From positions 249,635 to 313,634 of the forward strand of contig LFCR01000004.1 in the NCBI GenBank assembly GCA_001189215.1: a stretch of 64,000 nt of DNA, given 5' to 3'. Source of the DNA: Parcubacteria bacterium C7867-008 (GTDB lineage: Bacteria; Patescibacteriota; Minisyncoccia; Phycocordibacterales; Phycocordibacteraceae). Each line of letters starts with the position of its first letter. Within the stretch, counting starts at the first letter, position 1. The notes beneath the pieces were generated by a model that was not told where the DNA came from, did no database searches, and saw nothing but the letters and a program-made list of their open reading frames with translations. Shown here piece after piece: positions 1 through 64,000 of the stretch. The position numbers were made by a program, and so were the translations under genes.

Positions 1-4
1 CTTT

Positions 5-340
5 ATGCGCGATGGTATGCAAATAGGTGATCCAGTTCTCTTCTATCACTCTAGCTGCCCTGTTCCTGGGGTATACGGTATAGCGAAGGTTGTCTCTAAG
101 GCATATGCAGATCCTACGCAGTTTGATTCTTCAAGTTCGTACTACGATCCCAAAGCAACCAAGGGGAAACCAATTTGGTATCTGGTGGATATTGGATTTG
201 TTGAAAAAATACATGAACCAATTACATTGGAAGCACTTAAGAAAGATAAGAGACTCACGAAGATGGCGTTGCTACAAAGAGGCAATAGATTGTCTGTAAT
301 GAGTGTTGAAGAAAGTGAATTTAAGATCATGTGCAGTTAG
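5..340 (+). CDS. EVE (PUA-like) domain protein, 5' end probably outside window
   Basis: Translation GDPVLFYHSS...VPGVYGIAKVV...YADPTQFD...PIWYLVDIGF matches the EVE/thymocyte-nuclear-protein-like fold pattern; the ORF begins at the window edge. Confidence 0.6.
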   Translation: MRDGMQIGDPVLFYHSSCPVPGVYGIAKVVSKAYADPTQFDSSSSYYDPKATKGKPIWYLVDIGFVEKIHEPITLEALKKDKRLTKMALLQRGNRLSVMSVEESEFKIMCS

Positions 341-410
341 AGTCCGCACGCTTGCTGCTTGTATAAATCTAACTTCGTCATACCATATTAGGTGCATAAT
401 CACTCTACAC

Positions 411-1202
411 ATGAAACTCTCCACCCTGTGCGCTTTTGGACTAGGAATGTTTCCTTTTCTACTAGTACCCTCCGCAGCATTAGCACATCCTGGTAACACA
501 GACTCTGCAGGTGGCCACACATGCAGGACTAACTGTGCTAATTGGGGCCTGTCCACCGGAGAATATCACTACCACAATTCAAAGGGTCCAGCGCAATCGA
601 GTTACCCGATCCGTAGTACCTACGGTGCAAACGGAACTGGGTATACACAACCGTGGCCAGCATATGCAGAGTCTTCCTATTATTCTGCTCCTTCTTGCCC
701 AGCAAATTCATACTCAAATGGGGCATCATGCACCTGTAATTATGGATATGTAGTTAAAGGAAGCAGTTGTGTATCTGCTGCATTAGCCTGCACCTCTCAG
801 TTAGGTTTAATGTCGAGATATAACTCACTTAGCAGTAGTTGTGAGTGTATGACTGGGTATGAAATTGGTGCTTCAGGTTTGTGCACCTATAAATCTCCCT
901 ATAGCTCATATTCATCCCCTTCTAGCTACTATGGAAGCAGCGCTCTGAGCTGCCCTGCTCACTCCAGTGAGTCACTCACAAATTCGGATAAGTGTACGTG
1001 TGACTCAGGATATCAAGTAAACAAAAAGAAGAATACGTGTGAGAAGATACCTAGCAAAAATAATGATCAAATTTGTAGAGATAGTTTCGGTTCTAAGAGT
1101 AAGTGGAACGGAAAGTTAGAAGATGGCTCCCCCGTTTGTATTTGTAAGGCTAAGTACGAATGGAATGATAAAGCTGATTCCTGCATAAAGAGCAGGAAAT
1201 AG
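411..1202 (+). CDS. Secreted cysteine-rich protein with EGF-like CxCxxGY repeats (ORF opens at 303; Met at 411 starts the signal peptide)
   Basis: MKLSTLCAFGLGMFPFLLVPSAALA signal-like N-terminus. Repeated modules include CTCNYGYVVKGSSC, CECMTGYEIGASGLC, CTCDSGYQVNKKKNTC and CICKAKYEWNDKADSC. A YHYH motif lies near the N-terminus. Confidence 0.6.
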   Translation: MKLSTLCAFGLGMFPFLLVPSAALAHPGNTDSAGGHTCRTNCANWGLSTGEYHYHNSKGPAQSSYPIRSTYGANGTGYTQPWPAYAESSYYSAPSCPANSYSNGASCTCNYGYVVKGSSCVSAALACTSQLGLMSRYNSLSSSCECMTGYEIGASGLCTYKSPYSSYSSPSSYYGSSALSCPAHSSESLTNSDKCTCDSGYQVNKKKNTCEKIPSKNNDQICRDSFGSKSKWNGKLEDGSPVCICKAKYEWNDKADSCIKSRK

Positions 1203-1218
1203 TCTTGACCTGTTATTA

Positions 1219-1252
1219 AAAACAAAGCCCGCTTACGCGGGCTTTGTTTTTA
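1219..1252. terminator. Bidirectional rho-independent terminator between convergent genes
   Basis: aaaaacaaagcccgcttacgcgggctttgtttttaa: GC stem flanked by A-run and T-run, placed right after the stop codons of both flanking genes. Confidence 0.8.
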
Positions 1253-2560
1253 ATAACTCTTCAAACGGCGACTCTTCTCATGAGTCCTGATCTTCTCAAG
1301 TGCCTTTGCTTCAATCTGACGGATACGCTCACGAGTCACACCGAACTCCTTACCCACCTCTTCAAGAGTATGATACACACCGTCAAGAAGACCGTGGCGC
1401 ATTTCAAGAATCTTACGCTCCTTTGGTGAGAGGTCATCGAGGATGTCGCGGACCTGCTCGGTTAGGATACGCTCAGATGATTCCTGTACTGGGGATGGGA
1501 TCTTATCGTCTGCAATGAAGTCTCCAAGCGTAGACTGATCATCACCATCAGAGCCAACAGGGTTCTCAAGAGAAAGCGTGTCTTGATTGATCTTCTCAAT
1601 CTGATAGATCTTATCTACCTCTACACCCATTTCAATAGCGATCTCCTCTGGCTGAGGGTCACGGCCAAGTGCCTGCGCAAGACGGCGTGATACCTGCTTG
1701 TACTTAGCAATGGTCTCCACCATGTGCACAGGAATACGAATAGTGCGAGACTGGTCTGCTAGTGCACGAGTGATTGCCTGACGAATCCACCAGGTTGCAT
1801 AGGTTGAGAACTTGTATCCCTTCTTCCAATCGAACTTGTCTACAGCCTTGAAGAGACCAAGGTTACCTTCCTGAATAAGGTCTAGCAGTGTGAGGTCAGG
1901 TGAACGGCCAACGTACTTCTTTGCGATAGACACAACGAGACGAAGGTTGGAACGAGCAAGAATGTTACGTGCTTCTGCATCACCTGCATCAATGCGCTTA
2001 GCGAGCTCCTTTTCTTCAGCACCGGTAAGGAGTGGGTACTGACCAATCTCACGAAGGTAAATCTGGATGGAATCGTACCCGGTTGATTCACGACCTTTAA
2101 TGTTACGGGTTGCAAGATACTCGTCTGCGTTGTCTTCGAGCATGCCACCCTCGAGAATATCGATACCCGCAGTGGTGAAGCGTTCATAGAGATCATCAAG
2201 GAAGGATACGTCCTCTTCTACGTGTGGGAACTCTTTAAGGATTTCACTGTATGTGATGTATCCACGCTCCTTACCTTTCGCGATAAGACGAGCAGCCTTG
2301 TCCTGATTTGCAGCGGCTGCTTTTGCTTTAACACCGGATACCGCAGCACGCACTACACCCGCAGCACGTACATTCTTAGCAACCTTCTTAGGTGCTACCT
2401 TCTTTACTACTTTCTTTGGTGCAGCCTTTTTAACCACCTTCTTTACAGGCTTTGCAGCTTTCTTAACCACCTTCTTAGGAGCAGCTTTCTTTACAACTTT
2501 TTTGGGTGTCGGCTTCTTTGAAGCTACCTTCTTCTTTGCAGTAGGCATAGGGAAAATCAA
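1250..2560 (-). CDS. rpoD: RNA polymerase sigma-70 factor RpoD with Lys/Ala/Pro-rich N-terminal repeat tail
   Basis: Regions 2-4 are recognisable ([13 protein letters not shown]; [18 protein letters not shown]; C-terminal [23 protein letters not shown]). The N-terminus carries [22 protein letters not shown] repeats. Confidence 0.9.
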
Positions 2561-2589
2561 TTAGGGGAATAATTCAGAGAATATAAAAA

Positions 2590-4296
2590 CTACCGAGCAG
2601 AATTCAAAGCAGCGAGCTGTGCGCTAAGGGCACGAAAAGTATGCATCGCTTCGGTTATGGATTCTTGATCGCCCTGTGCTTCAGCGGTACGGAGCTTTTT
2701 TGTAGCATCGTTAAGCTTTGCAGAAAGGACGGTATATTCGAACATCTGGAGCAATTCATCACCCGCGTGCTGATCTGGCGTCTCCCCGTAGGTGAGTCCC
2801 GCCTCGAAAAGGGCTCGCTCGTCCACTGGTAAATCCAGCGAATCGTCAGCGCCTGTAATACGAGCATACTCGCTCTTCACACGATCTGCAAGAGCGGTAT
2901 TGGCATATGCCTGCATAACCGCTAACACCATGCCTCTTCGTACCTCAAGAACGGATGAAGAGATTGGACCAGCTGAAAAGGCACTTCCATAGGTCTCAGA
3001 CTTCTCTTCTGGAGAAACCTCTAATTTAGGAAGTGCACGACGGACAGCTTCTGGAGTTGAGTTCACTGCCCTGGCGATGATCTCAATGAAACGGTTCTGC
3101 TCAAGGGGACTTTTAACGGCAACCACCAGAGGAAGGACTATACCTTCAACGGCTCGCAACAGACGTGTCTCGTCTTTCTCTTGGCTTGAAAGCACGGCAA
3201 GGAAGAACTCAATAATACTCTTGGCGTCTTTAGCGAGTGCGGTGAACGCATGCGGGTCTTCACTCACAATATCTGCAGGATCCTTACCATCTGGCAATCG
3301 AATGGCTTTGACACGCATGCCAGAAAGAAGTGCAGCTCGTGCACTCTTGGCGCTTGCTGCTAAACCCGCTCGGTCTGAGTCTAGGCAGAGCATGAGGTTG
3401 TCTGCATAGCGCTTAATGAGTGAGAGGTGTTGGGTTGAGAGTGCGGTACCCGAAAGTGCGATTGTGTTGGTGAAGCCAGCTTGATGAAGGAGCACGAGAT
3501 CAAACTGCCCTTCTACAAGAATCGCAAACCCTCTCTGACGAATCGCATCTTTTGCACGATCCATGCCGAAGAGAACTTCAGACTTCTTAAAGAGGTCGGT
3601 CTCAGGTGAGTTAAGATACTTTGCTTGATCGTCAGGACTGAGTGCACGACCTGTGAAAGCAACGGTACGCCCTGCTGCATCCCGTATGGGAAACATGAGA
3701 CGGTTCCTGAAACGATCATAGAACGTACCACGTTTCTCATCTGCCTCTTTAATAAGGCCTGCTGTAGTGAGTTCAGGAAGAGTGAAACCTTCACTGGTGA
3801 GAGATTCTAGAAGACTGCGCCACCCATCAGGTGCGAATCCAAGGTTCCACTCAGCAATAGTTTCTTTTGTGAGACCGCGTTTCTGTGCGTAGGCGTATGC
3901 ATCAGTACCGTCACCGAGTGCTCGTGCGAAATATGCTTCTGCCTCGCCCATAGCCTCGCGTAATCGTTCTATACGATCCTTCGACACTTTACTCTCTATG
4001 CTTCCCTGATACACGATCTCTATACCTGCTTTCTCTGCGAGTATCTTCAATGCACCTTTGAAGTCCACACCTTCCATTGCCTGAATGAATGAAAATTGAT
4101 CACCACCCTGACTTGAGGAGAAACAGTAATACGAACCACGCTCTGGGTTTACGTAAAAGGATGGAGTCTTTTCTTTATTAAAAGGAGATAGCCCACGATA
4201 GTACTTCCCTGCTTTCGTGAGCTTCACATAGGGAGAAATAACCTCGATTATCGAAAGTTTATCTTTGACTTGCTGTACGGTATCTTGCCCAGCCAT
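2590..4296 (-). CDS. dnaG: DNA primase DnaG
   Basis: N-terminal primase zinc-finger region (KEKTPSFYVNPERGSYYCF), TOPRIM motifs (EGQFDLV, LDSDRAG), GGAG RBS before the ATG; 30 bp upstream of rpoD on the same strand. Confidence 0.88.
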   Translation of the reverse strand: MAGQDTVQQVKDKLSIIEVISPYVKLTKAGKYYRGLSPFNKEKTPSFYVNPERGSYYCFSSSQGGDQFSFIQAMEGVDFKGALKILAEKAGIEIVYQGSIESKVSKDRIERLREAMGEAEAYFARALGDGTDAYAYAQKRGLTKETIAEWNLGFAPDGWRSLLESLTSEGFTLPELTTAGLIKEADEKRGTFYDRFRNRLMFPIRDAAGRTVAFTGRALSPDDQAKYLNSPETDLFKKSEVLFGMDRAKDAIRQRGFAILVEGQFDLVLLHQAGFTNTIALSGTALSTQHLSLIKRYADNLMLCLDSDRAGLAASAKSARAALLSGMRVKAIRLPDGKDPADIVSEDPHAFTALAKDAKSIIEFFLAVLSSQEKDETRLLRAVEGIVLPLVVAVKSPLEQNRFIEIIARAVNSTPEAVRRALPKLEVSPEEKSETYGSAFSAGPISSSVLEVRRGMVLAVMQAYANTALADRVKSEYARITGADDSLDLPVDERALFEAGLTYGETPDQHAGDELLQMFEYTVLSAKLNDATKKLRTAEAQGDQESITEAMHTFRALSAQLAALNSAR

Positions 4297-4325
4297 TTAT
4301 CTCATTCTACTCCAGAACGTGGTGG

Positions 4326-4373
4326 GTGGAAAAAGTCGAACCCCGAGCGCGCAGATGAATCTGCGGCCGGGGC
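4326..4373 (-). terminator. Intrinsic terminator (minus strand) after small gene A, immediately before the dnaG RBS
   Basis: GC-rich hairpin (ccccgagcgcgcag/ctgcggccggggc) followed on the minus strand by TTCGACTTTTTCC. Confidence 0.6.
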
Positions 4374-4410
4374 TCTGTGCGCCTCCATTGCTGGAAGCTC
4401 TTCTGGGTTG

Positions 4411-4572
4411 TCAGGCGCCGTCGACCTGGTCGGTCCGGGCGGCGACGGGGGTGGTTGCCTTGCGCGCAGCGGTGGCGACGACGGCGGCCTGTGCCGAGGT
4501 GCTGGCGACGGTCATCGATTGACAGGAACCAGAGTCAAAGGTGCAGCGAAGCATAGGGATCTCCCATTGCAT
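4411..4572 (-). CDS. Small GC-rich ORF A (about 47-53 aa), paralogous to ORF B; start may be the internal ATG at 4554
   Basis: MQWEIPMLRCTFDSGSCQSMTVASTSAQAAVVATAARKATTPVAARTDQVDGA. GGGAGA lies 5 nt before the second ATG. It sits downstream of a sigma70-like promoter repeat and is followed by a terminator. Confidence 0.4.
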   Translation of the reverse strand: MQWEIPMLRCTFDSGSCQSMTVASTSAQAAVVATAARKATTPVAARTDQVDGA

Positions 4573-4592
4573 GGCGTAACGGTGCGTCACGT

Positions 4593-4641
4593 CCCACTCA
4601 CTATACGCCTGTTCATGAAGGGTGCAAGAAGTTATGCACAG
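4593..4641 (-). promoter_or_regulatory. 49-bp repeat copy 1: sigma70-like promoter on the minus strand (TTGCAC-N16-TATAGT)
   Basis: Exact duplicate of 4987..5035. On the minus strand it reads ttgcac-ccttcatgaacaggcg-tatagt. Confidence 0.6.
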
Positions 4642-4665
4642 CAATTACAAAATGAATTAACTCAC

Positions 4666-4705
4666 TAAGTATAAGAAAAGGCCCCCAGCGCGTTGCGCCG
4701 GGGAG
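4666..4705 (-). terminator. Intrinsic terminator (minus strand) after small gene B
   Basis: Minus strand ccccggcgcAACgcgctgggg stem-loop followed by gccTTTTCTTATAC. Two further small hairpins (ggtccATTAACggacc; gtctcGCAAgagac) precede it in the 3' UTR. Confidence 0.6.
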
Positions 4706-4749
4706 CCGTGGTGGTGTCTCTTGCGAGACGGAACGGTCCGTTAATGGAC

Positions 4750-4923
4750 CTACTGGGTGTCGACCTGGTGGGTCATCGCGCCGGCGCCGTGGTCCTGGTC
4801 CGAGCTCATGCGGCCGGCGATGTCGGGAGCGGTCTGGCCGGAGTCGGTCGACGGCGCCTGGATCTGGGTCACGAAGCGGTGGGCCTGGGCGAAGGTCGCC
4901 TGGGTGGTGAGACGAGGGGACAT
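4750..4923 (-). CDS. Small GC-rich ORF B (57 aa), paralogous to ORF A
   Basis: MSPRLTTQATFAQAHRFVTQIQAPSTDSGQTAPDIAGRMSSDQDHGAGAMTHQVDTQ. Strong RBS AAGAGG 6 nt before the ATG. It shares DSG and C-terminal QVD motifs with ORF A. Confidence 0.45.
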   Translation of the reverse strand: MSPRLTTQATFAQAHRFVTQIQAPSTDSGQTAPDIAGRMSSDQDHGAGAMTHQVDTQ

Positions 4924-4986
4924 GAAGTACCTCTTGTGTCTGCGGTTTCTGAAAACGGCCATATTCCAGTTATCTGGCGTCTGGCA

Positions 4987-5035
4987 CCCACTCACTATAC
5001 GCCTGTTCATGAAGGGTGCAAGAAGTTATGCACAG
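4987..5035 (-). promoter_or_regulatory. 49-bp repeat copy 2: sigma70-like promoter on the minus strand driving ORF B
   Basis: Identical to 4593..4641, with -35 TTGCAC and -10 TATAGT at 16-nt spacing on the minus strand. Confidence 0.6.
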
Positions 5036-5255
5036 TTACAGGAAAACGGCCTTTCGGCCGCTTTTCCTCACGCCCGACCATCAGATGAGTCATCCTTACA
5101 GTTAAATGAATCAGCATTGCTGGGCGGAAACAAAACTCTCGGGCACGAGTTGGCAAGGATATTTCCATTTTAATACTTTAACCAGCAACCTAACTATACT
5201 GATTCGAGATAGAAGAAATAGAATGTAGTTATAAAGTTTTACTGAAGAAAAAAGA

Positions 5256-5290
5256 AAAACCACCTGTTAAACAGGTGGTTTTTCTTTTAG
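5256..5290. terminator. Rho-independent terminator after rpoC
   Basis: aaaaaccacctgtttaacaggtggttttt perfect stem with A/T flanks. Confidence 0.8.
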
Positions 5291-5299
5291 AAGATTGGG

Positions 5300-8200
5300 T
5301 TATGCCTTGAAAGCAACGCCCGGTGCTTCTACCTCTTCTTCTGCGCGAGGCATACGTGCTGCACGAGCTGCCTGAAGATCGTCAATTGACGCGCGCTTCT
5401 TGCTACCCTTGAAGCCTGTACCTGCGGGGATAAGGCGTCCGAGAATCACGTTCTCCTTGAGACCGCGGAGTGTGTCGGTTGAACCCTTAAGCGCAGCATT
5501 GATGAGGATCTTGGTGGTCTGCTCGAATGATGCAGCAGAAAGGAATGAGCGACGTGAGAGTGCAGATTCCTTAATACCGAGCACCATTTCACGAGCTACC
5601 GGAGCAATTTTGCCCTGGTCCTCCATAGCCTTCACTTCCTGCTCCATCTCCCAGTGCTCAACGACGTCATTGATGGACCACTCTGAGTCACCGGTAACGG
5701 TAACCTTAGCGCGTGAGAACATCTGACGTACGACGACTTCGAGGTGCTTGCGAGAAACCGAAGCTCCCTGAAGTTCATAGATCTTCGAAGTCTCAGTGAT
5801 GATGTACTCCTGTACCGCTGCACGGCCTGCGTACTCGAAGAGTTCATCGAGATCTACGGAACCGTCCGTGAGGAGCTGTCCACGTGTTACCGCTTCCCCT
5901 TCCTTCACGAATGACTGACGAGGATATGGTGCAACGTATTCGATTGCGGTTCCATTCTTCTTACCCTGGCCAACCTCAGGCTGTACCACTATAACTTTGT
6001 CTCGTCCCTGATCACGGATCTCCGTTACCACACCGTCTGTCTTAGAAACGGTAGCTGGATTCTTAGGAGAACGCTTCTCAAAGAGTTCTTCAACACGAGG
6101 GAGACCCTGGGTGATGTCTCCACCAACAGAGGCGGTACCTCCAGCGTGGAAGGTACGCATCGTGAGCTGAGTTCCCGGCTCACCGATAGCCTGTGCAGCA
6201 ATCGTACCGACTGCTTCACCGAGGTCTACCATCACCTGTGTGGTGAGATCCATACCGTAACAAGCAGCACAGATACCATAGCGAGTCTCACAAGACATCG
6301 GAGATAGCACCTGAACGCTCTGAATAGAATCGTCAGCAGCTACAGCACGTGCATCATCTGCGGTTAGGTAGTGACGAGTCTTGAACGCACCTGCGGGTGC
6401 TGCAAGTACACGACCACGAGTGCTTTCTGCGAAGTCGATCTTGATACCTGAAGCGGATACGCGATTGATCGCAACACCACGCTTGGTACCACAATCGGTC
6501 TCCGTGATGATAGAGTCCTGCGCCACATCGAAGAGACGACGGGTGAGGTATCCGGCACGAGCGGTACCGAGTGCGGTGTCGGTAAGACCCTTACGTGCAC
6601 CGTGCGTACTCATGAAGTACTCAAGTGGGTTAAGACCTTCCGTCATAGAAGACACAATCGGCACTTCAATAGTCTCTCCAGCAGTGTTCTGGATAAGACC
6701 CTTCATACCTGCCATCTGGGTTAGGTTACCCATCGAACCGCGGGCTCCAGACGTCACCATGTCTGAGACAGAACCCATAGGGTCTAGTGCCTCACCCACG
6801 AGTGCCTCTACTTCCTGCTTAGTGCCGTGCCATACCTCGATGACCATACGACGCTTCTCATCCTCAGAGAGGAGACCGTCCTTGAAGTCTCCTTCAATCT
6901 TCGCGATCTTCTCACGAGCAGCGCTGATAACAGCAACCTTACCTGCAGGAACCTTCACGTCGTCCAGACTCCACGATACGCCAGACTTGGTCGCATACTC
7001 GAAGCCGAACTTCTTGATCTTGTTTACGATGCCTGGAATAGCATCGAGACCGTAGCGTACGATGCTGTCTGCCATGATGCTTGAGAGCACCTTCTTGGTG
7101 ATCGCATCATTAACATACGGATAATCACTTGGAAGGACCGTGTTGAAGAGGAGACGTCCTACGGTTGTCTCGAAAGTCTTTCCTTCGAACATCGCATACT
7201 TCACCTTCTCGGTTGTTGGAAGCACATGAACCTTAGCGCGTAGATCAATACCATCATACTCATACGCAAGGATCGCTGCGTTAGGGGATGCGAAGTACTC
7301 GCCTTCTCCCTTAGCACCAGGTACTTCCTTAGTGAGCCAGTACGTTCCAAGAACGATGTCGAGTGGCTTCTGCGTCATAACAATCATCTCACCAGAACCT
7401 GGCTTGAGGATGTTCTTGTTAGCAGACATGATGTTCGCTGCCTCCCACTGTGCCTCTTCTGAAAGGGGTACGTGGATAGCCATCTGGTCTCCGTCGAAGT
7501 CTGCGTTGAACGCCGGACACACGAGTGGGTGGAGCTGGATAGCATCACCTTCGATAAGACGAGGACGGAATGCCTGGATACCCTGACGGTGCAGTGTAGG
7601 AGCACGGTTCAAGAGAACGTGCTTACCCATAATTGCTTCTTCAAGGATCTCCCACACCTCTGGTACACCGTCTTCAATGAGACGACCGGCACCACGGATG
7701 TTGAAGGCGAGTTCTCGATCAAGGAGTCCTGCGATAACGAATGGACGGAAGAGCTCAAGTGCCATGTGCTTAGGAAGACCACACTCATCGAGTTCGAGGT
7801 CTGGACCCACCACAATCACCGAACGTCCTGAGTAGTCCACACGCTTACCAAGAAGGTTCTGGCGGAAGTATCCCTGCTTACCCTTTAGGTAGTCAGCAAG
7901 AGACTTAAGCGGACGGCGCTGTGCAGGAGTAAGAGCACCACCTGATGCACCACTCTTACGAATAGAGTTGTCTAGAAGAGCATCAACTGCTTCCTGAAGA
8001 ATACGCTTCTCGTTACGGAGAATAACTTCAGGTGCATGGATGTCGAGCAGCTTCTTAAGACGGTTGTTGCGGTTGATCACACGTCGGTAGAGGTCGTTAA
8101 CGTCAGACGTAGCGTGACGACCACCTTCGAGTGCCACCATCGGGCGAAGTGCTGGAGGAATAACAGGGATCTTGGTGAGGAACATCCATTCAGGACGTAC

Positions 8201-9034
8201 TTCAGCAGCGATCATGTTTGCAATAAGTGAGATACGCTTTGCAAGCTTCTCACGCTCTGCAGCACCAGCCTTCGTGTATCGCTCTTCAAGGGTGTCCTTA
8301 AGCTTTGGAAGGTCGAGGGTACGGAAGATATCGTAGATAGCTTCAGCACCGATCTTCGCCTCAAAGAGTGTTCCGTACTTCACGGAGTAGCGGTGGTAGG
8401 ACATTTCGTCGAATACCTTACCTACTACTACTGAGTCGATCTCAGCCTTTGCAGTACTCATGCGCTCCTTAAGAGCGTCACGTGCCGCATCAGTCTCAGA
8501 TGCCTTGTGCTTGGTCTTGTACTCGCTTTCAAGTTCGTTAAGAAGACGCTTCTTGGTCTCTTCGTTTACTTTCGTAACGATGTATCCCGCGAAGTAGATA
8601 ACCTTCTCAAGTTCTGCAGACGGTACACCGAGGAGCTGCGCCATGCGACTTGGCATGGAGCGAAGGAACCAGATGTGCGCTACGGGAGATACGAGCTCGA
8701 TGTGGCCCATGCGCTCACGGCGGACGATGCTGCGGGTTATTTCAACACCACACTTATCACAGATAATGCCCTTATAACGGATACCCTTGTACTTACCGCA
8801 GTAACATTCGTAGTCACGCTCAGGACCAAAGATCTTCTCATCGAAGAGTCCGTGCTTTTCTGAACGCTGCGTACGATAGTTAATGGTTTCTGGCTTGGTG
8901 ATCTCACCACGAGACCACTCAAGAATGCGCTCTGGAGATGCAATCGAGAGACGCAGTGCGTTCCAGTCGTTGCGACGCGGACCGCGTGGTGCGGAACCGT
9001 CGTTCTTCTTTCCCGGGAATGATGTAGGTGCCAT
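5300..9034 (-). CDS. rpoC: DNA-directed RNA polymerase beta' subunit
   Basis: 1244 aa. Zn-binding CYCGKYKGIRYKGIICDKCGVE, catalytic NADFDGDQMAIH, and trigger loop/bridge helix regions are recognisable. Confidence 0.97.
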   Translation of the reverse strand: MAPTSFPGKKNDGSAPRGPRRNDWNALRLSIASPERILEWSRGEITKPETINYRTQRSEKHGLFDEKIFGPERDYECYCGKYKGIRYKGIICDKCGVEITRSIVRRERMGHIELVSPVAHIWFLRSMPSRMAQLLGVPSAELEKVIYFAGYIVTKVNEETKKRLLNELESEYKTKHKASETDAARDALKERMSTAKAEIDSVVVGKVFDEMSYHRYSVKYGTLFEAKIGAEAIYDIFRTLDLPKLKDTLEERYTKAGAAEREKLAKRISLIANMIAAEVRPEWMFLTKIPVIPPALRPMVALEGGRHATSDVNDLYRRVINRNNRLKKLLDIHAPEVILRNEKRILQEAVDALLDNSIRKSGASGGALTPAQRRPLKSLADYLKGKQGYFRQNLLGKRVDYSGRSVIVVGPDLELDECGLPKHMALELFRPFVIAGLLDRELAFNIRGAGRLIEDGVPEVWEILEEAIMGKHVLLNRAPTLHRQGIQAFRPRLIEGDAIQLHPLVCPAFNADFDGDQMAIHVPLSEEAQWEAANIMSANKNILKPGSGEMIVMTQKPLDIVLGTYWLTKEVPGAKGEGEYFASPNAAILAYEYDGIDLRAKVHVLPTTEKVKYAMFEGKTFETTVGRLLFNTVLPSDYPYVNDAITKKVLSSIMADSIVRYGLDAIPGIVNKIKKFGFEYATKSGVSWSLDDVKVPAGKVAVISAAREKIAKIEGDFKDGLLSEDEKRRMVIEVWHGTKQEVEALVGEALDPMGSVSDMVTSGARGSMGNLTQMAGMKGLIQNTAGETIEVPIVSSMTEGLNPLEYFMSTHGARKGLTDTALGTARAGYLTRRLFDVAQDSIITETDCGTKRGVAINRVSASGIKIDFAESTRGRVLAAPAGAFKTRHYLTADDARAVAADDSIQSVQVLSPMSCETRYGICAACYGMDLTTQVMVDLGEAVGTIAAQAIGEPGTQLTMRTFHAGGTASVGGDITQGLPRVEELFEKRSPKNPATVSKTDGVVTEIRDQGRDKVIVVQPEVGQGKKNGTAIEYVAPYPRQSFVKEGEAVTRGQLLTDGSVDLDELFEYAGRAAVQEYIITETSKIYELQGASVSRKHLEVVVRQMFSRAKVTVTGDSEWSINDVVEHWEMEQEVKAMEDQGKIAPVAREMVLGIKESALSRRSFLSAASFEQTTKILINAALKGSTDTLRGLKENVILGRLIPAGTGFKGSKKRASIDDLQAARAARMPRAEEEVEAPGVAFKA

Positions 9035-9057
9035 AGAAGTGGAATTAGAAGATACGA

Positions 9058-12000
9058 TTACGCATCTACGTCACGCACGTTCTCGATTGGCTCAATGTCG
9101 AGCGCGAGACCGCGGATCTGGTTAGTAAGTACGGAGAATGATGCAGGAGTTCCCGCATGGCTCACCGGTTCGCCCTTCACGATTGCATCGAAGGTCGCAG
9201 AGCGTCCCTGGATATCGTCAGACTTGATAGTGAGCATCTCGCGGAGAGTGTATGCCGATCCGTATCCAAGAAGTGCCCACACTTCCATTTCTCCGAAGCG
9301 CTGACCACCGTTCTGTGCCTTACCTCCAAGCGGCTGCTGGGTGATGAGGCTGTACGGGCCAATAGAGCGCATGTGGATCTTGTCTTCCACCATGTGATGG
9401 AGTTTCAAGATGTACATGTATCCAACAGAGATCGCCTGTGCGAATGCTTCACCAGAGCGTCCATCAAAGAGACGGAGCTTACCGGTCTTATCGAAGCCAG
9501 CCTTTACGAGCTCATCACGGATTTCATCTGCGCTTGCTCCAGCGAATGGAGGCACAACAGCCTGGTATCCGAGAGAGTTTGCAGCGAGTCCGAGGTGGAG
9601 CTCAAGAATCTGTCCGAGGTTCATACGTGATGGCACACCGAGTGGAGTGAGGATCACATCGATCGGATTACCGAGCTCATCGTATGGCATGTCCTCTACC
9701 GGAAGCACGCGGGAGATAACACCTTTGTTTCCGTGACGACCTGCGAGCTTATCGCCCACTGATACGTTACGAACCTGAGCGACGGTGACGACAATCTTCT
9801 TGATGATGCCACTCTCGAGTTGGTCACCTCGTTCACGGCTGAATACTTTCACGCCGATAACACGACCACGCTTTCCTCCTTCCATACGAAGTGAGGTGTC
9901 CTTAACGTCTTTCGCCTTGTCTCCGAAGATTGAGCGAAGGAGACGCTCTTCAGGAGTGAGCTGTGTTTCTCCCTTAGGAGTCACCTTGCCCACAAGGATG
10001 TCACCAGGACGTACTTCAGCACCGATACGGATAACACCTTCCTCATCGAGGTTCTTAAGACGCATCTCACCCACGTTAGGAATGTCATGCGTTGTTACTT
10101 CCGGACCAAGCTTGGTATCACGTACCGCTGCTTCGAAATCTTCGATGTGTACGGTGGTGAACTTAGAGTTCTGAACGAGACGCTCAGATACGATGATCGC
10201 GTCTTCGTAGTTAGCGCCGTTCCAGCTCATGAACGCAACACGTACGTTCTGACCGAGTGCCATCTGACCCTGATCAGAGCTTGAAGCATCTGCGAGCACA
10301 TCACCCTTCTTTACCTTGTCGCCAAGGAGAACGGATGGACGCTGGCTGAATGCTGAGTTCTGGTTAGTCTGGGTGAGTCCCTGGAGCTTGTACTCCTTCT
10401 TCTTCCCTTCCTTGTTGGTAACGGTTACGTGACGAGCGTCTACGTACGTTACTTCACCTGCTTCCTGTGCAAGCACAAGACGGCCAGTGTTACGCGCTGC
10501 ATGACCCTCGATGCCCGTAGACACGAGTGGTGCTTCTGGGATAAGAACCGGTGTTGCTTGCTTCTGCATGTTTGAACCCATGAGTGCACGGTTCGCGTCG
10601 TCGTGATCCACGAATGGAATCATCGCGGTCGCTGCAGAGAACATTTGGTAGGTTGAGGCGTCAATGAGTTCAATCTCACTGCGCTCAACGATAGCTGGTT
10701 CACCATTCTTACGAGCCTCGATAGAATCAGGAACAATACGTCCCTTGTCATCGATAGGGGTAGCAGCGTGTGCGATAACCTGCTCCTCTTCTTCAAGAGC
10801 GTTGAGGTACACCACCTCTTCCGTTACGACACCGTTCTTCACCTTTACGTACGGTGTTTCAATAACACCAAACTCGTTGGTTCGTGCATGAAGCGCGAGA
10901 CGAAGGATAAGGCCGATGTTCTGACCTTCCGGTGTGTGGATTGGGCAGAGACGACCGTAGTGTGATGGATGCACGTCACGCACTTCGAAGCCGGCACGCT
11001 CACGAGTGAGACCACCTGGACCAAGTGCTGAGAGCGTTCGCATGTTCTCGAGCTCAGCAAGAATATTCTGCTGGTCCATGAACTGTGAAAGCTGGTTAGC
11101 GGTGAAGAATTCACGAACCGATGCTTGAAGTGGACGAGGATTAACAAACGCCATCGGAAGAGTCGTTTCAGACTCAATGGTGCTCATACGATCCTGAATG
11201 TTGCGCTTCATGCGGCTCATACCAACACGCATACGTGCCTGGAGAAGTTCACCGACGAAACGAACACGACGGAAGCCGAGGTGATCAATATCATCAGGCT
11301 GTGCGTCTGGCGTTACGTTGAGGCGTGCGATCTCTGCAGTGATGCGAGTGAGGTCATCAAGGGTAAGGGCGCGCTGATCAAGAGACTTCTTGTCAGTTGG
11401 AAGACCGAAGCGTGCATTGAGGCGATGACGACCAACCTTTGAAAGGTCGTAGCGCTCAGGAGCGAAGAGGGTGTTTACGTACTGCTTCGCGTTATCTGGT
11501 GTAGCGAGGTCTCCATCGCGCATACGACGGTGAATCTCAACGTAGGCATCATCAACGGTCTTAGCGGTATCGTGTGCGATGGTTGCGCTAATTGCAGCGA
11601 GTGCAATAGGATCCTTCGCAAAGATGCCCATGATGTCCTCCTTGGTTCCTGCACCAAAGATGGTGAGAAGGTTGGTCATTGGGAAACGACGCTTGCGGTC
11701 GATCTTGACGAAGATCGCACCATCAACATCGGTTTCAATCTCAATCCAGACACCACGTGCTGGAAGGATTTTCGCACCGAAGTACGACTTACCCTTTACT
11801 TCCTCTGAAGCGAAAAAAGCACCGAATGAACGAGCGAGCTGGGGAACGATTGCACGCTCAACACCAGATACGATAAAGGACCCGTGTGGGGTCATCATTG
11901 GAATATCTGCAAGGAAGATGTCCTGAGTCTTCTCAGAACCAAATGTCTTGTTGACGAGAGTAACAGTTGCCTTAAGAGGTGCTTCGTATGTGCGCATGTT

Positions 12001-12240
12001 CTCACGCGCAGATTCCTCATCACCCTTTGGCTCACCTACTTCGAAACCATCGAAGCGGAGTTCAAACTTCTTATTTGAATAATCGCTAATCGGAGAGAAC
12101 TCATTGAACAGCTCCTTGAGACCATCGCGGAGGAACCATTCAAATGATTCGCGCTGATGACCCACAAGATCCGGGAACTCAACGCGTGGCGCGCGGTACG
12201 CGCCGAACGTTTTCTGAACGAGCGTTTTTGCCTTCGGCAT
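9058..12240 (-). CDS. rpoB: DNA-directed RNA polymerase beta subunit
   Basis: 1060 aa with conserved beta motifs (GEMEVWALLGYGSAY, NIGLI, rifampicin-cluster region). Directly upstream of rpoC. Confidence 0.97.
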   Translation of the reverse strand: MPKAKTLVQKTFGAYRAPRVEFPDLVGHQRESFEWFLRDGLKELFNEFSPISDYSNKKFELRFDGFEVGEPKGDEESARENMRTYEAPLKATVTLVNKTFGSEKTQDIFLADIPMMTPHGSFIVSGVERAIVPQLARSFGAFFASEEVKGKSYFGAKILPARGVWIEIETDVDGAIFVKIDRKRRFPMTNLLTIFGAGTKEDIMGIFAKDPIALAAISATIAHDTAKTVDDAYVEIHRRMRDGDLATPDNAKQYVNTLFAPERYDLSKVGRHRLNARFGLPTDKKSLDQRALTLDDLTRITAEIARLNVTPDAQPDDIDHLGFRRVRFVGELLQARMRVGMSRMKRNIQDRMSTIESETTLPMAFVNPRPLQASVREFFTANQLSQFMDQQNILAELENMRTLSALGPGGLTRERAGFEVRDVHPSHYGRLCPIHTPEGQNIGLILRLALHARTNEFGVIETPYVKVKNGVVTEEVVYLNALEEEEQVIAHAATPIDDKGRIVPDSIEARKNGEPAIVERSEIELIDASTYQMFSAATAMIPFVDHDDANRALMGSNMQKQATPVLIPEAPLVSTGIEGHAARNTGRLVLAQEAGEVTYVDARHVTVTNKEGKKKEYKLQGLTQTNQNSAFSQRPSVLLGDKVKKGDVLADASSSDQGQMALGQNVRVAFMSWNGANYEDAIIVSERLVQNSKFTTVHIEDFEAAVRDTKLGPEVTTHDIPNVGEMRLKNLDEEGVIRIGAEVRPGDILVGKVTPKGETQLTPEERLLRSIFGDKAKDVKDTSLRMEGGKRGRVIGVKVFSRERGDQLESGIIKKIVVTVAQVRNVSVGDKLAGRHGNKGVISRVLPVEDMPYDELGNPIDVILTPLGVPSRMNLGQILELHLGLAANSLGYQAVVPPFAGASADEIRDELVKAGFDKTGKLRLFDGRSGEAFAQAISVGYMYILKLHHMVEDKIHMRSIGPYSLITQQPLGGKAQNGGQRFGEMEVWALLGYGSAYTLREMLTIKSDDIQGRSATFDAIVKGEPVSHAGTPASFSVLTNQIRGLALDIEPIENVRDVDA

Positions 12241-12528
12241 AGGGTACGTGAAAGTGAAGTACGGAAACGCGAAATGGGCTCATATACGCATGAGCCGCGT
12301 CCCTCGTTTTCCGAGACGCTTAATAAATCGATTCTTTATACTGAGAAGCCCTTCTCCCGCCAGAGTGCCTGCCACCACTCAATCCGTTCTGGTTAAAGAT
12401 AGTATAAGTGGGGTCTGGGAGGTCGTCAAGTGAGTATTGAGTGAAATAGGGATACATAAGAAAAGGCGGGCTCACGTGTTCGTGATACCCGCCCTGCTTC
12501 TTTGTATTCCCACCATCAATCCTTGTGT

Positions 12529-12900
12529 CTAGAGATTCGGACGAAATCTGCCCTCGTCATAGGGCCAGCCCTGGCGAACCACGAATCCCGAGTCCTCCAC
12601 GTAGGGCATCATTTCCGGCTCCTCGTTTCTGCGAAAGGCCAAGAAGAAGAAAGTTAGGGACGATCCAAGAAGGTAGCCCGTCAGCATGGCCACAGCCACG
12701 CAGATGAGTTGGCTTCCGTCCCAGTAGGCTGGTTCATTGATCGAGTCCGCGTGACGTGCGACCGAACCAGCTGAGAGGTAGGCGAGTATGGCCAAAGCCA
12801 GCTTCACGAAGTGATGTCGTAGGGACCGAAGTCCCCCTCCACCAAACACCACGACCACAGTGATCGCAGTGATAATCAGGAACGCTGTCGTTGCTATCAT
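12529..12900 (-). CDS. Hypothetical membrane protein (123 aa)
   Basis: Three predicted hydrophobic helices; no recognisable motif. Confidence 0.4.
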   Translation of the reverse strand: MIATTAFLIITAITVVVVFGGGGLRSLRHHFVKLALAILAYLSAGSVARHADSINEPAYWDGSQLICVAVAMLTGYLLGSSLTFFFLAFRRNEEPEMMPYVEDSGFVVRQGWPYDEGRFRPNL

Positions 12901-13028
12901 CTCAATCCCCCAACGGAGTAGTTGATGAATGTTGCAAAAGCACTTGGGAGAAGCCCAAGCACCGGACTAGTAGCTGAAAACAAATATACCCTGTTTAGGG
13001 GTACTTGTCAATAGTATGAATATGTGTC

Positions 13029-13709
13029 CTATTTAGGACCCTTCTTTGCTACCTTCCATTCGTCTATCTTGGCTCGATGCCCAGAAAGAAGTATGGGAGG
13101 AACCTTGTACTTCTTCCCTTCATGATCAATTACTTCTGGGCGTGTGTATACGGCATTAGATGCAACACGCCGTTCCTCTACAGATTCATCCTTTCCAAGT
13201 ACCCCTGGAATGCGGCGAGTAACAGCATCTACTATTGCCATGGCGGGAACTTCACCTCCGGTAAGGGTCGCCTCCCCTACGGAGTAGGTAAGAAACTTAG
13301 AACCCGTCTTCCCTTTTAGAAAGGCTTTAAGCATGGAGACTGCACGATCATCAATACCCTCATAGCGTCCGCATACAAGGACGACATCATCAAACTTGAT
13401 GAGCGCATCTGCTTCTTTGTTGGTGAATGCTTTTGCACCAGGAACAAACCAAATTATCGCTGTCTTTCCATTACGGCGTGTGAGAGCTTTCTTAACTGCC
13501 TTCACCACTGGAAGTGCTGTCATAACCATGCCGGGACCACCACCATATGGCCGCTCGTCTACCTTGCCCCATTTATTAGAGACGTAGGTACGAGGACTCT
13601 GATAATCCACTTTAATCTTCTTTGCTTCACGGGCGCGACCAAGGATAGACGCATTAAGATATGCGTCACAGACTTCTGGAAAAAGAGTTATGAGATGGAA
13701 GCGTAGCAT
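13029..13709 (-). CDS. trmD: tRNA (guanine37-N1)-methyltransferase TrmD
   Basis: MLRFHLITLFPE...ERPYGGGPGMVM...GRYEGIDDR, typical SPOUT TrmD motifs. Confidence 0.9.
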   Translation of the reverse strand: MLRFHLITLFPEVCDAYLNASILGRAREAKKIKVDYQSPRTYVSNKWGKVDERPYGGGPGMVMTALPVVKAVKKALTRRNGKTAIIWFVPGAKAFTNKEADALIKFDDVVLVCGRYEGIDDRAVSMLKAFLKGKTGSKFLTYSVGEATLTGGEVPAMAIVDAVTRRIPGVLGKDESVEERRVASNAVYTRPEVIDHEGKKYKVPPILLSGHRAKIDEWKVAKKGPK

Positions 13710-13715
13710 CGAGAG

Positions 13716-14021
13716 CTAGACGCCCAGATCACTGATCACGTCATCGAGAGGACGATCCTCACCGAATCGCTTACCGCCTGCTGGCTCGTTTATCTTCATG
13801 TTCACACGAGCGTTGTGCTTCATACCCACAACACGAAGGAGGGTACGGAGGGCCTTTGCGATGTTTCCATCACGACCAATGATCTTGCCCATATCGTCTG
13901 GAGAAACGGTAAGAGTAAGGAGTACACCCATCTCATCAACAGTGCGTGTTACGACTACCGCGTCTTGGTTGTCGACGAGCGCTTTAACTACGTATTCTAG
14001 AAATGCTTGATCTGTGTCCAT
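13716..14021 (-). CDS. KH-domain RNA-binding protein (YlqC/UPF0109-like)
   Basis: GKIIGRDGNIAKALRTLL KH GXXG-type motif, about 100 aa, located between rpsP and trmD where rimM would normally sit. Confidence 0.75.
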   Translation of the reverse strand: MDTDQAFLEYVVKALVDNQDAVVVTRTVDEMGVLLTLTVSPDDMGKIIGRDGNIAKALRTLLRVVGMKHNARVNMKINEPAGGKRFGEDRPLDDVISDLGV

Positions 14022-14103
14022 AGAGTTTCAGAGTTACGGGATATCGGTTCAGGATTGCACGAAGGGAACGAAAATAAGATGAAGGCGCCAAAGCGCACTT
14101 CCC

Positions 14104-14574
14104 TTATGCAGCTGGCTCTTCAGCAGGAGTCTCCTCTGCTGCAGCTTCTGTAGGTGCTTCTTCAACAGCTGCCTCTTCTACTGGAGCTTCCTCAACAGTA
14201 GCGACTTCTTCAGGAGTTACCTCAACTACCTCTTCAGCAGCAGGTGCTTCAGCAACAGGTGCTGGAGCAGGAGCTGCTACTTCAACAGGAGCTGGTGCTG
14301 GGAAGGTCTTCTTAGGAAGAACATTGATCTTCTTTCCTTCGAATACACCCTTAGCGATAAGGAGGTTCATAAGTGAAGGAGAAACCTGTGCACCCTTAGC
14401 AACCCAATCCTTAATACGCTCAGGCTGTAGGGTTACAGCCTTAGTCTTAGGGTTATAGGTACCAACGAGGTCCACATACTTGCCTGCCTTAGGGCCAGAC
14501 GCCTTCTCGAGCACGAGCATACGAAAAGCCGGGTCATTCTTTCGGCCAATGCGCTGGAAACGGATCATCAACAT
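14104..14574 (-). CDS. rpsP: 30S ribosomal protein S16 with Ala/Pro/Glu-rich C-terminal tail (ORF extends to 14613)
   Basis: MLMIRFQRIGRKNDPAFRMLV...YNPKT matches bS16. About 75 extra C-terminal residues are low-complexity (PAPAPVEVAAPAPAPVAEAPAAEE...). Confidence 0.88.
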   Translation of the reverse strand: MLMIRFQRIGRKNDPAFRMLVLEKASGPKAGKYVDLVGTYNPKTKAVTLQPERIKDWVAKGAQVSPSLMNLLIAKGVFEGKKINVLPKKTFPAPAPVEVAAPAPAPVAEAPAAEEVVEVTPEEVATVEEAPVEEAAVEEAPTEAAAEETPAEEPAA

Positions 14575-14647
14575 AGTGAGGCCAACAATACCAGATGGGG
14601 CCGGTAGAGTCAAAGCGGGAGAGGCTGAAATAAAAAAGGGGGGTGGC

Positions 14648-14740
14648 TGTCCGGACAGCCACCCCCAAGTCTTCAGGTGTGTATCGCTGCGTTTGGGGTT
14701 GCCGGATTGGGCGGGGTGGCCGTCCGGCGATAGTCACGCA
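14648..14740. promoter_or_regulatory. Two GC-rich hairpins in the rpsP/rnr divergent intergenic region
   Basis: gggggtggctgtccggacagccaccccc (14-bp perfect stem) and gccggattgggcggggtggccgtccggc. On the minus strand the first is followed by TTTTTTATTT, directly upstream of rpsP. Confidence 0.4.
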
Positions 14741-14812
14741 GGTCAACACAAGAAGTATAGCGGATACCTATAAATGTAAAATGAAGCACAATCTGCTACA
14801 GTGCTTCTATCT

Positions 14813-16801
14813 ATGGCAATTGCACAAGGTTCTATATTCGAAGGACCAATCACCGTTATTCGATCAGGTAAAGGATTCTTTAAGATTCCTGACTCCGAAG
14901 AGGAGCTCTTTGTACCAGGTGAAAACCTTGGCACCGCTTTTCCGGGAGACACCGTAAAGATCCAGGTATCTGGAACTAACACCGATCCTAAGTCTGCTGA
15001 GATTCGTTCCACCGGCAATGTACTCAGCGTTGTTAAGCGTGCACGTGAGACCTTTGTGGGGACTATCGTTCCTTCAGACCCGGCGAATGATTTCGGTCTT
15101 CCGGGACAATTCTTCCTGATGCCAGACTTTAAGAAGATGTATACGCCATTCCTTATGGTGGGAGACTCTATGCCGGTTGGCCAGAAGGTAGTTGCACGGT
15201 TTGAAGCATGGGAGAAAGGCCAGCTACGTCCTAGCGCTTCACTCGTTGAGATCATTGGTCCAGCGGGGGTACATGAGACAGAAATGCGTGCACTCGCTCT
15301 GTCACAAGGATTCAGTTCTAACTTCCCTCCTGGCGTAGAGAAAGAAGCAGCTGAACTTGATACTAGCGGTAAAGATCAACTTGCCACTGAAGTTGAGGCT
15401 GCGGTTACTTCTGGCGCACGTCGCGATTTCCGTACTACAACGACATTTACGATCGACCCGTACGACGCGAAGGACTTCGACGATGCTCTTTCAGTTCGTG
15501 AACTTACTGATGGAAATACGGAGATTGGTGTACACATTGCGGATGTATCCTTCTATGTTCGCCCTGGTACTGCTATCGACGATGAGGCACGTGAGCGCGC
15601 AACGTCTGTGTACCTTGTAGATCGGACCATCCCAATGCTTCCAGAGGTACTTTCAAATAATCTCTGTTCCCTTAATCCGAACGAAGATCGTCTCGCGGTA
15701 TCTGCCGTGTTCGTGCTTAATAAGAACGCAGAGATTGTTGAGGAATGGTTTGGTGAAACAGTGATCCATTCAGACAAACGCTTCACATACGAGAACGCAC
15801 AGGAAGTTCTCGACAATAATGAGGGTGAATACCTAAAGGAACTTGTTACCCTTCGTGATCTTGCAGATAAGATCCGTGCTCGTCGTGTTGCAAAGGGTGC
15901 TATCGCATTTGATACCCCAGAGATCAAGGTAAAGCTTGATGAGAACGGTAAGCCTATTGAAGTACTTCTTAAAGAGCGTCGTGCAACAAACCTCCTCATT
16001 GAAGACTTCATGCTCCTTGCAAACGAGCATGTGTCTGAATACCTCACCAAGAAAGGTGAAGCTGCTGGTCTTGAAGGCAGTGTTGTCTATCGTGTACACG
16101 ATGTACCGGATGCTGATCGTATTGAGAACCTTACGCAGTTCCTCAAAGTACTTGGGTACCACCTCGAATCTCAGAACGGAAAGGTTAAGGGTGCCGCTAT
16201 CAATGCGCTCCTTGATAGTGTGGTTGGAAAGCCTGAGGAGTATCTCATCAAAGTCTCTGCACTTCGTTCAATGGCGAAAGCGATATACAGCACTAAGAAT
16301 ATTGGACACTTCGGTCTCGCCTTTGAGTTCTACTCACACTTCACCTCCCCTATTCGCCGGTATCCAGACCTTCTCACCCACCGCATGGTTAAGCACTATG
16401 CAGAGCGTGAAAAGATCACCAAGACTGAAATTGCAGAACTCGAAGGTCTTGCACAACACTCAAGCGAACGAGAGGTATCAGCAGCTGAAGCAGAGCGTGA
16501 CTCTGTAAAGATGAAGCTGGTTGAATTCATGGCCGATAAGGTTGGTGAAGAATTTGATGCAGTGATCTCAGGTGTATCTGATCGCGGTCTATACGTAGAG
16601 CTTACAGAGACTCATGCAGAAGGACTCCTAAATGTGCGCGGCCTCGGTGATGATTACTTTGATCATGATCAGAAGCGGTACCGTCTTGTTGGTCGTCGTA
16701 CTAAGAAAGAATACGTTCTTGGTAATCCGATTCGTGTGAAGCTCATTGCCGCTCGTGTGCAGGATAAGGAACTGGATTTTGCACTTGCTGAGAATAATTA
16801 A
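14813..16801 (+). CDS. rnr: RNase R / RNase II-family 3'-5' exoribonuclease (ORF opens at a GTG at 14801)
   Basis: RNB domain motifs (FTIDPYDAKDFDDALS; HFGLAFEFYSHFTSPIRRYPDLLTHR) and a C-terminal S1 domain. Confidence 0.88.
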   Translation: MAIAQGSIFEGPITVIRSGKGFFKIPDSEEELFVPGENLGTAFPGDTVKIQVSGTNTDPKSAEIRSTGNVLSVVKRARETFVGTIVPSDPANDFGLPGQFFLMPDFKKMYTPFLMVGDSMPVGQKVVARFEAWEKGQLRPSASLVEIIGPAGVHETEMRALALSQGFSSNFPPGVEKEAAELDTSGKDQLATEVEAAVTSGARRDFRTTTTFTIDPYDAKDFDDALSVRELTDGNTEIGVHIADVSFYVRPGTAIDDEARERATSVYLVDRTIPMLPEVLSNNLCSLNPNEDRLAVSAVFVLNKNAEIVEEWFGETVIHSDKRFTYENAQEVLDNNEGEYLKELVTLRDLADKIRARRVAKGAIAFDTPEIKVKLDENGKPIEVLLKERRATNLLIEDFMLLANEHVSEYLTKKGEAAGLEGSVVYRVHDVPDADRIENLTQFLKVLGYHLESQNGKVKGAAINALLDSVVGKPEEYLIKVSALRSMAKAIYSTKNIGHFGLAFEFYSHFTSPIRRYPDLLTHRMVKHYAEREKITKTEIAELEGLAQHSSEREVSAAEAERDSVKMKLVEFMADKVGEEFDAVISGVSDRGLYVELTETHAEGLLNVRGLGDDYFDHDQKRYRLVGRRTKKEYVLGNPIRVKLIAARVQDKELDFALAENN

Positions 16802-16805
16802 ATGC

Positions 16806-16842
16806 GAAACCCCCTTACTTAAAAGGGGGTTTTTCGTTTAAT
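16806..16842 (+). terminator. Rho-independent terminator after rnr
   Basis: aaacccccttacttaaaagggggtttttcgttt. Confidence 0.8.
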
Positions 16843-16986
16843 TCTCAACTTAATTAAACGCAATGCAGACCGGATTGTCTGGATAGATTTGCGGACACCT
16901 TCAGATAGTAATCTCCGAATGTTCTGTACTAGAGCAGTGATTCCATTGCGATCATTTCATATGGTCAGCGAAGGCGCGGAGTGTAG

Positions 16987-17202
16987 TTAGGTAGACTTAG
17001 GCGAATACCAGGTCCGTCTCCGATAGATATGCGGTTTTCGAAACTGGGATTGTATTTTCCTAGACTCACTCTTGTGTGCCACAGCTAGGTGGTACCACAA
17101 GCGTGTAGACCAGTCTTTATCATCCTTGTCTTTGAGTGGATCAACCTTCAAAGTCGTCCATTCGCAGAAACGGCACTTAACTCGTTCGTCGCTGTTTTGC
17201 AT
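16987..17202 (-). CDS. Small hypothetical protein with C2H2/zinc-ribbon-like pattern (71 aa)
   Basis: KCRFCEW...HLAVAH (CxxC...HxxxH). AGAGAGGA RBS 6 nt upstream of the ATG. It sits in an AT-richer 460-bp intergenic island. Confidence 0.4.
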   Translation of the reverse strand: MQNSDERVKCRFCEWTTLKVDPLKDKDDKDWSTRLWYHLAVAHKSESRKIQSQFRKPHIYRRRTWYSPKST

Positions 17203-17301
17203 TGCATATCCTCTCTGATGTCAGAATGGAGTGATGCCTGCTAACCACGAGTAGATCTATTTTCCTTTTGGAATATACGCTTTAATGTATAAAAGTCAAA
17301 T

Positions 17302-19509
17302 CTACTTAGCAACCTGCACTGCTTCTTCAAAACGAACAGAAAGGAGTTTTGAAATACCGTCACTTCCCATGGTGACACCGTAGAGAATACCTGCACGACT
17401 CATGGTCTCGCGGTTGTGGGAGATAACGATGAGCTGAGACTTCTTAGCAAGGTTATCGATCATGTCTCCATAACGACGACTGTTGGCCTCATCAAGTGCT
17501 GCATCGGTCTCATCAAGGATAAGGAATGGTGGCGGGTTCACCTGACTCATTGCAAAGATCAATGCAATTGAAGTGAGCGCGCGCTCACCTCCCGAGAGTT
17601 GCATGAGAGACTGCACACGCTTCTTAGGAAGGTTTACCGAGATTTCTATACCTGCCTTGCGTGGCTTTCCTGGCTCAAGTTGTTCTCCCTCTTCATCCTC
17701 TTCTTCTGCTATGACCGTGAGCTCTTCAAGTACCAGCTTTGCACCTCCTCCTCCGAACATAAGGCTGAAGAATTCTCCGAAAGATGAGTTCACCTTGGTG
17801 AGACCTTCGCTAAAGGTTTTGTGCAGTTCGATATCAAGATCACTGATGAGGGAACGCAGACCGTCTGCTGATTTAGCGAGATCATCGAGCTCACGCGCAA
17901 GGAATGTTTCTCGTCCAACAGCTTCTTCATATTCCTTCTTCACATCTTCGGTACCTCCACCAGCTTCTTCAACACGAATCTTGAGGCGTTCCATACCCCG
18001 CTTACGTTCCTCTTGGGTACGACGATCTTCCTTGGGAAGCTCTGTTAGTTTTTCATAGGAAAGTGCGGATGAACCAGCAAGTGCTAGTACTTCCCCACGC
18101 TCTCTACTGAATTCCTCTGCAAGATAAGAGAGCTCATTCAATCGAGCATCAAGACGAGCTACGTTTGCTTCTTCAGTTGCTCGCGAGTCTGCAACCGCAA
18201 GGAGACGGTGTTGTTGCTCACGACCGGTCTCATCATAGGCAAGACGATCCTGGCGAGCGCGTTCAAGTGCAGCCCGTGCATCAGCAATAGCATCTGCAAG
18301 CTTCTGATCCTTAGCAGTAAGGGCTTCTCGCTCTGCTTCCAGCGTATATACAATATTCTCTTCTTCAATGAGATATTCGTCTGCAGGAGCAGTGAAGCGT
18401 AGAAGGAAGGCACCTATAGCACCCTTGATTGCTTCTAGAGCACCACGTAAAGCTTCATGGTCGCTTCCCTCTGCAATATCTCCTGCACGTTCAATAGAGG
18501 CCTGTAGTTGAGTAAGATCTTGTCGTGGGATCTTTACATATGGTTCTTCCTTAACCGCGTGACTACGACGCTTCGCTGAATCAAGCGCTCCCTCTACTCT
18601 TCCAATCTCACGAGAGAGCTGTGCGCGTTCTTGAGATATACGATCTAATTCGCGTTCTGCCAGTCGGACTTTCTCAACATGTTTAAGTCCTTCTGAATCA
18701 TTGTTACGATCTTCAAAGGCTTTGAGTCCTGCTTCAGCGTGTGCGAGCTTCTCACCAGCTACTTCACGTTCGCGCTTTACTCGTACACTCTCGGTATCAA
18801 GATAAAGTTCCTCAATGGCAAAGTATGTCTGACATGCCGTTGCAAGCTCACGTGCCAGTTCCTCTGCACGTTCTAGACGTTCAACCTGCTTCTTAAGGAA
18901 ACGGATGTGCGGTGCGATCTCACGACGAAGTGCTTCGACTTCTTTTACGTTTGCATCGGTACGTTCAAGCTTTCGCTCAGCTTCCTGCTTACGGAATTCA
19001 AATCCTTTAAGACCGAGCGCATCCTCGAGCATCGCACGGCGCTCACGAGGGTTCGCAAGAAGAATGCGATCTGCCTCTCCTTGAGAAATGATGTGGTGTC
19101 CGGTCTCACCTATGTTTGCTCCAGCAAGAAGTTCTTGAATATCACGAAGGCGTACCTTACTTCCGTTTAACGAGTATTCACTGGTCCCGTCACGGAATAC
19201 CGCACGCTCAATGGCTACCTCATCAAAGTCTATCTTTGGGAAGATGCGTTTGGTGTTATCGAACACAATCGCTACTGCGGCACGGTTTGCACGTGCACTC
19301 ATGTGCGTACCGCTAAAAATAAGATCTTCGCTACGCTTACCACGCATACTCTTCATAGACTGCTCTCCAAGTGCAAATCGGAATGCTTCAGCTACGTTTG
19401 ACTTACCCGAACCATTCGGCCCAACGATGGCAGTGGTTTGGTTAGAGAAATCGAGCACGGTCTTACGTGCGAAGGATTTAAAGCCTGCTATTTCAAGACG
19501 CTTCAACAT
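17302..19509 (-). CDS. SMC-like ATPase (735 aa) with SMC-type head halves but no recognisable hinge
   Basis: N-terminus MLKRLEIAGFKSFARKTVLDFSNQTTAIVGPNGSGKSNVAEAFRFALGEQSMKSMRG (Walker A). C-terminus LSGGERALTSIALIFAM...FLILDETDAALD (signature + Walker B). The middle is continuous coiled coil. Confidence 0.8.
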   Translation of the reverse strand: MLKRLEIAGFKSFARKTVLDFSNQTTAIVGPNGSGKSNVAEAFRFALGEQSMKSMRGKRSEDLIFSGTHMSARANRAAVAIVFDNTKRIFPKIDFDEVAIERAVFRDGTSEYSLNGSKVRLRDIQELLAGANIGETGHHIISQGEADRILLANPRERRAMLEDALGLKGFEFRKQEAERKLERTDANVKEVEALRREIAPHIRFLKKQVERLERAEELARELATACQTYFAIEELYLDTESVRVKREREVAGEKLAHAEAGLKAFEDRNNDSEGLKHVEKVRLAERELDRISQERAQLSREIGRVEGALDSAKRRSHAVKEEPYVKIPRQDLTQLQASIERAGDIAEGSDHEALRGALEAIKGAIGAFLLRFTAPADEYLIEEENIVYTLEAEREALTAKDQKLADAIADARAALERARQDRLAYDETGREQQHRLLAVADSRATEEANVARLDARLNELSYLAEEFSRERGEVLALAGSSALSYEKLTELPKEDRRTQEERKRGMERLKIRVEEAGGGTEDVKKEYEEAVGRETFLARELDDLAKSADGLRSLISDLDIELHKTFSEGLTKVNSSFGEFFSLMFGGGGAKLVLEELTVIAEEEDEEGEQLEPGKPRKAGIEISVNLPKKRVQSLMQLSGGERALTSIALIFAMSQVNPPPFLILDETDAALDEANSRRYGDMIDNLAKKSQLIVISHNRETMSRAGILYGVTMGSDGISKLLSVRFEEAVQVAK

Positions 19510-19589
19510 TTGTTCCAGTATACCGTATGAATAAAACGAAACCGCCCCCGTGAGGAGGCGGTTGATGAAACCTGGTACACAATGAACCC

Positions 19590-19706
19590 CTAGGACTTAG
19601 TCGCGACCAGATACCAAACAAGCAGACCTAGCAATGGCCCGGCCACTGCGGCGAAGTACGCTCCGATATGGAGTGCACGTGTATACTTTTCACTTTTGTA
19701 CTGCAC
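19590..19706 (-). CDS. Possible small membrane peptide (38 aa, GTG start)
   Basis: VQYKSEKYTRALHIGAYFAAVAGPLLGLLVWYLVATKS preceded by GGGGAG. Speculative. Confidence 0.2.
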   Translation of the reverse strand: MQYKSEKYTRALHIGAYFAAVAGPLLGLLVWYLVATKS

Positions 19707-19843
19707 ACAGAACTCCCCTGAAACTCACAAGACTGATCCTAGAGAGAAAATGAGGTATCGTCAAATATACATGCGTTGTGTGTACAACGAAACCGCTCCT
19801 TTCTTAAGGGAGCGGTCGTGGACATATACTTTTCGTGATACGT

Positions 19844-20350
19844 TCATGGGCCTTCATTAATAGAGAGCCCCTGCCTGTCGAGCCATTCCTCGACCATGGT
19901 GGCGATCTGTTGTTTGGAGTCCTGAATTGTTCGAACCGCCAGCACGATAAGCATCGCCAGATCGAAGAAGAAGATCAACCAGCCAGTAGTTTCTGGAGCT
20001 GCTATAGCCCCCCAAGCCAGGCCGTACGATATTGGGAAGGCGAACAGCAGTGATGGAAGCATGGTCTGGAGGAAGAATTGTTGCCGATCCTGGCCGGATC
20101 TCCTGAAGAAAACCACCAGTACGAAGAAACAGAGGGTGGCTATGAATGTGAGTCGCGTCTTCCATCCGAAGAGTTCGGTCGAAGTATCCAGTGTCGGATA
20201 CCCCATGGCTTTGAGTGACTGATTCAAACCTGGAAGTTCGGCTTGCACGACCAAATAGATGTGGCCAGCGACCATCGCGACGTAGAGAACGAAGCGAATG
20301 AGGAACACCCGGAGCGTGCTGAACATGACATACCCTTCTGCTCGTTCCAA
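19844..20350 (-). CDS. Hypothetical integral membrane protein (about 160 aa, 4-5 TM)
   Basis: Multiple hydrophobic segments; no motif recognised. Confidence 0.45.
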   Translation of the reverse strand: MERAEGYVMFSTLRVFLIRFVLYVAMVAGHIYLVVQAELPGLNQSLKAMGYPTLDTSTELFGWKTRLTFIATLCFFVLVVFFRRSGQDRQQFFLQTMLPSLLFAFPISYGLAWGAIAAPETTGWLIFFFDLAMLIVLAVRTIQDSKQQIATMVEEWLDRQGLSINEGP

Positions 20351-20407
20351 CGAGCGGTTAGTGTTTCAATCCAGGCGTACTCTACGAAAACTTACTGTAT
20401 GCGTCAA

Positions 20408-21097
20408 TTACCACCCGGTCTTACCAAGTGCGTTCTGTGCAGCATCTTGTTCAGCTTCCTGTTTGCTCTTTCCCTCTCCACGAGCAACTTCATCTTTATT
20501 TCCAAGGAATACTCCCACGGTGAACTTCTTATCATGATCAGGACCAACTTCTTCAAGTGTTCTGTATGAGGGAGTGACGCTGCGCTTCTCTTGCGCTGCT
20601 TCCTGGAAGCGGCTCTTTGCATCCTGCCATGCACGATTTGCTATCACTGCATCAATCTTTGGATAGAGATGTTTTGCTACGAACGCTTCCGCTGCGTCAT
20701 ATCCCTGATCGAGATAGATAGCTCCAAGAACTGCTTCAAACGCGTTTGCAAGAATAATCTGACGAGCACGACCCATATCCTTACTCTCACCTTTTGAAAG
20801 GAGGAGGAGATCGTTAAGTCCGATCGCTTCGGCAGTATCTGCAAGTGAGAAGGTGTTCACGAGTGAAGCACGGAATGCAGTGAGGTCTCCTTCTGGCTTA
20901 TTTGGAAACTTAAGGAAAAGGAAGTGGGTCGTGGCAAGCTCAAGTACCGCGTCTCCAAGGAACTCAAGGCGCTCATTATGTGCCTTTGCTGTCTTATGTT
21001 CGTTTAGGTACGAACGATGCGTAAGCGCCTCCTCGAGGAACTCTAGGTTATTGAATGTAAGGCCAAGGTGGCCTGCTGCTGCGCTGAAATCAGCCAT
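20408..21097 (-). CDS. rnc: Ribonuclease III
   Basis: Signature HNERLEFLGDAVLEL plus a C-terminal dsRBD. Confidence 0.93.
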   Translation of the reverse strand: MADFSAAAGHLGLTFNNLEFLEEALTHRSYLNEHKTAKAHNERLEFLGDAVLELATTHFLFLKFPNKPEGDLTAFRASLVNTFSLADTAEAIGLNDLLLLSKGESKDMGRARQIILANAFEAVLGAIYLDQGYDAAEAFVAKHLYPKIDAVIANRAWQDAKSRFQEAAQEKRSVTPSYRTLEEVGPDHDKKFTVGVFLGNKDEVARGEGKSKQEAEQDAAQNALGKTGW

Positions 21098-21190
21098 ATA
21101 GGTGCAGGGTATCTAAAATTACCAAAATGTCCATTAAATCCCTATCAATATCTTACGGGGATTTGATCGCTTATTTCGTACCATCCTGTG

Positions 21191-21260
21191 GCTGGCGGCT
21201 CGGTGTGAGGGGAAAAGATTGGTACCTTTATCCTCGAAGGTTCGATTCCTTCCGCCAGCG
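21191..21260 (+). ncRNA. tRNA-like element or pseudo-tRNA: perfect acceptor stem and T-arm, aberrant D-arm
   Basis: GCTGGCG...GAAGG-TTCGATT-CCTTC-CGCCAGC-G. A possible anticodon arm AAAAG-ATTGGTA-CCTTT (anticodon TGG) has one mismatch. The D-region does not fold canonically, and total length is 70 nt. Confidence 0.35.
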
Positions 21261-21380
21261 CAAATAGATTTTGACAGGTTATTATTTTGAGAATAGTATA
21301 TCTAAGTACCAGTCTTCTCAGCACGCTGAGCGAGGATAAAGGAAAGGAAAACGGCCCACGGGCCGTTTTCCTTTTAATAA

Positions 21381-22295
21381 CTATGCGTGCACTTTTTTCT
21401 TTGCACTAGAACGATCCAGAAGTTTCTGTACCGCTGCCGTTACGATCGGAAGCATGTCGTCATAGAAATTGAGATCAAGTATGTCCTGTAGGCGAAACCA
21501 CTTAGCGTCATCAAGACCTCCACTCTTCTTAAGCGTGAGTGTTTCGAACGGAGCTTTCACGAGATAGAAATATACGTGCTTACGAACTTTTCCCTTTTCA
21601 GGATGTGATGCGATGTATTCGTTCTCACCAACCATGTCTTCTACCGTTCCCTCTACATCAAGCTCTTCCTTTACCACACGCTTAACACCCTCTTCTGGTG
21701 AAGGGTCTGTCTCAATATGCCCTTTAGATAGAGTCCATCGTCCGAAGACATCGTGTACCAACGCTAAATAGTACTGACCCTCATGTTCTGCATAGATGAT
21801 GCCTCCACCAAGTTTCTCTAGAGGGAGATTCTCACGCTTAACCTTCTCCTTCTTTCCGGTCTCATCCTTACCTGGTTCACCCATTTCTTTGTATACGGCA
21901 CCCAGTACACCATTTACGAAACGGCCTGATGATTCTCCACCAAATACTTTAGCGAGTTCAATGGCTTCGTTAATTGCTACCTTCGCTGGAACCTGCGTAC
22001 GGTCTGCAAAGAGAAGTTCGAATAGACCTATACGGAGAATGTTTCGGTCTACCGGAGCAATCTTATCAATGGGCCAGTCTGGTGCGGCTTTCTCAATAAC
22101 GAGATCGAGGTCTGCACGCTTTGCGATAACACCCGTGAGGAGAGTTTCCATAAATACCTTGTCCGTATCTTCACCGCCGAATTCTTCGACGTTGCGGGTA
22201 AGCATGTCGGGTACGGTCGACTCATCAGCATGGGAAGTATCCCACTCGAAGAGTGTCTGTAGTACGACTGAACGGGCTAGGTGGCGGTTGGCCAT
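21381..22295 (-). CDS. nusB: NusB antitermination factor fused to a C-terminal NUDIX hydrolase domain (ORF opens at 22337)
   Basis: N-terminal NusB family (MANRHLARSVVLQTLFEWD...). C-terminal Nudix box GHIETDPSPEEGVKRVVKEELDVEG within a roughly 130-aa Nudix fold. Confidence 0.75.
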   Translation of the reverse strand: MANRHLARSVVLQTLFEWDTSHADESTVPDMLTRNVEEFGGEDTDKVFMETLLTGVIAKRADLDLVIEKAAPDWPIDKIAPVDRNILRIGLFELLFADRTQVPAKVAINEAIELAKVFGGESSGRFVNGVLGAVYKEMGEPGKDETGKKEKVKRENLPLEKLGGGIIYAEHEGQYYLALVHDVFGRWTLSKGHIETDPSPEEGVKRVVKEELDVEGTVEDMVGENEYIASHPEKGKVRKHVYFYLVKAPFETLTLKKSGGLDDAKWFRLQDILDLNFYDDMLPIVTAAVQKLLDRSSAKKKVHA

Positions 22296-22380
22296 ATGGA
22301 AAGAGCTATATTCGTAGCGTACGTTAAACAACAACACCGCGCAATGGCGCGGTGTTGTGCATAACTATTTATGTACGGGC

Positions 22381-22737
22381 TTAGTTTCCTGCACCTCCTC
22401 CGAAACCAGAACGACTCTTTGCCTTACCGAGAGTCATACGACCCATGAGTCCTTCCTTCTTCACTTCCTTATCTGAATGGATCGGCTCCTTCACACCTTC
22501 TGCGTGAATGTGCTCCTTCTTATGCTTCTCAACTTTCTTATCATGCTTTGCTTCACGTTTGATAACCTTTGGAGAAATGATTTGCTTGCCACGGTACATA
22601 CCGGTGGTCTCATCAAGGCGGTGTGGGAGGCGAAGTGCGCCTGATTCCTTGTCTGTGACAAGGTTAGTGCCCGCAAGCGCATGATGGCTGCGGCGATTCT
22701 TAGTATGGGAACTGGTGTGGCGCATTCGTACTGACAT
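22381..22737 (-). CDS. rpmF: 50S ribosomal protein L32 with long Lys/His-rich C-terminal extension (ORF opens at 22812)
   Basis: MSVRMRHTSSHTKNRRSHHALAGTN...LPHRLDETTGMYRGKQI matches bL32. About 60 extra residues follow (KREAKHDKKVEKHKKEHIHAEG...). Confidence 0.8.
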   Translation of the reverse strand: MSVRMRHTSSHTKNRRSHHALAGTNLVTDKESGALRLPHRLDETTGMYRGKQIISPKVIKREAKHDKKVEKHKKEHIHAEGVKEPIHSDKEVKKEGLMGRMTLGKAKSRSGFGGGAGN

Positions 22738-22916
22738 AAGGAATACCCTACCACAGGGCCTTAAAAAAGCAAAAGCACCGCCTATCCCTTGCCTATTTCG
22801 TACTCCAGGCACACTATTAAAGGGTCGCGAAGGACTGGCGGCTTAACCCGACTTTCTGGACCGGCAAAGAGTCGGACGTGTACTGTCCTTTTGATAAATC
22901 AGCTTGGGGAAAGTTG

Positions 22917-23030
22917 ATGACATTGAATCAATCGATCCTGAACTTCCTGATCTTTGTCTGGAGCCTGATCTTCGGCCAAAGGCGGGTCACTGACCGGACG
23001 CACCATCCTGCCGAAGGATTTGCGTAAGAC
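22917..23030 (+). CDS. Possible small hydrophobic peptide (37 aa)
   Basis: MTLNQSILNFLIFVWSLIFGQRRVTDRTHHPAEGFA with GGGGAA upstream; lies upstream of a plus-strand terminator. Speculative. Confidence 0.2.
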
Positions 23031-23102
23031 ACCAATACGACCTGAACCGCGCGCTGAATGCGCATGATGGTTCAGAAGGGCACTGACCGAGTCAGTCGCC
23101 AT

Positions 23103-23146
23103 GGGCCGGCAGCACCACTTCGCTGCCGGCCCTTCCCTTTTATATT
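23103..23146 (+). terminator. Strong intrinsic terminator on the plus strand in an otherwise unannotated region
   Basis: gggccggcagc-accacttc-gctgccggccc followed by ttcccttttatatt. Confidence 0.65.
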
Positions 23147-23476
23147 GAAACAAAGAAGAACGCCGCCCGGGAAACCCCGAGGCGTCGTCGTTGCAGGGAG
23201 GCCCTGCAGAATTAGTGGACCTTATCCGGTCCAGCGCATTTGCGCGCTTCGTGCTGTGAGAGGAGATTGACCCCTCTACCATCTTCCCTTTCACAGCAGA
23301 AGATTTGGGTGTTCCCACTGGAATACCCGTGTTTGGCTCGACGACAGATCGAACCGTCTCCCAGAACACATCGGACAGACGTCACCGAGTGCGACACCTG
23401 AACTTCTTGACTCAAAGTCGTCATAGAAACCTCTTCCCCATTGAACTCACGAGCACAAGCCGTCAGCGTAGCTCCC

Positions 23477-24067
23477 TTATGACTGAGGGTCAAGGTGTAC
23501 GAATGAAGTGCGGTGGATAGCACAGAGACCATGCTCACGTACTGCTGTCATATGAGCCTTTGTTCCATAGCCTTTATGTATATCGAATCCGTATAAAGGG
23601 TGCTCAAGTGCGAGCTTTTTCATTAAACGATCGCGCGTAACTTTTGCAGCTACAGATGCCAACATAATTGCAGGGACGGTTGCATCTCCACCGATGATTG
23701 TTTCTTGTTCATATTCGGGAGGTGCCTTTAATGAACCATCGAGAAATACTTTTCCTTCTGCGGGGTCTGGCATTAGTTTGCGCACCCCACGACCAAGGGC
23801 ATGACGAATCGCAAACGCAATTCCCTTCTCATCGATCATTTTCTCACTTGAGAGACAAACGACCGCTTGTACGTTTCCGTTCTTAATTTCTTCCTGAAGT
23901 TTTAAAAATAATGCTTCACGTTTTTTCTCTGAAAGTTTCTTTGAGTCGTTAAGCCCTGGGAATACTGAAAGCAGGTCAAAGCCTTCTGCAACTTTAACAA
24001 CACCCACAGCAACCGGACCCGCTAATGGACCGCGCCCTGCTTCATCGATGCCAATTATATAAGCCAT
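23477..24067 (-). CDS. rnhB: Ribonuclease HII
   Basis: MAYIIGIDEAGRGPLAGPVAV...DDSKKLSEKKRE, typical RNase HII. Confidence 0.9.
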   Translation of the reverse strand: MAYIIGIDEAGRGPLAGPVAVGVVKVAEGFDLLSVFPGLNDSKKLSEKKREALFLKLQEEIKNGNVQAVVCLSSEKMIDEKGIAFAIRHALGRGVRKLMPDPAEGKVFLDGSLKAPPEYEQETIIGGDATVPAIMLASVAAKVTRDRLMKKLALEHPLYGFDIHKGYGTKAHMTAVREHGLCAIHRTSFVHLDPQS

Positions 24068-24678
24068 GGTTCTTCGAATCGTAACCCTGGCCATTTGCTG
24101 AACCAACCTTTAGATTCCGCACGTTCGAGTGCGCGAGCTCTGCGTTCAATCCGTATTGGTCTAACAATTCCATTACCTAGATCTTCAATACCGTGAACCG
24201 CGAGCAATAAGAGCGAGCCTTCCTCAGTAGTACGAACACCAACGCTTGTGGCAGTCTCGACCCAATCTCCGATCGCTTCAGCAGCAGAGTTGTAAGGTTG
24301 TCGTTCAAAATCTCCTAGTTTTGAAATATGCATGCGTGCCTGATTCTTTACCTCGAACTCGTACTCAGGAAGTATTCGCCGTAGTTTTTCAGAAAGCTTA
24401 TTTTCTTCGTCCCACACAGGATTCGACTCTTCTTTTTGTATTAGTTCCAGAATTTCTGATTCAGGCATTCCGTATTCTGAGAGTGATTTCCAGTAGGCCA
24501 CATCAACATCATTAAGTTTCGTTGGTATGTCATTACCAAAAAGATGTTCCCATACCTTATTTCTAACAAAGCCCGCACCCACCCACCAATCTGTGAGATT
24601 GAGGCTTGAAACGGCCTTTATTATGATCATCCGCTCTGCATCGTTCTGTATTAGGTCTAGGATTTCCTGCTCAGACAT
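24055..24678 (-). CDS. Putative nucleotidyltransferase-fold protein (207 aa)
   Basis: GAGFVRNKVWEHL...DVDVAYW resembles a minimal nucleotidyltransferase motif. Family not resolved. Confidence 0.4.
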   Translation of the reverse strand: MSEQEILDLIQNDAERMIIIKAVSSLNLTDWWVGAGFVRNKVWEHLFGNDIPTKLNDVDVAYWKSLSEYGMPESEILELIQKEESNPVWDEENKLSEKLRRILPEYEFEVKNQARMHISKLGDFERQPYNSAAEAIGDWVETATSVGVRTTEEGSLLLLAVHGIEDLGNGIVRPIRIERRARALERAESKGWFSKWPGLRFEEPWLI

Positions 24679-24720
24679 ACACGGATTTTATCATTACGAG
24701 CCGGTCGGTATAATGGCTGT

Positions 24721-27700
24721 ATGTCCCGCTTCGTTCACCTCCACACCCACTCCCACTACTCCTTCTTGGAGGCGCTCCCTAAGATCCCAGATCTTGTTAA
24801 GAAAGCAGCCGAAGCTGAGATGCCCGCACTTGCTCTCACTGATTCTGGCAACATGCATGGAGCTGTTGAGTTCTATAAAGCAATGCAGAAGAAAGGTATG
24901 AATCCAATACTTGGTGTTGATGCGCACGTTGCACCTCGTACCCGGCATGATAAGGATCCACATCTTGATGCGAAACGTACACGCATTGTGTTGCTCGCAG
25001 AAAATGACGAGGGATATAAGAATCTGTTGAAGTTAGTGAGCCTTGCATATACAGAAGGATTCTTTGAGAAACCTCGTGTCGATCGTGAGCTTCTTAGAAA
25101 ACATTCAGCCGGTCTGATTGCGATCATTCCATCCTTTGCTGGTGATGTTGCTCGTCTACTTGCGTCTGGAGATGCAAATGGTGCCGCAGCGGCACTTGCA
25201 GAGTATGTGAGTATTTTTGGTACAGAGAATTTGTTCTTGGAGATAACGCATCATCCTAAGGTACCGGGGCACGAGGACCGCATGAAGAAGATAATTGCAC
25301 TTGGTAAGAGTGCTGGTGTTGAAGTGGTGGCACAGCATGACGTCTACTATCTCAAACCGGACGATCGTGAAGCAACAGAAGTGATGCGTCGTATTGCGTA
25401 TGGAAGTCGTGGACAGAATGAGGAGGAAGATTTCTCTTTTGTAACGGAGAAACAAATGAATGAATGGTTCGCACACATACCAGATGCCGTTACTCGTTCT
25501 GGAGATATTGCTGCACGCTGCAAGGTAACCCTTGATCTTGGTAGCTGGAACTTCCCTAATGTTCAAATCCCGGAAGGAACCACGCATGAAGGAGAGCTGC
25601 GTAAGAAGACCATGGATGGTCTCTCTATGCGTGGCATGGAACTTACGGAAGAAGTTAAACAGCGTATGGAATACGAGCTGGAAATCATCATTGGTAAGGG
25701 CTTTGCACCATACTTCCTCTGTGTATCTGATCTTCTTACTCACGCTAAGAGCAAGGGTATTCTCACCACCACTCGAGGCTCTGCCGCAGGCTCACTCGTG
25801 TCATACCTCACCGGTATAACCAACGTAGATCCGATCGCATACAAACTTCCCTTCGAACGTTTCCTTAATCCAGAACGTCCCAAAGCACCGGATATCGATA
25901 TGGACTTCGCCGACAACAGGCGTGACGAAATGATTGCGTACGCAAAGGAGAAGTATGGAGAGGATCACGTGGCGCAGATCGGTACGTTCGGAACGATGAT
26001 GGCGCGCGCTGCGGTGCGTGATGTGAGTCGGGCACTCGGGCATGCATACGGAACGGGTGATCGTATTGCAAAGCTCATTCCTATGGGCTCACAAGGCTTC
26101 CCTATGACTATCAAGCGTGCCATGGAGATGGAGCCGGAACTCAAGTCTCTATATGAAGGTGATGACGATGTTAGAGAAATAATTGATCTAGCAACACGTA
26201 TCGAAGGATGTGCCCGGCATACTGGTGTACATGCTGCGGGCGTGGTTATCGCGCCCACTCCTCTAACCGACTGGACTCCCCTCCAGGTTGACCAGCGAAC
26301 CGGCAAACTTATTACGCAGTACGACATGCATGCCGTTGAGGAAGCAGGCCTCCTTAAGTTCGACTTCCTTGGTATCAAGAACTTAGCGATTCTCTCCGAT
26401 GCTATTGATCGTGTGCGTGAGACGCGTGGCATGTACATCGATATTGAAACCATTCCGGTAGATGACGAAAAGACCTTCGCTATGCTCGCACGTGGAGACA
26501 CCGAAGGCCTCTTCCAATTAAACGGCTCTGGCATGACGCGCTATCTCAAGGAGCTTCGTCCAACGACCATTCACGACATCAACGCAATGGTAGCGCTCTA
26601 TCGTCCAGGACCTATGGACGTGATTCCTGAATATATTCAAAGAAAAAACAATCCGAAACTTATAAGGTACCTAGATCCACGCATGGAGAAATTCCTTGAT
26701 GCGTCGTACGGACTGTTGGTGTATCAGGACGACCTTTTGTACTGCGCCGTGTATCTTGCAGGATACTCATGGGGAGACGTAGACAAATTCCGTAAGGCAA
26801 TCGGAAAGAAGATTCCTGCGGAAATGGCTGCACAGAAGGAACAGTTTGTTGAAGGAATCATCTCTAATGGACGGGACAAGGCCTTTGCAGAAAAGTTGTG
26901 GTTGCTGTTTGAACCCTTTCAGGCATACGGTTTCAACAAAGCCCATGCAGCGTGCTATGGAAAAGTGGCATACCAGACGGCATATATGAAGGCGAACTAC
27001 CCAGTCGAATACATGGCTGCGGTACTGACCGCTGACGCTGGGGACACTGAGTCCATCGCCATCTTTGTTGAAGAATGTGAACGTCTTGGTATTCCCGTGC
27101 TGCCTCCCGATATAAATGAAAGTGGTACCGACTTCACTGTGGTAGCAAGTACTGAAGGAGGTCCGATAGACGCGATTCGTTTTGGTCTCACCACTATCAA
27201 GAACTTTGGTGAAGGAATCTCAGAAGCCATTCTCTCTGAGCGCATGAAGGGTGGTCCGTTCAATTCACTAGCAGAGTTCTTATCTCGCGTGGCAAACAAG
27301 AGTCTTAATAGAAAGTCTTTGGAATCGCTCATTAAGTGTGGGGCACTTGATCGCTTTGGTGAACGTAGTGATCTTCTACGAAATATTGAAACGCTTCTTG
27401 CCTTTCATCGTGATGCAACGGCCGAGGCACCCCAGGATTCTTTATTTGGTGGCATGATGGCAGCTCCCGTACTCGTTCTTCCACCTGCAACCGAAAGCAC
27501 CTCTCTTTCAGAAATGCTTATCTGGGAAAAAGATCTTCTTGGTATTTATGTTTCGGGTCATCCTCTTGATGCACACGAAGCATCCCTTGCTAAAGCAAGC
27601 GGTTCAATCGCAACGCTTAAAGCTGAAGCACAGGCAGGGCGTCCCGTTATATTGCCAGTTCTCCTTATTGAGATTCGCACTCTCCTCACAAAGAAAGGAG

Positions 27701-27882
27701 ATAAGATGGCATTCGTTAAGTTTGAAGACAAAACTGATTCTATTGAAGGAGTTATCTTCCCGAAGATTTATCAAGAGCATGCTGCGCATTTAAATGTTGG
27801 TACATGTCTCTTGGTTAAAGCGACGGTATCTGGACGTAATGGAGAGACGTCACTTGCCGTAGAGAACTTAAAGGTGCTGTGA
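24721..27882 (+). CDS. dnaE: DNA polymerase III alpha subunit
   Basis: N-terminal PHP domain (FVHLHTHSHYSFLEA); polymerase core; 1053 aa. Confidence 0.93.
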   Translation: MSRFVHLHTHSHYSFLEALPKIPDLVKKAAEAEMPALALTDSGNMHGAVEFYKAMQKKGMNPILGVDAHVAPRTRHDKDPHLDAKRTRIVLLAENDEGYKNLLKLVSLAYTEGFFEKPRVDRELLRKHSAGLIAIIPSFAGDVARLLASGDANGAAAALAEYVSIFGTENLFLEITHHPKVPGHEDRMKKIIALGKSAGVEVVAQHDVYYLKPDDREATEVMRRIAYGSRGQNEEEDFSFVTEKQMNEWFAHIPDAVTRSGDIAARCKVTLDLGSWNFPNVQIPEGTTHEGELRKKTMDGLSMRGMELTEEVKQRMEYELEIIIGKGFAPYFLCVSDLLTHAKSKGILTTTRGSAAGSLVSYLTGITNVDPIAYKLPFERFLNPERPKAPDIDMDFADNRRDEMIAYAKEKYGEDHVAQIGTFGTMMARAAVRDVSRALGHAYGTGDRIAKLIPMGSQGFPMTIKRAMEMEPELKSLYEGDDDVREIIDLATRIEGCARHTGVHAAGVVIAPTPLTDWTPLQVDQRTGKLITQYDMHAVEEAGLLKFDFLGIKNLAILSDAIDRVRETRGMYIDIETIPVDDEKTFAMLARGDTEGLFQLNGSGMTRYLKELRPTTIHDINAMVALYRPGPMDVIPEYIQRKNNPKLIRYLDPRMEKFLDASYGLLVYQDDLLYCAVYLAGYSWGDVDKFRKAIGKKIPAEMAAQKEQFVEGIISNGRDKAFAEKLWLLFEPFQAYGFNKAHAACYGKVAYQTAYMKANYPVEYMAAVLTADAGDTESIAIFVEECERLGIPVLPPDINESGTDFTVVASTEGGPIDAIRFGLTTIKNFGEGISEAILSERMKGGPFNSLAEFLSRVANKSLNRKSLESLIKCGALDRFGERSDLLRNIETLLAFHRDATAEAPQDSLFGGMMAAPVLVLPPATESTSLSEMLIWEKDLLGIYVSGHPLDAHEASLAKASGSIATLKAEAQAGRPVILPVLLIEIRTLLTKKGDKMAFVKFEDKTDSIEGVIFPKIYQEHAAHLNVGTCLLVKATVSGRNGETSLAVENLKVL

Positions 27883-27919
27883 TATAGTCGCGACATCCCA
27901 ACCAAGGAGGGTTACGGGG

Positions 27920-28081
27920 ATGCGCACGAAGAGAAAAGCAACTGGTTCCAAGCGACATCGCGGACGGGTTGTGCGACGAAAGGTACGCCAGTTCCGCAAG
28001 CAGCTTCAGAGCCGAAACCCTCTGGGGGAACGACTTAAGCTGGAGTTTGGGAGACTTAAGCGTCGCTCATACTGGCGGTGA
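27920..28081 (+). CDS. Small highly basic protein (53 aa), possibly ribosomal-protein-like
   Basis: MRTKRKATGSKRHRGRVVRRKVRQFRKQLQSRNPLGERLKLEFGRLKRRSYWR. GGAGG RBS 9 nt upstream. Stop overlaps the thrS ORF opening. Confidence 0.4.
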   Translation: MRTKRKATGSKRHRGRVVRRKVRQFRKQLQSRNPLGERLKLEFGRLKRRSYWR

Positions 28082-28143
28082 GCCATGAACGAGGGGGCGG
28101 CCGCAGGGCCGCCCTTTTCCTTTATTATGGTATTCTCATCCCT

Positions 28144-29895
28144 ATGGTAACCCTCGAAGAAAAGCGTCATACATTGGCCCATTTACTTGCTGCAGCAGTG
28201 CAGGAACGCTACTCTCACGCAAAAGCAACCATTGGTCCAGCTATTGATAATGGCTTCTATTACGACTTTGATTTCTCGGGTGGTGAAGCTCCAAAAGAAG
28301 CAGATCTGATTGAACTTGAGAACACGATGCGTGAACTCCTTCCTTCTTGGGAGAAGATGATTGGCACAGAAGTATCTGAAGCAGACGCTCGCGCTCGCTT
28401 TGCGGGTAACGCATTTAAGTTAGAGATTATTGATGGCATCGTTGCTGCTGGAGAAAAAATAACTCTGTACACTGCCGGGGATTTCACCGATCTCTGCCGT
28501 GGTGGCCATAGTGAGCATCCTTCCAAAGACATTAAGTCTGATTCGTTCACTCTTGATCGTGTTGCCGGTGCATATTGGCGTGGTGACGAAACAAAGCCGA
28601 TGCTAACGCGCATTTATGGTCTGGCATTTGATACTAAAGAAGAAACAGAGGCCTATGTAGCTGAGCGTGAAGAAGCAAAGCAACGCGACCACAAGAAACT
28701 TGGTAAGGAACTCGATCTCTTCTTTATTGATGAGAAGGTTGGTAAGGGACTTCCCCTTTGGACACCGAAAGGTACTGCAGTGAAGTTTGAGATGGAGAAT
28801 TTTGCTCGTGCACTTGAACGTTCCTATGGGTATGAGCATGTCTCAACACCGTACCTAGGTGCTGAAGAACTGTATCGTACCTCTGGTCACCTCGATCACT
28901 ACAGCCACAACATGTATGCGCCAATCGATATGGATGGTGATACGTTCTACCTCCGGCCAATGGCCTGCCCGCATCACATTCGCATGTATCAGCGTAAGCC
29001 ATGGAGTTATCGTGATCTTCCGGTTCGCTATGCAGAGATTGCAGACTATAACCGCTATGAGAAGTCCGGTGAGCTTATGGGTATGATTCGTGTTCGTAAG
29101 TTCCAGCTTTCAGATGGTCACATCTTTGTTACTCCAGAAGGACTCAAGGAAGAGTTCAAGAACGTGTGCCGCATGATCGTTGAGGGCATGAAGGGTCTTG
29201 GTCTTATTGATATTGTTTCGTATCGCTTCTCTAAGCGTGACCCGAACAACAAAGAGAAATACTATCCAGACGATGAGTTATGGAACCATGCAGAAGCACT
29301 CATGAAGGAAGCCCTTGATGAACTTGGTTTCGACTATGTTGAAGCAGAAGATGAGGCAGCATTCTATGGCCCAAAGCTCGATGTGCAAGCACGCAATGTA
29401 AACGGTAAGGAGGACACACTCTTCACTGCACAAATGGACTTCCTCCTCCCTGAGAAGTTCGACATTGAATACACGGATGCTACCGGACAAAAGAAGCGTC
29501 CCGTTATGATTCACCGTTCAACGATTGGTAGCCTAGAACGAGTATTTGGTTTCCTAATAGAACACTATGGTGGCGCCTTCCCTACCTGGCTCGCACCAGT
29601 ACAGGTGAAGATTCTTCCTATTTCAGCTGAGAAGCATCTTGAGTATGGAAAAGAAATACTTGCGCAGCTTATTGATGCCGGTGTGCGTGCTGAACTCGAT
29701 GATGCCAGCGATTCATTAGGTAAACGTATTCGTGCAGCTAAAGGTGAGAAGGTTCCATATGTACTAGTAATTGGTGATTCAGAGACTGAGGCCAAAACCG
29801 TTACCGTTGAGAGTCGTGATAACGGCAAGCAAGATGCGGTACCAGTGAATGAGTTTGTGTCAGCGATTCAAAAAGAGATTACGGAACGAGCGTAG
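28144..29895 (+). CDS. thrS: Threonyl-tRNA synthetase lacking the N-terminal TGS/N1 domains (ORF opens at 28078)
   Basis: Starts in the editing/SAD region (HTLAHLLAAAVQ...IDNGFYYDF). Class II core with HRDLGKELDLF and an anticodon-binding domain. Confidence 0.88.
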   Translation: MVTLEEKRHTLAHLLAAAVQERYSHAKATIGPAIDNGFYYDFDFSGGEAPKEADLIELENTMRELLPSWEKMIGTEVSEADARARFAGNAFKLEIIDGIVAAGEKITLYTAGDFTDLCRGGHSEHPSKDIKSDSFTLDRVAGAYWRGDETKPMLTRIYGLAFDTKEETEAYVAEREEAKQRDHKKLGKELDLFFIDEKVGKGLPLWTPKGTAVKFEMENFARALERSYGYEHVSTPYLGAEELYRTSGHLDHYSHNMYAPIDMDGDTFYLRPMACPHHIRMYQRKPWSYRDLPVRYAEIADYNRYEKSGELMGMIRVRKFQLSDGHIFVTPEGLKEEFKNVCRMIVEGMKGLGLIDIVSYRFSKRDPNNKEKYYPDDELWNHAEALMKEALDELGFDYVEAEDEAAFYGPKLDVQARNVNGKEDTLFTAQMDFLLPEKFDIEYTDATGQKKRPVMIHRSTIGSLERVFGFLIEHYGGAFPTWLAPVQVKILPISAEKHLEYGKEILAQLIDAGVRAELDDASDSLGKRIRAAKGEKVPYVLVIGDSETEAKTVTVESRDNGKQDAVPVNEFVSAIQKEITERA

Positions 29896-29896
29896 C

Positions 29897-29942
29897 GAAA
29901 AAGAAAGCACCGGAACTAGAGGTTCCGGTGCTTTTTCTTTCG
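29897..29942. terminator. Rho-independent terminator after thrS
   Basis: aaagcaccggaactagaggttccggtgctttttctttcg. Confidence 0.8.
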
Positions 29943-29955
29943 CCCCACAGAACCC

Positions 29956-30195
29956 TCATTCTAGATTGCGTCTCGAAGAGACGATCAGTTCCCGGCTGAA
30001 TGCTTCCGTGGTCTTGTTGACGGTGCTCGTCATTTGCACTCCAGTGTCGCGGATCGAGTCATCGTACGCAAACCCGATCGTTACGAGGAGTACAGAAAGT
30101 CCTGCAATAATCCATCCCCAGGGCAGAGAAGGGACCATGGGACTGGGTGGCTGGCGCGGGTCGTAGAACCTCTTAAGATCTGGACGTTCGCTCAT
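29956..30195 (-). CDS. Small hypothetical membrane protein (79 aa)
   Basis: One TM segment (WGWIIAGLSVLLVTIGFAY). Confidence 0.35.
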   Translation of the reverse strand: MSERPDLKRFYDPRQPPSPMVPSLPWGWIIAGLSVLLVTIGFAYDDSIRDTGVQMTSTVNKTTEAFSRELIVSSRRNLE

Positions 30196-30256
30196 CTGCG
30201 TTCCCTGTTGTTTGGCATTACTGCCCTGTCTAAGACGGTACTCCTGTTTGTATAAA

Positions 30257-30296
30257 AAGAAAGCGCCCGCAGTGCGGACGCTTTCTTTTTATTAAC
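30257..30296. terminator. Rho-independent terminator
   Basis: aaaaagaaagcgcccgcagtgcggacgctttctttttatt. Confidence 0.75.
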
Positions 30297-30299
30297 GGT

Positions 30300-32465
30300 T
30301 TATCCGTTCACAATCGCAAGTGCACGAGTTGCTGCAAGCTTTGCGCCAGTCATACCAGCGGAGTAGCTTGAATCGATAGCGGTTGCAAGAGACGAGACGA
30401 GACGCTCGAGGAAGTTCGTTGCACAGTCTGAGGTGATGCGTGCAATCTCTGGGTGACACGGAGTGCCGTCCATACGTGCACGATAGGCATCATCAAGTGC
30501 ACAGACTGCATGTGCAAGGAATTCCTGTGCATCACCACCCGTACGATTTACGGTACGAAGGGTGCCGAATACCTGTTCACGATCTCCTGAAAGGAGTGCG
30601 CCAAGGAAGCCGGAGATATCATCTGAATACGTGAGTACTTCTGTGGGTGCAGTAACAGGTGTTGGTGCTACCTGAGGCAGTACTTCTTCCTGAACCACTG
30701 GCTTTGCGGTACGTGGTGCCATGTCTCCATCATACGATGGTACTGATGTCTCTTGTACCTGTTCTAGGTGAGGAGTGAATACCATACCTGACTCGCGGGA
30801 TAGACCTTTTACAATGTCATCAATCGTGAGTGCTTCACCAGACGCAAAGGACTTGAATCCATGCTGCTGGAGCTGTTGTGCCGGAGCCTGTGGAGCTGCT
30901 GCGATCTGTACTGGCTCGATGTGTGCAACTGGAGCAGGTTCATATGTTGGAACAGGTTCAGGTGCGTATACCGGCTCAGGTTCAACTGCCGTGTCTGCGT
31001 TGATTGCTTCCTGTACGTTTGCACCGAATGTCTTAGCACGACGCAGTAGCAGTGGCATACCTGCAAAGAGTATCAGGTATGCTGCTGCACCGCTCCAAAG
31101 CACGAGAGTGATCCAGTAGATCGCAGTGCCAACCGGACCAAGCTCTAGACCGGTATACGGAATCTGAGAGAGGTACACGGATGCAAGTGGCTGTGAGGAT
31201 GCGAGCGTTACGTGCGGACGACTACGCCCACCTCCGCCATGACCTCCACCTCCGCCACCTCCTCCACTATCAGTGTTAATGGTGACTTCCGCCTTACACT
31301 TCGGGTTCGAGGTATCACCAGGAACACTCAGTTGATATGAGGTGTTTGATGTTGGATTAACAACCTTAGTACCGTTAAGTGGTACGGTCTCACCATTAAG
31401 AGTTGCAGACGTTACGTCCTGTGTAGTCCAGGTAAGGAGAACAGCATCACCTTCATCGACAGAAGTCTTGTCTGCGGTAAGCAGTACACACTTTCCGCTA
31501 CCTCCGCCTCCTCCAGGAGGAGTTGTTGGTGGTGTGTTAGTAACAGTTACGGTAACTGTACAAGGATTGCTTCCAACAGCATCAGGCACGGTTGCGACAT
31601 ACGTAGTGTTTGCACTAACAGGAGTAACAGCAACTGATCCAAATGGAATCTGCGTAAAGGTACCAACACCATTGTTGATGGTTATTGATGTCGCATTCGC
31701 AGATGTCTGCCATGAGAGCTGTACCGTCTCACCTGGAGTGATGTTTGTCTTACTTGCACTCAGCGCAAGACACTTGGGTACTTCAGGTATTACTGGTGGG
31801 ATAACTGGTGGGATAACTGGTGGAATTACTGGTGGAATTACTGGTGGAATTACTGGAGTGGTTGGAATTTCCGGCGGAGTCGTAATAATTGGAGGTTGTA
31901 GTGGAATTTCCGGCGGCACTAGTGGTGTTGTTGGTAGCGTACAACACGGAGGCGTGTCGATGATTACTGGGGGTGTTGGAGGGACCTCGGGAGGCACTAT
32001 CGGTGTAGTCGGCAGAGTACAACACGGAGGGGTATCAACAATAACGGGTGGTGGCAGAACAGGCTCCTCTATAACGGGAGGAGTGGTTGGTAGCGTACAA
32101 CACGGGGGTGTGTCTACGATCACTGGCGGAGGAAGCACAGGTGGCTCTGGGACCGGAGGTGTTGTTGGGATAGTACAACACGGAGGTGTGTCGACAATAA
32201 CCGGTGGTGGAAGTGCCGGTGGTTCTGGTTCTGGCGCTGGAGGTAGCGGAATTGGTGGAGGCGGTAGCGGAATTGGTGGAGGTGTTGTTGGGATAGTACA
32301 ACACGGAGGGGTATCAAATACCTGAGCCATCACCTTATCTGGTGATGTAATACCCGTAGCAAATGCTACGGTCATACCAACTGAAAGTACAGCGAGCACT
32401 GCGAACAACCCCGTTCGAAACGGATGCACCTGCGCGCGTGGGTTGTGTTCTTGTGTAGACTCCAT
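30300..32465 (-). CDS. Large Pro-rich repeat surface protein (721 aa): signal peptide, 6x DTPPCCT[IL]PTTP repeats, Ig-like domains, IPYTG + TM helix, long C-terminal intracellular domain
   Basis: N-terminal hydrophobic leader. Repeats DTPPCCTIPTTPP... and PPVIPPVIPPVIPPVIPPVIP. A Gly run SGGGGGGGGHGGGG. IPYTGLELGPVGTAIYWITLVLWSGAAAYLILFAGMPLLLRRAK is followed by about 280 more residues. Confidence 0.7.
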   Translation of the reverse strand: MESTQEHNPRAQVHPFRTGLFAVLAVLSVGMTVAFATGITSPDKVMAQVFDTPPCCTIPTTPPPIPLPPPPIPLPPAPEPEPPALPPPVIVDTPPCCTIPTTPPVPEPPVLPPPVIVDTPPCCTLPTTPPVIEEPVLPPPVIVDTPPCCTLPTTPIVPPEVPPTPPVIIDTPPCCTLPTTPLVPPEIPLQPPIITTPPEIPTTPVIPPVIPPVIPPVIPPVIPPVIPEVPKCLALSASKTNITPGETVQLSWQTSANATSITINNGVGTFTQIPFGSVAVTPVSANTTYVATVPDAVGSNPCTVTVTVTNTPPTTPPGGGGGSGKCVLLTADKTSVDEGDAVLLTWTTQDVTSATLNGETVPLNGTKVVNPTSNTSYQLSVPGDTSNPKCKAEVTINTDSGGGGGGGGHGGGGRSRPHVTLASSQPLASVYLSQIPYTGLELGPVGTAIYWITLVLWSGAAAYLILFAGMPLLLRRAKTFGANVQEAINADTAVEPEPVYAPEPVPTYEPAPVAHIEPVQIAAAPQAPAQQLQQHGFKSFASGEALTIDDIVKGLSRESGMVFTPHLEQVQETSVPSYDGDMAPRTAKPVVQEEVLPQVAPTPVTAPTEVLTYSDDISGFLGALLSGDREQVFGTLRTVNRTGGDAQEFLAHAVCALDDAYRARMDGTPCHPEIARITSDCATNFLERLVSSLATAIDSSYSAGMTGAKLAATRALAIVNG

Positions 32466-32604
32466 AGATTCAGTTGATTCGCTCTGGTAAATAATGATTG
32501 GTGAAATAAGCCCCTGCCGCTTGTGCGGCGTACAAAAAAGGGAGAGTAGTGGCGGCGGGTTGTTTCAAGACCCGCCGCACACCAAGATGAAGTTACCTTC
32601 TCGA

Positions 32605-33645
32605 TCAGTTGAACGTGAAGGGCGTCGCGATCAGGCGATGCTCAGGCCCATAGGACCCGGTGGCCGCCTTGCCATTCGAGTAGAGCGGCTTTCCGTCCGG
32701 CTTCTCGAGGTCGACGCAGGCGATCACGACCTGCCACTGCAGGTCAGGTGGCCCGAAGATGCTGACCGTCTGTTCTTCTTCAACGAAACGGACTTCGTTG
32801 CTGCCAACCCCCGAATTCACATCGAGGTTCTTGACCGAAGTGATGGTGCCGTCGTCGATCAAGCGAAGGACGTGAGCTTCCGGTTCGCGGAAGCTGCAGT
32901 TCTTGGACTCGCAGTCCTTGCTGAAAGGCTTCTTCTGCCCACCGGGCAGTTGAATCGTCAGCGGACACTTACTGAGCGTCTTGAGGTCATGGTCTCCCAC
33001 CACCTCGTAACGGAACACGCGCGAGCGCGGCGGAAGGCGATAGACGAGCTCCACGCAGTGGATCTCGACGACGACTCCCTCCGGTTCATGGTGTTCACCA
33101 CGCTTCGGGTTAGAGCAGTCCGGGAACATAACGTTGTCGCCGTTGTGCCAGATATAGGTCTCGGTCGGAGAGAGCTTGCGGTGCATGCAGCCGAGGATGG
33201 TTTGATATCCGCCGTCCTGCGCATGCAGGCAGTCCATGCTCCACTCGGTCGCGCGTTCTGCGGCAGTGGGCACTCGCCGCTGGAAGTGCTCGACGTAGGC
33301 GATCGTTCCTTCGAGGGTCAGGCCGGGTGCTTTGACCCGGAAAGATTCCCAGTAGTTCCGAATGCTGGCGCAAGACCCATCGGTCTTGCAGCGTTCGGGA
33401 TCGATCACGGCGTTGTAGTCGCTGGTGCGCTTGTAGACCGCGCGCATCTTCTTGGCCAGATCTTGCGGGGACGTGTTGCCCCGAAGAAACGGCAGATTGT
33501 GCTCGCGCTGTGACGTGGAAGTCACTTCCGCGAGAATCGAAGAAGACACGGCAGTGACTGCCATGCGTTCCGCCATCGTCCCTGCAGACGCCGCCCCCGC
33601 CGTGAAGGCGAAGAGCAGCGCCAGGGCGGTGAGCTTGAGCTTCAT
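32605..33645 (-). CDS. Secreted hypothetical protein (346 aa) encoded by markedly GC-richer DNA
   Basis: Signal peptide MKLKLTALALLFAFTAGAASA. GC-rich third codon positions (ctc/gcc/ctg/gcg) unlike neighbours. Multiple Cys. Confidence 0.55.
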   Translation of the reverse strand: MKLKLTALALLFAFTAGAASAGTMAERMAVTAVSSSILAEVTSTSQREHNLPFLRGNTSPQDLAKKMRAVYKRTSDYNAVIDPERCKTDGSCASIRNYWESFRVKAPGLTLEGTIAYVEHFQRRVPTAAERATEWSMDCLHAQDGGYQTILGCMHRKLSPTETYIWHNGDNVMFPDCSNPKRGEHHEPEGVVVEIHCVELVYRLPPRSRVFRYEVVGDHDLKTLSKCPLTIQLPGGQKKPFSKDCESKNCSFREPEAHVLRLIDDGTITSVKNLDVNSGVGSNEVRFVEEEQTVSIFGPPDLQWQVVIACVDLEKPDGKPLYSNGKAATGSYGPEHRLIATPFTFN

Positions 33646-33757
33646 CTCTTTTCTCCCTGTTGCCGCCCCGTAGGGCGGACTGGTGAAAGGTTCAGGTTTC
33701 CCTCCCTTGCGGGTGAGTCTCGTACAATTGCTTGCAACGAGCGATCTGACCAGAGCA

Positions 33758-34417
33758 CTAGGCTCCGATCAGGTCGCTCTTCACAAGGTTCGCCGTAACG
33801 ACGAAGCGATCAGACTTGGTACCGAATGAGTTACAGGTTGCAAGAGTAAGCTTGCTTCCAGTAACGACGAGCGGAATTGAGTCAGACTCTGCATCTGCCT
33901 TTACGACGGTCTCAACGGCATATTCATACACATGGTCTGAACCAATGACCTTGATACGGTCGCCGGGCTTCAGATCCTGAATGCCATCGAAGGCCTTGAA
34001 TGCGGGATTGTTCACAATCGGCAGATAACTTGAGTGGCCAAATATGATTACATTCCCTGCCTCCCCAAGATTTGATGAAGACGGGTATCGGACAGCACCT
34101 TTGAGGAGTGCGTTGTCCAACACCGATACTTCAGATGAATCTGGGTTCGATACAGTAACAGAGAGCTTGATACTTGGGATCTCAATCTTGGTAGGTGACT
34201 CCGGACGAGTAGTTACGGCCTGTATAGCAGATGCTGTCAGGTTGGTAGCTACTTTTACCGGAGCCACAGGAACGAGATCCAGAGCAATAAGGGAGCTATA
34301 TGAGGTGAGGAATACCAATGCGAAAGCAACCATGAAGCTCCACTTCTTGGTTGAAACCTTCTGCCCGGCCTGCACGCTCTTAGCGGCGACCTTGATTATT
34401 GGTCCTTTTGTTGCCAT
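33758..34417 (-). CDS. Sortase-family transpeptidase
   Basis: N-terminal TM anchor; catalytic motifs IIFGHS (His) and TLATC (Cys, TLxTC) with a downstream Arg (RFVVTANL). Confidence 0.75.
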   Translation of the reverse strand: MATKGPIIKVAAKSVQAGQKVSTKKWSFMVAFALVFLTSYSSLIALDLVPVAPVKVATNLTASAIQAVTTRPESPTKIEIPSIKLSVTVSNPDSSEVSVLDNALLKGAVRYPSSSNLGEAGNVIIFGHSSYLPIVNNPAFKAFDGIQDLKPGDRIKVIGSDHVYEYAVETVVKADAESDSIPLVVTGSKLTLATCNSFGTKSDRFVVTANLVKSDLIGA

Positions 34418-34518
34418 ATCGTCTTACTCATATTTACATCATAAGAACACTGTTGTCAAGCCCTGCTTCATATTCTGATACTTGACACTATATAGTGAAC
34501 GTGGTAAACACTACATAT

Positions 34519-35286
34519 ATGGAAACGATTACAAAGACCACGATCACCCGCGACCCACGTCGCCTATACGCTATCCAAGCACTTGCCGTGGTAGGTTTTA
34601 TCACACTTATCATCATGGGTATCGTGCTTGCTATCTATACCGCACGCTTCGTACCAGACGCAGTTAACCGCGTTGGTTCTGCAGCGGTATACCTTTCTCA
34701 GGTATTCTCACCTAGTGACGATGAGAATCTTACCGTTGTCCCCCAGATTCCTTTCGAGAACGTAGTAGCATCTACAACCACAGCAACGACTACAATTCCT
34801 GCTACCCCTGTAGCAACAGTCATCCCGGGTGGAGCTACGCCTGCAGCAGTAAATCCTGGTCCTCGCACCACAACCACCTACCCTGTTGGCGCTGGCTCCA
34901 ACGCTCCCCTTTCAGGAAAGTCTGATCTTACGGTCTCAATCACTCAGACCGGATATCTCACCTCAGATTCAACAGACTCATTTATTTCAAGTAAGTCTGT
35001 TCCTGACAACAAGAATGCTGCAGTGAAGTTCACTGTTACAAATACAGGAACTAACACTACGGGCGCATGGGAGTTCCGTGCTGAGCTTCCTACCACTTCA
35101 AGCTACACTTTCAATTCAGCTTCACAGCAGTCACTACGACCTGGAGAGAAGATTGATTATGTGCTTGGGTTTGATCGCGCACGTTCAGGCGACCGTACCA
35201 TCACCATCACGGTTGATAGCGGTAGCGATGTAAACGAATCAAACGAAGGAAATAACAGCGACTCTGAATCAATTACGATCAAGTAA
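34519..35286 (+). CDS. Membrane-anchored CARDB-domain protein (ORF opens at 34495)
   Basis: N-terminal TM, Thr/Pro-rich linker, C-terminal CARDB-like signature ...ITVDSGSDVNESNEGNNSDS. Confidence 0.6.
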   Translation: METITKTTITRDPRRLYAIQALAVVGFITLIIMGIVLAIYTARFVPDAVNRVGSAAVYLSQVFSPSDDENLTVVPQIPFENVVASTTTATTTIPATPVATVIPGGATPAAVNPGPRTTTTYPVGAGSNAPLSGKSDLTVSITQTGYLTSDSTDSFISSKSVPDNKNAAVKFTVTNTGTNTTGAWEFRAELPTTSSYTFNSASQQSLRPGEKIDYVLGFDRARSGDRTITITVDSGSDVNESNEGNNSDSESITIK

Positions 35287-35289
35287 GCA

Positions 35290-35330
35290 AAAGAAAAGCC
35301 ACCCGGCTCATGCCGGGTGGCTTTTCTTTT
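35290..35330. terminator. Bidirectional terminator between convergent genes
   Basis: aaagaaaagccacccggctcatgccgggtggcttttctttt. Confidence 0.8.
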
Positions 35331-35332
35331 AT

Positions 35333-37414
35333 CTATACGTCGAGGTTTGCGAGCTTCGCATTAGACTGGATGAAACTCTTACGGCTCGGAACATCTGAGC
35401 CCATGAGGATATCAAAGATGCGGTCTGCATCAGTGGCATCTTCGATGGTTACACGCTTGAGAACACGATTAGAAGGATTCATGGTGGTCTCCCAGAGTTC
35501 TTCTGGATTCATCTCACCAAGACCTTTATATCGCTGAATAGAGACCTTCGCACTCTTCTTGGTAGCCACCTCTTCTTCTGGTGAACCATCCGTTTCTTCA
35601 TCAGTTCCCTGGTCCTCTTCACCCGCATCTACGGCCATGTCTGCATCAGGTCCAAGGATACGGAACTTCTCTTCGTCTGAGTACGCGTACATGACTTCCT
35701 TGCCACGCTTGATCTTGTACAGCGGTGGTTGTGCGATGTATATAAATCCACCATCGATGATCGGCCGGAAGTGACGGTAGAAGAGAGTGAGGAGAAGGGT
35801 GCGAATGTGTGCACCATCCACGTCCGCATCAGTTGCAATGATTATCTTGTGGTACCGGAGCTTGCTGATATCAAAGATATCTCCGATAGCGGTACCCATA
35901 GCAACAACGAGGTTCTTGATCTGCTCAGATGCAAGCATCTTATCAAGACGTGCTCGTTCAATGTTCAGGATCTTGCCACGAAGTGGAAGAATTGCCTGGG
36001 TACGGCGATCGCGACCAGTCTTAGCAGAACCTCCTGCAGAGTCTCCCTCCACAATGAAGATCTCTGACTCTGCTGGGTCCTTTGTCTGACAATCGGCCAG
36101 CTTACCAGGAAGGGTCATTCCCTCAAGTGCACCCTTTCGCATGACTGAATCTTTCGCCGCTTTAGCAGCCTTGCGTGCCTTAAGGGCAAGCAACACTTTG
36201 TTTACGATGGCACGACCATCATCTGGATTCTCTTCAAGGAAGGTGCTCAGCGCACCTCCAAACACGGTGGCCACGGCTCCCTGTGCCTCAACAGAACCCA
36301 GTTTACCCTTAGTCTGTCCTTCAAACTGGATCTCAGGCATTTTAACGGAAACCACAGCAGTGATTCCCTCAAGCGCATCATCACCGGTAAAGTTCTCTTC
36401 ACTTTCCTTCAGGATGCCTGCCGTACGCGCATACGTATTAAGTGTTCGGGTGAGGGCGGTTTTGAAACCGGTCACATGCGTACCGTGTTCCGGATTATAT
36501 ATATTGTTAGCGAAGGCAAGAAGACGTGGTGAGATATCGTCTGTGTATTGGAACGCAACCTCAACCATCACTTCATTATCAGTTGCATCAACATAGAAAA
36601 TGTTCTTGTGTGCGGGAGTCTGATGCTTGTTATAGAACGATATAAGTGAGCGAAGACCACCTTCAAAGAAGAAGCTCATTGTCGGGACTTCAAGACCAAG
36701 TTCACGCACATATGCGACTTCTTCTGAATCAACCATTCCTGCTTCACGTGCATCAACAACGGCGATGCGAGTTCCCTTCACCAGGTATGCCTGTTGACGT
36801 ACATGACTTACGATCTTGTCCCAGTTCCAACTAATACCGTCTTTAAAGATTGTGTCGTCTGGTTTGAAGAAAGTCACCGTTCCCTGATGCTTGGTCTTTC
36901 CAATCTGTTTTACCTTTCCAAGTGTCTTACCAATCTTGTACTCCTGCATGTGTGTTGCACCGTTCTTGTGGACGATAACCTTTGCGTGTTCTGAAAGTGC
37001 ATTCACCACAGATGCTCCCACACCATGGAGACCTCCAGACACCTTGTATCCAGAATCTTCACCACCAAACTTACCTCCTGCGTGGAGAGTGGTCATAATG
37101 GTTTCGAGAGCAGACACCTTTGTCTTTGGGTGAATGTCCACCGGGATACCGCGCCCATTATCTACGACACGCACATAGCCACCGGGAAGCAGGGTGATCT
37201 CAATATCATCGGCAAAGCCACCCATCGCTTCGTCGCGTGAGTTATCGAAAATCTCCCAGATAAGGTGATGCAGACCATCGGGACCCGTGGTTCCGATGTA
37301 CATACCCGGTCGTTTACGTACCGGATCAAGACCTTCCAAAACACTAATGGAAGATGCGTCATATTCACCGCTCTTGGCAGCCTTTTTGCTCGTTTTATCG
37401 CCTTCCTTAGCCAT
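35333..37414 (-). CDS. gyrB: DNA gyrase subunit B
   Basis: GHKL ATPase N-terminus (LEGLDPVRKRPGMYIGTT...HHLIWEIFDNSRDE), TOPRIM (EGDSAGGSAK), acidic C-terminal tail. Confidence 0.9.
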   Translation of the reverse strand: MAKEGDKTSKKAAKSGEYDASSISVLEGLDPVRKRPGMYIGTTGPDGLHHLIWEIFDNSRDEAMGGFADDIEITLLPGGYVRVVDNGRGIPVDIHPKTKVSALETIMTTLHAGGKFGGEDSGYKVSGGLHGVGASVVNALSEHAKVIVHKNGATHMQEYKIGKTLGKVKQIGKTKHQGTVTFFKPDDTIFKDGISWNWDKIVSHVRQQAYLVKGTRIAVVDAREAGMVDSEEVAYVRELGLEVPTMSFFFEGGLRSLISFYNKHQTPAHKNIFYVDATDNEVMVEVAFQYTDDISPRLLAFANNIYNPEHGTHVTGFKTALTRTLNTYARTAGILKESEENFTGDDALEGITAVVSVKMPEIQFEGQTKGKLGSVEAQGAVATVFGGALSTFLEENPDDGRAIVNKVLLALKARKAAKAAKDSVMRKGALEGMTLPGKLADCQTKDPAESEIFIVEGDSAGGSAKTGRDRRTQAILPLRGKILNIERARLDKMLASEQIKNLVVAMGTAIGDIFDISKLRYHKIIIATDADVDGAHIRTLLLTLFYRHFRPIIDGGFIYIAQPPLYKIKRGKEVMYAYSDEEKFRILGPDADMAVDAGEEDQGTDEETDGSPEEEVATKKSAKVSIQRYKGLGEMNPEELWETTMNPSNRVLKRVTIEDATDADRIFDILMGSDVPSRKSFIQSNAKLANLDV

Positions 37415-37462
37415 ACTTTGTTACTTAGAGTATAGCATAAACTGCCCCGCAAGACCTCTTTA

Positions 37463-39358
37463 CTAGCGTACCTCCCAGTCCCTCTGTGCGTTAAGTATAT
37501 TCGTTACACGCTGCATAATTGGGTCCAGATCAGTATCTGCAAGCGTACGGTCATTTGCTTGGAATACGAGACGGAAAGCATACGAGGTACGGCCATCCTT
37601 TTCAAAGCGATCAAAGCGATCAATACGCGCAAGCAGCTCATCTGCTTCCTGTTCGATCAGCAGTGCAACTTCTGATTCCTGCGTATCTTCAGGGACCCAT
37701 ACTGCAACATCGCGTAATGCAAAAGGATACGCAGAGAACTGTCGATAGTCTCCGAGTACAACCTTCTGAGGCCAGTAGTCACGACCAAGTGCTTCTAGAT
37801 CGATTGCTGACAGATCCACTTCAGCCACATTCACATCGAGTATTGATACATGGAGACCAAGTTCACTGCCGAGTGCTTCTGCAAGCTCACCTAGTACTGT
37901 ATCGGTCTTCTTTCCTGTGAGCTGCTGATACCCAAGCACAAGAGAAAGGCTTTCGCCTTGCTTTGGGAATACCGTACCGATCTCAAACAACTTAATCATG
38001 GAGTCTGGTCCTAGTGCTATCGGAGCAACATTCACTGAACGACTAAGTGCAGCACGCATGTTCTCTGCAAGAGTGGTGCGCAGTGCTGGTTTAGTCATAT
38101 CAAGCGGATTCGCAAGATATATGTCTCCTGTTACCGCAAAAGACTGGGTACTAATTTCCATGTAGCCACGTTCAAGGAGGAAATCTTTGATACGTTCAAT
38201 ACCTTTGTATCGAAGATTATCTGGCTGGATGCCATCGGTGAAAGGGGTCGACTCTATCTTGTCGTACCCAAGAATACGTCCCACCTCTTCAACAAAGTCC
38301 TCCGGAAGGACAATGTCACGTCGCTCGAAGGGCGGCATGACGGTAAAGACTTCACTGGTAAGTGTATAGGGAAGCCCAAGACGTTTAAGCGCTCCTACCA
38401 CATCATCGGCAGTGTATGCGGTGCCAAGCATTCCATTTATTTGTGAAAGCGGTACCGATACCATTGGATTATCTTGTGGATTTGGATACACATCAACGAC
38501 TCCAATCAATTCACCTCCTGCGACCTGCTCAATAAGGACAAGTGCCTCATTCATTCCATATGCAACAAGTTCCGGTGAAGGTTTGTTTTGGAAACGACTA
38601 CTTGCATCAGTAAAGAGTTTGAGTGCCTGAGCGGTACGGCGAATACTGCTTCCATCAAAGTTAGCAGCCGATACATACAGATCGGTCGTATGCTCATCAA
38701 TACTCGAAGCCATTCCTCCTTTGATTCCCGCAATATCAAGCGGGGTTCCTGTTTCTGCTTCAGCGATAACAATAGTGCCTACGGGTAGGAGATATTCTTC
38801 ACCGGTTAGTACCGTAATCTTTTCTTCTGAATCAAGTTCGCGAATACGGACTGCAAGAGTTCCGTTTGTGGTCTTCTGTATCTTGGATGCATCGAAGGCG
38901 TGCAGTGGCTGCCCCATATTGAAGGTCACATAATTTGTTATGTCGACAATATTATTTATGGAGCGCTGACCAATTGATTCAAGTGCATTCTTAAGCCATT
39001 CAGGTGATGGGCCGACTTTCACTCCTCTCACCAATGCACCCATCTGACGAGCACTCTTATCGGTATCAATGGTAATGGTGAGCTTGTCTGTTGTTGGCCA
39101 CAGAGGAAGTAGTGTACGGAGGGGATCCTCTTTCATTGGGCGATCTAATATTGCTGAAAGTTCATATGCGACACCTCGGTGCGAAAGCAGATAAGCTGCA
39201 CGATCAGGCAGTACGTTCACATCAATGTACGTTGGCATAATCTCTTCAATTTCAGCAACGTTGAATGTAAGTGCATCAGCAAGCTCTTCCGGGCTTGGGA
39301 GTGGTTCATCGAAGTATTTCTGTAGCCACGCGGGGGATGTTTTCATGCTGATAGCCAT
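37463..39358 (-). CDS. pheT: Phenylalanyl-tRNA synthetase beta subunit (shortened, 631 aa)
   Basis: B3/4 and B5 domain regions and a C-terminal FDX-ACB-like end; directly downstream of pheS. Confidence 0.8.
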   Translation of the reverse strand: MAISMKTSPAWLQKYFDEPLPSPEELADALTFNVAEIEEIMPTYIDVNVLPDRAAYLLSHRGVAYELSAILDRPMKEDPLRTLLPLWPTTDKLTITIDTDKSARQMGALVRGVKVGPSPEWLKNALESIGQRSINNIVDITNYVTFNMGQPLHAFDASKIQKTTNGTLAVRIRELDSEEKITVLTGEEYLLPVGTIVIAEAETGTPLDIAGIKGGMASSIDEHTTDLYVSAANFDGSSIRRTAQALKLFTDASSRFQNKPSPELVAYGMNEALVLIEQVAGGELIGVVDVYPNPQDNPMVSVPLSQINGMLGTAYTADDVVGALKRLGLPYTLTSEVFTVMPPFERRDIVLPEDFVEEVGRILGYDKIESTPFTDGIQPDNLRYKGIERIKDFLLERGYMEISTQSFAVTGDIYLANPLDMTKPALRTTLAENMRAALSRSVNVAPIALGPDSMIKLFEIGTVFPKQGESLSLVLGYQQLTGKKTDTVLGELAEALGSELGLHVSILDVNVAEVDLSAIDLEALGRDYWPQKVVLGDYRQFSAYPFALRDVAVWVPEDTQESEVALLIEQEADELLARIDRFDRFEKDGRTSYAFRLVFQANDRTLADTDLDPIMQRVTNILNAQRDWEVR

Positions 39359-39360
39359 AT

Positions 39361-40056
39361 CTAGGAAATGTTTTGTGGGAATCCTGTCGTGAAGCGAATA
39401 TCTCCAGAATGAAAGAGTCGCACATCAGGTACACCGTGTTTAACCATTATCAGACGCTCGAGACCACCACCGAATGCAAAGCCTTGGATCTTTGCAGGAT
39501 CAAGACCGGCATTCTTAATGACGTTTGGGTGCAACATACCCGCACCACCCATCTCAAGCCATCGACCTTCCTTTCCTGGAGCCTGCCACCACATATCAAA
39601 TTCAACCGACGGTTCGGTGAATGGGAAATAACTTGGACGGAATCGGGTTTTTGCTTCCGCACCAAAGTATTCACGATACAACTGATCGAGCGTTCCTTTT
39701 AGATGTCCGAGCGTGATATCAGGCCCAACGGCAAATCCATCAAGCTGATAGAACTGCGCTTCATGCGTCATATCTGTTGCTTCGTTGCGAAATACCTTTG
39801 CAGGCGAGATTGCGCGATAGCTTGTGAGTCCCTCCTTAGCCATTTTCTCTAAGAATCGAATGGTGACACTTGTGGTGTGAGTGCGTGGAGTTCGTGGCGT
39901 TTCTTCCTTCGTCCAGAAGGTGTCTTGCATGTCGCGCGCAGGATGATCTGCTGGCACATTGAGTGCAGTGAAGTTGTACCACTCATCCTCGAGTTCAGGA
40001 CCATACTCGATAGCAAATCCCATGCGACCGAATATGTCCGCTATCTCACGGGTCGC
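39361..40056 (-). CDS. pheS: Phenylalanyl-tRNA synthetase alpha subunit, probably a minimal core starting at MADGRLHP (ORF extends to 40332)
   Basis: Class II core motifs (RPSYFPFTEPSVEFDMW; GGAGMLHPNV; AFGGGLERL). The upstream 92 ORF residues do not look PheS-like and would overlap the divergent GT2 gene. Confidence 0.8.
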   Translation of the reverse strand, partial: ATREIADIFGRMGFAIEYGPELEDEWYNFTALNVPADHPARDMQDTFWTKEETPRTPRTHTTSVTIRFLEKMAKEGLTSYRAISPAKVFRNEATDMTHEAQFYQLDGFAVGPDITLGHLKGTLDQLYREYFGAEAKTRFRPSYFPFTEPSVEFDMWWQAPGKEGRWLEMGGAGMLHPNVIKNAGLDPAKIQGFAFGGGLERLIMVKHGVPDVRLFHSGDIRFTTGFPQNIS

Positions 40057-40162
40057 AGCCGTTATGGGGTGAAGTCTGCCGTCTGCCATATAGCCGAGTA
40101 TACCCTCTGTGTCATAGAAAAAATAGGCTATTTTTGCTAGACTGCTACTACGCTTCGGGCCT

Positions 40163-41401
40163 ATGCAACTTGAATTCTTCGTATACCCCTTCCTCTTCCT
40201 TGGCTTGTATTTCCAGGTGTTTCTCCTCATTACCTTCCTCTCCACTCCAGCACGTGAACGACGTGCCAGACCAGCCTCTATAGCTACCCCTAAAGTTGCC
40301 ATTATCGTTCCCTGCTGGAATGAACAAGACACGATCGGCGGGACTGTGAAATCGCTTCTAGCTCTGGACTATCCGAAAGACAAACTTGAGATCATTCTCG
40401 TGAATGATGGTTCAGTTGATAACACAAAAGAAGTAATGGATTCATATATTGGGAATCCACAGATCACCGTGATCCACAAAGAGAATGGTGGGAAGCACAC
40501 GGCAATCAATGCCGGTATTGAACGTGCCACGGATGCAATATTTGTGGGCTGTCTTGATGCAGACTCATTCGTTGCACCAGATGCACTTCGTGAGATTGTT
40601 TCTTGTTTCGATGATCCAAAGGTTTCTGCAGCGACACCTGCCATGAGCGTACATAATCCGCGTAGCATGCTAGAGCGTATGCAGAACGCTGAGTACATCT
40701 TTGGTATCATGGTGCGCCACGTACTTTCTGCGGTGAATGGTATTTATGTGACACCTGGCCCGTTCTCCTTCTACCGAATGTCTGTAATACGTGAGGTAGG
40801 TGGATTCCGCCACGCGCACCAGGCAGAAGACATGGAAATGGCGCTACGCATGCAGCGTGCAGGATATCTTATTGAGAACGCCCCACGTGCTCGCGTATAC
40901 ACCAAGGTGCCGCGCACCATCAAGACCCTCGTAAAGCAGCGCACGCGTTGGACTACGGGCTTCCTACGCAACGTTACGCAGGAATACCGAGACCTCGTAG
41001 GTAACCCACAGTACGGCATTCTGGGGCTTATGATTCTTCCTTTGGGATTTGTTGCTGTGATCGGTGGTGTTGCACTCTTCCTGCTTGCGATCGCTATGAT
41101 GGTCCGTGAGATTATTCGTACCTACATGATTACGCATGGCGTTCCCCTTTCATATACCCTCATGCCTCACTTCACGCTTGAAGGGTTCTATCTTTCTCTC
41201 ACGTTTGTTACCCTCCTCTCCCTTATTACTGGTGCTGCCTCAGTTGCCTTTATCATCATCGGCAAGCGTGTATCTGATACTCCCGGTGAGCTAACCGTGG
41301 GTATCATCGGATATGCGCTAGTCACCGGCCTCATAGCTCCGTTCTGGCTTATGCGTTCTCTTTCAGACCTCGTTACCAACACGAAGCGCAAATGGCGTTA
41401 A
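40163..41401 (+). CDS. Processive family-2 glycosyltransferase (PgaC/IcaA/cellulose-synthase-like) with TM helices
   Basis: GT2 DxD region (LDADSF), QRTRWTTG (Q-x-x-R-W) motif, N-terminal and C-terminal TM segments. Confidence 0.8.
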   Translation: MQLEFFVYPFLFLGLYFQVFLLITFLSTPARERRARPASIATPKVAIIVPCWNEQDTIGGTVKSLLALDYPKDKLEIILVNDGSVDNTKEVMDSYIGNPQITVIHKENGGKHTAINAGIERATDAIFVGCLDADSFVAPDALREIVSCFDDPKVSAATPAMSVHNPRSMLERMQNAEYIFGIMVRHVLSAVNGIYVTPGPFSFYRMSVIREVGGFRHAHQAEDMEMALRMQRAGYLIENAPRARVYTKVPRTIKTLVKQRTRWTTGFLRNVTQEYRDLVGNPQYGILGLMILPLGFVAVIGGVALFLLAIAMMVREIIRTYMITHGVPLSYTLMPHFTLEGFYLSLTFVTLLSLITGAASVAFIIIGKRVSDTPGELTVGIIGYALVTGLIAPFWLMRSLSDLVTNTKRKWR

Positions 41402-41422
41402 TTCGTTTATACTGTCTTTTAT

Positions 41423-42112
41423 ATGAAATCCCTCGCTACTCGTAACGCCATTCTGGCACTGGTTATCACCCTGCTCATTATTGGCTCGGTGGTATATGCC
41501 GTTAATTACTTGGATCGTCAGCGCGTTGCTGAACTTTCTTCTATCCAGAATCAACTGGCTACAGACACTCTTTCTGTCGAGACCCAGTTCGCACTTCTTG
41601 AGTCTGCGCCCTGTGAAGATATATCTGAAGGCAACACCCTTTCTCAGGAGGTATCGAATCTTGGTGAAAAGCTTTCTACCGCAGAGAGTCGTTTGGGTGC
41701 CACAGATGAACAAGTAATCCAGCTTAAGAATCAGTACACCTTGCTTGAGATACGTGACTATCTTCTCACCAAGCGACTTGCAGAAGCATGTAACTTCAAA
41801 CCAACAGTTGCCCTATACTTCTACTCAAACATTCCAGGCGCATGTACTGATTGTGACCGCGCAAGTTATGCACTCTCCTACCTCCATGATCAGAACCCAA
41901 ACCTTCGGGTGTACTCTTTCGACTACAACCTGAACCTCGGCGCACTTAAGACACTTATTGCGGTTGAGAAGGTTAAACCTGAATTCCCTGCCTTTGTAAT
42001 TGAAGGAAAGCGGGCCTATGGATTTACTACCATAGATGACTTTAAGAGTTCCTTCCCTAAGGACTTCTTTGCAACTTCAACGACCGCAACAAGTACCAGC
42101 AAAAAGAAGTAA
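41423..42112 (+). CDS. Membrane-anchored hypothetical protein with CxxC motif (229 aa)
   Basis: N-terminal TM, coiled-coil-like segment, GACTDCDRAS CxxC. Follows the GT2 gene by 21 bp. Confidence 0.45.
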   Translation: MKSLATRNAILALVITLLIIGSVVYAVNYLDRQRVAELSSIQNQLATDTLSVETQFALLESAPCEDISEGNTLSQEVSNLGEKLSTAESRLGATDEQVIQLKNQYTLLEIRDYLLTKRLAEACNFKPTVALYFYSNIPGACTDCDRASYALSYLHDQNPNLRVYSFDYNLNLGALKTLIAVEKVKPEFPAFVIEGKRAYGFTTIDDFKSSFPKDFFATSTTATSTSKKK

Positions 42113-42121
42113 CTGTTAAAG

Positions 42122-42158
42122 AAAAACCTCTCTCCTGTTGGAGAGAGGTTTTTCTTTT
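42122..42158 (+). terminator. Rho-independent terminator
   Basis: aaaaacctctctcctgttggagagaggtttttctttttt. Confidence 0.8.
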
Positions 42159-42159
42159 T

Positions 42160-42235
42160 TGGAGCCGCCTCCCAGGCTTGAACTGGGGACCTTCACTTTA
42201 CAAAAGTGTTGCTCTACCAACTGAGCTAAGGCGGC
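42160..42235 (-). tRNA. tRNA-Thr (anticodon UGU), CCA encoded
   Basis: Minus strand GCCGCCT-TA-GCTC-AGTTGGTA-GAGC-A-ACACT-TTTGTAA-AGTGA-AGGTC-CCCAG-TTCAAGC-CTGGG-AGGCGGC-T-CCA. Canonical cloverleaf with T33 and A37. Confidence 0.85.
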
Positions 42236-42238
42236 ACT

Positions 42239-42715
42239 TTATAGTTCTACCACATCTACCCCTTCTTGCGCACGTAGTGCCTTAGGGGCACGACGGGTAC
42301 GCTTCAGAGCAGACTTCAAATATAGCACTGTACCTGCGATACGGGACTGTTTAGGAAGCATGGGCTCTGTAGCACTCACCTCTCCCAAACGACGCATGCG
42401 TAGAGAGCGCACCGTGCGTGTGAGGACACGTTCAACGAAACGGACCGCGATGAGGGTGGCGTGTGCTACATCATGCAGTGCGCGTTCAAATCCGGTACGT
42501 GCCACATCATTGAAGAATGCGCCCCAATCAACGTGTTGCAGGATGAACGATGCACGCGCTACTCGAGCATCAAAATGATCACGACGTACCGCAAGAAACC
42601 GTATCCCACGACGATCCTCCACCGCAATAAGCAGTACAAATGCAGTGAGCATCAGTAACGTGATTGGGATAGGGATGAAGTACAGCATAGGTATGCGAGC
42701 GATGCTCGCAGGCAA
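42239..42715 (-). CDS. Hypothetical protein (158 aa), doubtful
   Basis: ORF only; N-terminal hydrophobic segment, Arg-rich remainder. Confidence 0.25.
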   Translation of the reverse strand: MPASIARIPMLYFIPIPITLLMLTAFVLLIAVEDRRGIRFLAVRRDHFDARVARASFILQHVDWGAFFNDVARTGFERALHDVAHATLIAVRFVERVLTRTVRSLRMRRLGEVSATEPMLPKQSRIAGTVLYLKSALKRTRRAPKALRAQEGVDVVEL

Positions 42716-42718
42716 ACG

Positions 42719-43300
42719 CTAGCGTGCGGAAAACCGCGCGAACTTGGTGATCTCAACACGCTCGCCGAACTTCTGAGATGCCTCAGTAATAAGATCGCGC
42801 ACCTTCTTTGAATCGTCCTTGATGTATGGCTGATTCATAAGCACTTGATCCTGGAAGTATGACGCCATCTTTCCTTCTAGAATCTTGTCCTGCATCTCTG
42901 CAGGCTTGTCCTTAACCTCTTCCATAAACACCGCCTTGGCAGCCGTAACTGCTTCAGGAGCGATGTCTGCCTCATTGAGGTATTTAGGATCAGTCGCAGC
43001 GACCTGCATGGCGATCTCACGAGCAAGCACCGGGAACTCGTCATTACGGGCAACGAAGTCTGTCTCGCATGAGAGAAGGATCATTGCACCGATTTCACCC
43101 CCGTGGATATAGGTACCAACGGCACCTGCACCAAACTCACGGTCTCCCTTCTTCTCAGCTGCTGAGCTTGAGCGCTTACGGAGAATAACCTCTGCCTTAT
43201 CGATATCACCACCCGCTTCTTCAAGTGCCTTCTTGCACTGCATGACGCTAACGCCGGTCTTATCGCGAAGCTGCTTGAGAATGTCGGTGGTGATTTCCAT
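42719..43300 (-). CDS. tsf: Elongation factor Ts (short form)
   Basis: MEITTDILKQLRDKTGVSVMQCKKALEEAGGDIDKA UBA-like N-terminus typical of EF-Ts. Confidence 0.9.
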   Translation of the reverse strand: MEITTDILKQLRDKTGVSVMQCKKALEEAGGDIDKAEVILRKRSSSAAEKKGDREFGAGAVGTYIHGGEIGAMILLSCETDFVARNDEFPVLAREIAMQVAATDPKYLNEADIAPEAVTAAKAVFMEEVKDKPAEMQDKILEGKMASYFQDQVLMNQPYIKDDSKKVRDLITEASQKFGERVEITKFARFSAR

Positions 43301-43375
43301 AATGATTTAGGTATAAAGATTCAACAAAATAATCAAACGAATTGAAGCATGAAGCTTCAATTGAATTGGAAGGGT

Positions 43376-44077
43376 TTATCCCTTTAGACCTGCTTCGTAT
43401 GCAGAAGCAAGTTCATCAAGCACGAGAGTTACCGTTGCGCGAGATGCGTCATTTGTAACGATTGGGTACGCTGCGTCCTTAAGATCACAGTCTGAACTCA
43501 TAACACCGATTACTGGAATCCCCGCATCACGTGCTTCCTTAGAAGCGTGCGCTTCAGCTTTGGTATCTACGATAACCATAGCGTCTGGGCGCTTGCTTAG
43601 GTTACGGACACCATCAAGACGCTCGGTGAGGCGATCAATCTCACGGTCGATGTATACACGCTCAAGCTTGGTGTATAGCTTGCTGAGTTCACCAGAAGAA
43701 CGCTTCTCAGTGAGATCTGCGAGGCGATCAATACGCTTCTTAATCTCAACAAAGTTTGAGATGGTTCCGCCGAGCCATCGGCCTGCCACGTATGGCTGGT
43801 TGATACGCTTTGCAGCATCACGAACCTGATCAGATACTTCACGCTTCCCTCCTACGAAGAGAATGGTCTTACCATCGCGTGCAAGTGCTGCCATTGCAGT
43901 CTTTGCTGCAGCAAGCTGCGCATCTGTCTTTACGAGATCAAAGATCTCAACCTTGGATTTAGATCCAAGTACGAACGGCTTCATTGTTGGGTGACGGCGG
44001 CTCTTTACCTGGGCAAAGTGAGCACCCGCCGCAAAAAGACGGTCAACGCCAGGTCCAGCCGAAGTTTCGGTAGTCAT
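43376..44077 (-). CDS. rpsB: 30S ribosomal protein S2
   Basis: AGAHFAQVKSRRHPTMKPFV... conserved S2 N-terminus, 233 aa, upstream of tsf. Confidence 0.9.
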   Translation of the reverse strand: MTTETSAGPGVDRLFAAGAHFAQVKSRRHPTMKPFVLGSKSKVEIFDLVKTDAQLAAAKTAMAALARDGKTILFVGGKREVSDQVRDAAKRINQPYVAGRWLGGTISNFVEIKKRIDRLADLTEKRSSGELSKLYTKLERVYIDREIDRLTERLDGVRNLSKRPDAMVIVDTKAEAHASKEARDAGIPVIGVMSSDCDLKDAAYPIVTNDASRATVTLVLDELASAYEAGLKG

Positions 44078-44128
44078 AGACAGAAGATACCACAGGGGCT
44101 ATGGGGGCGCAATTCCCTGCTCACTCAG

Positions 44129-45421
44129 CTAGAAGGGCGAGAATATAGGATTTATATTAACAATCACCGTTGCAGACGTTGCTCCATCAATACAGTCCAC
44201 ACGGTAGACGGATTGTTTCGTGATTGGAGGTGTTGGGAAAGATGCTGACGCTAGACAGGATGCTGGAGTAATAACTCTATTTACTCCTGGTCCCGTTACC
44301 GTACAGGTCTGATTAAGACCAGAACCAGTGACGGTAAGAGTTGCTGATGTACCGGTGCGTACACGACTTGGTGTGGCCTTTATAGAGACCGTGGGACTGG
44401 TACAAGTGTCTGCGGGCACCGTACACGCCCCATCAGTCTTAGTGCCAGATACTAGTCCACCACAACCATCAGAACAGCTGTCTCCTACACATGTATTCGT
44501 CTTACAAGATGTATCTGCTACGCAACCAGGGTCTGGATCGGTACAGGCAGGATAGACACCAACTTGTCCTGTATCAGCACACGTTGGGGCGTCATAACAT
44601 GCAGGCCAAACTCCCAACTGACCACTGTCTGCACACGTTGGCGGTATTGGATCTGTACACGCTGGATACACACCTACTTTTCCGAAATCAGCACACGTTG
44701 GTGGGTCAAAGGGAACACAGGCAGGGTATGTTCCAACCAAACCAAGGTCTTCACAAGTTGGAAGTGGACACGCGGGGTATGGGCCTGAAGAGCCGTTTGA
44801 ACATCCTGGTAGGGGTAGCGGACACGCCGGGTATGGTCCTACAGAACCATTGGTACAGGTTGGTGGTGGGAGTGGACATGCGGGATACGGACCAGCAGAA
44901 CCGTTAGTGCATTCTGGTATAGGGAGTGGGCATGCCGGGTATGGACCAGGTGATCCGTTTGTACATGAAGGCGGCGGTAGCGGACACGCCGGGTATGGTC
45001 CTACAGAACCATTGGTACAGGTTGGTGGTGGGCAAAGAGAATCAGATGGTGTTGCAGCTGAACACGCTCCGTCACACTGAATCGTTCCTGAACCAGTCAT
45101 TCCGCAACTGTTTCCACCGGAAGAACATGAGTTGCCTGCGTTAGCTACACAGGCAGGAGGATCAGGAATAAATACTTCCCAACAATAATCAGCCGGGCAG
45201 AATCCTGGTAGCCCGCTGCATGGGCCATAGCATTCAGATCCCGGAGGCGGCCCACCACATTCAGGAGGACCAATAAAGAGACCGAACCAGGTTTGGAAGC
45301 AACCTGCCCAATGTCCAGATTCTGCACGCGCCATATTCGAACTTATGGCCATGGCAAATAGGAGTATCGCTATAGCTGCTACGTATATACAAGCACGGAG
45401 TGAGATGAATCGGCGGATCAT
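44129..45421 (-). CDS. Secreted Cys-rich PACP-repeat protein A (430 aa) with conserved C-terminal Ig-like domain
   Basis: Signal/anchor [28 protein letters not shown]. Repeats C[TS]NGSxGPYPACPLP and CADxGxxGxYPAC. C-terminal ~90 aa conserved with paralogs B and C, ending NINPIFSPF. Confidence 0.7.
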   Translation of the reverse strand: MIRRFISLRACIYVAAIAILLFAMAISSNMARAESGHWAGCFQTWFGLFIGPPECGGPPPGSECYGPCSGLPGFCPADYCWEVFIPDPPACVANAGNSCSSGGNSCGMTGSGTIQCDGACSAATPSDSLCPPPTCTNGSVGPYPACPLPPPSCTNGSPGPYPACPLPIPECTNGSAGPYPACPLPPPTCTNGSVGPYPACPLPLPGCSNGSSGPYPACPLPTCEDLGLVGTYPACVPFDPPTCADFGKVGVYPACTDPIPPTCADSGQLGVWPACYDAPTCADTGQVGVYPACTDPDPGCVADTSCKTNTCVGDSCSDGCGGLVSGTKTDGACTVPADTCTSPTVSIKATPSRVRTGTSATLTVTGSGLNQTCTVTGPGVNRVITPASCLASASFPTPPITKQSVYRVDCIDGATSATVIVNINPIFSPF

Positions 45422-46500
45422 AGGGCAATGTCGATTAGTGTTCCAAATGCTGGAAGACCAGGAATAGTGCTTCCGGAACTGTTAGCCGTGAGGCCATACT
45501 TCCAAAGAGTATCTCCAGTCGTAGAGTGTTGAATGAAGTAGAGTGCAGAACTTCCAAGCACGAGAGATGGGCTCTTCGCGTCTACATACGTGGCAATCTC
45601 TCGTACTCCTTGTGGTGTAAGCAGTCCAAGATGAGCTGTAGCTGTATCGGGAGTAACCCATGCCACCAGCGCTGCATCACGTGATACAGCTGGTGCTGGA
45701 TATGGCACCGGTGTTGCAATAACGTTTGGTGCATAGATCGAACTTACCCCATTATCAATGTTGTATTTAATGATTCCCTGTTCTGAGAACCACGCGACTT
45801 CAGAATCACTTATGAAGAAGGGTGAAAAGCCAGCACCTATGTAGCGTGGTGTTGTGGTTCCTTCTGATAGAAGCATCACACGCGTTGGAAATATGGCTTT
45901 GTTAGTATCGTGAGCAGTTTCAATACCCGCTCGACTCGCCTGTGCAAAAGCAACGCGCATACCATTCGGTGATATTGCTGCACTAGTTTTTACATCTTCT
46001 GAACCATACAGAAGCGTAGTGTCACCTCGTACTTCATAGATGTTTTCAGGTCCAAGTTGGATTGATGCTACGTGATTGCCACGGCGTGAAATAGATAGTG
46101 TTGAGAAAGTACTACCAAGACTTACCGGGGCATAGTTGCCATCGGTCATGCGGTAGAGCGTATTTACCTTATCTTGCTGGTAGAGGAAGAACCCATCTTT
46201 AAGATCTGCTGGCAGGAGACTCGCCGTTAGTGGTCGGAATAGATCCGGCATGTACGTAGCGAATATTATAATAATCGCAGTAAGCACGACTGCTATTGAG
46301 GCAATGATAAATGCCCATGTTGCAAAGCGATTCTTATGAGGCATCGAATGCAGTGGTACAGAATGGCTTGGGGTTTCTTCTTGCATATACCTAAAGCCTA
46401 CCACCATCTGAGCAGATGAAGATCGGGTCTGTGAATTAGTCCTCGTCTTCTGCAGCACCAACTCCCCCATTCGCTGCAGCAGTTTGCAGAGACTCAACAA
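45418..46500 (-). CDS. Membrane-anchored PD40/TolB-like beta-propeller protein A (start probably an internal Met near 46407)
   Basis: TM helix [22 protein letters not shown]40-type motif [14 protein letters not shown]. Its stop overlaps the start of Cys-rich A in ATGA. Confidence 0.6.
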
Positions 46501-47392
46501 TTGAATCCAAGTTTCCGAGCATTATCTTTGGGAGATTGTGCCAAGACTCTTTTAGACGGTGGTCGGTAATACGGTCTTGAAGGAAGTTATAGGTACGAAT
46601 CTTCTCTGAGCGATCACCGGTTCCGATCTGTCCAGCTCGTAGTGCTGCGTGTTTCTTGGCCTCTTCTTCTTCATACAGTGTCTCAAGCTTTGCTGACAGA
46701 ATTTCCATAGCCTTGAGTCGGTTATTAAGCTGGGACCGCTCGCTGGTCGAACGTACGTCGATACCGGTTGGTTTGTGAATAAGACGGACTGCGGACTCTA
46801 CTTTGTTCACATTCTGCCCTCCTGCTCCACCCGAGCGAGAAAACTCCATTTCAATATCTGCTGGATTGATTTCAAACTTTGGCTTTGTACGTATAGGAAG
46901 TGAAGCGACTGAAGCAGTTGAGGTATGAATACGTCCAGACTTCTCGGTAAGAGGGACACGCTGTACGCGATGAACCCCCGTTTCATAACGAAGGGCTGCA
47001 TATGCCTCAGGACTTTCAATTTCAAGTGTCAGTTCATCTATGATTCGTACACGCCACCGCTTAGACTCTGCGTATTTCTGATACATCTCTTTCAGTTCCT
47101 GTGCGAAGAGTGTCGCCTCGTCACCGCCAGCGCCAGCACGGAACTCAAGTACCACTGCCTTAGGAATACTTTCCTCTTCTTTTTCTTTATCTAAAATATC
47201 TTCAATAGTTGAAAGAATTTCTTTCTGGCGTGCATCGATATGATCCTCATCTTCTGCAGCCATCTCAAGCAATACGGCATCCTCACCTGCTGCTTCACGA
47301 CCACTACTACGCTGCGCCTCAAGACGTTCGAATTCCTCCGCAAGATATGCGGTCTTATGATTGTTCTTGAATTCGGATGAGTATTCGATCAT
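46436..47392 (-). CDS. prfA: Peptide chain release factor 1 (compact)
   Basis: GGQ motif [24 protein letters not shown]. Tripeptide anticodon region [17 protein letters not shown] (PxT type, RF1-like). Confidence 0.8.
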
Positions 47393-47462
47393 AGATATAT
47401 GGTAGCAAAATAAATATGAAAGAGAGGTCCTGTTTGAAACAGGACCTCTCTTTCATGCGTCG

Positions 47463-47717
47463 TTACTTAGCCTTTGCTGCCGCAGCACGCTGCTTGAAGC
47501 GTTCAACGCGACCAGTCTTGTCGAGGGAACGATCCTCACCAGTATAGAATGGGTGAGACTTGCTGGAGATTTCAACCACTACCTTAGGGTATTCCTTGCC
47601 CTCGTATGTACCGGTTTCGGTAGTACGGATGGTGGATCCAATAAGGAAAACCGCGCCCGAAGACATATCTTCGAACATCACAGTGCGGTAGCCCTCTGGG
47701 TGAATATCTTTCTTCAT
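47463..47717 (-). CDS. rpmE: 50S ribosomal protein L31
   Basis: MKKDIHPEGYRTVMFEDMSSGAVFLIGST...HPFYTG matches bL31. Confidence 0.88.
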   Translation of the reverse strand: MKKDIHPEGYRTVMFEDMSSGAVFLIGSTIRTTETGTYEGKEYPKVVVEISSKSHPFYTGEDRSLDKTGRVERFKQRAAAAKAK

Positions 47718-47734
47718 AGTGGAATGACTATATC

Positions 47735-47770
47735 AAACAGAACCGCGCCAGGCAATGCCTGGCGCGGTTC
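47735..47770 (-). terminator. Perfect palindromic hairpin between Cys-rich B and rpmE
   Basis: gaaccgcgccaggcaATGcctggcgcggttc, with U-rich tract following on the minus strand. Confidence 0.6.
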
Positions 47771-47782
47771 TGTACTAACTGC

Positions 47783-49144
47783 CTAGAATGGCGTGAACTT
47801 AGGGATGAGATTCACAATAATGGTTTCTGTTGCCCCTCCTTCGGCGCAGAGCACTGTATAGACTGACTGCTTAGTGATTGTTGGGGTCGTAATTGTTGCT
47901 GAGAGATTGCAAGAATTTGGTACCAGAATTTGACTCACACCCGGACCGGTGACCGTACAACCGAGATTGAGACCTGATCCAGTGATGGTAATGGTAGATG
48001 TACCACCAACCTGCACGCGAGATGGAGATGCCTTGATGGTTACTGTTGGACCTGTGCAAGACATAGGAGGTCCTCCTGAAGGAACCTCACACTCGTCGAT
48101 TGTTTTTGTACCGGATGCAGTACCTCCACAACCATCTGCGCAAGTATCACCTGCGCAAGTATTTGCCTTGCAGGAAAGGTCAGGTACACACCCAGGGACT
48201 GGATCACTACACGCTGGGTATGTACCAATCTGGCCAAAATCTTCACAGGTTGGTTCGGGCGGTTCTGGCGGAAGACCTGGGTCTGGATAGCAGAACGGAT
48301 ACGTGCCAAGAAGACCAAGATCAGCACAAGTCGGGGTTGGTGGTGCATGACACGGAGGCGGACCTATAAAACCCAAATCTTCACACGTATCAACTACTGG
48401 CGGTGGCACTATTGGACAGGTTGGATATGGGCCAGGTGATCCGTTTGTACACTCTGGCGGGACTGGTGGATCCACCGGGCATGACGGGTATGGGCCTGGT
48501 GAACCGTTTGGACAAACTGGTGGCTCTGTAGGCCCAACAGGACATTCTGGGTAAGGGCCAGGCGAACCATTACTACAAGGCGGGTAGTAACAAGCTGGAT
48601 AGGTACCAAGTTGCCCGTAATCTGCACAAGTGGGCGCATCGTAACATGCTGGGTATGTTCCTAGCTGTCCGCTGTCTGCACAGGTCGGTGTTGGAGGGAC
48701 GGGGCATAGTCCCCCATCAGGAGTAACAGCATCACAATTCCCATCGCAATCTATAGTGCCGGAACCTCTCATACCACAAGCATTTGCTCCTGAAGAACAA
48801 GAATTACCACTCGTTGAAACGCATGATGGTGGTGGCGTAGGCGAGCAATCTCCACTTGGAAGAGTGAAGAAACCAAAAGATTCGCAGGTTATTTTATCTA
48901 TACAACCCTGACTGTTAGAACATTCATACGCGCCACCAAACCAGGTACCACACACATCTACACAAAAATACTCTTGCCCAGGAGGACAAGGGAATGGAAC
49001 TGCAAAAGGACAAATTTCACCCACCTGTCCAACTGCGACTTTTGGAAGCACTGTATCTGAAAAGAGCCCTATCGCGAAAATAGCTGCAGCCAACACATAG
49101 ACAGCAATCGGACCATACGAACTAGTGTGCAACAGATTCTTCAT
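47783..49144 (-). CDS. Secreted Cys-rich PACP-repeat protein B (453 aa)
   Basis: N-terminal hydrophobic leader, repeats CTNGSPGPYPxCP and CADxGQLGTYPACY, conserved C-terminal domain ending LIPKFTPF. Confidence 0.7.
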   Translation of the reverse strand: MKNLLHTSSYGPIAVYVLAAAIFAIGLFSDTVLPKVAVGQVGEICPFAVPFPCPPGQEYFCVDVCGTWFGGAYECSNSQGCIDKITCESFGFFTLPSGDCSPTPPPSCVSTSGNSCSSGANACGMRGSGTIDCDGNCDAVTPDGGLCPVPPTPTCADSGQLGTYPACYDAPTCADYGQLGTYPACYYPPCSNGSPGPYPECPVGPTEPPVCPNGSPGPYPSCPVDPPVPPECTNGSPGPYPTCPIVPPPVVDTCEDLGFIGPPPCHAPPTPTCADLGLLGTYPFCYPDPGLPPEPPEPTCEDFGQIGTYPACSDPVPGCVPDLSCKANTCAGDTCADGCGGTASGTKTIDECEVPSGGPPMSCTGPTVTIKASPSRVQVGGTSTITITGSGLNLGCTVTGPGVSQILVPNSCNLSATITTPTITKQSVYTVLCAEGGATETIIVNLIPKFTPF

Positions 49145-49146
49145 AA

Positions 49147-50007
49147 TTACGGTAGTAAGGAGTTAACACCAAGAGACACCGGAATAGTTGTCACCTTTTC
49201 AACCACATCGCCCTCAACTGCATGTCGCCATATTTCAGGACCTTTAGGATTCTTACGAAGTTCGTATAAGTTTGTATTAGTAAGAATTGGATTAGTAAAT
49301 CGCTTAAAGGTGCGGAGATTCGTAAATGACGATGCACTTATTCGACTTAGGATAATATCGCCACCAATCTTATTGGACCACATAACAAGGGAGTGGTCTG
49401 GAGAGTACTGAACCTTAGAATCCAGCATAGATCCTTCTGGATATTTAAAGACGAGCTTTGCAGACTTTGTGGTGAGATCATACATAACAACACCTGCAAC
49501 GCTGAAATAACTTATGTGGGTGTTATCTACAAATACAGGAGCATAGCCGTGTGCAATTACCGCGCCCTCTGGATTCGATACGTTGCGCAACACAATATTC
49601 CAATCATTAGGTGAAATCTTCTTACCCGTAAATAACTGGGTTATTTGATCCGAAGGGGTTTTGTATGAAACTACAACATTTGCCCCATCTGGGGATGTAC
49701 TTTCTATAGCCGTGAGGGCACCTGTACCACTATCAGCTTTGAGACCAAGGTTCGAGAGATGGTATGACTTGCTATTTTTATTGTCCCCTACAAAGAAATG
49801 AACTGATCTTAGGTCTTGCGGTACGGAAAGAGCGAGTACTGCCCCATCAATAACTTTCGTAAATGGTTTGTAGAAGAAGTACGCGGCAACAGAGCACCCT
49901 AGAAGAAGTAGAACTAAACCAACAACAAAAACTGCTACAAGCAATTTACGTGATGGCTTTGCAGGAGAGGTAGGTATCTCGTAGGTCGGAGCGGTCACTT
50001 CATCCAT
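49147..50007 (-). CDS. Membrane-anchored PD40/TolB-like beta-propeller protein B (286 aa)
   Basis: TM LLVAVFVVGLVLLLLGCSVAAYFFY, motif VQYSPDHSLVMWSNK. Stop TAA, then TT, then the ATG of Cys-rich B (TAATTATG). Confidence 0.6.
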   Translation of the reverse strand: MDEVTAPTYEIPTSPAKPSRKLLVAVFVVGLVLLLLGCSVAAYFFYKPFTKVIDGAVLALSVPQDLRSVHFFVGDNKNSKSYHLSNLGLKADSGTGALTAIESTSPDGANVVVSYKTPSDQITQLFTGKKISPNDWNIVLRNVSNPEGAVIAHGYAPVFVDNTHISYFSVAGVVMYDLTTKSAKLVFKYPEGSMLDSKVQYSPDHSLVMWSNKIGGDIILSRISASSFTNLRTFKRFTNPILTNTNLYELRKNPKGPEIWRHAVEGDVVEKVTTIPVSLGVNSLLP

Positions 50008-50133
50008 AGACGTTTATAATTTCAACTATATCCTAATAATCAAACATACTCATTAGGTCATGGGGAGAACGCATAGACGCTTCCAACAAGCGTCATTTGC
50101 CTTACTAAGGAATTCGAATTGGCTTTACAAACC

Positions 50134-51663
50134 CTAGAAGGGGCTGAATGTTGGCAGAATATTTACAATTACCGTTGTGCTTGTCGGAGTCTCCGCACAC
50201 GTGACGGTGTAGGTAGATTGCTTGGTTATTGCAGGAGTCGTAATACTTGCTGCAATGTTACAGCTCGTCGGGGTAAGAACTTGAGTTACTCCTGGACCAG
50301 TTATGGTACAGGTCTGATTGAGTCCTGAGCCAGTAACCGTAATGGTTGTTGTGTTACCGGGACGGACTCGTGATGGTACTGCAGTTACAGAGACTGATGG
50401 ACTTGTACAGGCACCGCCACCAGGTGGCACTACACATACCCCATCGGTCTTAGTCCCTGACGCGAGTCCTCCGCAACCGTCTGCGCAGCTATATCCCACA
50501 CATGTATTTGCCTTGCACGAGAGATCAGGAACACAATCTGAAGGCGCATCGTAACAATACGGATAACTTCCAAGCTGACCAGAATCTGCACAGGTAGGGT
50601 CTGGTGTTGTAACTGGGCAGGTTGGATACGGACCAGGTGATCCGTTTGTACATGATGGCGGTGGAGCAACTGGGCATGAAGGATATGGACCAGATGACCC
50701 GTTACTACACGTTAATGGGCATGTTGGATACGGACCAGGTGATCCGTTTGTACATGAAGTGGGTTCGTCGTAATAACATGCGGGAAAGAGACCGAGCATA
50801 CCGAAATCAGCACATGTTGGAGGAGCAAAACATGCTGGATACGTTCCAAGTAAGCCGGAGTCAGCGCAGGTAGGAGGTAGCGGACAGGATGGGGCTGGGC
50901 CTGCTGAGCCGTTTGTACAACCGGGTGCAATTGGGCAACTAGGATATGGGCCTGCTGAACCATTTGCGCAGGGTGGGTCATAGCAGAATGGGTAGGTACC
51001 AAGCTGCCCAGAATCTGCACAAGTTGGTGCATCGTAACAAGCTGGGTACGTTCCTAGCTGTCCGCTGTCTGCACAGGTAGGAGGTAGCGGGCAGGATGGA
51101 TACGGGCCAGAAGAACCATTTGTACAGCTACAACTAGACTCTGGGGGAGCGCTCACAGAACATGAGCCACTGACGATAGTTCCTGTATTACTCATCCCGC
51201 AGGAGTTTGTTGCGGTACAAGATACTGAACAACTCATGGTTCCACTAACTGAACCTCCACAACCATCAGAGCAGGTGTCAGTAGTACAAGTACTTGCTGC
51301 ACATGAGGAAGATGGAGTACATGCAGGAGGTGTATATACACAGGCATACTCATGGGTGTAGTAGTATCCTGCATCTCCACTTCCACCTGCACACACAAGA
51401 TTGCTACATGTTCTACCAACATTAGCAGCATTACAGGAGAAACTACAATTCCCGGTGCTATGACACGGAGCAAAGGTCTCACCAAAATTCTCATCACTGT
51501 CTACGCCGCTCTCTGGGAACGTCATGACAAGTTCGTATGTGCCTGCTGCGTCTGCAGATTGTGTATGAGTGTAAGCAAAATAGACTATGACTGCTCCAGC
51601 GAACACCGCCAACACCAGTAGTAAGCTACTCCGAAGCCGTGGACTAAGTGCTTTCATATACAT
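50134..51663 (-). CDS. Secreted Cys-rich PACP-repeat protein C (509 aa)
   Basis: Leader MYMKALSPRLRSSLLLVLAVFAGAVIVYFA, the same repeat types, conserved C-terminal domain ending ILPTFSPF. Confidence 0.7.
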   Translation of the reverse strand: MYMKALSPRLRSSLLLVLAVFAGAVIVYFAYTHTQSADAAGTYELVMTFPESGVDSDENFGETFAPCHSTGNCSFSCNAANVGRTCSNLVCAGGSGDAGYYYTHEYACVYTPPACTPSSSCAASTCTTDTCSDGCGGSVSGTMSCSVSCTATNSCGMSNTGTIVSGSCSVSAPPESSCSCTNGSSGPYPSCPLPPTCADSGQLGTYPACYDAPTCADSGQLGTYPFCYDPPCANGSAGPYPSCPIAPGCTNGSAGPAPSCPLPPTCADSGLLGTYPACFAPPTCADFGMLGLFPACYYDEPTSCTNGSPGPYPTCPLTCSNGSSGPYPSCPVAPPPSCTNGSPGPYPTCPVTTPDPTCADSGQLGSYPYCYDAPSDCVPDLSCKANTCVGYSCADGCGGLASGTKTDGVCVVPPGGGACTSPSVSVTAVPSRVRPGNTTTITVTGSGLNQTCTITGPGVTQVLTPTSCNIAASITTPAITKQSTYTVTCAETPTSTTVIVNILPTFSPF

Positions 51664-51665
51664 AA

Positions 51666-52667
51666 TTATATGCTCCCTAGTAGAACTCTTCCTATACCAA
51701 GATTCCCCGGTAGGCGCCCAACACTAGCAGATTCCTGGCCAAAGGGCTGCTTAAACAATTCTGCATATCCGTGAGCAATACTAATTATGAAAAACCCATC
51801 ATTACCAAGTGCTAATGAGCGCATTGAACCAGAAATAGCTGTTGGTGGAAGTGGTTCTGCAGAATCTGTATTCACCTTATACGCAAGAAGTGTTTTTGAC
51901 CCCTTACCGTACCACGCAATAACTGAATGGTCGGGCGACACTAATGCGGTTGCGATAACTCGACCACCAACATCAGGCACCAACACCTTTGTGACGCCTG
52001 TAGTGAGGTCCATTACCGCAAGTCCTGCTGGCGCAATCCACGCTACATGTGTCTGATCTATAAAGAATGGTGATACCCCCTTGCCGAGATTTATGGTTGA
52101 ACGAGATGCTGGTTCATACATAATAATTTCCCAACGCTTACGATCGAGTGGAAGCAAAGCACCTTCTGCAGGAGAAATGAATGAAGAAATTTCAAGTGAT
52201 TGAGCAAACACGACTCGTGTGCCATCCGGTGAACGGCTAATGCCTATACGCGGGAATGAATCTTTGAATAAAACTTTCTCATCAAGTGATACTGAGAAAT
52301 TACCGCCACCGCTACGTGTTATCCGTGCTTCGCCGGCAGCAGTCTTCTCTGCTGAAACAAGTACCCCTTCAAGAGCCTCTGTTTCCCTAATTGCTTTATC
52401 AAAGCTATATAAGGTGGTTTTTGTTTGATCAGAATCAGCAATAAATGTTGCTCCTTTAAGTTCTGTGGGTATTTTTATTTGCCCAAGCAACGCGCCTATA
52501 TATCCTTTTAGTGGCGTAAATATAAATGCTGCTGCTACCAAGACCAAAATGAGCACTACGGCCCCAATAATTATTAGGTACCTGTTTTTATGAGAAGGTT
52601 CTTGCGCTAGTGGAGGCGTTAGAGATGAAAAATGAGTCGGTCCTACTCCATCTGATTGATCAGGCAT
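51666..52667 (-). CDS. Membrane-anchored PD40/TolB-like beta-propeller protein C (333 aa)
   Basis: TM YLIIIGAVVLILVLVAAAFIF, motifs SRSPDGTRVVFAQS and LVSPDHSVIAWYGK. Junction to Cys-rich C is again TAATTATG. Confidence 0.6.
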   Translation of the reverse strand: MPDQSDGVGPTHFSSLTPPLAQEPSHKNRYLIIIGAVVLILVLVAAAFIFTPLKGYIGALLGQIKIPTELKGATFIADSDQTKTTLYSFDKAIRETEALEGVLVSAEKTAAGEARITRSGGGNFSVSLDEKVLFKDSFPRIGISRSPDGTRVVFAQSLEISSFISPAEGALLPLDRKRWEIIMYEPASRSTINLGKGVSPFFIDQTHVAWIAPAGLAVMDLTTGVTKVLVPDVGGRVIATALVSPDHSVIAWYGKGSKTLLAYKVNTDSAEPLPPTAISGSMRSLALGNDGFFIISIAHGYAELFKQPFGQESASVGRLPGNLGIGRVLLGSI

Positions 52668-52728
52668 GTATATACTCTAGCATCTATTAAATACAGACTT
52701 TTATAAACAATTGTTGATACAGTACACA

Positions 52729-54168
52729 CTATCCACCGAGCGTATCTATGTCACTCTGGAACTGGTTAACAAATCCCATCACCCCATCACCGTAAAATGC
52801 ATAGGCTGGATTACCGGCATTACCCCATCCTGCAAAGTACCTGAGTGCTGCAAGACGTTCTGCGGAAGGTGTTTGAGCAGTTGCGCCGTTATCTGCCATA
52901 AGAAGTGCTGTTGCAGTGAAGGCATCAAGATTGTTCCAAGGGTTTGCTGGAGAATTTGGGTGTCCTGCAAGTTGCGCTACACGACTCTCATAGATAACCC
53001 ACGTAGAAGGAATAAATTGTCCTGGGCCCATTGCACCACCATATCCATAGGAAGGCGGACATGAGACAGGCTGGGTGTATGGGTCAATACCAAGCTTTGC
53101 GGTTATGGCGAGGAACGGATCAACATCGCGTGTCGGCTTCATCACTCCTGGAAATGGTGTGCCCGTATTCTTTCCCTTTCCATCGCCCTTTGCTGGAGAG
53201 TTAGTTAGGAGACACTGACCAACATTTTTACCTAGATCTGTTTCCTGCTTGAGGATGGCCAGAATAAGTGCGGGACGTACACCGGTTGCAGCACCGGCTT
53301 GTTTTGCAAGGGTAATAGCAACGGGAAGACTAATGGCTCCGTTTCCGCCAGCAAGTGCGAAGAGTTCTGCACGAATCTGTCCCGCGGTCTTTTGCTGTGC
53401 AGCGATAATACTTTGATAGGTTGCTTCCTGACTCTTCGTCTTGGCAAGCAGTACCTTCTTCTGATCTTGTTGATCCTTAATCTTCTGTTGTTCTGCTGCT
53501 TGAATCCCCTTCAAACGCTCAGTCTCTATCTTCTGGTCTTCCAATTGGGACTTCTCAGTTTCAGTCTGACTCTTGGTACGAGTAAGTTCCTTTGAAGATT
53601 CGCCAAGTTGTTGTTTAAGTACGGCGAAAGAATCCAGATCACCAAAGAAACTCGAAACATCCTCCGAAGAGAAGACCAGTTCAACAAGTGAGAAATCATC
53701 TACTTCTCGTGTCTTGCGAACAATCTGTGCAAGAGAGTCTCGCTCATCTGAGAGCCTACCTGTTAAGGTACCGATCGTACTGGCGTGAACCGTAATATTT
53801 TCACCTAGTGCCTGAATTTGGACCTGTGTTGCCTTTATTTGTAGTTGAGACTTCTTAATACCCGCATCAAGAATATTAATGTCTCGTTGAATAGATTGGT
53901 GCTCGCCATTCAATCCTGTGAGGACGGTCTGGGTCTGAGCAATTTGTCCTTCGATTGCATCGAGTTGTGATTGAAGTGCCGCACGACGTGCACCGATATC
54001 GGTTTCTTCTGCACGGGAATAGTATGGAGCAAGCGTACTCGCGAGAATGGCGAGCAGTAGAGCGCTTATAACGAGCGTTGACCAATAGCGTCGCAAGAAC
54101 ATGACCAAATCAGTGTACCACGGCATATATAAGAAAGAGACGCGCCATTGACGCGTCTCTTTCTTCAT
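52729..54168 (-). CDS. Membrane-anchored coiled-coil protein with C-terminal lysozyme-like / lytic-transglycosylase-like domain
   Basis: TM, about 250 aa of coiled coil (EnvC-like architecture), then ILKQETDLG...GGAMGPGQFIPSTW, resembling family-1 LT motifs (E-S...GLMQxMPxT). Confidence 0.45.
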   Translation of the reverse strand: MKKETRQWRVSFLYMPWYTDLVMFLRRYWSTLVISALLLAILASTLAPYYSRAEETDIGARRAALQSQLDAIEGQIAQTQTVLTGLNGEHQSIQRDINILDAGIKKSQLQIKATQVQIQALGENITVHASTIGTLTGRLSDERDSLAQIVRKTREVDDFSLVELVFSSEDVSSFFGDLDSFAVLKQQLGESSKELTRTKSQTETEKSQLEDQKIETERLKGIQAAEQQKIKDQQDQKKVLLAKTKSQEATYQSIIAAQQKTAGQIRAELFALAGGNGAISLPVAITLAKQAGAATGVRPALILAILKQETDLGKNVGQCLLTNSPAKGDGKGKNTGTPFPGVMKPTRDVDPFLAITAKLGIDPYTQPVSCPPSYGYGGAMGPGQFIPSTWVIYESRVAQLAGHPNSPANPWNNLDAFTATALLMADNGATAQTPSAERLAALRYFAGWGNAGNPAYAFYGDGVMGFVNQFQSDIDTLGG

Positions 54169-54180
54169 AAAACAACGAAA

Positions 54181-54819
54181 TTATTCTGCTGCTGCCTCTT
54201 CAGATTCGTCAGTCTTACCCTTCTGCTCTACTTCGATAGCATCCATATTAGGTGCTTCTGTAGTCTCTTCCTCCTCAGCAACGTGCTGAACGAGTACTAC
54301 AATTTCGTCAGCCTCAAGCTTAACCACAACACCTGTAGGGAATTTAATGTCACTTATGCGGATCTGATCACCAATGGTAGCAAGTGATGAAATATCAACT
54401 TCGATCTCGTTAGGAAGTTTTGAAGGATCTGCTTCAACTTCGATCTCATGGATAACCTTAACGAGACTAGCTCCCTCCTTAACCGCCTGAGACTCACCAA
54501 TGAATGAAATAGGTACGGCAACTTCAACCTTTGCACCCTTCTCGATTGCGTAGAAGTCTGCGTGGCGAGGTTCGTTAGTAATCGGATCACGACTTACCTC
54601 TTGTATAAGAGCCTGCATTGATGCGCCAATACCAGTGATGTCAACGACCACAGATTCACCGTTCTCACGGAGAATGCGCTTGAACTCACGGAGTGAGATG
54701 GTTACCGGAGTAGCCTCTTTCTTTGGCCCGTAGACTACGGCAGGCATACGGTCTTCGAGAAGCAGTGCCTTAACTGCCTTGCCGGTAATAGTGCGGGGTT
54801 CTGCTGCGAGCGTGTTCAT
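54181..54819 (-). CDS. rplY: 50S ribosomal protein L25 / general stress protein Ctc (ORF opens at 54858)
   Basis: Two-domain bL25/Ctc pattern (RTITGKAVKALLLEDRMPAVVYG...), acidic C-terminal tail. Confidence 0.85.
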   Translation of the reverse strand: MNTLAAEPRTITGKAVKALLLEDRMPAVVYGPKKEATPVTISLREFKRILRENGESVVVDITGIGASMQALIQEVSRDPITNEPRHADFYAIEKGAKVEVAVPISFIGESQAVKEGASLVKVIHEIEVEADPSKLPNEIEVDISSLATIGDQIRISDIKFPTGVVVKLEADEIVVLVQHVAEEEETTEAPNMDAIEVEQKGKTDESEEAAAE

Positions 54820-54878
54820 AGTAGGAGTCAGTATGCCTGAATACGCCACTAAATGCAAGAAACGGCCAGCTGGGGCCG

Positions 54879-55907
54879 TTATGCAGCGAGTGCTTCCGAT
54901 ACCTTCTTAAGACGGGCGATAAATGCCTCTCGTGCTGCCGGAATGTTCTCATCCTTCCCTGCCCATACAGCAATGGCCTCTTCTTGGAGTGCACGAGCAA
55001 AAGAGAATGTAAGGGGCCATGGCGCTGTACGTTCTTTAGCAAGCTTAGAAATAGCTGCGAGATTAGCGGTAGCTTGGTCTGGGCTCTGTCCACCTGAGAG
55101 AAATACAATACCCGGTACAAGTGCTGGCACGGTGTCCATAAGTACACTGAGAGTGTCTTCCGCAACTTCTTCAGGTGAATCAATCTTGCCGGTATCTTTT
55201 CCTGAAACAACCATTGAGGTCTTAAGAATGACTGCAGTCATATCTACCGCATGATCTTCAAGTACCTGCATTAAAGTACCGAGTGTTTCAGTCAGTACTT
55301 CCTTTGCACGCATGCGGCTGTGCGTACCATCAAGTAACATTTCTGGCTCAACCATTGGAACCATTCCTGCTTTCTGCACCTCAAGTGCATACTGTGCCAG
55401 ACGTTTTGCATTCTCATGAATCGCCTGAGCGGTTGGAAGACGGGTACCTTCTATCTTTACCACTGCGCGCCACTTCGTGAAGCCAGTATGGTACGTTTTC
55501 ACGTAGTCTGTGAGGCGCTCAGGTAGACCAATAAGACCTTTTGTAATAGTTTCGTCTTTGCTTTCAGGGAATGGCTCGAGTCCTTGATCCACCTTTATAC
55601 CGGGGACGATACCCTTTTGTATAAGTAGCTCAGTAAATGGAATACCTTCGGTAGATTTCTGATGCAATGTTTCTTCGTACAGGATTACACCGGTGAGATA
55701 CTCTTCAATACCTGGCGTTGCTAGAAGTAGGTCACGGAAGACACGGCGATTCTCTTCTCCAAGTTCTATCCCGAATGGCTTTAAGCGCTTTTCGTTGGCA
55801 CTCTCGTTACTTTCATCTGCTGCCAGGATTCCTTTACCCGACGCAACGAGTGAACGAGCGATATCATTAAGATCATGCATGTGCTTAGTATAGCGTACCG
55901 TACTCAT
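54879..55907 (-). CDS. fba: Fructose-bisphosphate aldolase, class I
   Basis: GKGILAADESNESANEKRL and Schiff-base lysine region are typical of class I FBP aldolase. Confidence 0.85.
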   Translation of the reverse strand: MSTVRYTKHMHDLNDIARSLVASGKGILAADESNESANEKRLKPFGIELGEENRRVFRDLLLATPGIEEYLTGVILYEETLHQKSTEGIPFTELLIQKGIVPGIKVDQGLEPFPESKDETITKGLIGLPERLTDYVKTYHTGFTKWRAVVKIEGTRLPTAQAIHENAKRLAQYALEVQKAGMVPMVEPEMLLDGTHSRMRAKEVLTETLGTLMQVLEDHAVDMTAVILKTSMVVSGKDTGKIDSPEEVAEDTLSVLMDTVPALVPGIVFLSGGQSPDQATANLAAISKLAKERTAPWPLTFSFARALQEEAIAVWAGKDENIPAAREAFIARLKKVSEALAA

Positions 55908-55951
55908 GAGACATGGGGATTCAGTGGTGAGACGTGCGTTATACTTGCAGC

Positions 55952-56947
55952 ATGACTCAAATAGACTTCCTCGCTATTGGCGATATCGTGTGTGAACCAT
56001 TCATTCGTCTGAAAGAGGCAGAAGTGCATTGCGAGAAAGGCGCCAACAAATGTGGAATCTGCATGAGTTGGGGTGACAAAATACCCTACGATTATGCCGT
56101 ATATATGCCGGCAGTTGGAAATTCAGCAAACGCTGCGGTATCCGCGGCAAGACTTGGTCTAAATGCAGGACTTCGAGCATATGTAGGAAATGATCGTTAT
56201 GGCGAAGAGTGCATGGAACGCCTCACTGAGGAGAAAGTAGATACCACCTATATGGTGACAGAGACGGGTAAGAATACTAACTACCACTATGTGCTTTGGT
56301 ACCAAAGTGAACGAACTATATTAGTGAAGCATGAGAATTTCTCATACACTGTTCCGAAACTAAGGAATATTCCAAAATGGATCTATCTTTCCTCTCTTGC
56401 AGACCACACGCTTCCCTATCATATGGAGCTCTCCAAACTCCTTGACGAACATCCAGAAATTAAACTAGCGTTTCAGCCTGGTACATTTCAAATGTCTCTT
56501 GGAGTAGAGGCACTCAAGAGCCTCTATGAACGTTGTGAATTTTTTGTGTGTAACAAAGAAGAAGCAGGGCGCATTCTTGGTACAGATAATCTAGAAGATC
56601 CCCGTGGACTGCTTGTTGGTATTAGTAAGCTTGGTCCAAAAATTGTCGTGGTAACTGATGGCACAAAGGGTGCTTATGCATTTGATGGTTCTCGCTTCAT
56701 GTATGTGCCGATGTATCCAGACACTCGTGGACCTTTCGAGCGTACCGGCGCTGGAGACGCGTTTGCCTCAACAGTGGTGGCTGCACTTTCTCTTGGAGAG
56801 CCACTTGAGAAAGCTCTTTTGTGGGGACCAATCAACTCAATGAGTGTGGTGCAACAAGTGGGTGCTCAAGCTGGTCTTCTAACACGAGAGGAGCTTCTCG
56901 ACTTCCTTAACAAAGCACCGAGTTCGTACGTTGTTCGCGATCTCTAA
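55952..56947 (+). CDS. PfkB-family carbohydrate kinase (ORF opens at 55934)
   Basis: C-terminal PfkB signature ERTGAGDAFASTVVAAL. Ribokinase-like fold. Substrate not assignable. Confidence 0.75.
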   Translation: MTQIDFLAIGDIVCEPFIRLKEAEVHCEKGANKCGICMSWGDKIPYDYAVYMPAVGNSANAAVSAARLGLNAGLRAYVGNDRYGEECMERLTEEKVDTTYMVTETGKNTNYHYVLWYQSERTILVKHENFSYTVPKLRNIPKWIYLSSLADHTLPYHMELSKLLDEHPEIKLAFQPGTFQMSLGVEALKSLYERCEFFVCNKEEAGRILGTDNLEDPRGLLVGISKLGPKIVVVTDGTKGAYAFDGSRFMYVPMYPDTRGPFERTGAGDAFASTVVAALSLGEPLEKALLWGPINSMSVVQQVGAQAGLLTREELLDFLNKAPSSYVVRDL

Positions 56948-56955
56948 TATAGACA

Positions 56956-56998
56956 GAAGGAAAACACTCGGAATCCTTGGGCTCCGAGTGTTCCTTTT
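56956..56998 (+). terminator. Rho-independent terminator
   Basis: aacactcggaatccttgggctccgagtgttcctttttt. Confidence 0.8.
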
Positions 56999-57002
56999 TT
57001 GT

Positions 57003-57140
57003 ACACTACTGCTCGTCAATACTCGCAACAAGATATTCTGCAGGGATTGAGTTAAGTGTGTGAATGATTGCATATGCACCCGAACACGCAGCAATAAACA
57101 CGAAGAGTATTCCAAATACTGTATCTACGCGACGAATTTT
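57003..57140 (-). CDS. Possible small membrane peptide (45 aa)
   Basis: MKIRRVDTVFGILFVFIAACSGAYAIIHTLNSIPAEYLVASIDEQ. Speculative. Confidence 0.2.
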
Positions 57141-57153
57141 CATAATATCTATT

Positions 57154-58137
57154 TTACTTGCTTACCTTTCGTGCAACTTCAGCAATGTGCGCAGCGGAAA
57201 GTCCGTAATGTTCAAGTAGTTCTTCAGGGGTACCGGACTGACCGAAGGAATCATGTATACCTAAGCGATTTATTGGTACAGGGTAATGTTCTGAAAGGCA
57301 TTCAGCAACTGCGCTTCCGAACCCTCCTGCAATCTGATGCTCTTCAATAGTTATCACCCGCCCTGTTCTTTTTGCAGCAGCCACTACCGCTTCTGTATCA
57401 AGTGGTTTGATAGTTGGTACATGCAGAACAAGTGATTCAATACCATCCGCGGCGAGTGCACGAGCTGCCTGAAGTGCTTGGTATGTAAGGGCACCGGTTG
57501 AGAGTAATGCAACCTTCGGCTTCTCTCCTTCCCATACAGGGAGTGCTTTGCCAATAGCGAACGGTGTTTCTGTGGTGGTGAATACTGGTACAGGAGCACG
57601 ACCGAATCGTATATATATAGGTATACCTGCTTTTGCAGCAGCAACTACTGCTTTACGGGCTTCCTCTGCGTCACCTGGATTGATAACGGTCATGTGCGGG
57701 AGCATGCGCATGAGACCTATGTCTTCAAGCATCTGATGCGTGGCACCGTCTGGACCAACCGATACACCTGCATGCATACCGCAGATTATTACAGGCTGCT
57801 CATTAAGGGCGATTGTAGTGCGAATCTGTTCGTAGTTACGACCAGGATTAAACGCTGCATAAGATGCGATAAATGGAACTTTTCCAGCAGCTGCAAATCC
57901 GCTACCAAGGCCCGCCATATTCTGTTCACCAATACCAACTTCAATAAAACGATCTGGGAATTCTTTCTCAAACCATTCTGCGCGAGTACTTTCCTTTAGA
58001 TCAGCGCAAAGTACCACTACATTCTCATCCGCATGCCCTGCCTCAATTGTGCCTGTGCCGAATCCATCACGCGTTGGTTTCTGCGCAATATCTTTTGCAA
58101 ATACTTCTTCAACAAGATGAATCTTTGGGTTAATCAT
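57154..58137 (-). CDS. tkt: Transketolase C-terminal section (split tkt, pyrimidine-binding and C-terminal domains)
   Basis: 327 aa, GFG...IGEQNMAGL...PDGATHQ motifs. Follows the N-terminal section with a 2-bp gap. Confidence 0.88.
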   Translation of the reverse strand: MINPKIHLVEEVFAKDIAQKPTRDGFGTGTIEAGHADENVVVLCADLKESTRAEWFEKEFPDRFIEVGIGEQNMAGLGSGFAAAGKVPFIASYAAFNPGRNYEQIRTTIALNEQPVIICGMHAGVSVGPDGATHQMLEDIGLMRMLPHMTVINPGDAEEARKAVVAAAKAGIPIYIRFGRAPVPVFTTTETPFAIGKALPVWEGEKPKVALLSTGALTYQALQAARALAADGIESLVLHVPTIKPLDTEAVVAAAKRTGRVITIEEHQIAGGFGSAVAECLSEHYPVPINRLGIHDSFGQSGTPEELLEHYGLSAAHIAEVARKVSK

Positions 58138-58139
58138 AT

Positions 58140-58997
58140 TTATGAATATTCATGTGGAAGCTTCCCCTTCATAGAACGCAACTCTTTTAGGAAGATTTTT
58201 CCTTCTTCTTTCGAAGGTGGTTTGCCGTGCCAGTGATAGTCATACTCAATATCAGGCACCCCTTTACCAGCAATGGTGTGCGCAATGATTACCGTGGGTT
58301 TCTCAACAATCGCTTTTGCTTGATCCACTGCTTCAATGAATTGACGAATGTTGTGTCCATCTACTTCTAGTACGTGCCATCCAAATGCTTCCCATTTAGC
58401 CCGAAGTGATTCTAGTGGCATTACATCTTCTGTAAGCCCATCAATTTGAATATTGTTACGGTCTATTACTGCGGTGATATTTGAAAGTTTGTACTTAGAG
58501 ACCCACATCGCTGCTTCCCATACATTTCCTTCGTTTAATTCCCCATCTCCCATCAATACATATAAATGGTTCTTCTTACCATCCATACGTAGTGCATATG
58601 CCATACCTCCTGCTTGTGAGAGCCCTTCACCAAGAGGTCCAGATGTATTCTCCATTCCTGGGAGCTTTAAGCGTTCTGGGTGTCCTTGTAGGCGAGAACC
58701 AAACTTACGCAGAGTAAGACACTCCTTAACCGGGAAATAGCCAACATGTGCCATCGTTGCGTAACGAACCGGCACAATGTGTCCGTTAGAAAGTATGAGA
58801 CGATCGCGTTCCTCCCATTCAGGATTCTTTGGATCGTGCTTAAGAATATGAAAATAGAATGCAGTAAAGATATCAGTCATATCGAGCGGGCCCGCAGTAT
58901 GACCTGATCCTGCTTCAACCAGCATCTCGATAATGGTCTCGCGAATCTCCTCCGCGTCCTTCTCAAGCACTTTTACTTGTTCATCTGTAATTGCCAT
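58140..58997 (-). CDS. tkt: Transketolase N-terminal section (TPP-binding domain)
   Basis: 285 aa, GSGHTAGPLDMTDIF...LSNGH...GDGELNEGNVWEA. Confidence 0.88.
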   Translation of the reverse strand: MAITDEQVKVLEKDAEEIRETIIEMLVEAGSGHTAGPLDMTDIFTAFYFHILKHDPKNPEWEERDRLILSNGHIVPVRYATMAHVGYFPVKECLTLRKFGSRLQGHPERLKLPGMENTSGPLGEGLSQAGGMAYALRMDGKKNHLYVLMGDGELNEGNVWEAAMWVSKYKLSNITAVIDRNNIQIDGLTEDVMPLESLRAKWEAFGWHVLEVDGHNIRQFIEAVDQAKAIVEKPTVIIAHTIAGKGVPDIEYDYHWHGKPPSKEEGKIFLKELRSMKGKLPHEYS

Positions 58998-59320
58998 TAG
59001 TGTGATTGTAAATTTCGTATCTGTGCTTTTATGGGAGAAAGTTCAGATCGATCTGCCTTATGTTCCATAATAGCGTCAATTTGGTTCTGGAGTTTTGAGT
59101 CAAGTCTCTCAAAGCGTTGGTCTACTGCCTGAAAACCTTCCGCTGTTGAGCGCGCAAGACTTTCAATTGAATCCTCGACGGTGTCGAATCGACTATCAAT
59201 TTTTTTGAATCGATTGTCGATTTTAGTGAACTGATTATCAATTGTGCCTAATCGACCATTAATTTTATTGAACTCAGCATGTATCTTCGAAAATTCAACC
59301 TTGAGTTCAGGGTCCAACAT
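58997..59320 (-). CDS. Hypothetical coiled-coil protein with internal repeats (107 aa)
   Basis: Repeats IDNQFTKIDNRFKKIDSRFDTVEDSI. Confidence 0.4.
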   Translation of the reverse strand: MLDPELKVEFSKIHAEFNKINGRLGTIDNQFTKIDNRFKKIDSRFDTVEDSIESLARSTAEGFQAVDQRFERLDSKLQNQIDAIMEHKADRSELSPIKAQIRNLQSH

Positions 59321-59391
59321 TCTGTAATTATATCACTGCAAAGTAGCGAGTCGAATCCCCTCTTCAGGAAGATTTTATATTTACTTCATTC

Positions 59392-60108
59392 TTACGCATA
59401 TAGCCCGTACGTATGCACCAATCCCTGTAAGCGTTTGAGCTCCGCTGCTAGATCTGGCGCTTTCCAGAGATCTGAGCCAACTACCAAACGACTAACACCT
59501 GCCTGAAGAAGCTGTGGTGCTGTCTCCAGTGACACTCCCCCATCTACTTGCAGTTGCATGTCCGGATACTTCTTACGAAACGCCGATATCTTTGGTAGGA
59601 CTGATTTATCAAAAGGCTCACCTTGCTTCCCAATCTTTGCGATTCCCATGAATTGCACGAAATCGCACTGATGCAGAAATGGCTCAATAAGAGCTGTGTC
59701 GGTACTAATATTTATTGCTAACCCAAAAGCTAGAAGTCCTGGCGTGAAATCCTTATCATGACCATAAGTGCTAGCGAGCTCATTCATTAGCTTTGGGAGC
59801 ATGCGTGTCGTTTCCGCATGTATAACAATGCGGGTTGCACCCGCTTCTATCCAATGACGAATAACCTGTTCAGGTTCTTCAACCATGAGATCAACCTCGT
59901 ATGAAATCTCACCTAGATATGGAAACGTATCTCCACTTGGCTCACGTACACCCACTACCTGATCTTGGTACGGCCACGTCGCAGGAACGACAAAACGCCC
60001 ATCGACGATGTCGACCTGTACCGCATCGACTAGACCGTGAAGCCGAAGGAGCTTCTCATCAAGATCGTCGCGTGATTTAGGAAGTATGGCGGGTACAATA
60101 ACGCCCAT
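59392..60108 (-). CDS. rpe: Ribulose-phosphate 3-epimerase-like TIM-barrel protein
   Basis: VQVDIVDGRFV...IHAETT...QVDGGVSLETAPQLLQAGVSRLVVGSDLW matches the Rpe pattern. Confidence 0.65.
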   Translation of the reverse strand: MGVIVPAILPKSRDDLDEKLLRLHGLVDAVQVDIVDGRFVVPATWPYQDQVVGVREPSGDTFPYLGEISYEVDLMVEEPEQVIRHWIEAGATRIVIHAETTRMLPKLMNELASTYGHDKDFTPGLLAFGLAINISTDTALIEPFLHQCDFVQFMGIAKIGKQGEPFDKSVLPKISAFRKKYPDMQLQVDGGVSLETAPQLLQAGVSRLVVGSDLWKAPDLAAELKRLQGLVHTYGLYA

Positions 60109-60123
60109 ACCGGTAAGTATACT

Positions 60124-60606
60124 CTAGAACTTAGCGATCCTACGTGCATGACGTGGGTCTTCTGAGAATTCCGTGGAAAGAAATATACTGACCGCCTCTT
60201 CTGCGTCTACAGGAGATATAAAGCGTGAACCAATAGAAAGTACGTTGGCATTATTGTGTTTACGTGGAAGACGTACCGCATCAAATCCATCCTCTGAATG
60301 GGCGCCTTCACTATCGAGTGCAACGGTCACCGGCATTTTCCCATAGAAGACTGCTGCACGTACTCCTGGTGTGCGATTCGCACACATAGCCTCCCCTTGG
60401 CCGCTTCCTGCACATATAACACCGAATGAGTCAGGATTCTCTGCAACAGCTTTAGCAAGTGGAATTACATATTCAGGGTAATCGTCTTCTGGATCAAGGT
60501 CATAGGGACCCATGTCCTCCACCTCATGGCCATGAAGAGTAAGTTGTTCAATGAGCGCACCCTTAAGACGGAATCCAGCGTGGTCTGCAGCGAGAAATAT
60601 TTTCAT
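60124..60606 (-). CDS. rpiB: Ribose-5-phosphate isomerase B
   Basis: MKIFLAADHAGFRLK...VICAGSGQGEAMCANR, RpiB/LacAB family. Confidence 0.88.
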   Translation of the reverse strand: MKIFLAADHAGFRLKGALIEQLTLHGHEVEDMGPYDLDPEDDYPEYVIPLAKAVAENPDSFGVICAGSGQGEAMCANRTPGVRAAVFYGKMPVTVALDSEGAHSEDGFDAVRLPRKHNNANVLSIGSRFISPVDAEEAVSIFLSTEFSEDPRHARRIAKF

Positions 60607-60659
60607 ACAGTAAAGATGCGATTCAGTCGATTAAAGAAGTATGAAGTACTAATCCATTA

Positions 60660-60800
60660 TCAATATGCCAAGCATAATTTGGACCTTGGTTACAGTATCA
60701 ATTTTTATTATTCCAGACTTCACACGTTGTGACCAAATAGGGACAAAAGATAACCATCCAATGACGCAAACTATGGTTACTATGACGAGAATAATTTTCA
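60660..60800 (-). CDS. Possible small membrane peptide (50 aa)
   Basis: MKIILVIVTIVCVIGWLSFVPIWSQRVKSGIIKIDTVTKVQIMLGILIMD (coordinates approximate). Speculative. Confidence 0.15.
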
Positions 60801-60955
60801 TCGTCCTGTGTGCGATCATGCTTGGCCTGCTTTGATAGCATGTTCAACAAGCGTGTGGGTATACCCCATCTCATGGTTGTACCAGGTCAGCAAGCCGCTC
60901 ATACCGGAGCGCGAACTCGACCTTTTTGTTGTTGTCATTGCTGACGTCATGTCAG

Positions 60956-61050
60956 TAATCATATCACTTCTCGGGAGAAAAAACTCCGCTCGCTCACCTG
61001 CTGAAATTCCAAAGAAGGACTTTAGAAGCTCGGCAGGCGAGCGAAGTGAT
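60956..61050. repeat. Long imperfect inverted repeat / hairpin element adjacent to the integrase module
   Basis: atcacttc...gctcgctcacctgctg...cggcaggcgagcgaagtgat: outer 8-bp and inner ~11-bp complementary arms. Confidence 0.4.
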
Positions 61051-61124
61051 TTATTTGTCTGTCAAGGTTTCTTCCCCTATGGTACTCAAACTCCTGACAC
61101 ATAGCAAGCGGAAAAATCCCCTTT

Positions 61125-61343
61125 TTAACAAGGTATTAGGCGAGGATATTTGCTTCTGACAACCCCTGAAGACTGCGCTCTTTTGTCCCCCGCTCTGGCC
61201 TTTTCTCTCATATAGATTTCGTGGACTGTGGACCGGGTAATGCAGTATTTCCTCGCTAGGTTGGCGAAGGAGTGCTCGATCGGATCGAGGTCATGGAGCA
61301 TTACAAGCTCGTTATTTCTAACCTGGTTCGGTCTATTTGCCAT
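61125..61343 (-). CDS. Small HTH DNA-binding protein (excisionase/regulator-like, 72 aa)
   Basis: FANLARKYCITRSTVHEIYMREK helix-turn-helix-like; immediately downstream of the integrase on the same strand. Confidence 0.45.
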   Translation of the reverse strand: MANRPNQVRNNELVMLHDLDPIEHSFANLARKYCITRSTVHEIYMREKARAGDKRAQSSGVVRSKYPRLIPC

Positions 61344-61387
61344 AAGTTTCGCTATCGTACTTTCTCTCCCGTAACTACAGGTGGGAA

Positions 61388-62524
61388 TTACATTTTTGCG
61401 TATCTGCCGCCGCCTTGAGTTCGATGTTCGGTGGTTCGTTTTGGCATGTTCGTATAGTCCGGGTGCGCCGGGATGTTGCCGTGCTGCATGAATTCGATAA
61501 ACGATTCGACGATCTCTTTCGCGTCGCCGAGATTCTCGACGTGCGTCAGGCTTTTCAAATTCTTATTCAGCCTAGCCTTATCTTGTTTAGGATTCTTGTA
61601 AGTATTTTGGAAAAGCTGCCAGCGTTCCTTGAGATCGTTACCCCACATCATCGTGTAAAATTGAGAGCTCTCCAGGTTCGAGTGACCGAGGATGTTAGTA
61701 ACGTCTGCGCTCGCACCTCCCTCCTTGATGATCTTGCGACCACCGTAATGCCGAGCCGAGTGTGCGTTGAAGATTGTTGGTAGCTCCGCGCGATTCGATA
61801 GCATTCTGAATACCTCGCAGACCCCGCGGCCGGTCATGCGCTTTCCGCGCACATCGAATGCGCCGCACTTGCGGATCGATGTAAAGACGGCACCTGAGTC
61901 CTCGAAGACCATCTTATCCTGAATCTCCTCCTTCTTCTTAAGCCATGCCTTCAGGTACTTGCCGGTCTGGGCAGTCCAGAAGATTTCACGGATCGGGCGG
62001 CGTCCTCTCGACTTCTCGGTCTTTATGATCGCGGACCCTGAGAGGTCCTTATTGAACTCGAGGTCGTCGACGTTGAGCGAAACGACTTCGCCGCTGCGGG
62101 CCCAGCTGTCCCATACCACATGGATCAGCGCCAGGTTCCGGATATTGTTCGGGTTGTTGTCGCGCGGAATCGCCTTTACCAACTTCTTGAAGTCAGGCTC
62201 ATTCGCAACGCGGGGAATGTTGAATTCTTTCCGAGGAAGTGGAATCAACGATTCGTTCAGGCAGTTGTGCCCACGAAGATTGTAAAACTCGAAGAATTTA
62301 CGCAGCGCAAGCGCCACGATATTTATACCGTTACGCTTCCAGCCGAGCCGCTCGAGCTCGCTGAGGTAGTGGAGAATGTGGCCTATCTGAATCTGCTCGA
62401 TTTCCGGATCGCCCATCGTAAGGCAGAAAATCCGAAGCACGGCATCATACCGGACCACCGTTTGGCCGGTAACCTTGAAGCCTCTCCAGTTCTTGAATTC
62501 TTCTATAGCTTTGCTTAGTTTCAT
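61388..62524 (-). mobile_element. Tyrosine recombinase / phage-type integrase gene (378 aa)
   Basis: N-terminal SAM-like core-binding domain; C-terminal catalytic domain with conserved Arg...HSARHYGG...LGHSNLESSQFY (R-H-R-Y type). Confidence 0.8.
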
Positions 62525-62939
62525 TTTGCATGCGCAAACGAAAAGTCCACTTGATGCTAGTCAAAGTGGACCTTTCGTTGCCTGCATTTAGAAACTAAAT
62601 GTGGGCCGATCCCAAGCTTGGGATGCAACCCTATTCGGGTTGCCCCAGCATTCTACCCTACCCCTTTGAAGGATATCAAGAATGATTTTTGGGCTGGTCC
62701 ATTGCTAGCATCAGGTCGTTGCCGACCCGATCCCTTTCGGGACAATGGTTCTTATTCGTAATGTGCCACTATAACCTAGTATAGTGGCTAGCCATTGTCA
62801 ACGAGGATTTTCTATCCTCTAATAAAATCAAAGCAGGACATCAAAAAAGTCAATAAATGTAAGGGTTTTTTGAGGTATATGAAAAAGTCGCACCGCTTTT
62901 GAGGGCGATGCGACTTGAGACTTCATGAAGCCGAGGCTT

Positions 62940-63953
62940 TTATTTCAGCCTATTTCGTACCTTTTCCAGGAAATCGACGATCTCCATGGTGAGGGCCGGT
63001 AAATCGGCGTGAGCGCCTATCTCGATCGGGATTGGGACCCTGGGATTTCGACCTAGGAGCTCCCCTATCGTGATCCTGCGCCCATCATGTCCTTCGAGGC
63101 GGCCGAAGAGTTCGACGCTCGTGTCCAGGCAGAACCTGGAAAGCTCTCGAGCCCCTTCAGGCGGCAGGCTTGCCCACGCTTCCATCAAGCCGAACGGCTC
63201 GATGTACGGATAAGAGCAGCTGAACCCGTCGGCCGTCTGGACCGGCATGAGGCCCCGCGGCGTTTGTTCGCCGAGGACCCGTCCGCAGTTTGGTATGAAC
63301 GGAATAAGATCGTGGTCGGGAATCCAGTCGATTAGGTTTTCGATCGGATTCACTATGACGAGCTCGCCCACGTATTCTTCCGTGAGGACCGCTTTTGCCC
63401 GGGTGCAGCAGAAGCCGATGAGGGCTGCTGTGACCTTGAGCCCGCGCCGCTTTAGCTCCGTGAGCACGCAGCGAAGCGTACCTCCGCTGAATGCTCCGTC
63501 CTCGATGAGGAGGACCGAACGTCCTGCGATCCGCGCGACAAGTTCATCGAGCTGCTTGTCTATCGGCTCGAATCCCGGACGAGCGCCGTGGCCTATCAGT
63601 TCCCCTTCCGTATTGAACAGTCGGTTGATGTTAAGCAGCAGACCCTCGCTCTTGGGATTCGCATCGGTGATTTCCTGACATGTGCTCAGGACGACCTGGC
63701 GAGTTGAATCTGTCAGGCGGCTTTCCACCTGGTCCCAGATTTTGAGCCGCAGCTCGCTCATGTCGATGGCGTCGATGGTGACGCCGGGCAGGGTTTGCTG
63801 CATCCTTTCGAGAAGATGCTGGCGGAAGCGCTCGAAGATTGGATCGTGCTGGTTGAAAGCTAATCCGCTCGTGCGAAGCGCGTTGAATCGGCTAGCGACG
63901 TCATAGGTAACCACGTAGGTCCCATGACGAGCCGCCTGTGCGACGATGCTCAT
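62940..63953 (-). CDS. Phosphoribosyltransferase (PRTase)-domain protein with extra N- and C-terminal regions, in GC-richer DNA
   Basis: PRPP-binding-type motif SVLLIEDGAFSGGTL in the middle of a 337-aa protein; codon usage visibly GC-richer than the core genome. Confidence 0.5.
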   Translation of the reverse strand: MSIVAQAARHGTYVVTYDVASRFNALRTSGLAFNQHDPIFERFRQHLLERMQQTLPGVTIDAIDMSELRLKIWDQVESRLTDSTRQVVLSTCQEITDANPKSEGLLLNINRLFNTEGELIGHGARPGFEPIDKQLDELVARIAGRSVLLIEDGAFSGGTLRCVLTELKRRGLKVTAALIGFCCTRAKAVLTEEYVGELVIVNPIENLIDWIPDHDLIPFIPNCGRVLGEQTPRGLMPVQTADGFSCSYPYIEPFGLMEAWASLPPEGARELSRFCLDTSVELFGRLEGHDGRRITIGELLGRNPRVPIPIEIGAHADLPALTMEIVDFLEKVRNRLK

Positions 63954-64000
63954 GGTGACCTCCTTGGTTTTGGTTGAAGTTAAGGAACAAAAAAAGACGC

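Follow-up and report, generated by a model that had tools for sequence, protein, structure and literature searches.

What are the two small G+C-rich units that separate rpoC from dnaG in Parcubacteria bacterium C7867-008, and do they stand in the place of rpsU? The macromolecular-synthesis (MMS) operon has the order rpsU-dnaG-rpoD in E. coli, with an internal terminator T1, and yqxD/P23-dnaG-sigA in B. subtilis (the sigA operon). In the 64-kb stretch of DNA analysed here (hereafter, the window), rpoC (9034..5300, minus strand) is the upstream neighbour of two self-contained mini-genes, units B and A, while dnaG (4296..2590, minus strand; DnaG and Toprim domains) is their downstream neighbour and is directly followed by rpoD (2560..1250, minus strand; Sigma70 r1-r4 domains). 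A preliminary description regarded the units as occupants of the rpsU position and hesitated between peptide genes and small RNAs (sRNAs). The first idea does not hold; the second ambiguity is genuine. In our opinion, the chances are about even that the units are fast-evolving, paralogous and monocistronic orphan genes for small proteins, present only in a narrow Parcubacteria clade.

Organization of the units

Each unit has a length of ~300 nt and is headed by one copy of an exact 49-bp direct repeat (4593-4641 and 4987-5035; matches expected by chance, 0) which, as had been noticed, reads TTGCAC-N16-TATAGT on the minus strand. The units hold the 150-nt segments with the highest G+C of the whole window (0.65-0.72 versus a mean of 0.49, sd 0.05), in agreement with the claim that they are far richer in G+C than their surroundings. 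A separate JGI assembly gives the same sequence for 4201-5400. The following parts can be recognized in each unit: (i) a 5' hairpin; (ii) a Shine-Dalgarno (SD)-like element and an ATG; (iii) a short ORF (57 or 47 aa); (iv) 3' hairpins; and (v) a terminator-like stem.

Relatives were compared at 160 loci, including L001 (C7867-007), L002 and L003 (both RYN_391) and L081 (a Hainich contig). The upstream border of unit B is a G+C hairpin, GGAAAAGCGGCCGAAAGGCCGTTTTCC (5041..5067), with T-runs on both strands as in terminators of the bidirectional type; the scan reports a plus-strand terminator-like site at 5047-5060, and L001, L002 and L003 have this hairpin, too, ahead of their unit regions.

The first copy of the repeat (4987..5035, minus strand) is the putative promoter block of unit B, with a -35 element TTGCAC at 5021-5016, a -10 element TATAGT at 4999-4994 and a 16-nt spacer that holds the palindrome TTCATGAA; transcription would start near 4987. 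The second copy (4593..4641, minus strand) is the corresponding block of unit A (-35 at 4627-4622; -10 at 4605-4600). The idea of two tandem, putatively independent promoter-to-terminator units before dnaG-rpoD is supported, but the consensus scan calls neither the repeat-borne promoters nor the terminator of unit A. The promoters are passed over because their -35 element fits just three of the six consensus positions, while the homologue in L002 (TTGACC-16-TAGAGT) is called. The support for a promoter is comparative: across five units from three genomes, TTG and GGnGTAnAGTnAnTGnG are invariant, the spacing is fixed and the block is kept while the interiors of the units diverge. Furthermore, when 1.35 Mb of relatives was searched with an nhmmer profile of the block, these units gave the only matches.

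In unit B, the 5' UTR (4924..4986, minus strand) contains, according to sequence and fold, a stem-loop GCCAG...CUGG...GGC and the SD-like AAGAGG (4935-4930). ORF B (4750..4923, minus strand) encodes 57 aa, followed by TAG (MSPRLTTQATFAQAHRFVTQIQAPSTDSGQTAPDIAGRMSSDQDHGAGAMTHQVDTQ), in the previously described arrangement AAGAGG-N6-ATG; its GC1/2/3 values are 0.64/0.53/0.95. GenBank uses an earlier ATG and lists a 70-aa hypothetical protein, AB203_01485. Two hairpins follow (4716..4750, minus strand): GGUCC-AUUAAC-GGACC (4750-4735), whose first base is the G of the stop codon, and GUCUC-GCAA-GAGAC (4729-4716), with a GNRA loop. L001 and L002 both conserve the stop-proximal sequence TAGGTCCA...CGGACC, and L001 also has an identical GTCTCGCAAGAGAC. 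The intrinsic terminator (4672..4704, minus strand), a 10-pair stem (4704-4682) and then CCTTTTCTTA, is called by the consensus scan, as are those of L001 and L003; compared with L001, one pair is changed on both sides (G-C to A-U) and another from G-U to G-C.

In unit A, the 5' UTR (4555..4592, minus strand; sequence and fold) has a short 5' hairpin and the SD-like GGGAGA (4565-4560), and the start region ATGGGAGATCCCTATG resembles ATGGAGAAGCCCTATG of L003. ORF A (4411..4554, minus strand) encodes 47 aa, followed by TGA (MLRCTFDSGSCQSMTVASTSAQAAVVATAARKATTPVAARTDQVDGA), with GGGAGA-N5-ATG, also as described; GC1/2/3 are 0.60/0.67/0.79, and the JGI call has 59 aa. A 3' hairpin, GCUUCCA-GCAA-UGGAGGC (4381..4398, minus strand), again presents a GNRA loop in sequence and fold. 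Both units had been said to end in a hairpin and a U-tract. This is clear for unit B, but the terminator-like stem of unit A (4326..4375, minus strand) folds into an imperfect structure of ~16 pairs with bulges, followed by UUCGAC-UUUUU, and is not called because the T-run begins 6 nt past the stem; in L003, the scan does call a terminator at the homologous position.

Terminator A had been placed immediately before the RBS of dnaG. Instead, no clear RBS is found there, and the consensus scan detects, outside the units, a promoter-like site TTTCCA-17-TAGAAT (4304..4332, minus strand). Its -10 element ends 7 nt before the dnaG ATG (4296) and, hence, the dnaG mRNA is probably leaderless. TAGAAT or TAAAAT lies 7-8 nt 5' of the dnaG ATG in L001-L004, L006, L008 and L012, relatives without units among them.

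The interpretation of A and B as divergent paralogues is supported. Both carry the DNA GTCGACCTGGTnGGTC (4420-4435 and 4759-4774) and QVD near the C-terminus of the peptide, as reported, and otherwise they have only patches of 11-28 nt in common. The proposed peptide motif [TF]DSG..Q[ST] fits A, but B has TDSGQT and can be accommodated only with a two-residue gap.

Genomic context and distribution

Homologous units are found at the same site, upstream of dnaG, in C7867-007 (L001) and RYN_391 (L002, L003), together with a promoter-less trace in L081; no units were found in the other relatives among the 160 loci. In L004, rpoC is followed directly by dnaG; in L006, L008, L012, L060 and L071, a small membrane-protein gene on the opposite strand lies between both. 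Since the more distant relatives have one of these two arrangements, which represent the ancestral order of the lineage, the units are a clade-specific insertion and not a replacement of rpsU. No S21-like coding is present in any frame, and ribosomal protein S21, which is basic and has some 60-70 aa, is discarded as a candidate: there is no Pfam match at E <= 10 and no NCBIfam match, and peptide B contains six Asp, no Lys and three Arg.

The locus shares with the MMS operon a small gene and a terminator directly upstream of an adjacent dnaG-rpoD pair, rpoD coming immediately after dnaG. It differs in that (i) the small genes are neither rpsU nor yqxD (no Pfam match; acidic or neutral, not basic); (ii) the units have their own predicted promoters and terminators, and dnaG has its own conserved promoter-like element; and (iii) the gene that ancestrally neighbours dnaG in this lineage is rpoC instead of rpsU.

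A 5' hairpin is common to all five units, each of which also has a purine-rich SD-like stretch 5-7 nt upstream of its ATG. ORF lengths vary between 29 and 62 aa. The ORF of L002 ends at the same conserved TAG as ORF B, and in the second unit of L081 the GGGAGA element is kept without a usable ORF behind it.

Coding potential

The GC3 values of the five ORFs are 0.95, 0.79, 0.92, 0.80 and 0.81, versus ~0.45 in the long ORFs of the window, where no 58-codon segment exceeds 0.83; the binomial probabilities are 5e-6 for ORF B and 6e-5 for L001. In all five units, the periodicity of G+C follows the frame of the ORF, and the only alternative frame with the same phase, on the plus strand, is Trp-rich nonsense. 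ORF B and the L001 ORF encode homologous proteins (52.5% identity over 40 aa; tblastn E = 1e-7). From the ATG to block 1 they measure 69 and 84 nt, a difference of 15, while the distances from block 1 to block 2 (57 nt) and from block 2 to the stop (45 nt) are the same in both; judging from these spacings, the reading frame is preserved. A period-3 composition, a conserved start and a frame kept over indels are what protein-coding genes display.

The substitutions tell a different story. Over all aligned codons, ORF B and L001 differ at 16/17/15 sites by codon position, with 4 synonymous versus 24 non-synonymous changes; the last 35 codons, which align without gaps, have 12/8/6 differences. 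Purifying selection on an amino-acid sequence leaves third positions the most variable, as in dnaG of the same genome pair (7.6%, 3.5% and 41.8%), but here they are the most conserved and the amino-acid-changing positions are free. The alignable part of the ORF is less diverged than dnaG third positions.

All six frames are open at the units, and a frame of ~60 codons at 70% G+C is calculated to arise by chance about a third of the time, which speaks against translation. So do the codons of the ORFs (GCC, GGC, GTC and TCG), which this genome seldom uses, and the disagreement of the gene callers (NCBI, sense strand, 70 aa; JGI, antisense strand, 125 aa). No real homologue turned up in 5.8 billion clustered or 1.84 billion representative proteins: the only matches are the protein itself and two repeat-protein artefacts. 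Neither the five peptides nor any long ORF in any frame of 4265-5173 has a Pfam match at E <= 10, and no NCBIfam or PHROG family matches the peptides. AlphaFold2 predicts only coil (pLDDT 63, pTM 0.15).

The preferred explanation, that of orphan small-protein genes, would work as follows. The units would have been inserted into an ancestrally short rpoC-dnaG spacer, each with a sigma-70-type promoter inside the conserved ~49-bp block; the identity of both copies would presumably be due to gene conversion or a recent duplication of the promoter. The transcript would begin with a stabilising 5' hairpin, continue with the SD element and the ATG, and end with GNRA-type hairpins and an intrinsic terminator; its translation would yield a hydrophilic, probably disordered peptide of 47-57 aa. 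The dnaG-rpoD pair would be expressed apart from the units, via dnaG's own promoter. The sequences show how the units are built, that they are confined to one clade, that promoter block, translation start and stop-proximal hairpins are conserved, and that G+C has a period of three in a frame which is kept; from this we infer transcription and translation, as well as selection on expression, frame, G+C-rich codon composition and two motifs, APSTD[ST]GQ and G-x-GA-x-THQV-x-TQ, but not on the whole peptide. As to the role, we commit ourselves to no more than a small disordered peptide with a binding or regulatory task, which may also act via its C-rich RNA. Orphan mini-genes before dnaG are, in any case, a curiosity and no breakthrough.

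Alternative explanations

The main rival, possible but clearly less probable than orphan genes, is that the units are small regulatory RNAs, non-coding or dual-function, whose functional molecule is a C-rich structured transcript of ~270-320 nt with incidental or secondary ORFs. Structured RNAs classically show up as G+C-rich islands between genes. The transcripts have 37-38% C and folding z-scores of -2.8, -2.5 and -3.7, and the unstable ORF lengths, together with the ORF-less second unit of L081, also agree with this reading, as does the conservation of third positions. Conservation crosses the stop codon of unit B into the hairpin, in L001 and L002, and includes an identical GNRA hairpin. 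Moreover, A and B show 15 nt of perfect complementarity, a length reached by none of 500 dinucleotide shuffles, but this complementarity is absent from the L002/L003 pair, and no other window sequence offers complementarity of at least 12 nt suggestive of a target. Nor would a purely non-coding RNA be expected to have period-3 G+C in the ORF frame in all five units, or to conserve SD and ATG and keep the frame across a 15-nt length difference. The stems are mostly invariant, with only 2 of 25 predicted pairs co-varying among three sequences. Known Rfam 15 families are discarded: within the window only a tRNA-Thr elsewhere reaches its gathering threshold, and at E <= 10 in 4200-5350 the sole match inside the units is the terminator-like ctRNA_p42d (20.7 bits versus a threshold of 50); no family gives even a weak score there.

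Much less probable is that the units are functionless remnants of horizontally acquired high-GC DNA (from a partner, a host or a mobile element), i.e., fragments of foreign genes behind a native promoter. The codons GCC, GGC, GTC and TCG of the ORFs are rare in this genome (GCC, 58% versus 12%; GGC, 83% versus 18%; GTC, 86% versus 14%), and this very atypical usage resembles that of other, probably acquired, GC3-rich genes of the window, among them the gene of a phage-type integrase (61391-62524) and the one beside it. High-GC coding DNA has the order GC1 > GC2 << GC3, and this clade shows gene flux in the rpoC-dnaG spacer. The suggestion of a foreign origin, with a high-GC partner as a speculative source, agrees with the codon usage, but neither the above protein searches nor plasmid and phage DNA yielded a donor or homologue, and it is unproven. 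GC3 remains at 0.92-0.95 in a pair of genomes with 42% difference at dnaG third positions and has not decayed toward the genomic 0.45, which argues for maintenance rather than recent import; promoter, SD-ATG, stop-proximal hairpins and terminator are conserved, and the alignable part of the ORF diverges less than dnaG third positions, both against remnants.

A similarly low probability is given to the idea that the units are 'composition-selected' translated RNAs, in which a G+C-saturated, C-rich frame of genome-foreign codons would be maintained and not the peptide sequence. If so, the translation of rare codons could itself regulate the transcription and replication genes on either side; another possibility is an RNA or peptide that is produced for, or was copied from, a high-GC partner of this presumed symbiont.

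It is quite unlikely that the units are leader-peptide attenuators, in which translation of a rare-codon ORF would control terminator read-through into dnaG-rpoD by analogy with the leaky rpsU-dnaG terminator of E. coli. Each unit does consist of a short ORF and then a terminator, immediately upstream of dnaG; the codons are rare; and frame and codon composition, not peptide sequence, are conserved. Nevertheless, dnaG has a promoter-like element conserved also in relatives without units, unit B precedes another promoter and not a gene, stop and terminator are 50-90 nt apart, an interval that holds stable hairpins independent of the terminator, no alternative antiterminator pairing is evident in the folds, and no run of one regulatory codon exists.

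Hardly more credible is an option raised earlier, that the ORFs encode precursors for secretion or modification (RiPP-like, bacteriocin-like or partner-cell effectors); with rpoC and dnaG as neighbours, it has no support. In its favour, the peptides are small and variable, with much Ser and Thr and, in A, also Cys; they diverge rapidly as interaction molecules do, and Parcubacteria genomes bear signatures of a symbiotic lifestyle (PMC4508563). Against it, B-type peptides lack Cys, neither a signal peptide nor a double-glycine leader is present, nearby genes include none for modification, transport or immunity, and Pfam, NCBIfam and PHROG give no match.

Three further classes do not fit: (i) a target of a diversity-generating retroelement, which would call for nearly identical template and variable repeats that differ at adenines, given the short shared patches and the lack of a further copy of either unit in the window; (ii) a type I toxin-antitoxin system, as the peptides are hydrophilic without a hydrophobic stretch and no antisense promoter is called within the units; and (iii) a Pup/UBact ubiquitin-like modifier, which should end in GG[QE], while these peptides end in DTQ, ATQ, NTH, DGA and GAA and have no Pfam match at E <= 10.

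Comparison with known systems

Dual-function sRNAs that also encode a small peptide include RNAIII/hld, SgrS/SgrT and SR1/SR1P. The units resemble them in having a predicted independent promoter-to-terminator transcript of a few hundred nt, with stable hairpins and a short ORF with an SD, but the ORF fills most of the transcript, and there is no sequence or Rfam relationship and no target complementarity in the window.

The GC-IGR approach of the Breaker laboratory has reportedly discovered structured non-coding RNAs as G+C-rich intergenic islands. The units are likewise conspicuous intergenic G+C peaks with a terminator and several hairpins; unlike those RNAs, they show a period-3 signal of the coding type, almost no covariation and no Rfam 15 match.

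Orphan small ORFs that are specific to one lineage, lie in G+C-rich DNA and encode intrinsically disordered peptides are a known kind of gene. The units agree with it in the lack of real homologues beyond a narrow clade, the coil-only prediction, the very fast turnover and a high G+C that keeps frames open. They depart from it in a GC3 (0.8-0.95) far above that of a random G+C-rich ORF and maintained despite ~42% divergence at neutral sites, and in the clear constraint on the promoter block and the 3' hairpins.

Organization of the locus

In the metagenome-assembled genome of Parcubacteria bacterium C7867-008 (Hanford sample assembly; 808 kb in 6 contigs; 48% G+C; PMC4508563), two tandem G+C-rich mini-genes, here called units B and A, lie on the minus strand between rpoC and dnaG (DnaG is GenBank KND49740.1). 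Along that strand, the following order can be distinguished: (i) rpoC (9034..5300) and, after it, a strong terminator hairpin (5250-5288); (ii) an A+T-rich spacer of ~180 nt and a G+C hairpin (5041-5067); (iii) unit B and then unit A; (iv) dnaG (4296..2590); and (v) rpoD (2560..1250).

What the preliminary description had observed at this locus was borne out almost in full. The 49-bp direct repeat is exact (4593-4641 and 4987-5035), no such match being expected by chance, and it reads TTGCAC-N16-TATAGT on the minus strand. When G+C content was computed in windows, as had been proposed, the segments behind the repeat proved to be the highest peaks of the whole 64 kb (0.65-0.72 per 150-nt window vs. 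a mean of 0.49, with a standard deviation of 0.05). Both ORFs with their Shine-Dalgarno (SD)-like elements and the 3' hairpins are likewise present. Each unit consists of the conserved promoter block (i.e., the repeat), a 5' stem-loop starting a few nucleotides past the inferred transcription start, a purine-rich SD-like element (AAGAGG-N6-ATG in B; GGGAGA-N5-ATG in A), a short ORF (ORF B, 4923..4750 (-), 57 aa; ORF A, 4554..4411 (-), 47 aa), one or two hairpins with GNRA loops past the stop codon and, finally, a G+C stem with a T-run. The stretches LTTQATFAQAHR, FVTQIQAPSTDSGQTAPDIAGR and MSSDQDHGAGAMTHQVDTQ come from the predicted ORF products. A consensus scan called terminator B (4704-4682) and left uncalled both terminator A, whose T-run begins 6 nt past the stem, and the repeat-borne promoter, whose -35 element matches at 3/6 positions only. 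Since a JGI contig from a separate assembly has the same sequence over 4201-5400, and homologous units occur in assemblies of other studies, the units are not an assembly chimera.

Gene callers are at odds on the strand and start of unit B, and each unit is missed by one caller. Over unit B, at 4750-4962 (-), the GenBank entry is a hypothetical protein of 70 aa on the sense strand (AB203_01485), and look-ups there gave no protein matching unit A; JGI places a 125-aa antisense ORF over unit B, within 4693-5088 (+), and a 59-aa ORF at unit A. The present result corrects the annotation.

Conserved parts and distribution of the units

Conservation across the units is highest in the promoter block. 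The TTG and GGnGTAnAGTnAnTGnG are invariant and at fixed spacing in 5/5 units, the spacer palindrome TTCATGAA is found in four of the five, and the homologue of the block at one locus of the RYN_391 genome (L002) was called by the scan as TTGACC-16-TAGAGT. The two copies in the window are 100% identical, whereas the orthologous copy of C7867-007 differs from them at 6/49 positions, which implies either gene conversion or that only the promoter was recently duplicated. In units of the B type (unit B, C7867-007 and L002), conserved nucleotides, ACCCA[GC]TAGGTCCA...CGGACC, span the stop codon and reach into the first hairpin; the GNRA hairpin GTCTCGCAAGAGAC does not differ between unit B and C7867-007, and the terminator stem contains one compensatory change (G-C to A-U). 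Unit interiors are otherwise hardly alignable.

On the plus strand (4593-4606 and 4987-5000), a string within the repeat, ACTCACTATA, is identical to the phage T7 promoter core. A T7-like promoter was judged to be a chance resemblance, since ACTCACTATA coincides with the minus-strand -10 region GTATAGTGAG, the relatives read AATCACTCTA, and both the TTG, invariant at 16 nt, and the SD element, ORF and terminator that follow are as expected of a sigma-70 unit on the minus strand.

In a set of 160 DnaG-anchored loci (1.35 Mb), taken from metagenomes as well as from 185,579 species genomes, homologous units are limited to the closest relatives: (i) C7867-007 (locus L001; DnaG 91% identical), with one B-type unit (ORF of 62 aa); (ii) RYN_391 (loci L002 and L003; DnaG 85% identical), with a short B-type unit (29 aa) and an A-type unit (30 aa); and (iii) a low-coverage Hainich groundwater contig (L081; DnaG 82% identical), with a truncated unit and a short unit without a usable ORF. 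In these 1.35 Mb, the promoter-block profile matches at the unit sites only. A degenerate promoter pattern had no match in JGI metagenome contigs, viral contigs had none to either the promoter or the stop-hairpin pattern, and nothing on such elements was found in the literature. Elements of this kind, whether orphan small ORFs or small RNA units, are known; the family itself is tiny, new and unannotated.

The RYN_391 genome has two dnaG loci, each ~85% identical to the DnaG of the window, with the B-type unit before one and the A-type unit before the other, and with different small opposite-strand genes. Either the bin combines two strains or the region is duplicated.

A clade-specific insertion upstream of dnaG

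Relatives with DnaG identity of 72% or less are without units. In one of them (L004) dnaG stands directly after rpoC, and at six other loci (L006, L008, L012, L060, L071 and L009) a small opposite-strand membrane-protein gene lies between the two; the rpoC-dnaG spacer is a site of gene flux. Given their restriction to the closest relatives and their absence at DnaG identities of 72% or less, the units are a clade-specific insertion. They are not a remnant of the membrane-protein gene, as tblastn of those proteins against 4297-5300 gave no match.

The earlier interpretation stands only in part. It had the units occupy the place of rpsU, and there is no evidence that rpsU ever stood at this site: rpsU-like coding capacity is found in no frame, and the lack of an S21 signal in any frame of the unit region rules out an rpsU remnant. 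Nor does terminator A precede a clear dnaG ribosome-binding site, as had been claimed. What follows unit A is instead promoter-like (TTTCCA-17-TAGAAT, 4332-4304 (-), by consensus scan), and its -10 element ends 7 nt before the dnaG ATG. Such a hexamer (TAGAAT/TAAAAT) ends 7-8 nt before the ATG in the window and at L001-L004, L006, L008 and L012, i.e., in relatives with and without units, and no SD element is present at the dnaG start. Hence dnaG seems to have its own promoter, and the arrangement suggests that its mRNA is leaderless, or nearly so, in C7867-008 and its relatives' Parcubacteria group.

Peptide genes or small RNAs

Judging from sequence comparison, we give about an even chance to the explanation that the units are two paralogous orphan small genes, each transcribed on its own and confined to a narrow clade of Parcubacteria, and that their translation probably yields disordered peptides. 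The G+C content at third codon positions (GC3) of the five ORF frames is 0.95 (B), 0.79 (A), 0.92, 0.80 and 0.81; in the window's long ORFs it is ~0.45 on average and at most 0.83 in any 58-codon window (binomial p for GC3 of 5e-6 for ORF B and 6e-5 for the C7867-007 ORF). An SD-like element lies 5-7 nt before the ATG in all five units. Between unit B and C7867-007 the frame is kept, the distance from the ATG to the first aligned block being 69 vs. 84 nt and the later inter-block distances 57/57 and 45/45. At the peptide level the two are homologous, with 52.5% identity over 40 aa (E = 1e-7), and have the motifs APSTD[ST]GQ and G-x-GA-x-THQV-x-TQ in common. The same periodicity recurs in just one other frame, on the plus strand; the antisense ORFs there (131-138 aa; 125 aa in JGI) were rejected, as this same-phase frame is Trp-rich nonsense and crosses the promoter block.

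Other results speak against a conventional protein gene. Codon positions 1, 2 and 3 take nearly equal shares of the differences between unit B and C7867-007 (16/17/15), and the codon changes are synonymous in 4 cases vs. non-synonymous in 24. In the last 35 codons, aligned without gaps, the differences number 12/8/6, third positions being the most conserved; in dnaG of the same genome pair, positions 1, 2 and 3 differ by 7.6%, 3.5% and 41.8%. The ORFs vary in length across units, from 29 to 62 aa. All six frames of the unit region are open, and at ~70% G+C long open frames commonly arise by chance. Protein databases (5.8 billion clustered and 1.84 billion representative sequences) returned only the protein itself and two repeat-protein artefacts, and the unit peptides have no match in Pfam, NCBIfam or PHROGs. 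AlphaFold2 predicts coil (pLDDT 63, pTM 0.15).

The locus presents a striking contradiction: a very strong, long-maintained coding-type periodicity, yet without purifying selection on the peptide. Such persistence of extreme GC3 without protein-level constraint is genuinely odd. In our reading, maintenance extends to the frame, to its G+C-rich choice of codons and to two short motifs, and not to the rest of the peptide sequence, a pattern that fits a short disordered peptide, possibly combined with RNA-level constraint.

That the units are small or dual-function RNAs is less probable. Folding z-scores are moderate (-2.8, -2.5 and -3.7), and 2/25 predicted pairs have changes on both sides, in a comparison of three B-type sequences only. 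Units B (4860-4846) and A (4426-4412) have a perfect 15-nt complementarity (CAGGCGCCGTCGACC and GGTCGACGGCGCCTG), a length reached by none of 500 dinucleotide shuffles and composed of the palindromic hexamers GTCGAC and GGCGCC in swapped order. An A-B RNA duplex was nevertheless rejected, as the complementarity is missing from the L002/L003 pair and the unit of C7867-007 has no partner. No complementarity of at least 12 nt to other window sequences points to a target, and a known RNA family is ruled out by the lack of any Rfam match within the units.

Composition and origin

The codons GCC, GGC, GTC and TCG of the ORFs are rare in the C7867-008 genome; every Thr codon is ACC, every Asp codon is GAC, and 62% of third positions are C. 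High GC3 as a mark of high expression was rejected: rpoC, tsf and the ribosomal-protein genes have GC3 values of 0.37-0.57 and prefer GCA, GGT and CGT. A few other genes of the window are GC3-rich too, with codon preferences like those of the units (the Cys-rich protein next to a sortase gene, and the phage-type integrase with its neighbour; see below), so that acquisition from a high-GC source is plausible. The foreign origin proposed earlier is nevertheless unproven: distant blastn against plasmids and phages found no donor of the G+C-rich DNA, and protein searches found nothing real. Furthermore, GC3 stays at 0.92-0.95 in two lineages ~42% apart at neutral sites, which argues for active maintenance and against recent import. 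Inert acquired DNA would agree with the atypical codons; set against this maintenance, it is improbable.

A leader-peptide attenuator would account for short ORFs followed by terminators ahead of dnaG and is very unlikely, dnaG seemingly having its own promoter. A RiPP-like or effector precursor would likewise be a small peptide; given the empty family searches and rpoC and dnaG as neighbours, we consider it just as improbable.

The genomes of Parcubacteria and other Candidate Phyla Radiation bacteria are tiny, and most of their DNA is expected to earn its keep; to our knowledge, almost nothing is known of their small proteins and regulatory RNAs. Its conserved promoter block and two cassettes make the locus a candidate that is both clean and compact. 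Provided that they are expressed, the units would offer an accessible test case for the origin and persistence of orphan small genes in reduced genomes, as well as a test of codon composition itself as a selected trait. As it stands, the locus is a well-documented curiosity of narrow distribution, and the data yield no new mechanism.

Other elements of the window and its relatives

GC3-rich genes were observed at two further sites of the window. At 32608-33645 (-), a 346-aa Cys-rich protein with a signal-peptide-like N-terminus, whose GC3 of 0.78 is far from typical of the genome, adjoins a sortase gene (33761-34417 (-)); it may be a surface protein that was acquired or is specially expressed. 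At the window edge (61391-63953 (-)), an integrase of the phage type (378 aa, GC3 0.68) and a neighbour gene (GC3 0.70) with a weak, sub-threshold match to a phosphoribosyltransferase domain make up a block of atypical composition, probably an integrated element.

In C7867-007, a tRNA-like element (L001 5415-5482 (+); acceptor GTCGGTG/CACCGGC, T-arm GAGGGTTCAAGTCCCTC) lies between the rpoC terminator and the unit. It has a weak Rfam match to mascRNA (24.7 bits, E = 0.014), is not called as a tRNA by ARAGORN and has no counterpart at the equivalent window position; it may represent what is left of a tRNA, or else the scar of an integration. At L001 5492-5590 (+), upstream of the G+C-rich unit, a mini transcription unit is predicted (TTGACG-17-TAGTAT, ~45 nt, with a conserved GGCCGAAAGGCC hairpin terminator), the body of which, GATGAGGGAAATCC, shows complementarity to the tRNA-like element over 14 nt.

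In the window, the spacer that separates unit B from the rpoC terminator (5036-5250 (-)) contains a third -10-like copy, GTATAGTTAG, at 5199-5190, and a weak plus-strand match to HTH-XRE RNA at 5109-5171 (24.6 bits vs. a gathering score of 49.8). A third unit in 5036-5192 was rejected, its folding z-score being only -1.6. The 5041-5067 hairpin that closes the spacer is of a type, GGAAAACGGCC-N4-GGCCGTTTTCC flanked by T- and A-runs, that also occurs at 21347-21375 and in L001-L003, and is apparently a recurrent bidirectional terminator in this genome and its relatives.

Follow-up and report, generated by a model that had tools for sequence, protein, structure and literature searches.

We propose that the gene pairs described here, each composed of a gene for a membrane-anchored beta-propeller protein and a gene for a cysteine-rich partner, are old two-gene cell-surface modules, specific to the Parcubacteria lineage. 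The two genes are a real, co-conserved and tightly coupled unit, whose products are probably components of the cell surface of these tiny bacteria, themselves likely symbionts. In the explanation that we favour, at a little short of even chances, the pair consists of a membrane anchor or receptor and a secreted, stalked surface protein.

Parcubacteria, abundant and so far uncultivated, are assumed to live in attachment to other cells, and to our knowledge almost nothing is known about their surface proteins. The module is conserved, multi-copy and located in a housekeeping locus, and it is not annotated in Pfam or NCBIfam. If the reading as an anchor and a stalked surface protein is true, the pairs would offer concrete candidates for proteins of host contact or of the envelope, two defined proteins whose binding can be tested, and a marker useful in comparative genomics.

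Organization of the locus

The window (the whole stretch of 64,000 nucleotides that was analysed) belongs to a groundwater Parcubacteria genome (C7867-008) and contains three copies of the pair. The six genes are all present on the minus strand, and their ORF coordinates bear out the order given in a preliminary description: propeller C, partner C, propeller B, partner B, rpmE and prfA, propeller A, partner A. The features are as follows.

51666-52667, minus strand: propeller C, 333 aa; type C, with an N-in transmembrane (TM) helix and a predicted propeller ectodomain
50134-51663, minus strand: partner C, 509 aa, 48 Cys
50134-50409, minus strand: tail module of partner C
49147-50007, minus strand: propeller B, 286 aa; short type
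47783-49144, minus strand: partner B, 453 aa, 40 Cys
47783-48058, minus strand: tail module of partner B
47463-47717, minus strand: rpmE, between pair B and prfA
46436-47392, minus strand: prfA, between rpmE and propeller A
45418-46386, minus strand: propeller A, 322 aa; start revised
44129-45421, minus strand: partner A, 430 aa, 40 Cys (mature protein)
44532-45032, minus strand: stalk of partner A, degenerate 54-nt (18-aa) repeats
44751-45032, minus strand: GPYPxCP-type repeats of the partner A stalk
44532-44708, minus strand: TCAD-type repeats of the partner A stalk
44129-44404, minus strand: tail module of partner A, last 91 codons and stop

The start of propeller A was moved to the ATG at 46386 (MQEETPSH) by comparison with its orthologue in C7867-007; the longer TTG ORF, from 46500, runs into prfA. 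The pairs are co-directional with the surrounding rplY-rpmE-prfA-rpsB-tsf genes and occupy the two gaps of the frame rplY-SLT-[ ]-rpmE-prfA-[ ]-rpsB, in which the pair types are permuted among genomes. Across all loci the neighbours are rplY, a peptidoglycan hydrolase gene, rpmE, prfA, rpsB, tsf, GT2 and pheST. The hydrolase gene always precedes the cluster; its product is of the coiled-coil/SLT_2 kind in the lineage of the window and of the Amidase_3+PG_binding_1 kind in the L005/L006 lineage. This housekeeping location is consistent with constitutive expression of the pairs. The window also encodes a sortase (33758-34417) and a TM-anchored CxxC protein (41423-42112), the latter conserved near the pairs and regarded here as a lead.

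The junctions read exactly as earlier claimed, TAATTATG in pairs B and C and ATGA in pair A. In the window, the partner start lies at -4 or +2 nt from the propeller stop (2 nt past it in pair C), and the second gene would be translated off the same mRNA as the first, by termination-reinitiation. The shared junction of pairs B and C had been taken as proof of copying; it is a coincidence, since stop and start codons account for six of the eight bases of TAATTATG, pair B reads TAAtATG at this point in its C7867-007 orthologue, and the spacers of other pairs vary. Compared across genomes, these spacers are -4 (five pairs), -1, +1, +2 (five pairs), +9, +10, +11 and +19 nt, and the copied junction was rejected as evidence of duplication.

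Conservation of the pair

A partner gene was found directly downstream, on the same strand, in 23 of the 25 propeller genes with readable downstream DNA (15 non-redundant loci on Parcubacteria contigs). The pair is thus co-conserved in related genomes, as the preliminary description had supposed; its junction is not, with spacers from -4 to +19 nt. A complete match to the tail HMM was obtained for 20 of these partners, and the other three are clipped by the contig end, with their Cys motifs visible. An orphan propeller in L005 (7674-8606) and a distant family member in L014 have no partner downstream. The locus search with a close alignment returned three genome loci and one metagenome locus, and a protein search with the tail alignment found three fragments. 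The literature search returned no published description of a propeller/Cys-rich pair, in agreement with the earlier view that it is not a described system.

Propeller proteins

Each propeller protein begins with basic residues followed by one hydrophobic helix, an N-in, single-pass arrangement that confirms the single-TM anchor noted before. In the model of propeller C, residues 1-25 are disordered, residues 26-50 form the TM helix and a short linker leads to the ectodomain, which is predicted to be a six-bladed TolB/PD40-type beta-propeller with four-stranded blades and TolB as the closest fold. A profile of 138 members gave TolB chains as its top matches among PDB chains (E 1e-9 to 1e-7, two to three stretches each), and a 10-sequence profile searched against PDB chains did not match TolB. 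The assignment as a membrane-anchored PD40/TolB-type propeller is supported by the structural model, the structural match to TolB and the 138-member profile.

HMM searches for PD40/TolB and other domains brought no window copy to any Pfam or NCBIfam threshold: the six window proteins had nothing at or near the curated thresholds in either database, and none of the three propellers had a Pfam match at E<=1, PD40 (PF07676) included. In the whole family, Pfam PD40 matches at E<=0.01 were limited to 6 of 138 members, and Gmad1 matches to 2. The [S/T]PDG/SPDH motifs attributed to all copies stand for two of them, as SPDG and SPDHS occur in copies B and C and copy A has SPNG and SRDAA. Propeller B is shorter than copy C by about 36 residues, equivalent to four strands or one blade; the gap spans residues 109-144 of C, where the model places strands at 112-145. 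The propeller family comprises 384 clusters at 50% identity.

TolB is both the best structural and the best profile match, and the propeller gene comes first with the partner gene immediately after it. In tolB-pal gene order tolB is likewise first, with pal directly next. The pair could accordingly be read as a remnant or relative of Tol-Pal, with the propeller as TolB orthologue and a downstream gene that replaces pal. However, identity to TolB is about 12%, the N-terminal alpha/beta (TolA-binding) domain of TolB is absent and a TM helix stands instead, Pfam/NCBIfam searches showed neither an OmpA-like domain nor a lipobox in the partner, and tolQRA was not among the neighbours in any locus examined. 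Also, reports of tolB and pal are confined to genomes of true diderm-LPS bacteria, and the cells of CPR bacteria have been described as monoderm (PMC8871954). We consider this kinship hardly credible, and it was rejected on the missing TolB N-terminal domain, OmpA-like Pal and tolQRA.

Partner proteins

From N- to C-terminus, the partners present a leader, a type-specific head, a knot module, repeats, a six-Cys module and an Ig-like tail. The leader and the dozens of Cys of the preliminary description were found in all three: the leaders carry AxA-type sites, Cys content is 8.8-9.5%, and mature partners A, B and C have 40, 40 and 48 Cys, every count being even. Sec export and disulfide bonding are predicted from these sequences. 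Partner A has a type-A head, five GPYPxCP and four or five TCAD repeats, and a tail ending in IFSPF; partner B has a type-B head, TCAD and GPYPxCP repeats and the ending KFTPF; and partner C has a type-C head, about six GPYPxCP and five TCAD repeats and the ending TFSPF. In partner A, the knot module corresponds to residues 98-130 and the Ig-like tail to residues 340-430. The AF2 model of partner A has an overall pLDDT of 70; the tail reaches 93-97 and the TCAD repeats 80-88, and both head and GPYP repeats fall below 50. The stalk repeat of partner A has a period of 54, 5.1 copies and 69% matches in TRF, with repeat families D1, D2, D3 and D5.

The GPYPxCP and CADxGxxGxYPAC modules named in the preliminary description are not diagnostic of the family. 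In the orthologous partners of C7867-007, runs of PDPD/PTPD or VVPP replace the GPYPxCP repeats and head and tail are kept; since the repeats can be swapped in this way, the GPYPxCP/TCAD region is a replaceable stalk or spacer. Other partners of the family carry CARDB/PKD-like Ig domains. The Cys modules matched no EGF or LE profile in Pfam/NCBIfam, and partner C had no match among the sequences of PDB chains. Partners A, B and C have no LPXTG-like motif and no C-terminal TM segment, all ending in F(S/T)PF, and no curated sorting-domain or lipoprotein model of NCBIfam/Pfam matched them.

A secreted, Cys-rich and variable protein with several paralogues and an adjoining membrane-protein gene would also suit a conflict system, composed of a toxin or bacteriocin and a membrane immunity or receptor protein. 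Polymorphic toxin modules have a conserved N-terminal delivery region, a variable C-terminal toxin and an immunity gene downstream. In the partners this polarity is reversed, with variable head and stalk and a conserved C-terminus, and the gene that would confer immunity is the upstream one. Pfam/NCBIfam searches revealed no toxin domain, and the location in a ribosomal/translation frame is stable across divergent genomes, where signs of mobile elements are absent. A conflict role is very improbable, and the toxin-immunity pair was rejected on polarity, the upstream membrane gene and the lack of a toxin domain.

The tail is the sole partner region conserved family-wide. It is modelled as a generic Ig-like beta-sandwich of about 90 aa at the extreme C-terminus, so the conserved C-terminal domain of the preliminary description is present by model and alignment; the wording 'near-identical' overstated it, as identity among the window partners is 63-67% over 91 aa (60-68% over 135 aa). 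The partner A tail contains four conserved Cys and terminates in IxNxxPxFxPF; tail termini across the family fit [IVL]xPx[FYI]x[EPA][FI]-COOH. A weak, sub-threshold match links the tail to the NCBIfam choice-of-anchor Z repeat (E 0.006).

Age of the copies and mosaic evolution

Homology among the three copies extends well beyond low complexity. In BLASTP, the propellers align with E-values of 3e-13 (C/B), 4e-14 (C/A) and 2e-8 (B/A), at 20-25% identity, and the partners are 52-55% identical overall. Synonymous divergence was taken from a codon-aligned comparison of the window copies. Because fourfold sites are saturated (29-40% identity), the copies are not recent amplifications, and a recent tandem amplification was rejected, also given the low propeller identity and the spread of the types over genomes in permuted positions. 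The copies represent old paralogue types, namely A, B and C, with one or more further types, and such types recur in different genomes. Propeller A has the orthologue 007_A (70% identity); propeller B has 007_B (55% identity) and L019_3; and propeller C has L001_1, L002_1 and L004_1. An A-type propeller with an A-type head lies after prfA in the window and before rpmE in L019; the pairs move as units.

The partner gene shows a split pattern, a new observation of this analysis: its head co-diverges with its propeller, and its tail is kept alike inside each genome. Divergence of head and propeller is correlated (Mantel r 0.76, p 2e-4), which is not proof of contact because any two adjacent segments of a cassette would show it; the value for tail and propeller is 0.10. 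Tails are most alike within a genome in five of the six multi-pair genomes, with similarities of 0.92 in C7867-007, 0.73 in L004 and 0.66-0.70 in L018 and L019; in the window the difference is marginal (0.67 within the genome vs 0.64 to the orthologue). This is a clear, testable mosaic evolution within one gene, with the head tracking the propeller and the tail homogenised per genome.

Tails matched within most genomes, together with their uniform terminus, would also agree with an envelope scaffold or S-layer-like assembly tied to wall remodelling, in which the tails of all paralogues in a cell associate with each other or with one shared wall component and propellers tether the layer to the membrane, as SlaB does with SlaA in Sulfolobus, a precedent for a membrane anchor with a separate secreted subunit (PMC6911244). 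The position of the cluster, always downstream of a peptidoglycan hydrolase gene and in a housekeeping location, probably highly expressed, fits as well. However, no homology to any S-layer family was found, the sole trace being a weak match to the Methanosarcina YVTN/PKD surface-layer protein (E 8e-4), the partners, at 320-620 aa and with flexible stalks, do not resemble the usual lattice-forming proteins, and the marginal tail similarity in the window could result from passive gene conversion. Such an assembly is unlikely.

Possible function of the pairs

In the favoured explanation of an anchor and a stalked surface protein, the first product would be an N-in, single-pass protein with its divergent six-bladed propeller just outside the membrane, where it would receive or anchor its cognate partner. 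The partner would be Sec-exported, fully disulfide-bonded and rod-like, with no anchor of its own, and would comprise a type-specific head, a small conserved Cys knot, a freely replaceable Pro/Cys-rich stalk, the six-Cys module, the conserved Ig-like tail and an invariant aromatic C-terminus. Its stalk may carry the free end across the wall as far as the cell surface, where it would serve in adhesion or in organising the envelope. Pair-specific function would then reside in head and propeller, and the tail would be a module common to all paralogues in a cell. We infer surface display, physical binding and the choice of binding end from these sequence patterns. Since no known anchor was recognised on the partner, a separate anchor, the propeller, would fill this gap. 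Against the model, the family-wide conservation of the tail would agree just as well with a conserved contact between tail and propeller, the partnerless propellers of L005 and L014 are examples of a propeller that occurs on its own, and the head and GPYPxCP repeats were modelled at low confidence.

The propeller might instead be a dedicated maturation factor, a transient holdase or oxidative-folding scaffold that releases the partner to the wall or medium and is not a stable anchor. The 40-48 Cys of each partner must pair correctly, and tight translational coupling, 1:1 gene order and the correspondence of type-specific heads to type-specific propellers would be expected of such a factor; the conserved CxxC protein encoded nearby is a lead in the same direction. 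Nevertheless, no chaperone-like or thioredoxin-like feature was found in the propeller by Pfam/NCBIfam and structure searches, the C7867-007 partners with few-Cys PD/PT stalks still retain their propeller, and no other means of holding the partner on the cell is visible. This role seems distinctly unlikely.

A broader idea, which we hold to be rather unlikely, is that the pairs serve ultrasmall monoderm (CPR) bacteria as a hitherto unrecognised system of surface display and anchoring, in which several type-specific propeller receptors in the membrane hold cognate heads and the tails assemble into a common outer structure. The Ig-like tails, with their invariant aromatic C-terminus, would be interchangeable, joining each other or one shared wall component, and would be kept matched in each cell by gene conversion and selection. 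This would be a sortase-independent route to an adhesive surface of multiple specificities.

Comparison with known systems

[quoted passage not shown] The partners differ from sortase-anchored LPXTG proteins, as LPXTG, hydrophobic segment and basic tail are absent. The YWTD propellers (LDL receptor YWTD-EGF and nidogen-laminin LE) are eukaryotic, usually with propeller and Cys modules in one chain, and no sequence relationship of YWTD/EGF/LE systems to the pair is detectable. The T9SS CTD and choice-of-anchor domains resemble the tail as a conserved C-terminal beta-sandwich of about 90 aa behind a highly variable passenger; nevertheless, the curated threshold is never reached, T9SS and an outer membrane are not expected in the host, and the tail ends in a free aromatic residue, not in a cleaved signal or TM segment. 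In comparison with SlaA/SlaB of Sulfolobus, there is no kinship in sequence or fold, SlaB being composed of a TM segment, a coiled coil and beta-sandwiches, and the rod-like element lies here in the secreted protein and not in the anchor. The likeness is at the gene level only: two subunits, one membrane-anchored and one separately secreted, are encoded side by side, the spacing between membrane and outer component is set by the anchor, and the outer component is the more variable of the two (PMC6911244).

Organization of the locus

Parcubacteria bacterium C7867-008 is a MAG from groundwater at Hanford, published by Nelson and Stegen 2015 (PMC4508563). Its three two-gene units (pairs A, B and C) each encode a membrane-anchored TolB/PD40-type protein, here called the propeller, followed by a leader-bearing, cysteine-rich partner. 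The cluster is organized as follows:

rplY, minus strand, first in the cluster order, ahead of the SLT_2 gene
52729-54168, minus strand, coiled-coil/SLT_2 lytic transglycosylase, between rplY and propeller C
51666-52667, minus strand, propeller C
50134-51663, minus strand, partner C
49147-50007, minus strand, propeller B
47783-49144, minus strand, partner B
rpmE (stop at 47463), then prfA (start at 47392), minus strand, between partner B and propeller A
45418-46386, minus strand, propeller A (start set by the C7867-007 orthologue)
44129-45421, minus strand, partner A
rpsB, then tsf, minus strand, after partner A

The product of AB203_01670 has 100% identity with propeller C, and AB203_01635 and AB203_01655 correspond to two of the partners. 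The longest ORF of propeller A begins at a TTG within prfA; comparison with its orthologue in the related genome C7867-007 moves the start to the ATG at 46386. Between the rpmE stop and the prfA start is a hairpin (47416-47456, minus strand) whose 19-bp stem is perfectly paired and runs into a T-run; no stronger terminator-like site is seen in 42-55 kb. As a terminator it would divide the cluster in two, one part with pair C, pair B and rpmE, possibly also the hydrolase, and the other with prfA, pair A, rpsB and tsf.

A peptidoglycan hydrolase gene is always located just upstream of the cluster (52729-54168 in the window, 3446-4987 in locus L005, 2231-3778 in L006), encoding a coiled-coil (EnvC/PcsB-like) plus SLT_2/MltB-like protein in the window lineage and an Amidase_3+PG_binding_1 protein in a second lineage (L005 and L006). 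The gene at 41423-42112 (plus strand) encodes a protein of 229 aa, TM-anchored at its N-terminus, in which the C-T-D-C (CxxC) motif occurs once; it had no match in Pfam or in a PDB sequence search. ORFs of similar size occupy the same syntenic position in L001, L002, L004 and L018, and a possible role for this protein is that of a thiol-disulfide oxidoreductase outside the cytoplasm that assists the cysteine-rich partners. In addition, a sortase gene (PF04203, E 1e-18) is present at 33758-34417, within 30300-34417 (minus strand), adjoining a GC-rich stretch (57% vs about 48%) whose two ORFs (721 and 346 aa) were negative in Pfam and have no clear C-terminal LPXTG.

Conservation of the gene pair

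Genomic contexts were gathered for close and distant family members, and all loci were scanned with HMMs of the propeller and of the partner's C-terminal tail. As the proposal of a conserved cassette predicted, the next gene on the same strand is a partner for 23 of the 25 propeller genes with readable downstream DNA (15 non-redundant loci). Twenty of these partners have a full tail match, and three, which carry the Cys motifs, are ended by a contig edge. The exceptions are an extra propeller gene that stands alone, with a malic enzyme gene next downstream (L005, 7674-8606), and a distant member (L014, 409-2711) whose partner-like gene (ending TPKFEEI) lies upstream of it and which is followed only by an ORF for a secreted product of 114 aa.

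Tight coupling is a family trait of the pairs, since the spacers at 16 junctions range from -4 to +19 nt (-4 and +2 five times each; -1, +1, +9, +10, +11 and +19 once each). The junctions are TAATTATG for pairs B and C and ATGA for pair A, as first read, but the idea that the B/C junction had itself been copied does not stand: the exact junction varies among orthologues, that of pair B in C7867-007 being TAAtATG, so the identity in the window is a coincidence.

Two short-contig proteins carry labels from other groups: P0016 (1921-bp contig), a partner-like protein labelled Nanoarchaeota archaeon, and P0187 (2064-bp contig), a tail-only fragment labelled Chloroflexota bacterium. These labels are probably binning errors, both contigs being very short; a wider host range of the family is the less likely alternative.

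Propeller identity is 20-25% between paralogues of one genome and 39-70% between orthologues, and fourfold-degenerate sites are saturated between the window tails (29-40% identity); the window copies are therefore old duplications. The pairs fall into at least four types, each met again in different genomes: A (win_A, 007_A, L019_1), B, the short one (win_B, 007_B, L019_3), C (win_C, L001_1, L002_1, L004_1) and D (L002_2, L018_2, L019_2), where win and 007 denote the window and C7867-007. The frame rplY-hydrolase-[first slot]-rpmE-prfA-[second slot]-rpsB is conserved, and the number of pairs and their slots vary by genome.

Pair types in the two slots of the conserved frame
Window: first slot, C + B; second slot, A
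L019: first slot, A + D; second slot, B
C7867-007: first slot, B; second slot, A
L001: first slot, C; second slot, none
L002: first slot, none; second slot, C + D

Since pair types occupy different slots among genomes, propeller and partner move as one unit. A toxin-immunity unit would be another reading of such pairs, but the polarity is wrong, there is no toxin domain and the locus is a stable, housekeeping one.

The propeller protein

The three window propellers are homologous (BLASTP 3e-13, 4e-14 and 2e-8, at 20-25% identity) and are true paralogues; none of them was matched in Pfam or NCBIfam. A 10-sequence profile searched against 1.84 billion representatives retrieved 384 clusters with E<=1e-3, of which 193 have E<=1e-10. 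Among the 150 matches listed, lengths of 260-345 aa predominate, and the shorter ones are probably fragments. The preliminary description of these proteins as TolB-like PD40 propellers holds at the superfamily level, as the top matches of a 138-member family profile were TolB chains from many species (E 1e-9 to 1e-7). Member by member, Pfam PD40 was touched by only 6 of 138 and the LpqB propeller family Gmad1 by 2 of 138; this is a separate, unannotated family, which lacks the TolB N-terminal domain. The possibility that the pairs are a Tol-Pal relic fails, because both domain content and gene context contradict it and tolB/pal are reported from diderm-LPS bacteria only (PMC8871954).

Propeller B represents a common short subtype with about 36 fewer residues, the equivalent of one four-stranded blade in the model. 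Conserved polar motifs (propeller C numbering: SPDG 146-149, FxDxTH 202-207, SPDHS 244-248, GND 288-290) are placed by the model in loops that follow strand A, the first strand, in each of four consecutive blades. These loops would ring the central channel on one face, which is therefore a candidate binding face.

The partner protein

The window partners are 52-55% identical overall and 63-67% across their last 91 residues, so that the C-terminal domain first described as near-identical is conserved to a lesser degree. Among the ORFs >150 aa of the window they have the highest Cys content (8.7-9.3% over stop-to-stop segments), with 40, 40 and 48 Cys in the mature proteins, all even numbers, and no other ORF of the 64 kb carries their repeat motifs.

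One architecture is common to all partners, from N to C: a leader in which AxA-type cleavage sites are present; a head (about 60-90 aa) that comes in distinct types; a knot module of small size (SCxxxNSCGMxGSGTIxCDGxCS); a middle region that varies; a six-Cys module (CxPDxSCxxNTCxxxxCxDGCGG); and a tail (about 90 aa) in which four Cys are conserved and which terminates in [IVL]xPx[FYI]x[EPA][FI]-COOH. The partners have no LPXTG or C-terminal TM segment, and matched no curated sorting-domain or lipoprotein model.

The repeat unit is 54 nt long and degenerate (60-86% identity). VVPP or PDPD/PTPD runs replace the repeats in the orthologous partners A and B of C7867-007, and other family members carry CARDB/PKD-like domains in the middle region. 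Because of these replacements we read this region as a spacer or stalk, and the repeats do not define the family. At two loci (L018, 6480-7526; L019, 15131-16246), public gene calls missed the partner gene, leaving apparent gaps after the propeller gene; both ORFs are intact and score about E 1e-23 against the tail HMM. Genes as rich in Cys and Pro as these may be under-called by automated annotation.

Mosaic evolution within the partner gene

Among 18 pairs, similarity of the head is correlated with that of the propeller (Mantel r 0.76, p 2e-4), whereas that of the tail is not (r 0.10, p 0.12). Six genomes have two or more pairs, and in five of them the best match of each tail is another tail of the same genome. 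The A and B tails of C7867-007 have a similarity of 0.92 (90% identical, 57% at fourfold sites), while the propellers are only about 24% identical. Same-genome tail similarity is 0.73 in L004, 0.67-0.70 in L019 and 0.66 in L018; for the window tails the effect is marginal (0.67 vs 0.64 for the orthologue). The pattern points to episodic gene conversion with strong purifying selection on the tail, and shows that tails are interchangeable among paralogues inside one cell. Co-divergence of head and propeller is no proof of contact, because it is the default for adjacent DNA; the tail, on the other hand, is an anomaly that needs a functional explanation.

Proposed function and comparison with known systems

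The best reading of these sequences is that the propeller would be a membrane-side anchor or receptor for its stalked partner. The two genes would be co-translated, and the partner, which has no anchor of its own, would be exported, disulfide-stabilised and held by the propeller at the membrane side, with the stalk projecting its free end through the wall. Head and propeller would provide a type-specific function, and the tail a common module. Two ends are candidates for docking: the tail, the only universally conserved partner region, whose invariant aromatic carboxy-terminus would suit a peptide-in-propeller contact, and the head, the part that matches the propeller type.

The propeller could instead be a transient maturation factor for the partner. 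An S-layer-like or wall-associated scaffold, for which SlaA/SlaB is a precedent (PMC6911244), would explain the matched tails and the constant peptidoglycan hydrolase neighbours (SLT_2 in one lineage, Amidase_3/PG_binding_1 in another).

Neither protein family has a curated model in Pfam or NCBIfam. No description was found in literature on Parcubacteria, Patescibacteria or CPR with cysteine-rich, beta-propeller, TolB or concerted evolution, and the words cysteine and propeller do not occur in Nelson and Stegen 2015 (PMC4508563). The folds and the general logic of an anchor with a secreted surface protein are already known; what is new is the pairing, together with the paralogue types and the mosaic evolution that it shows.
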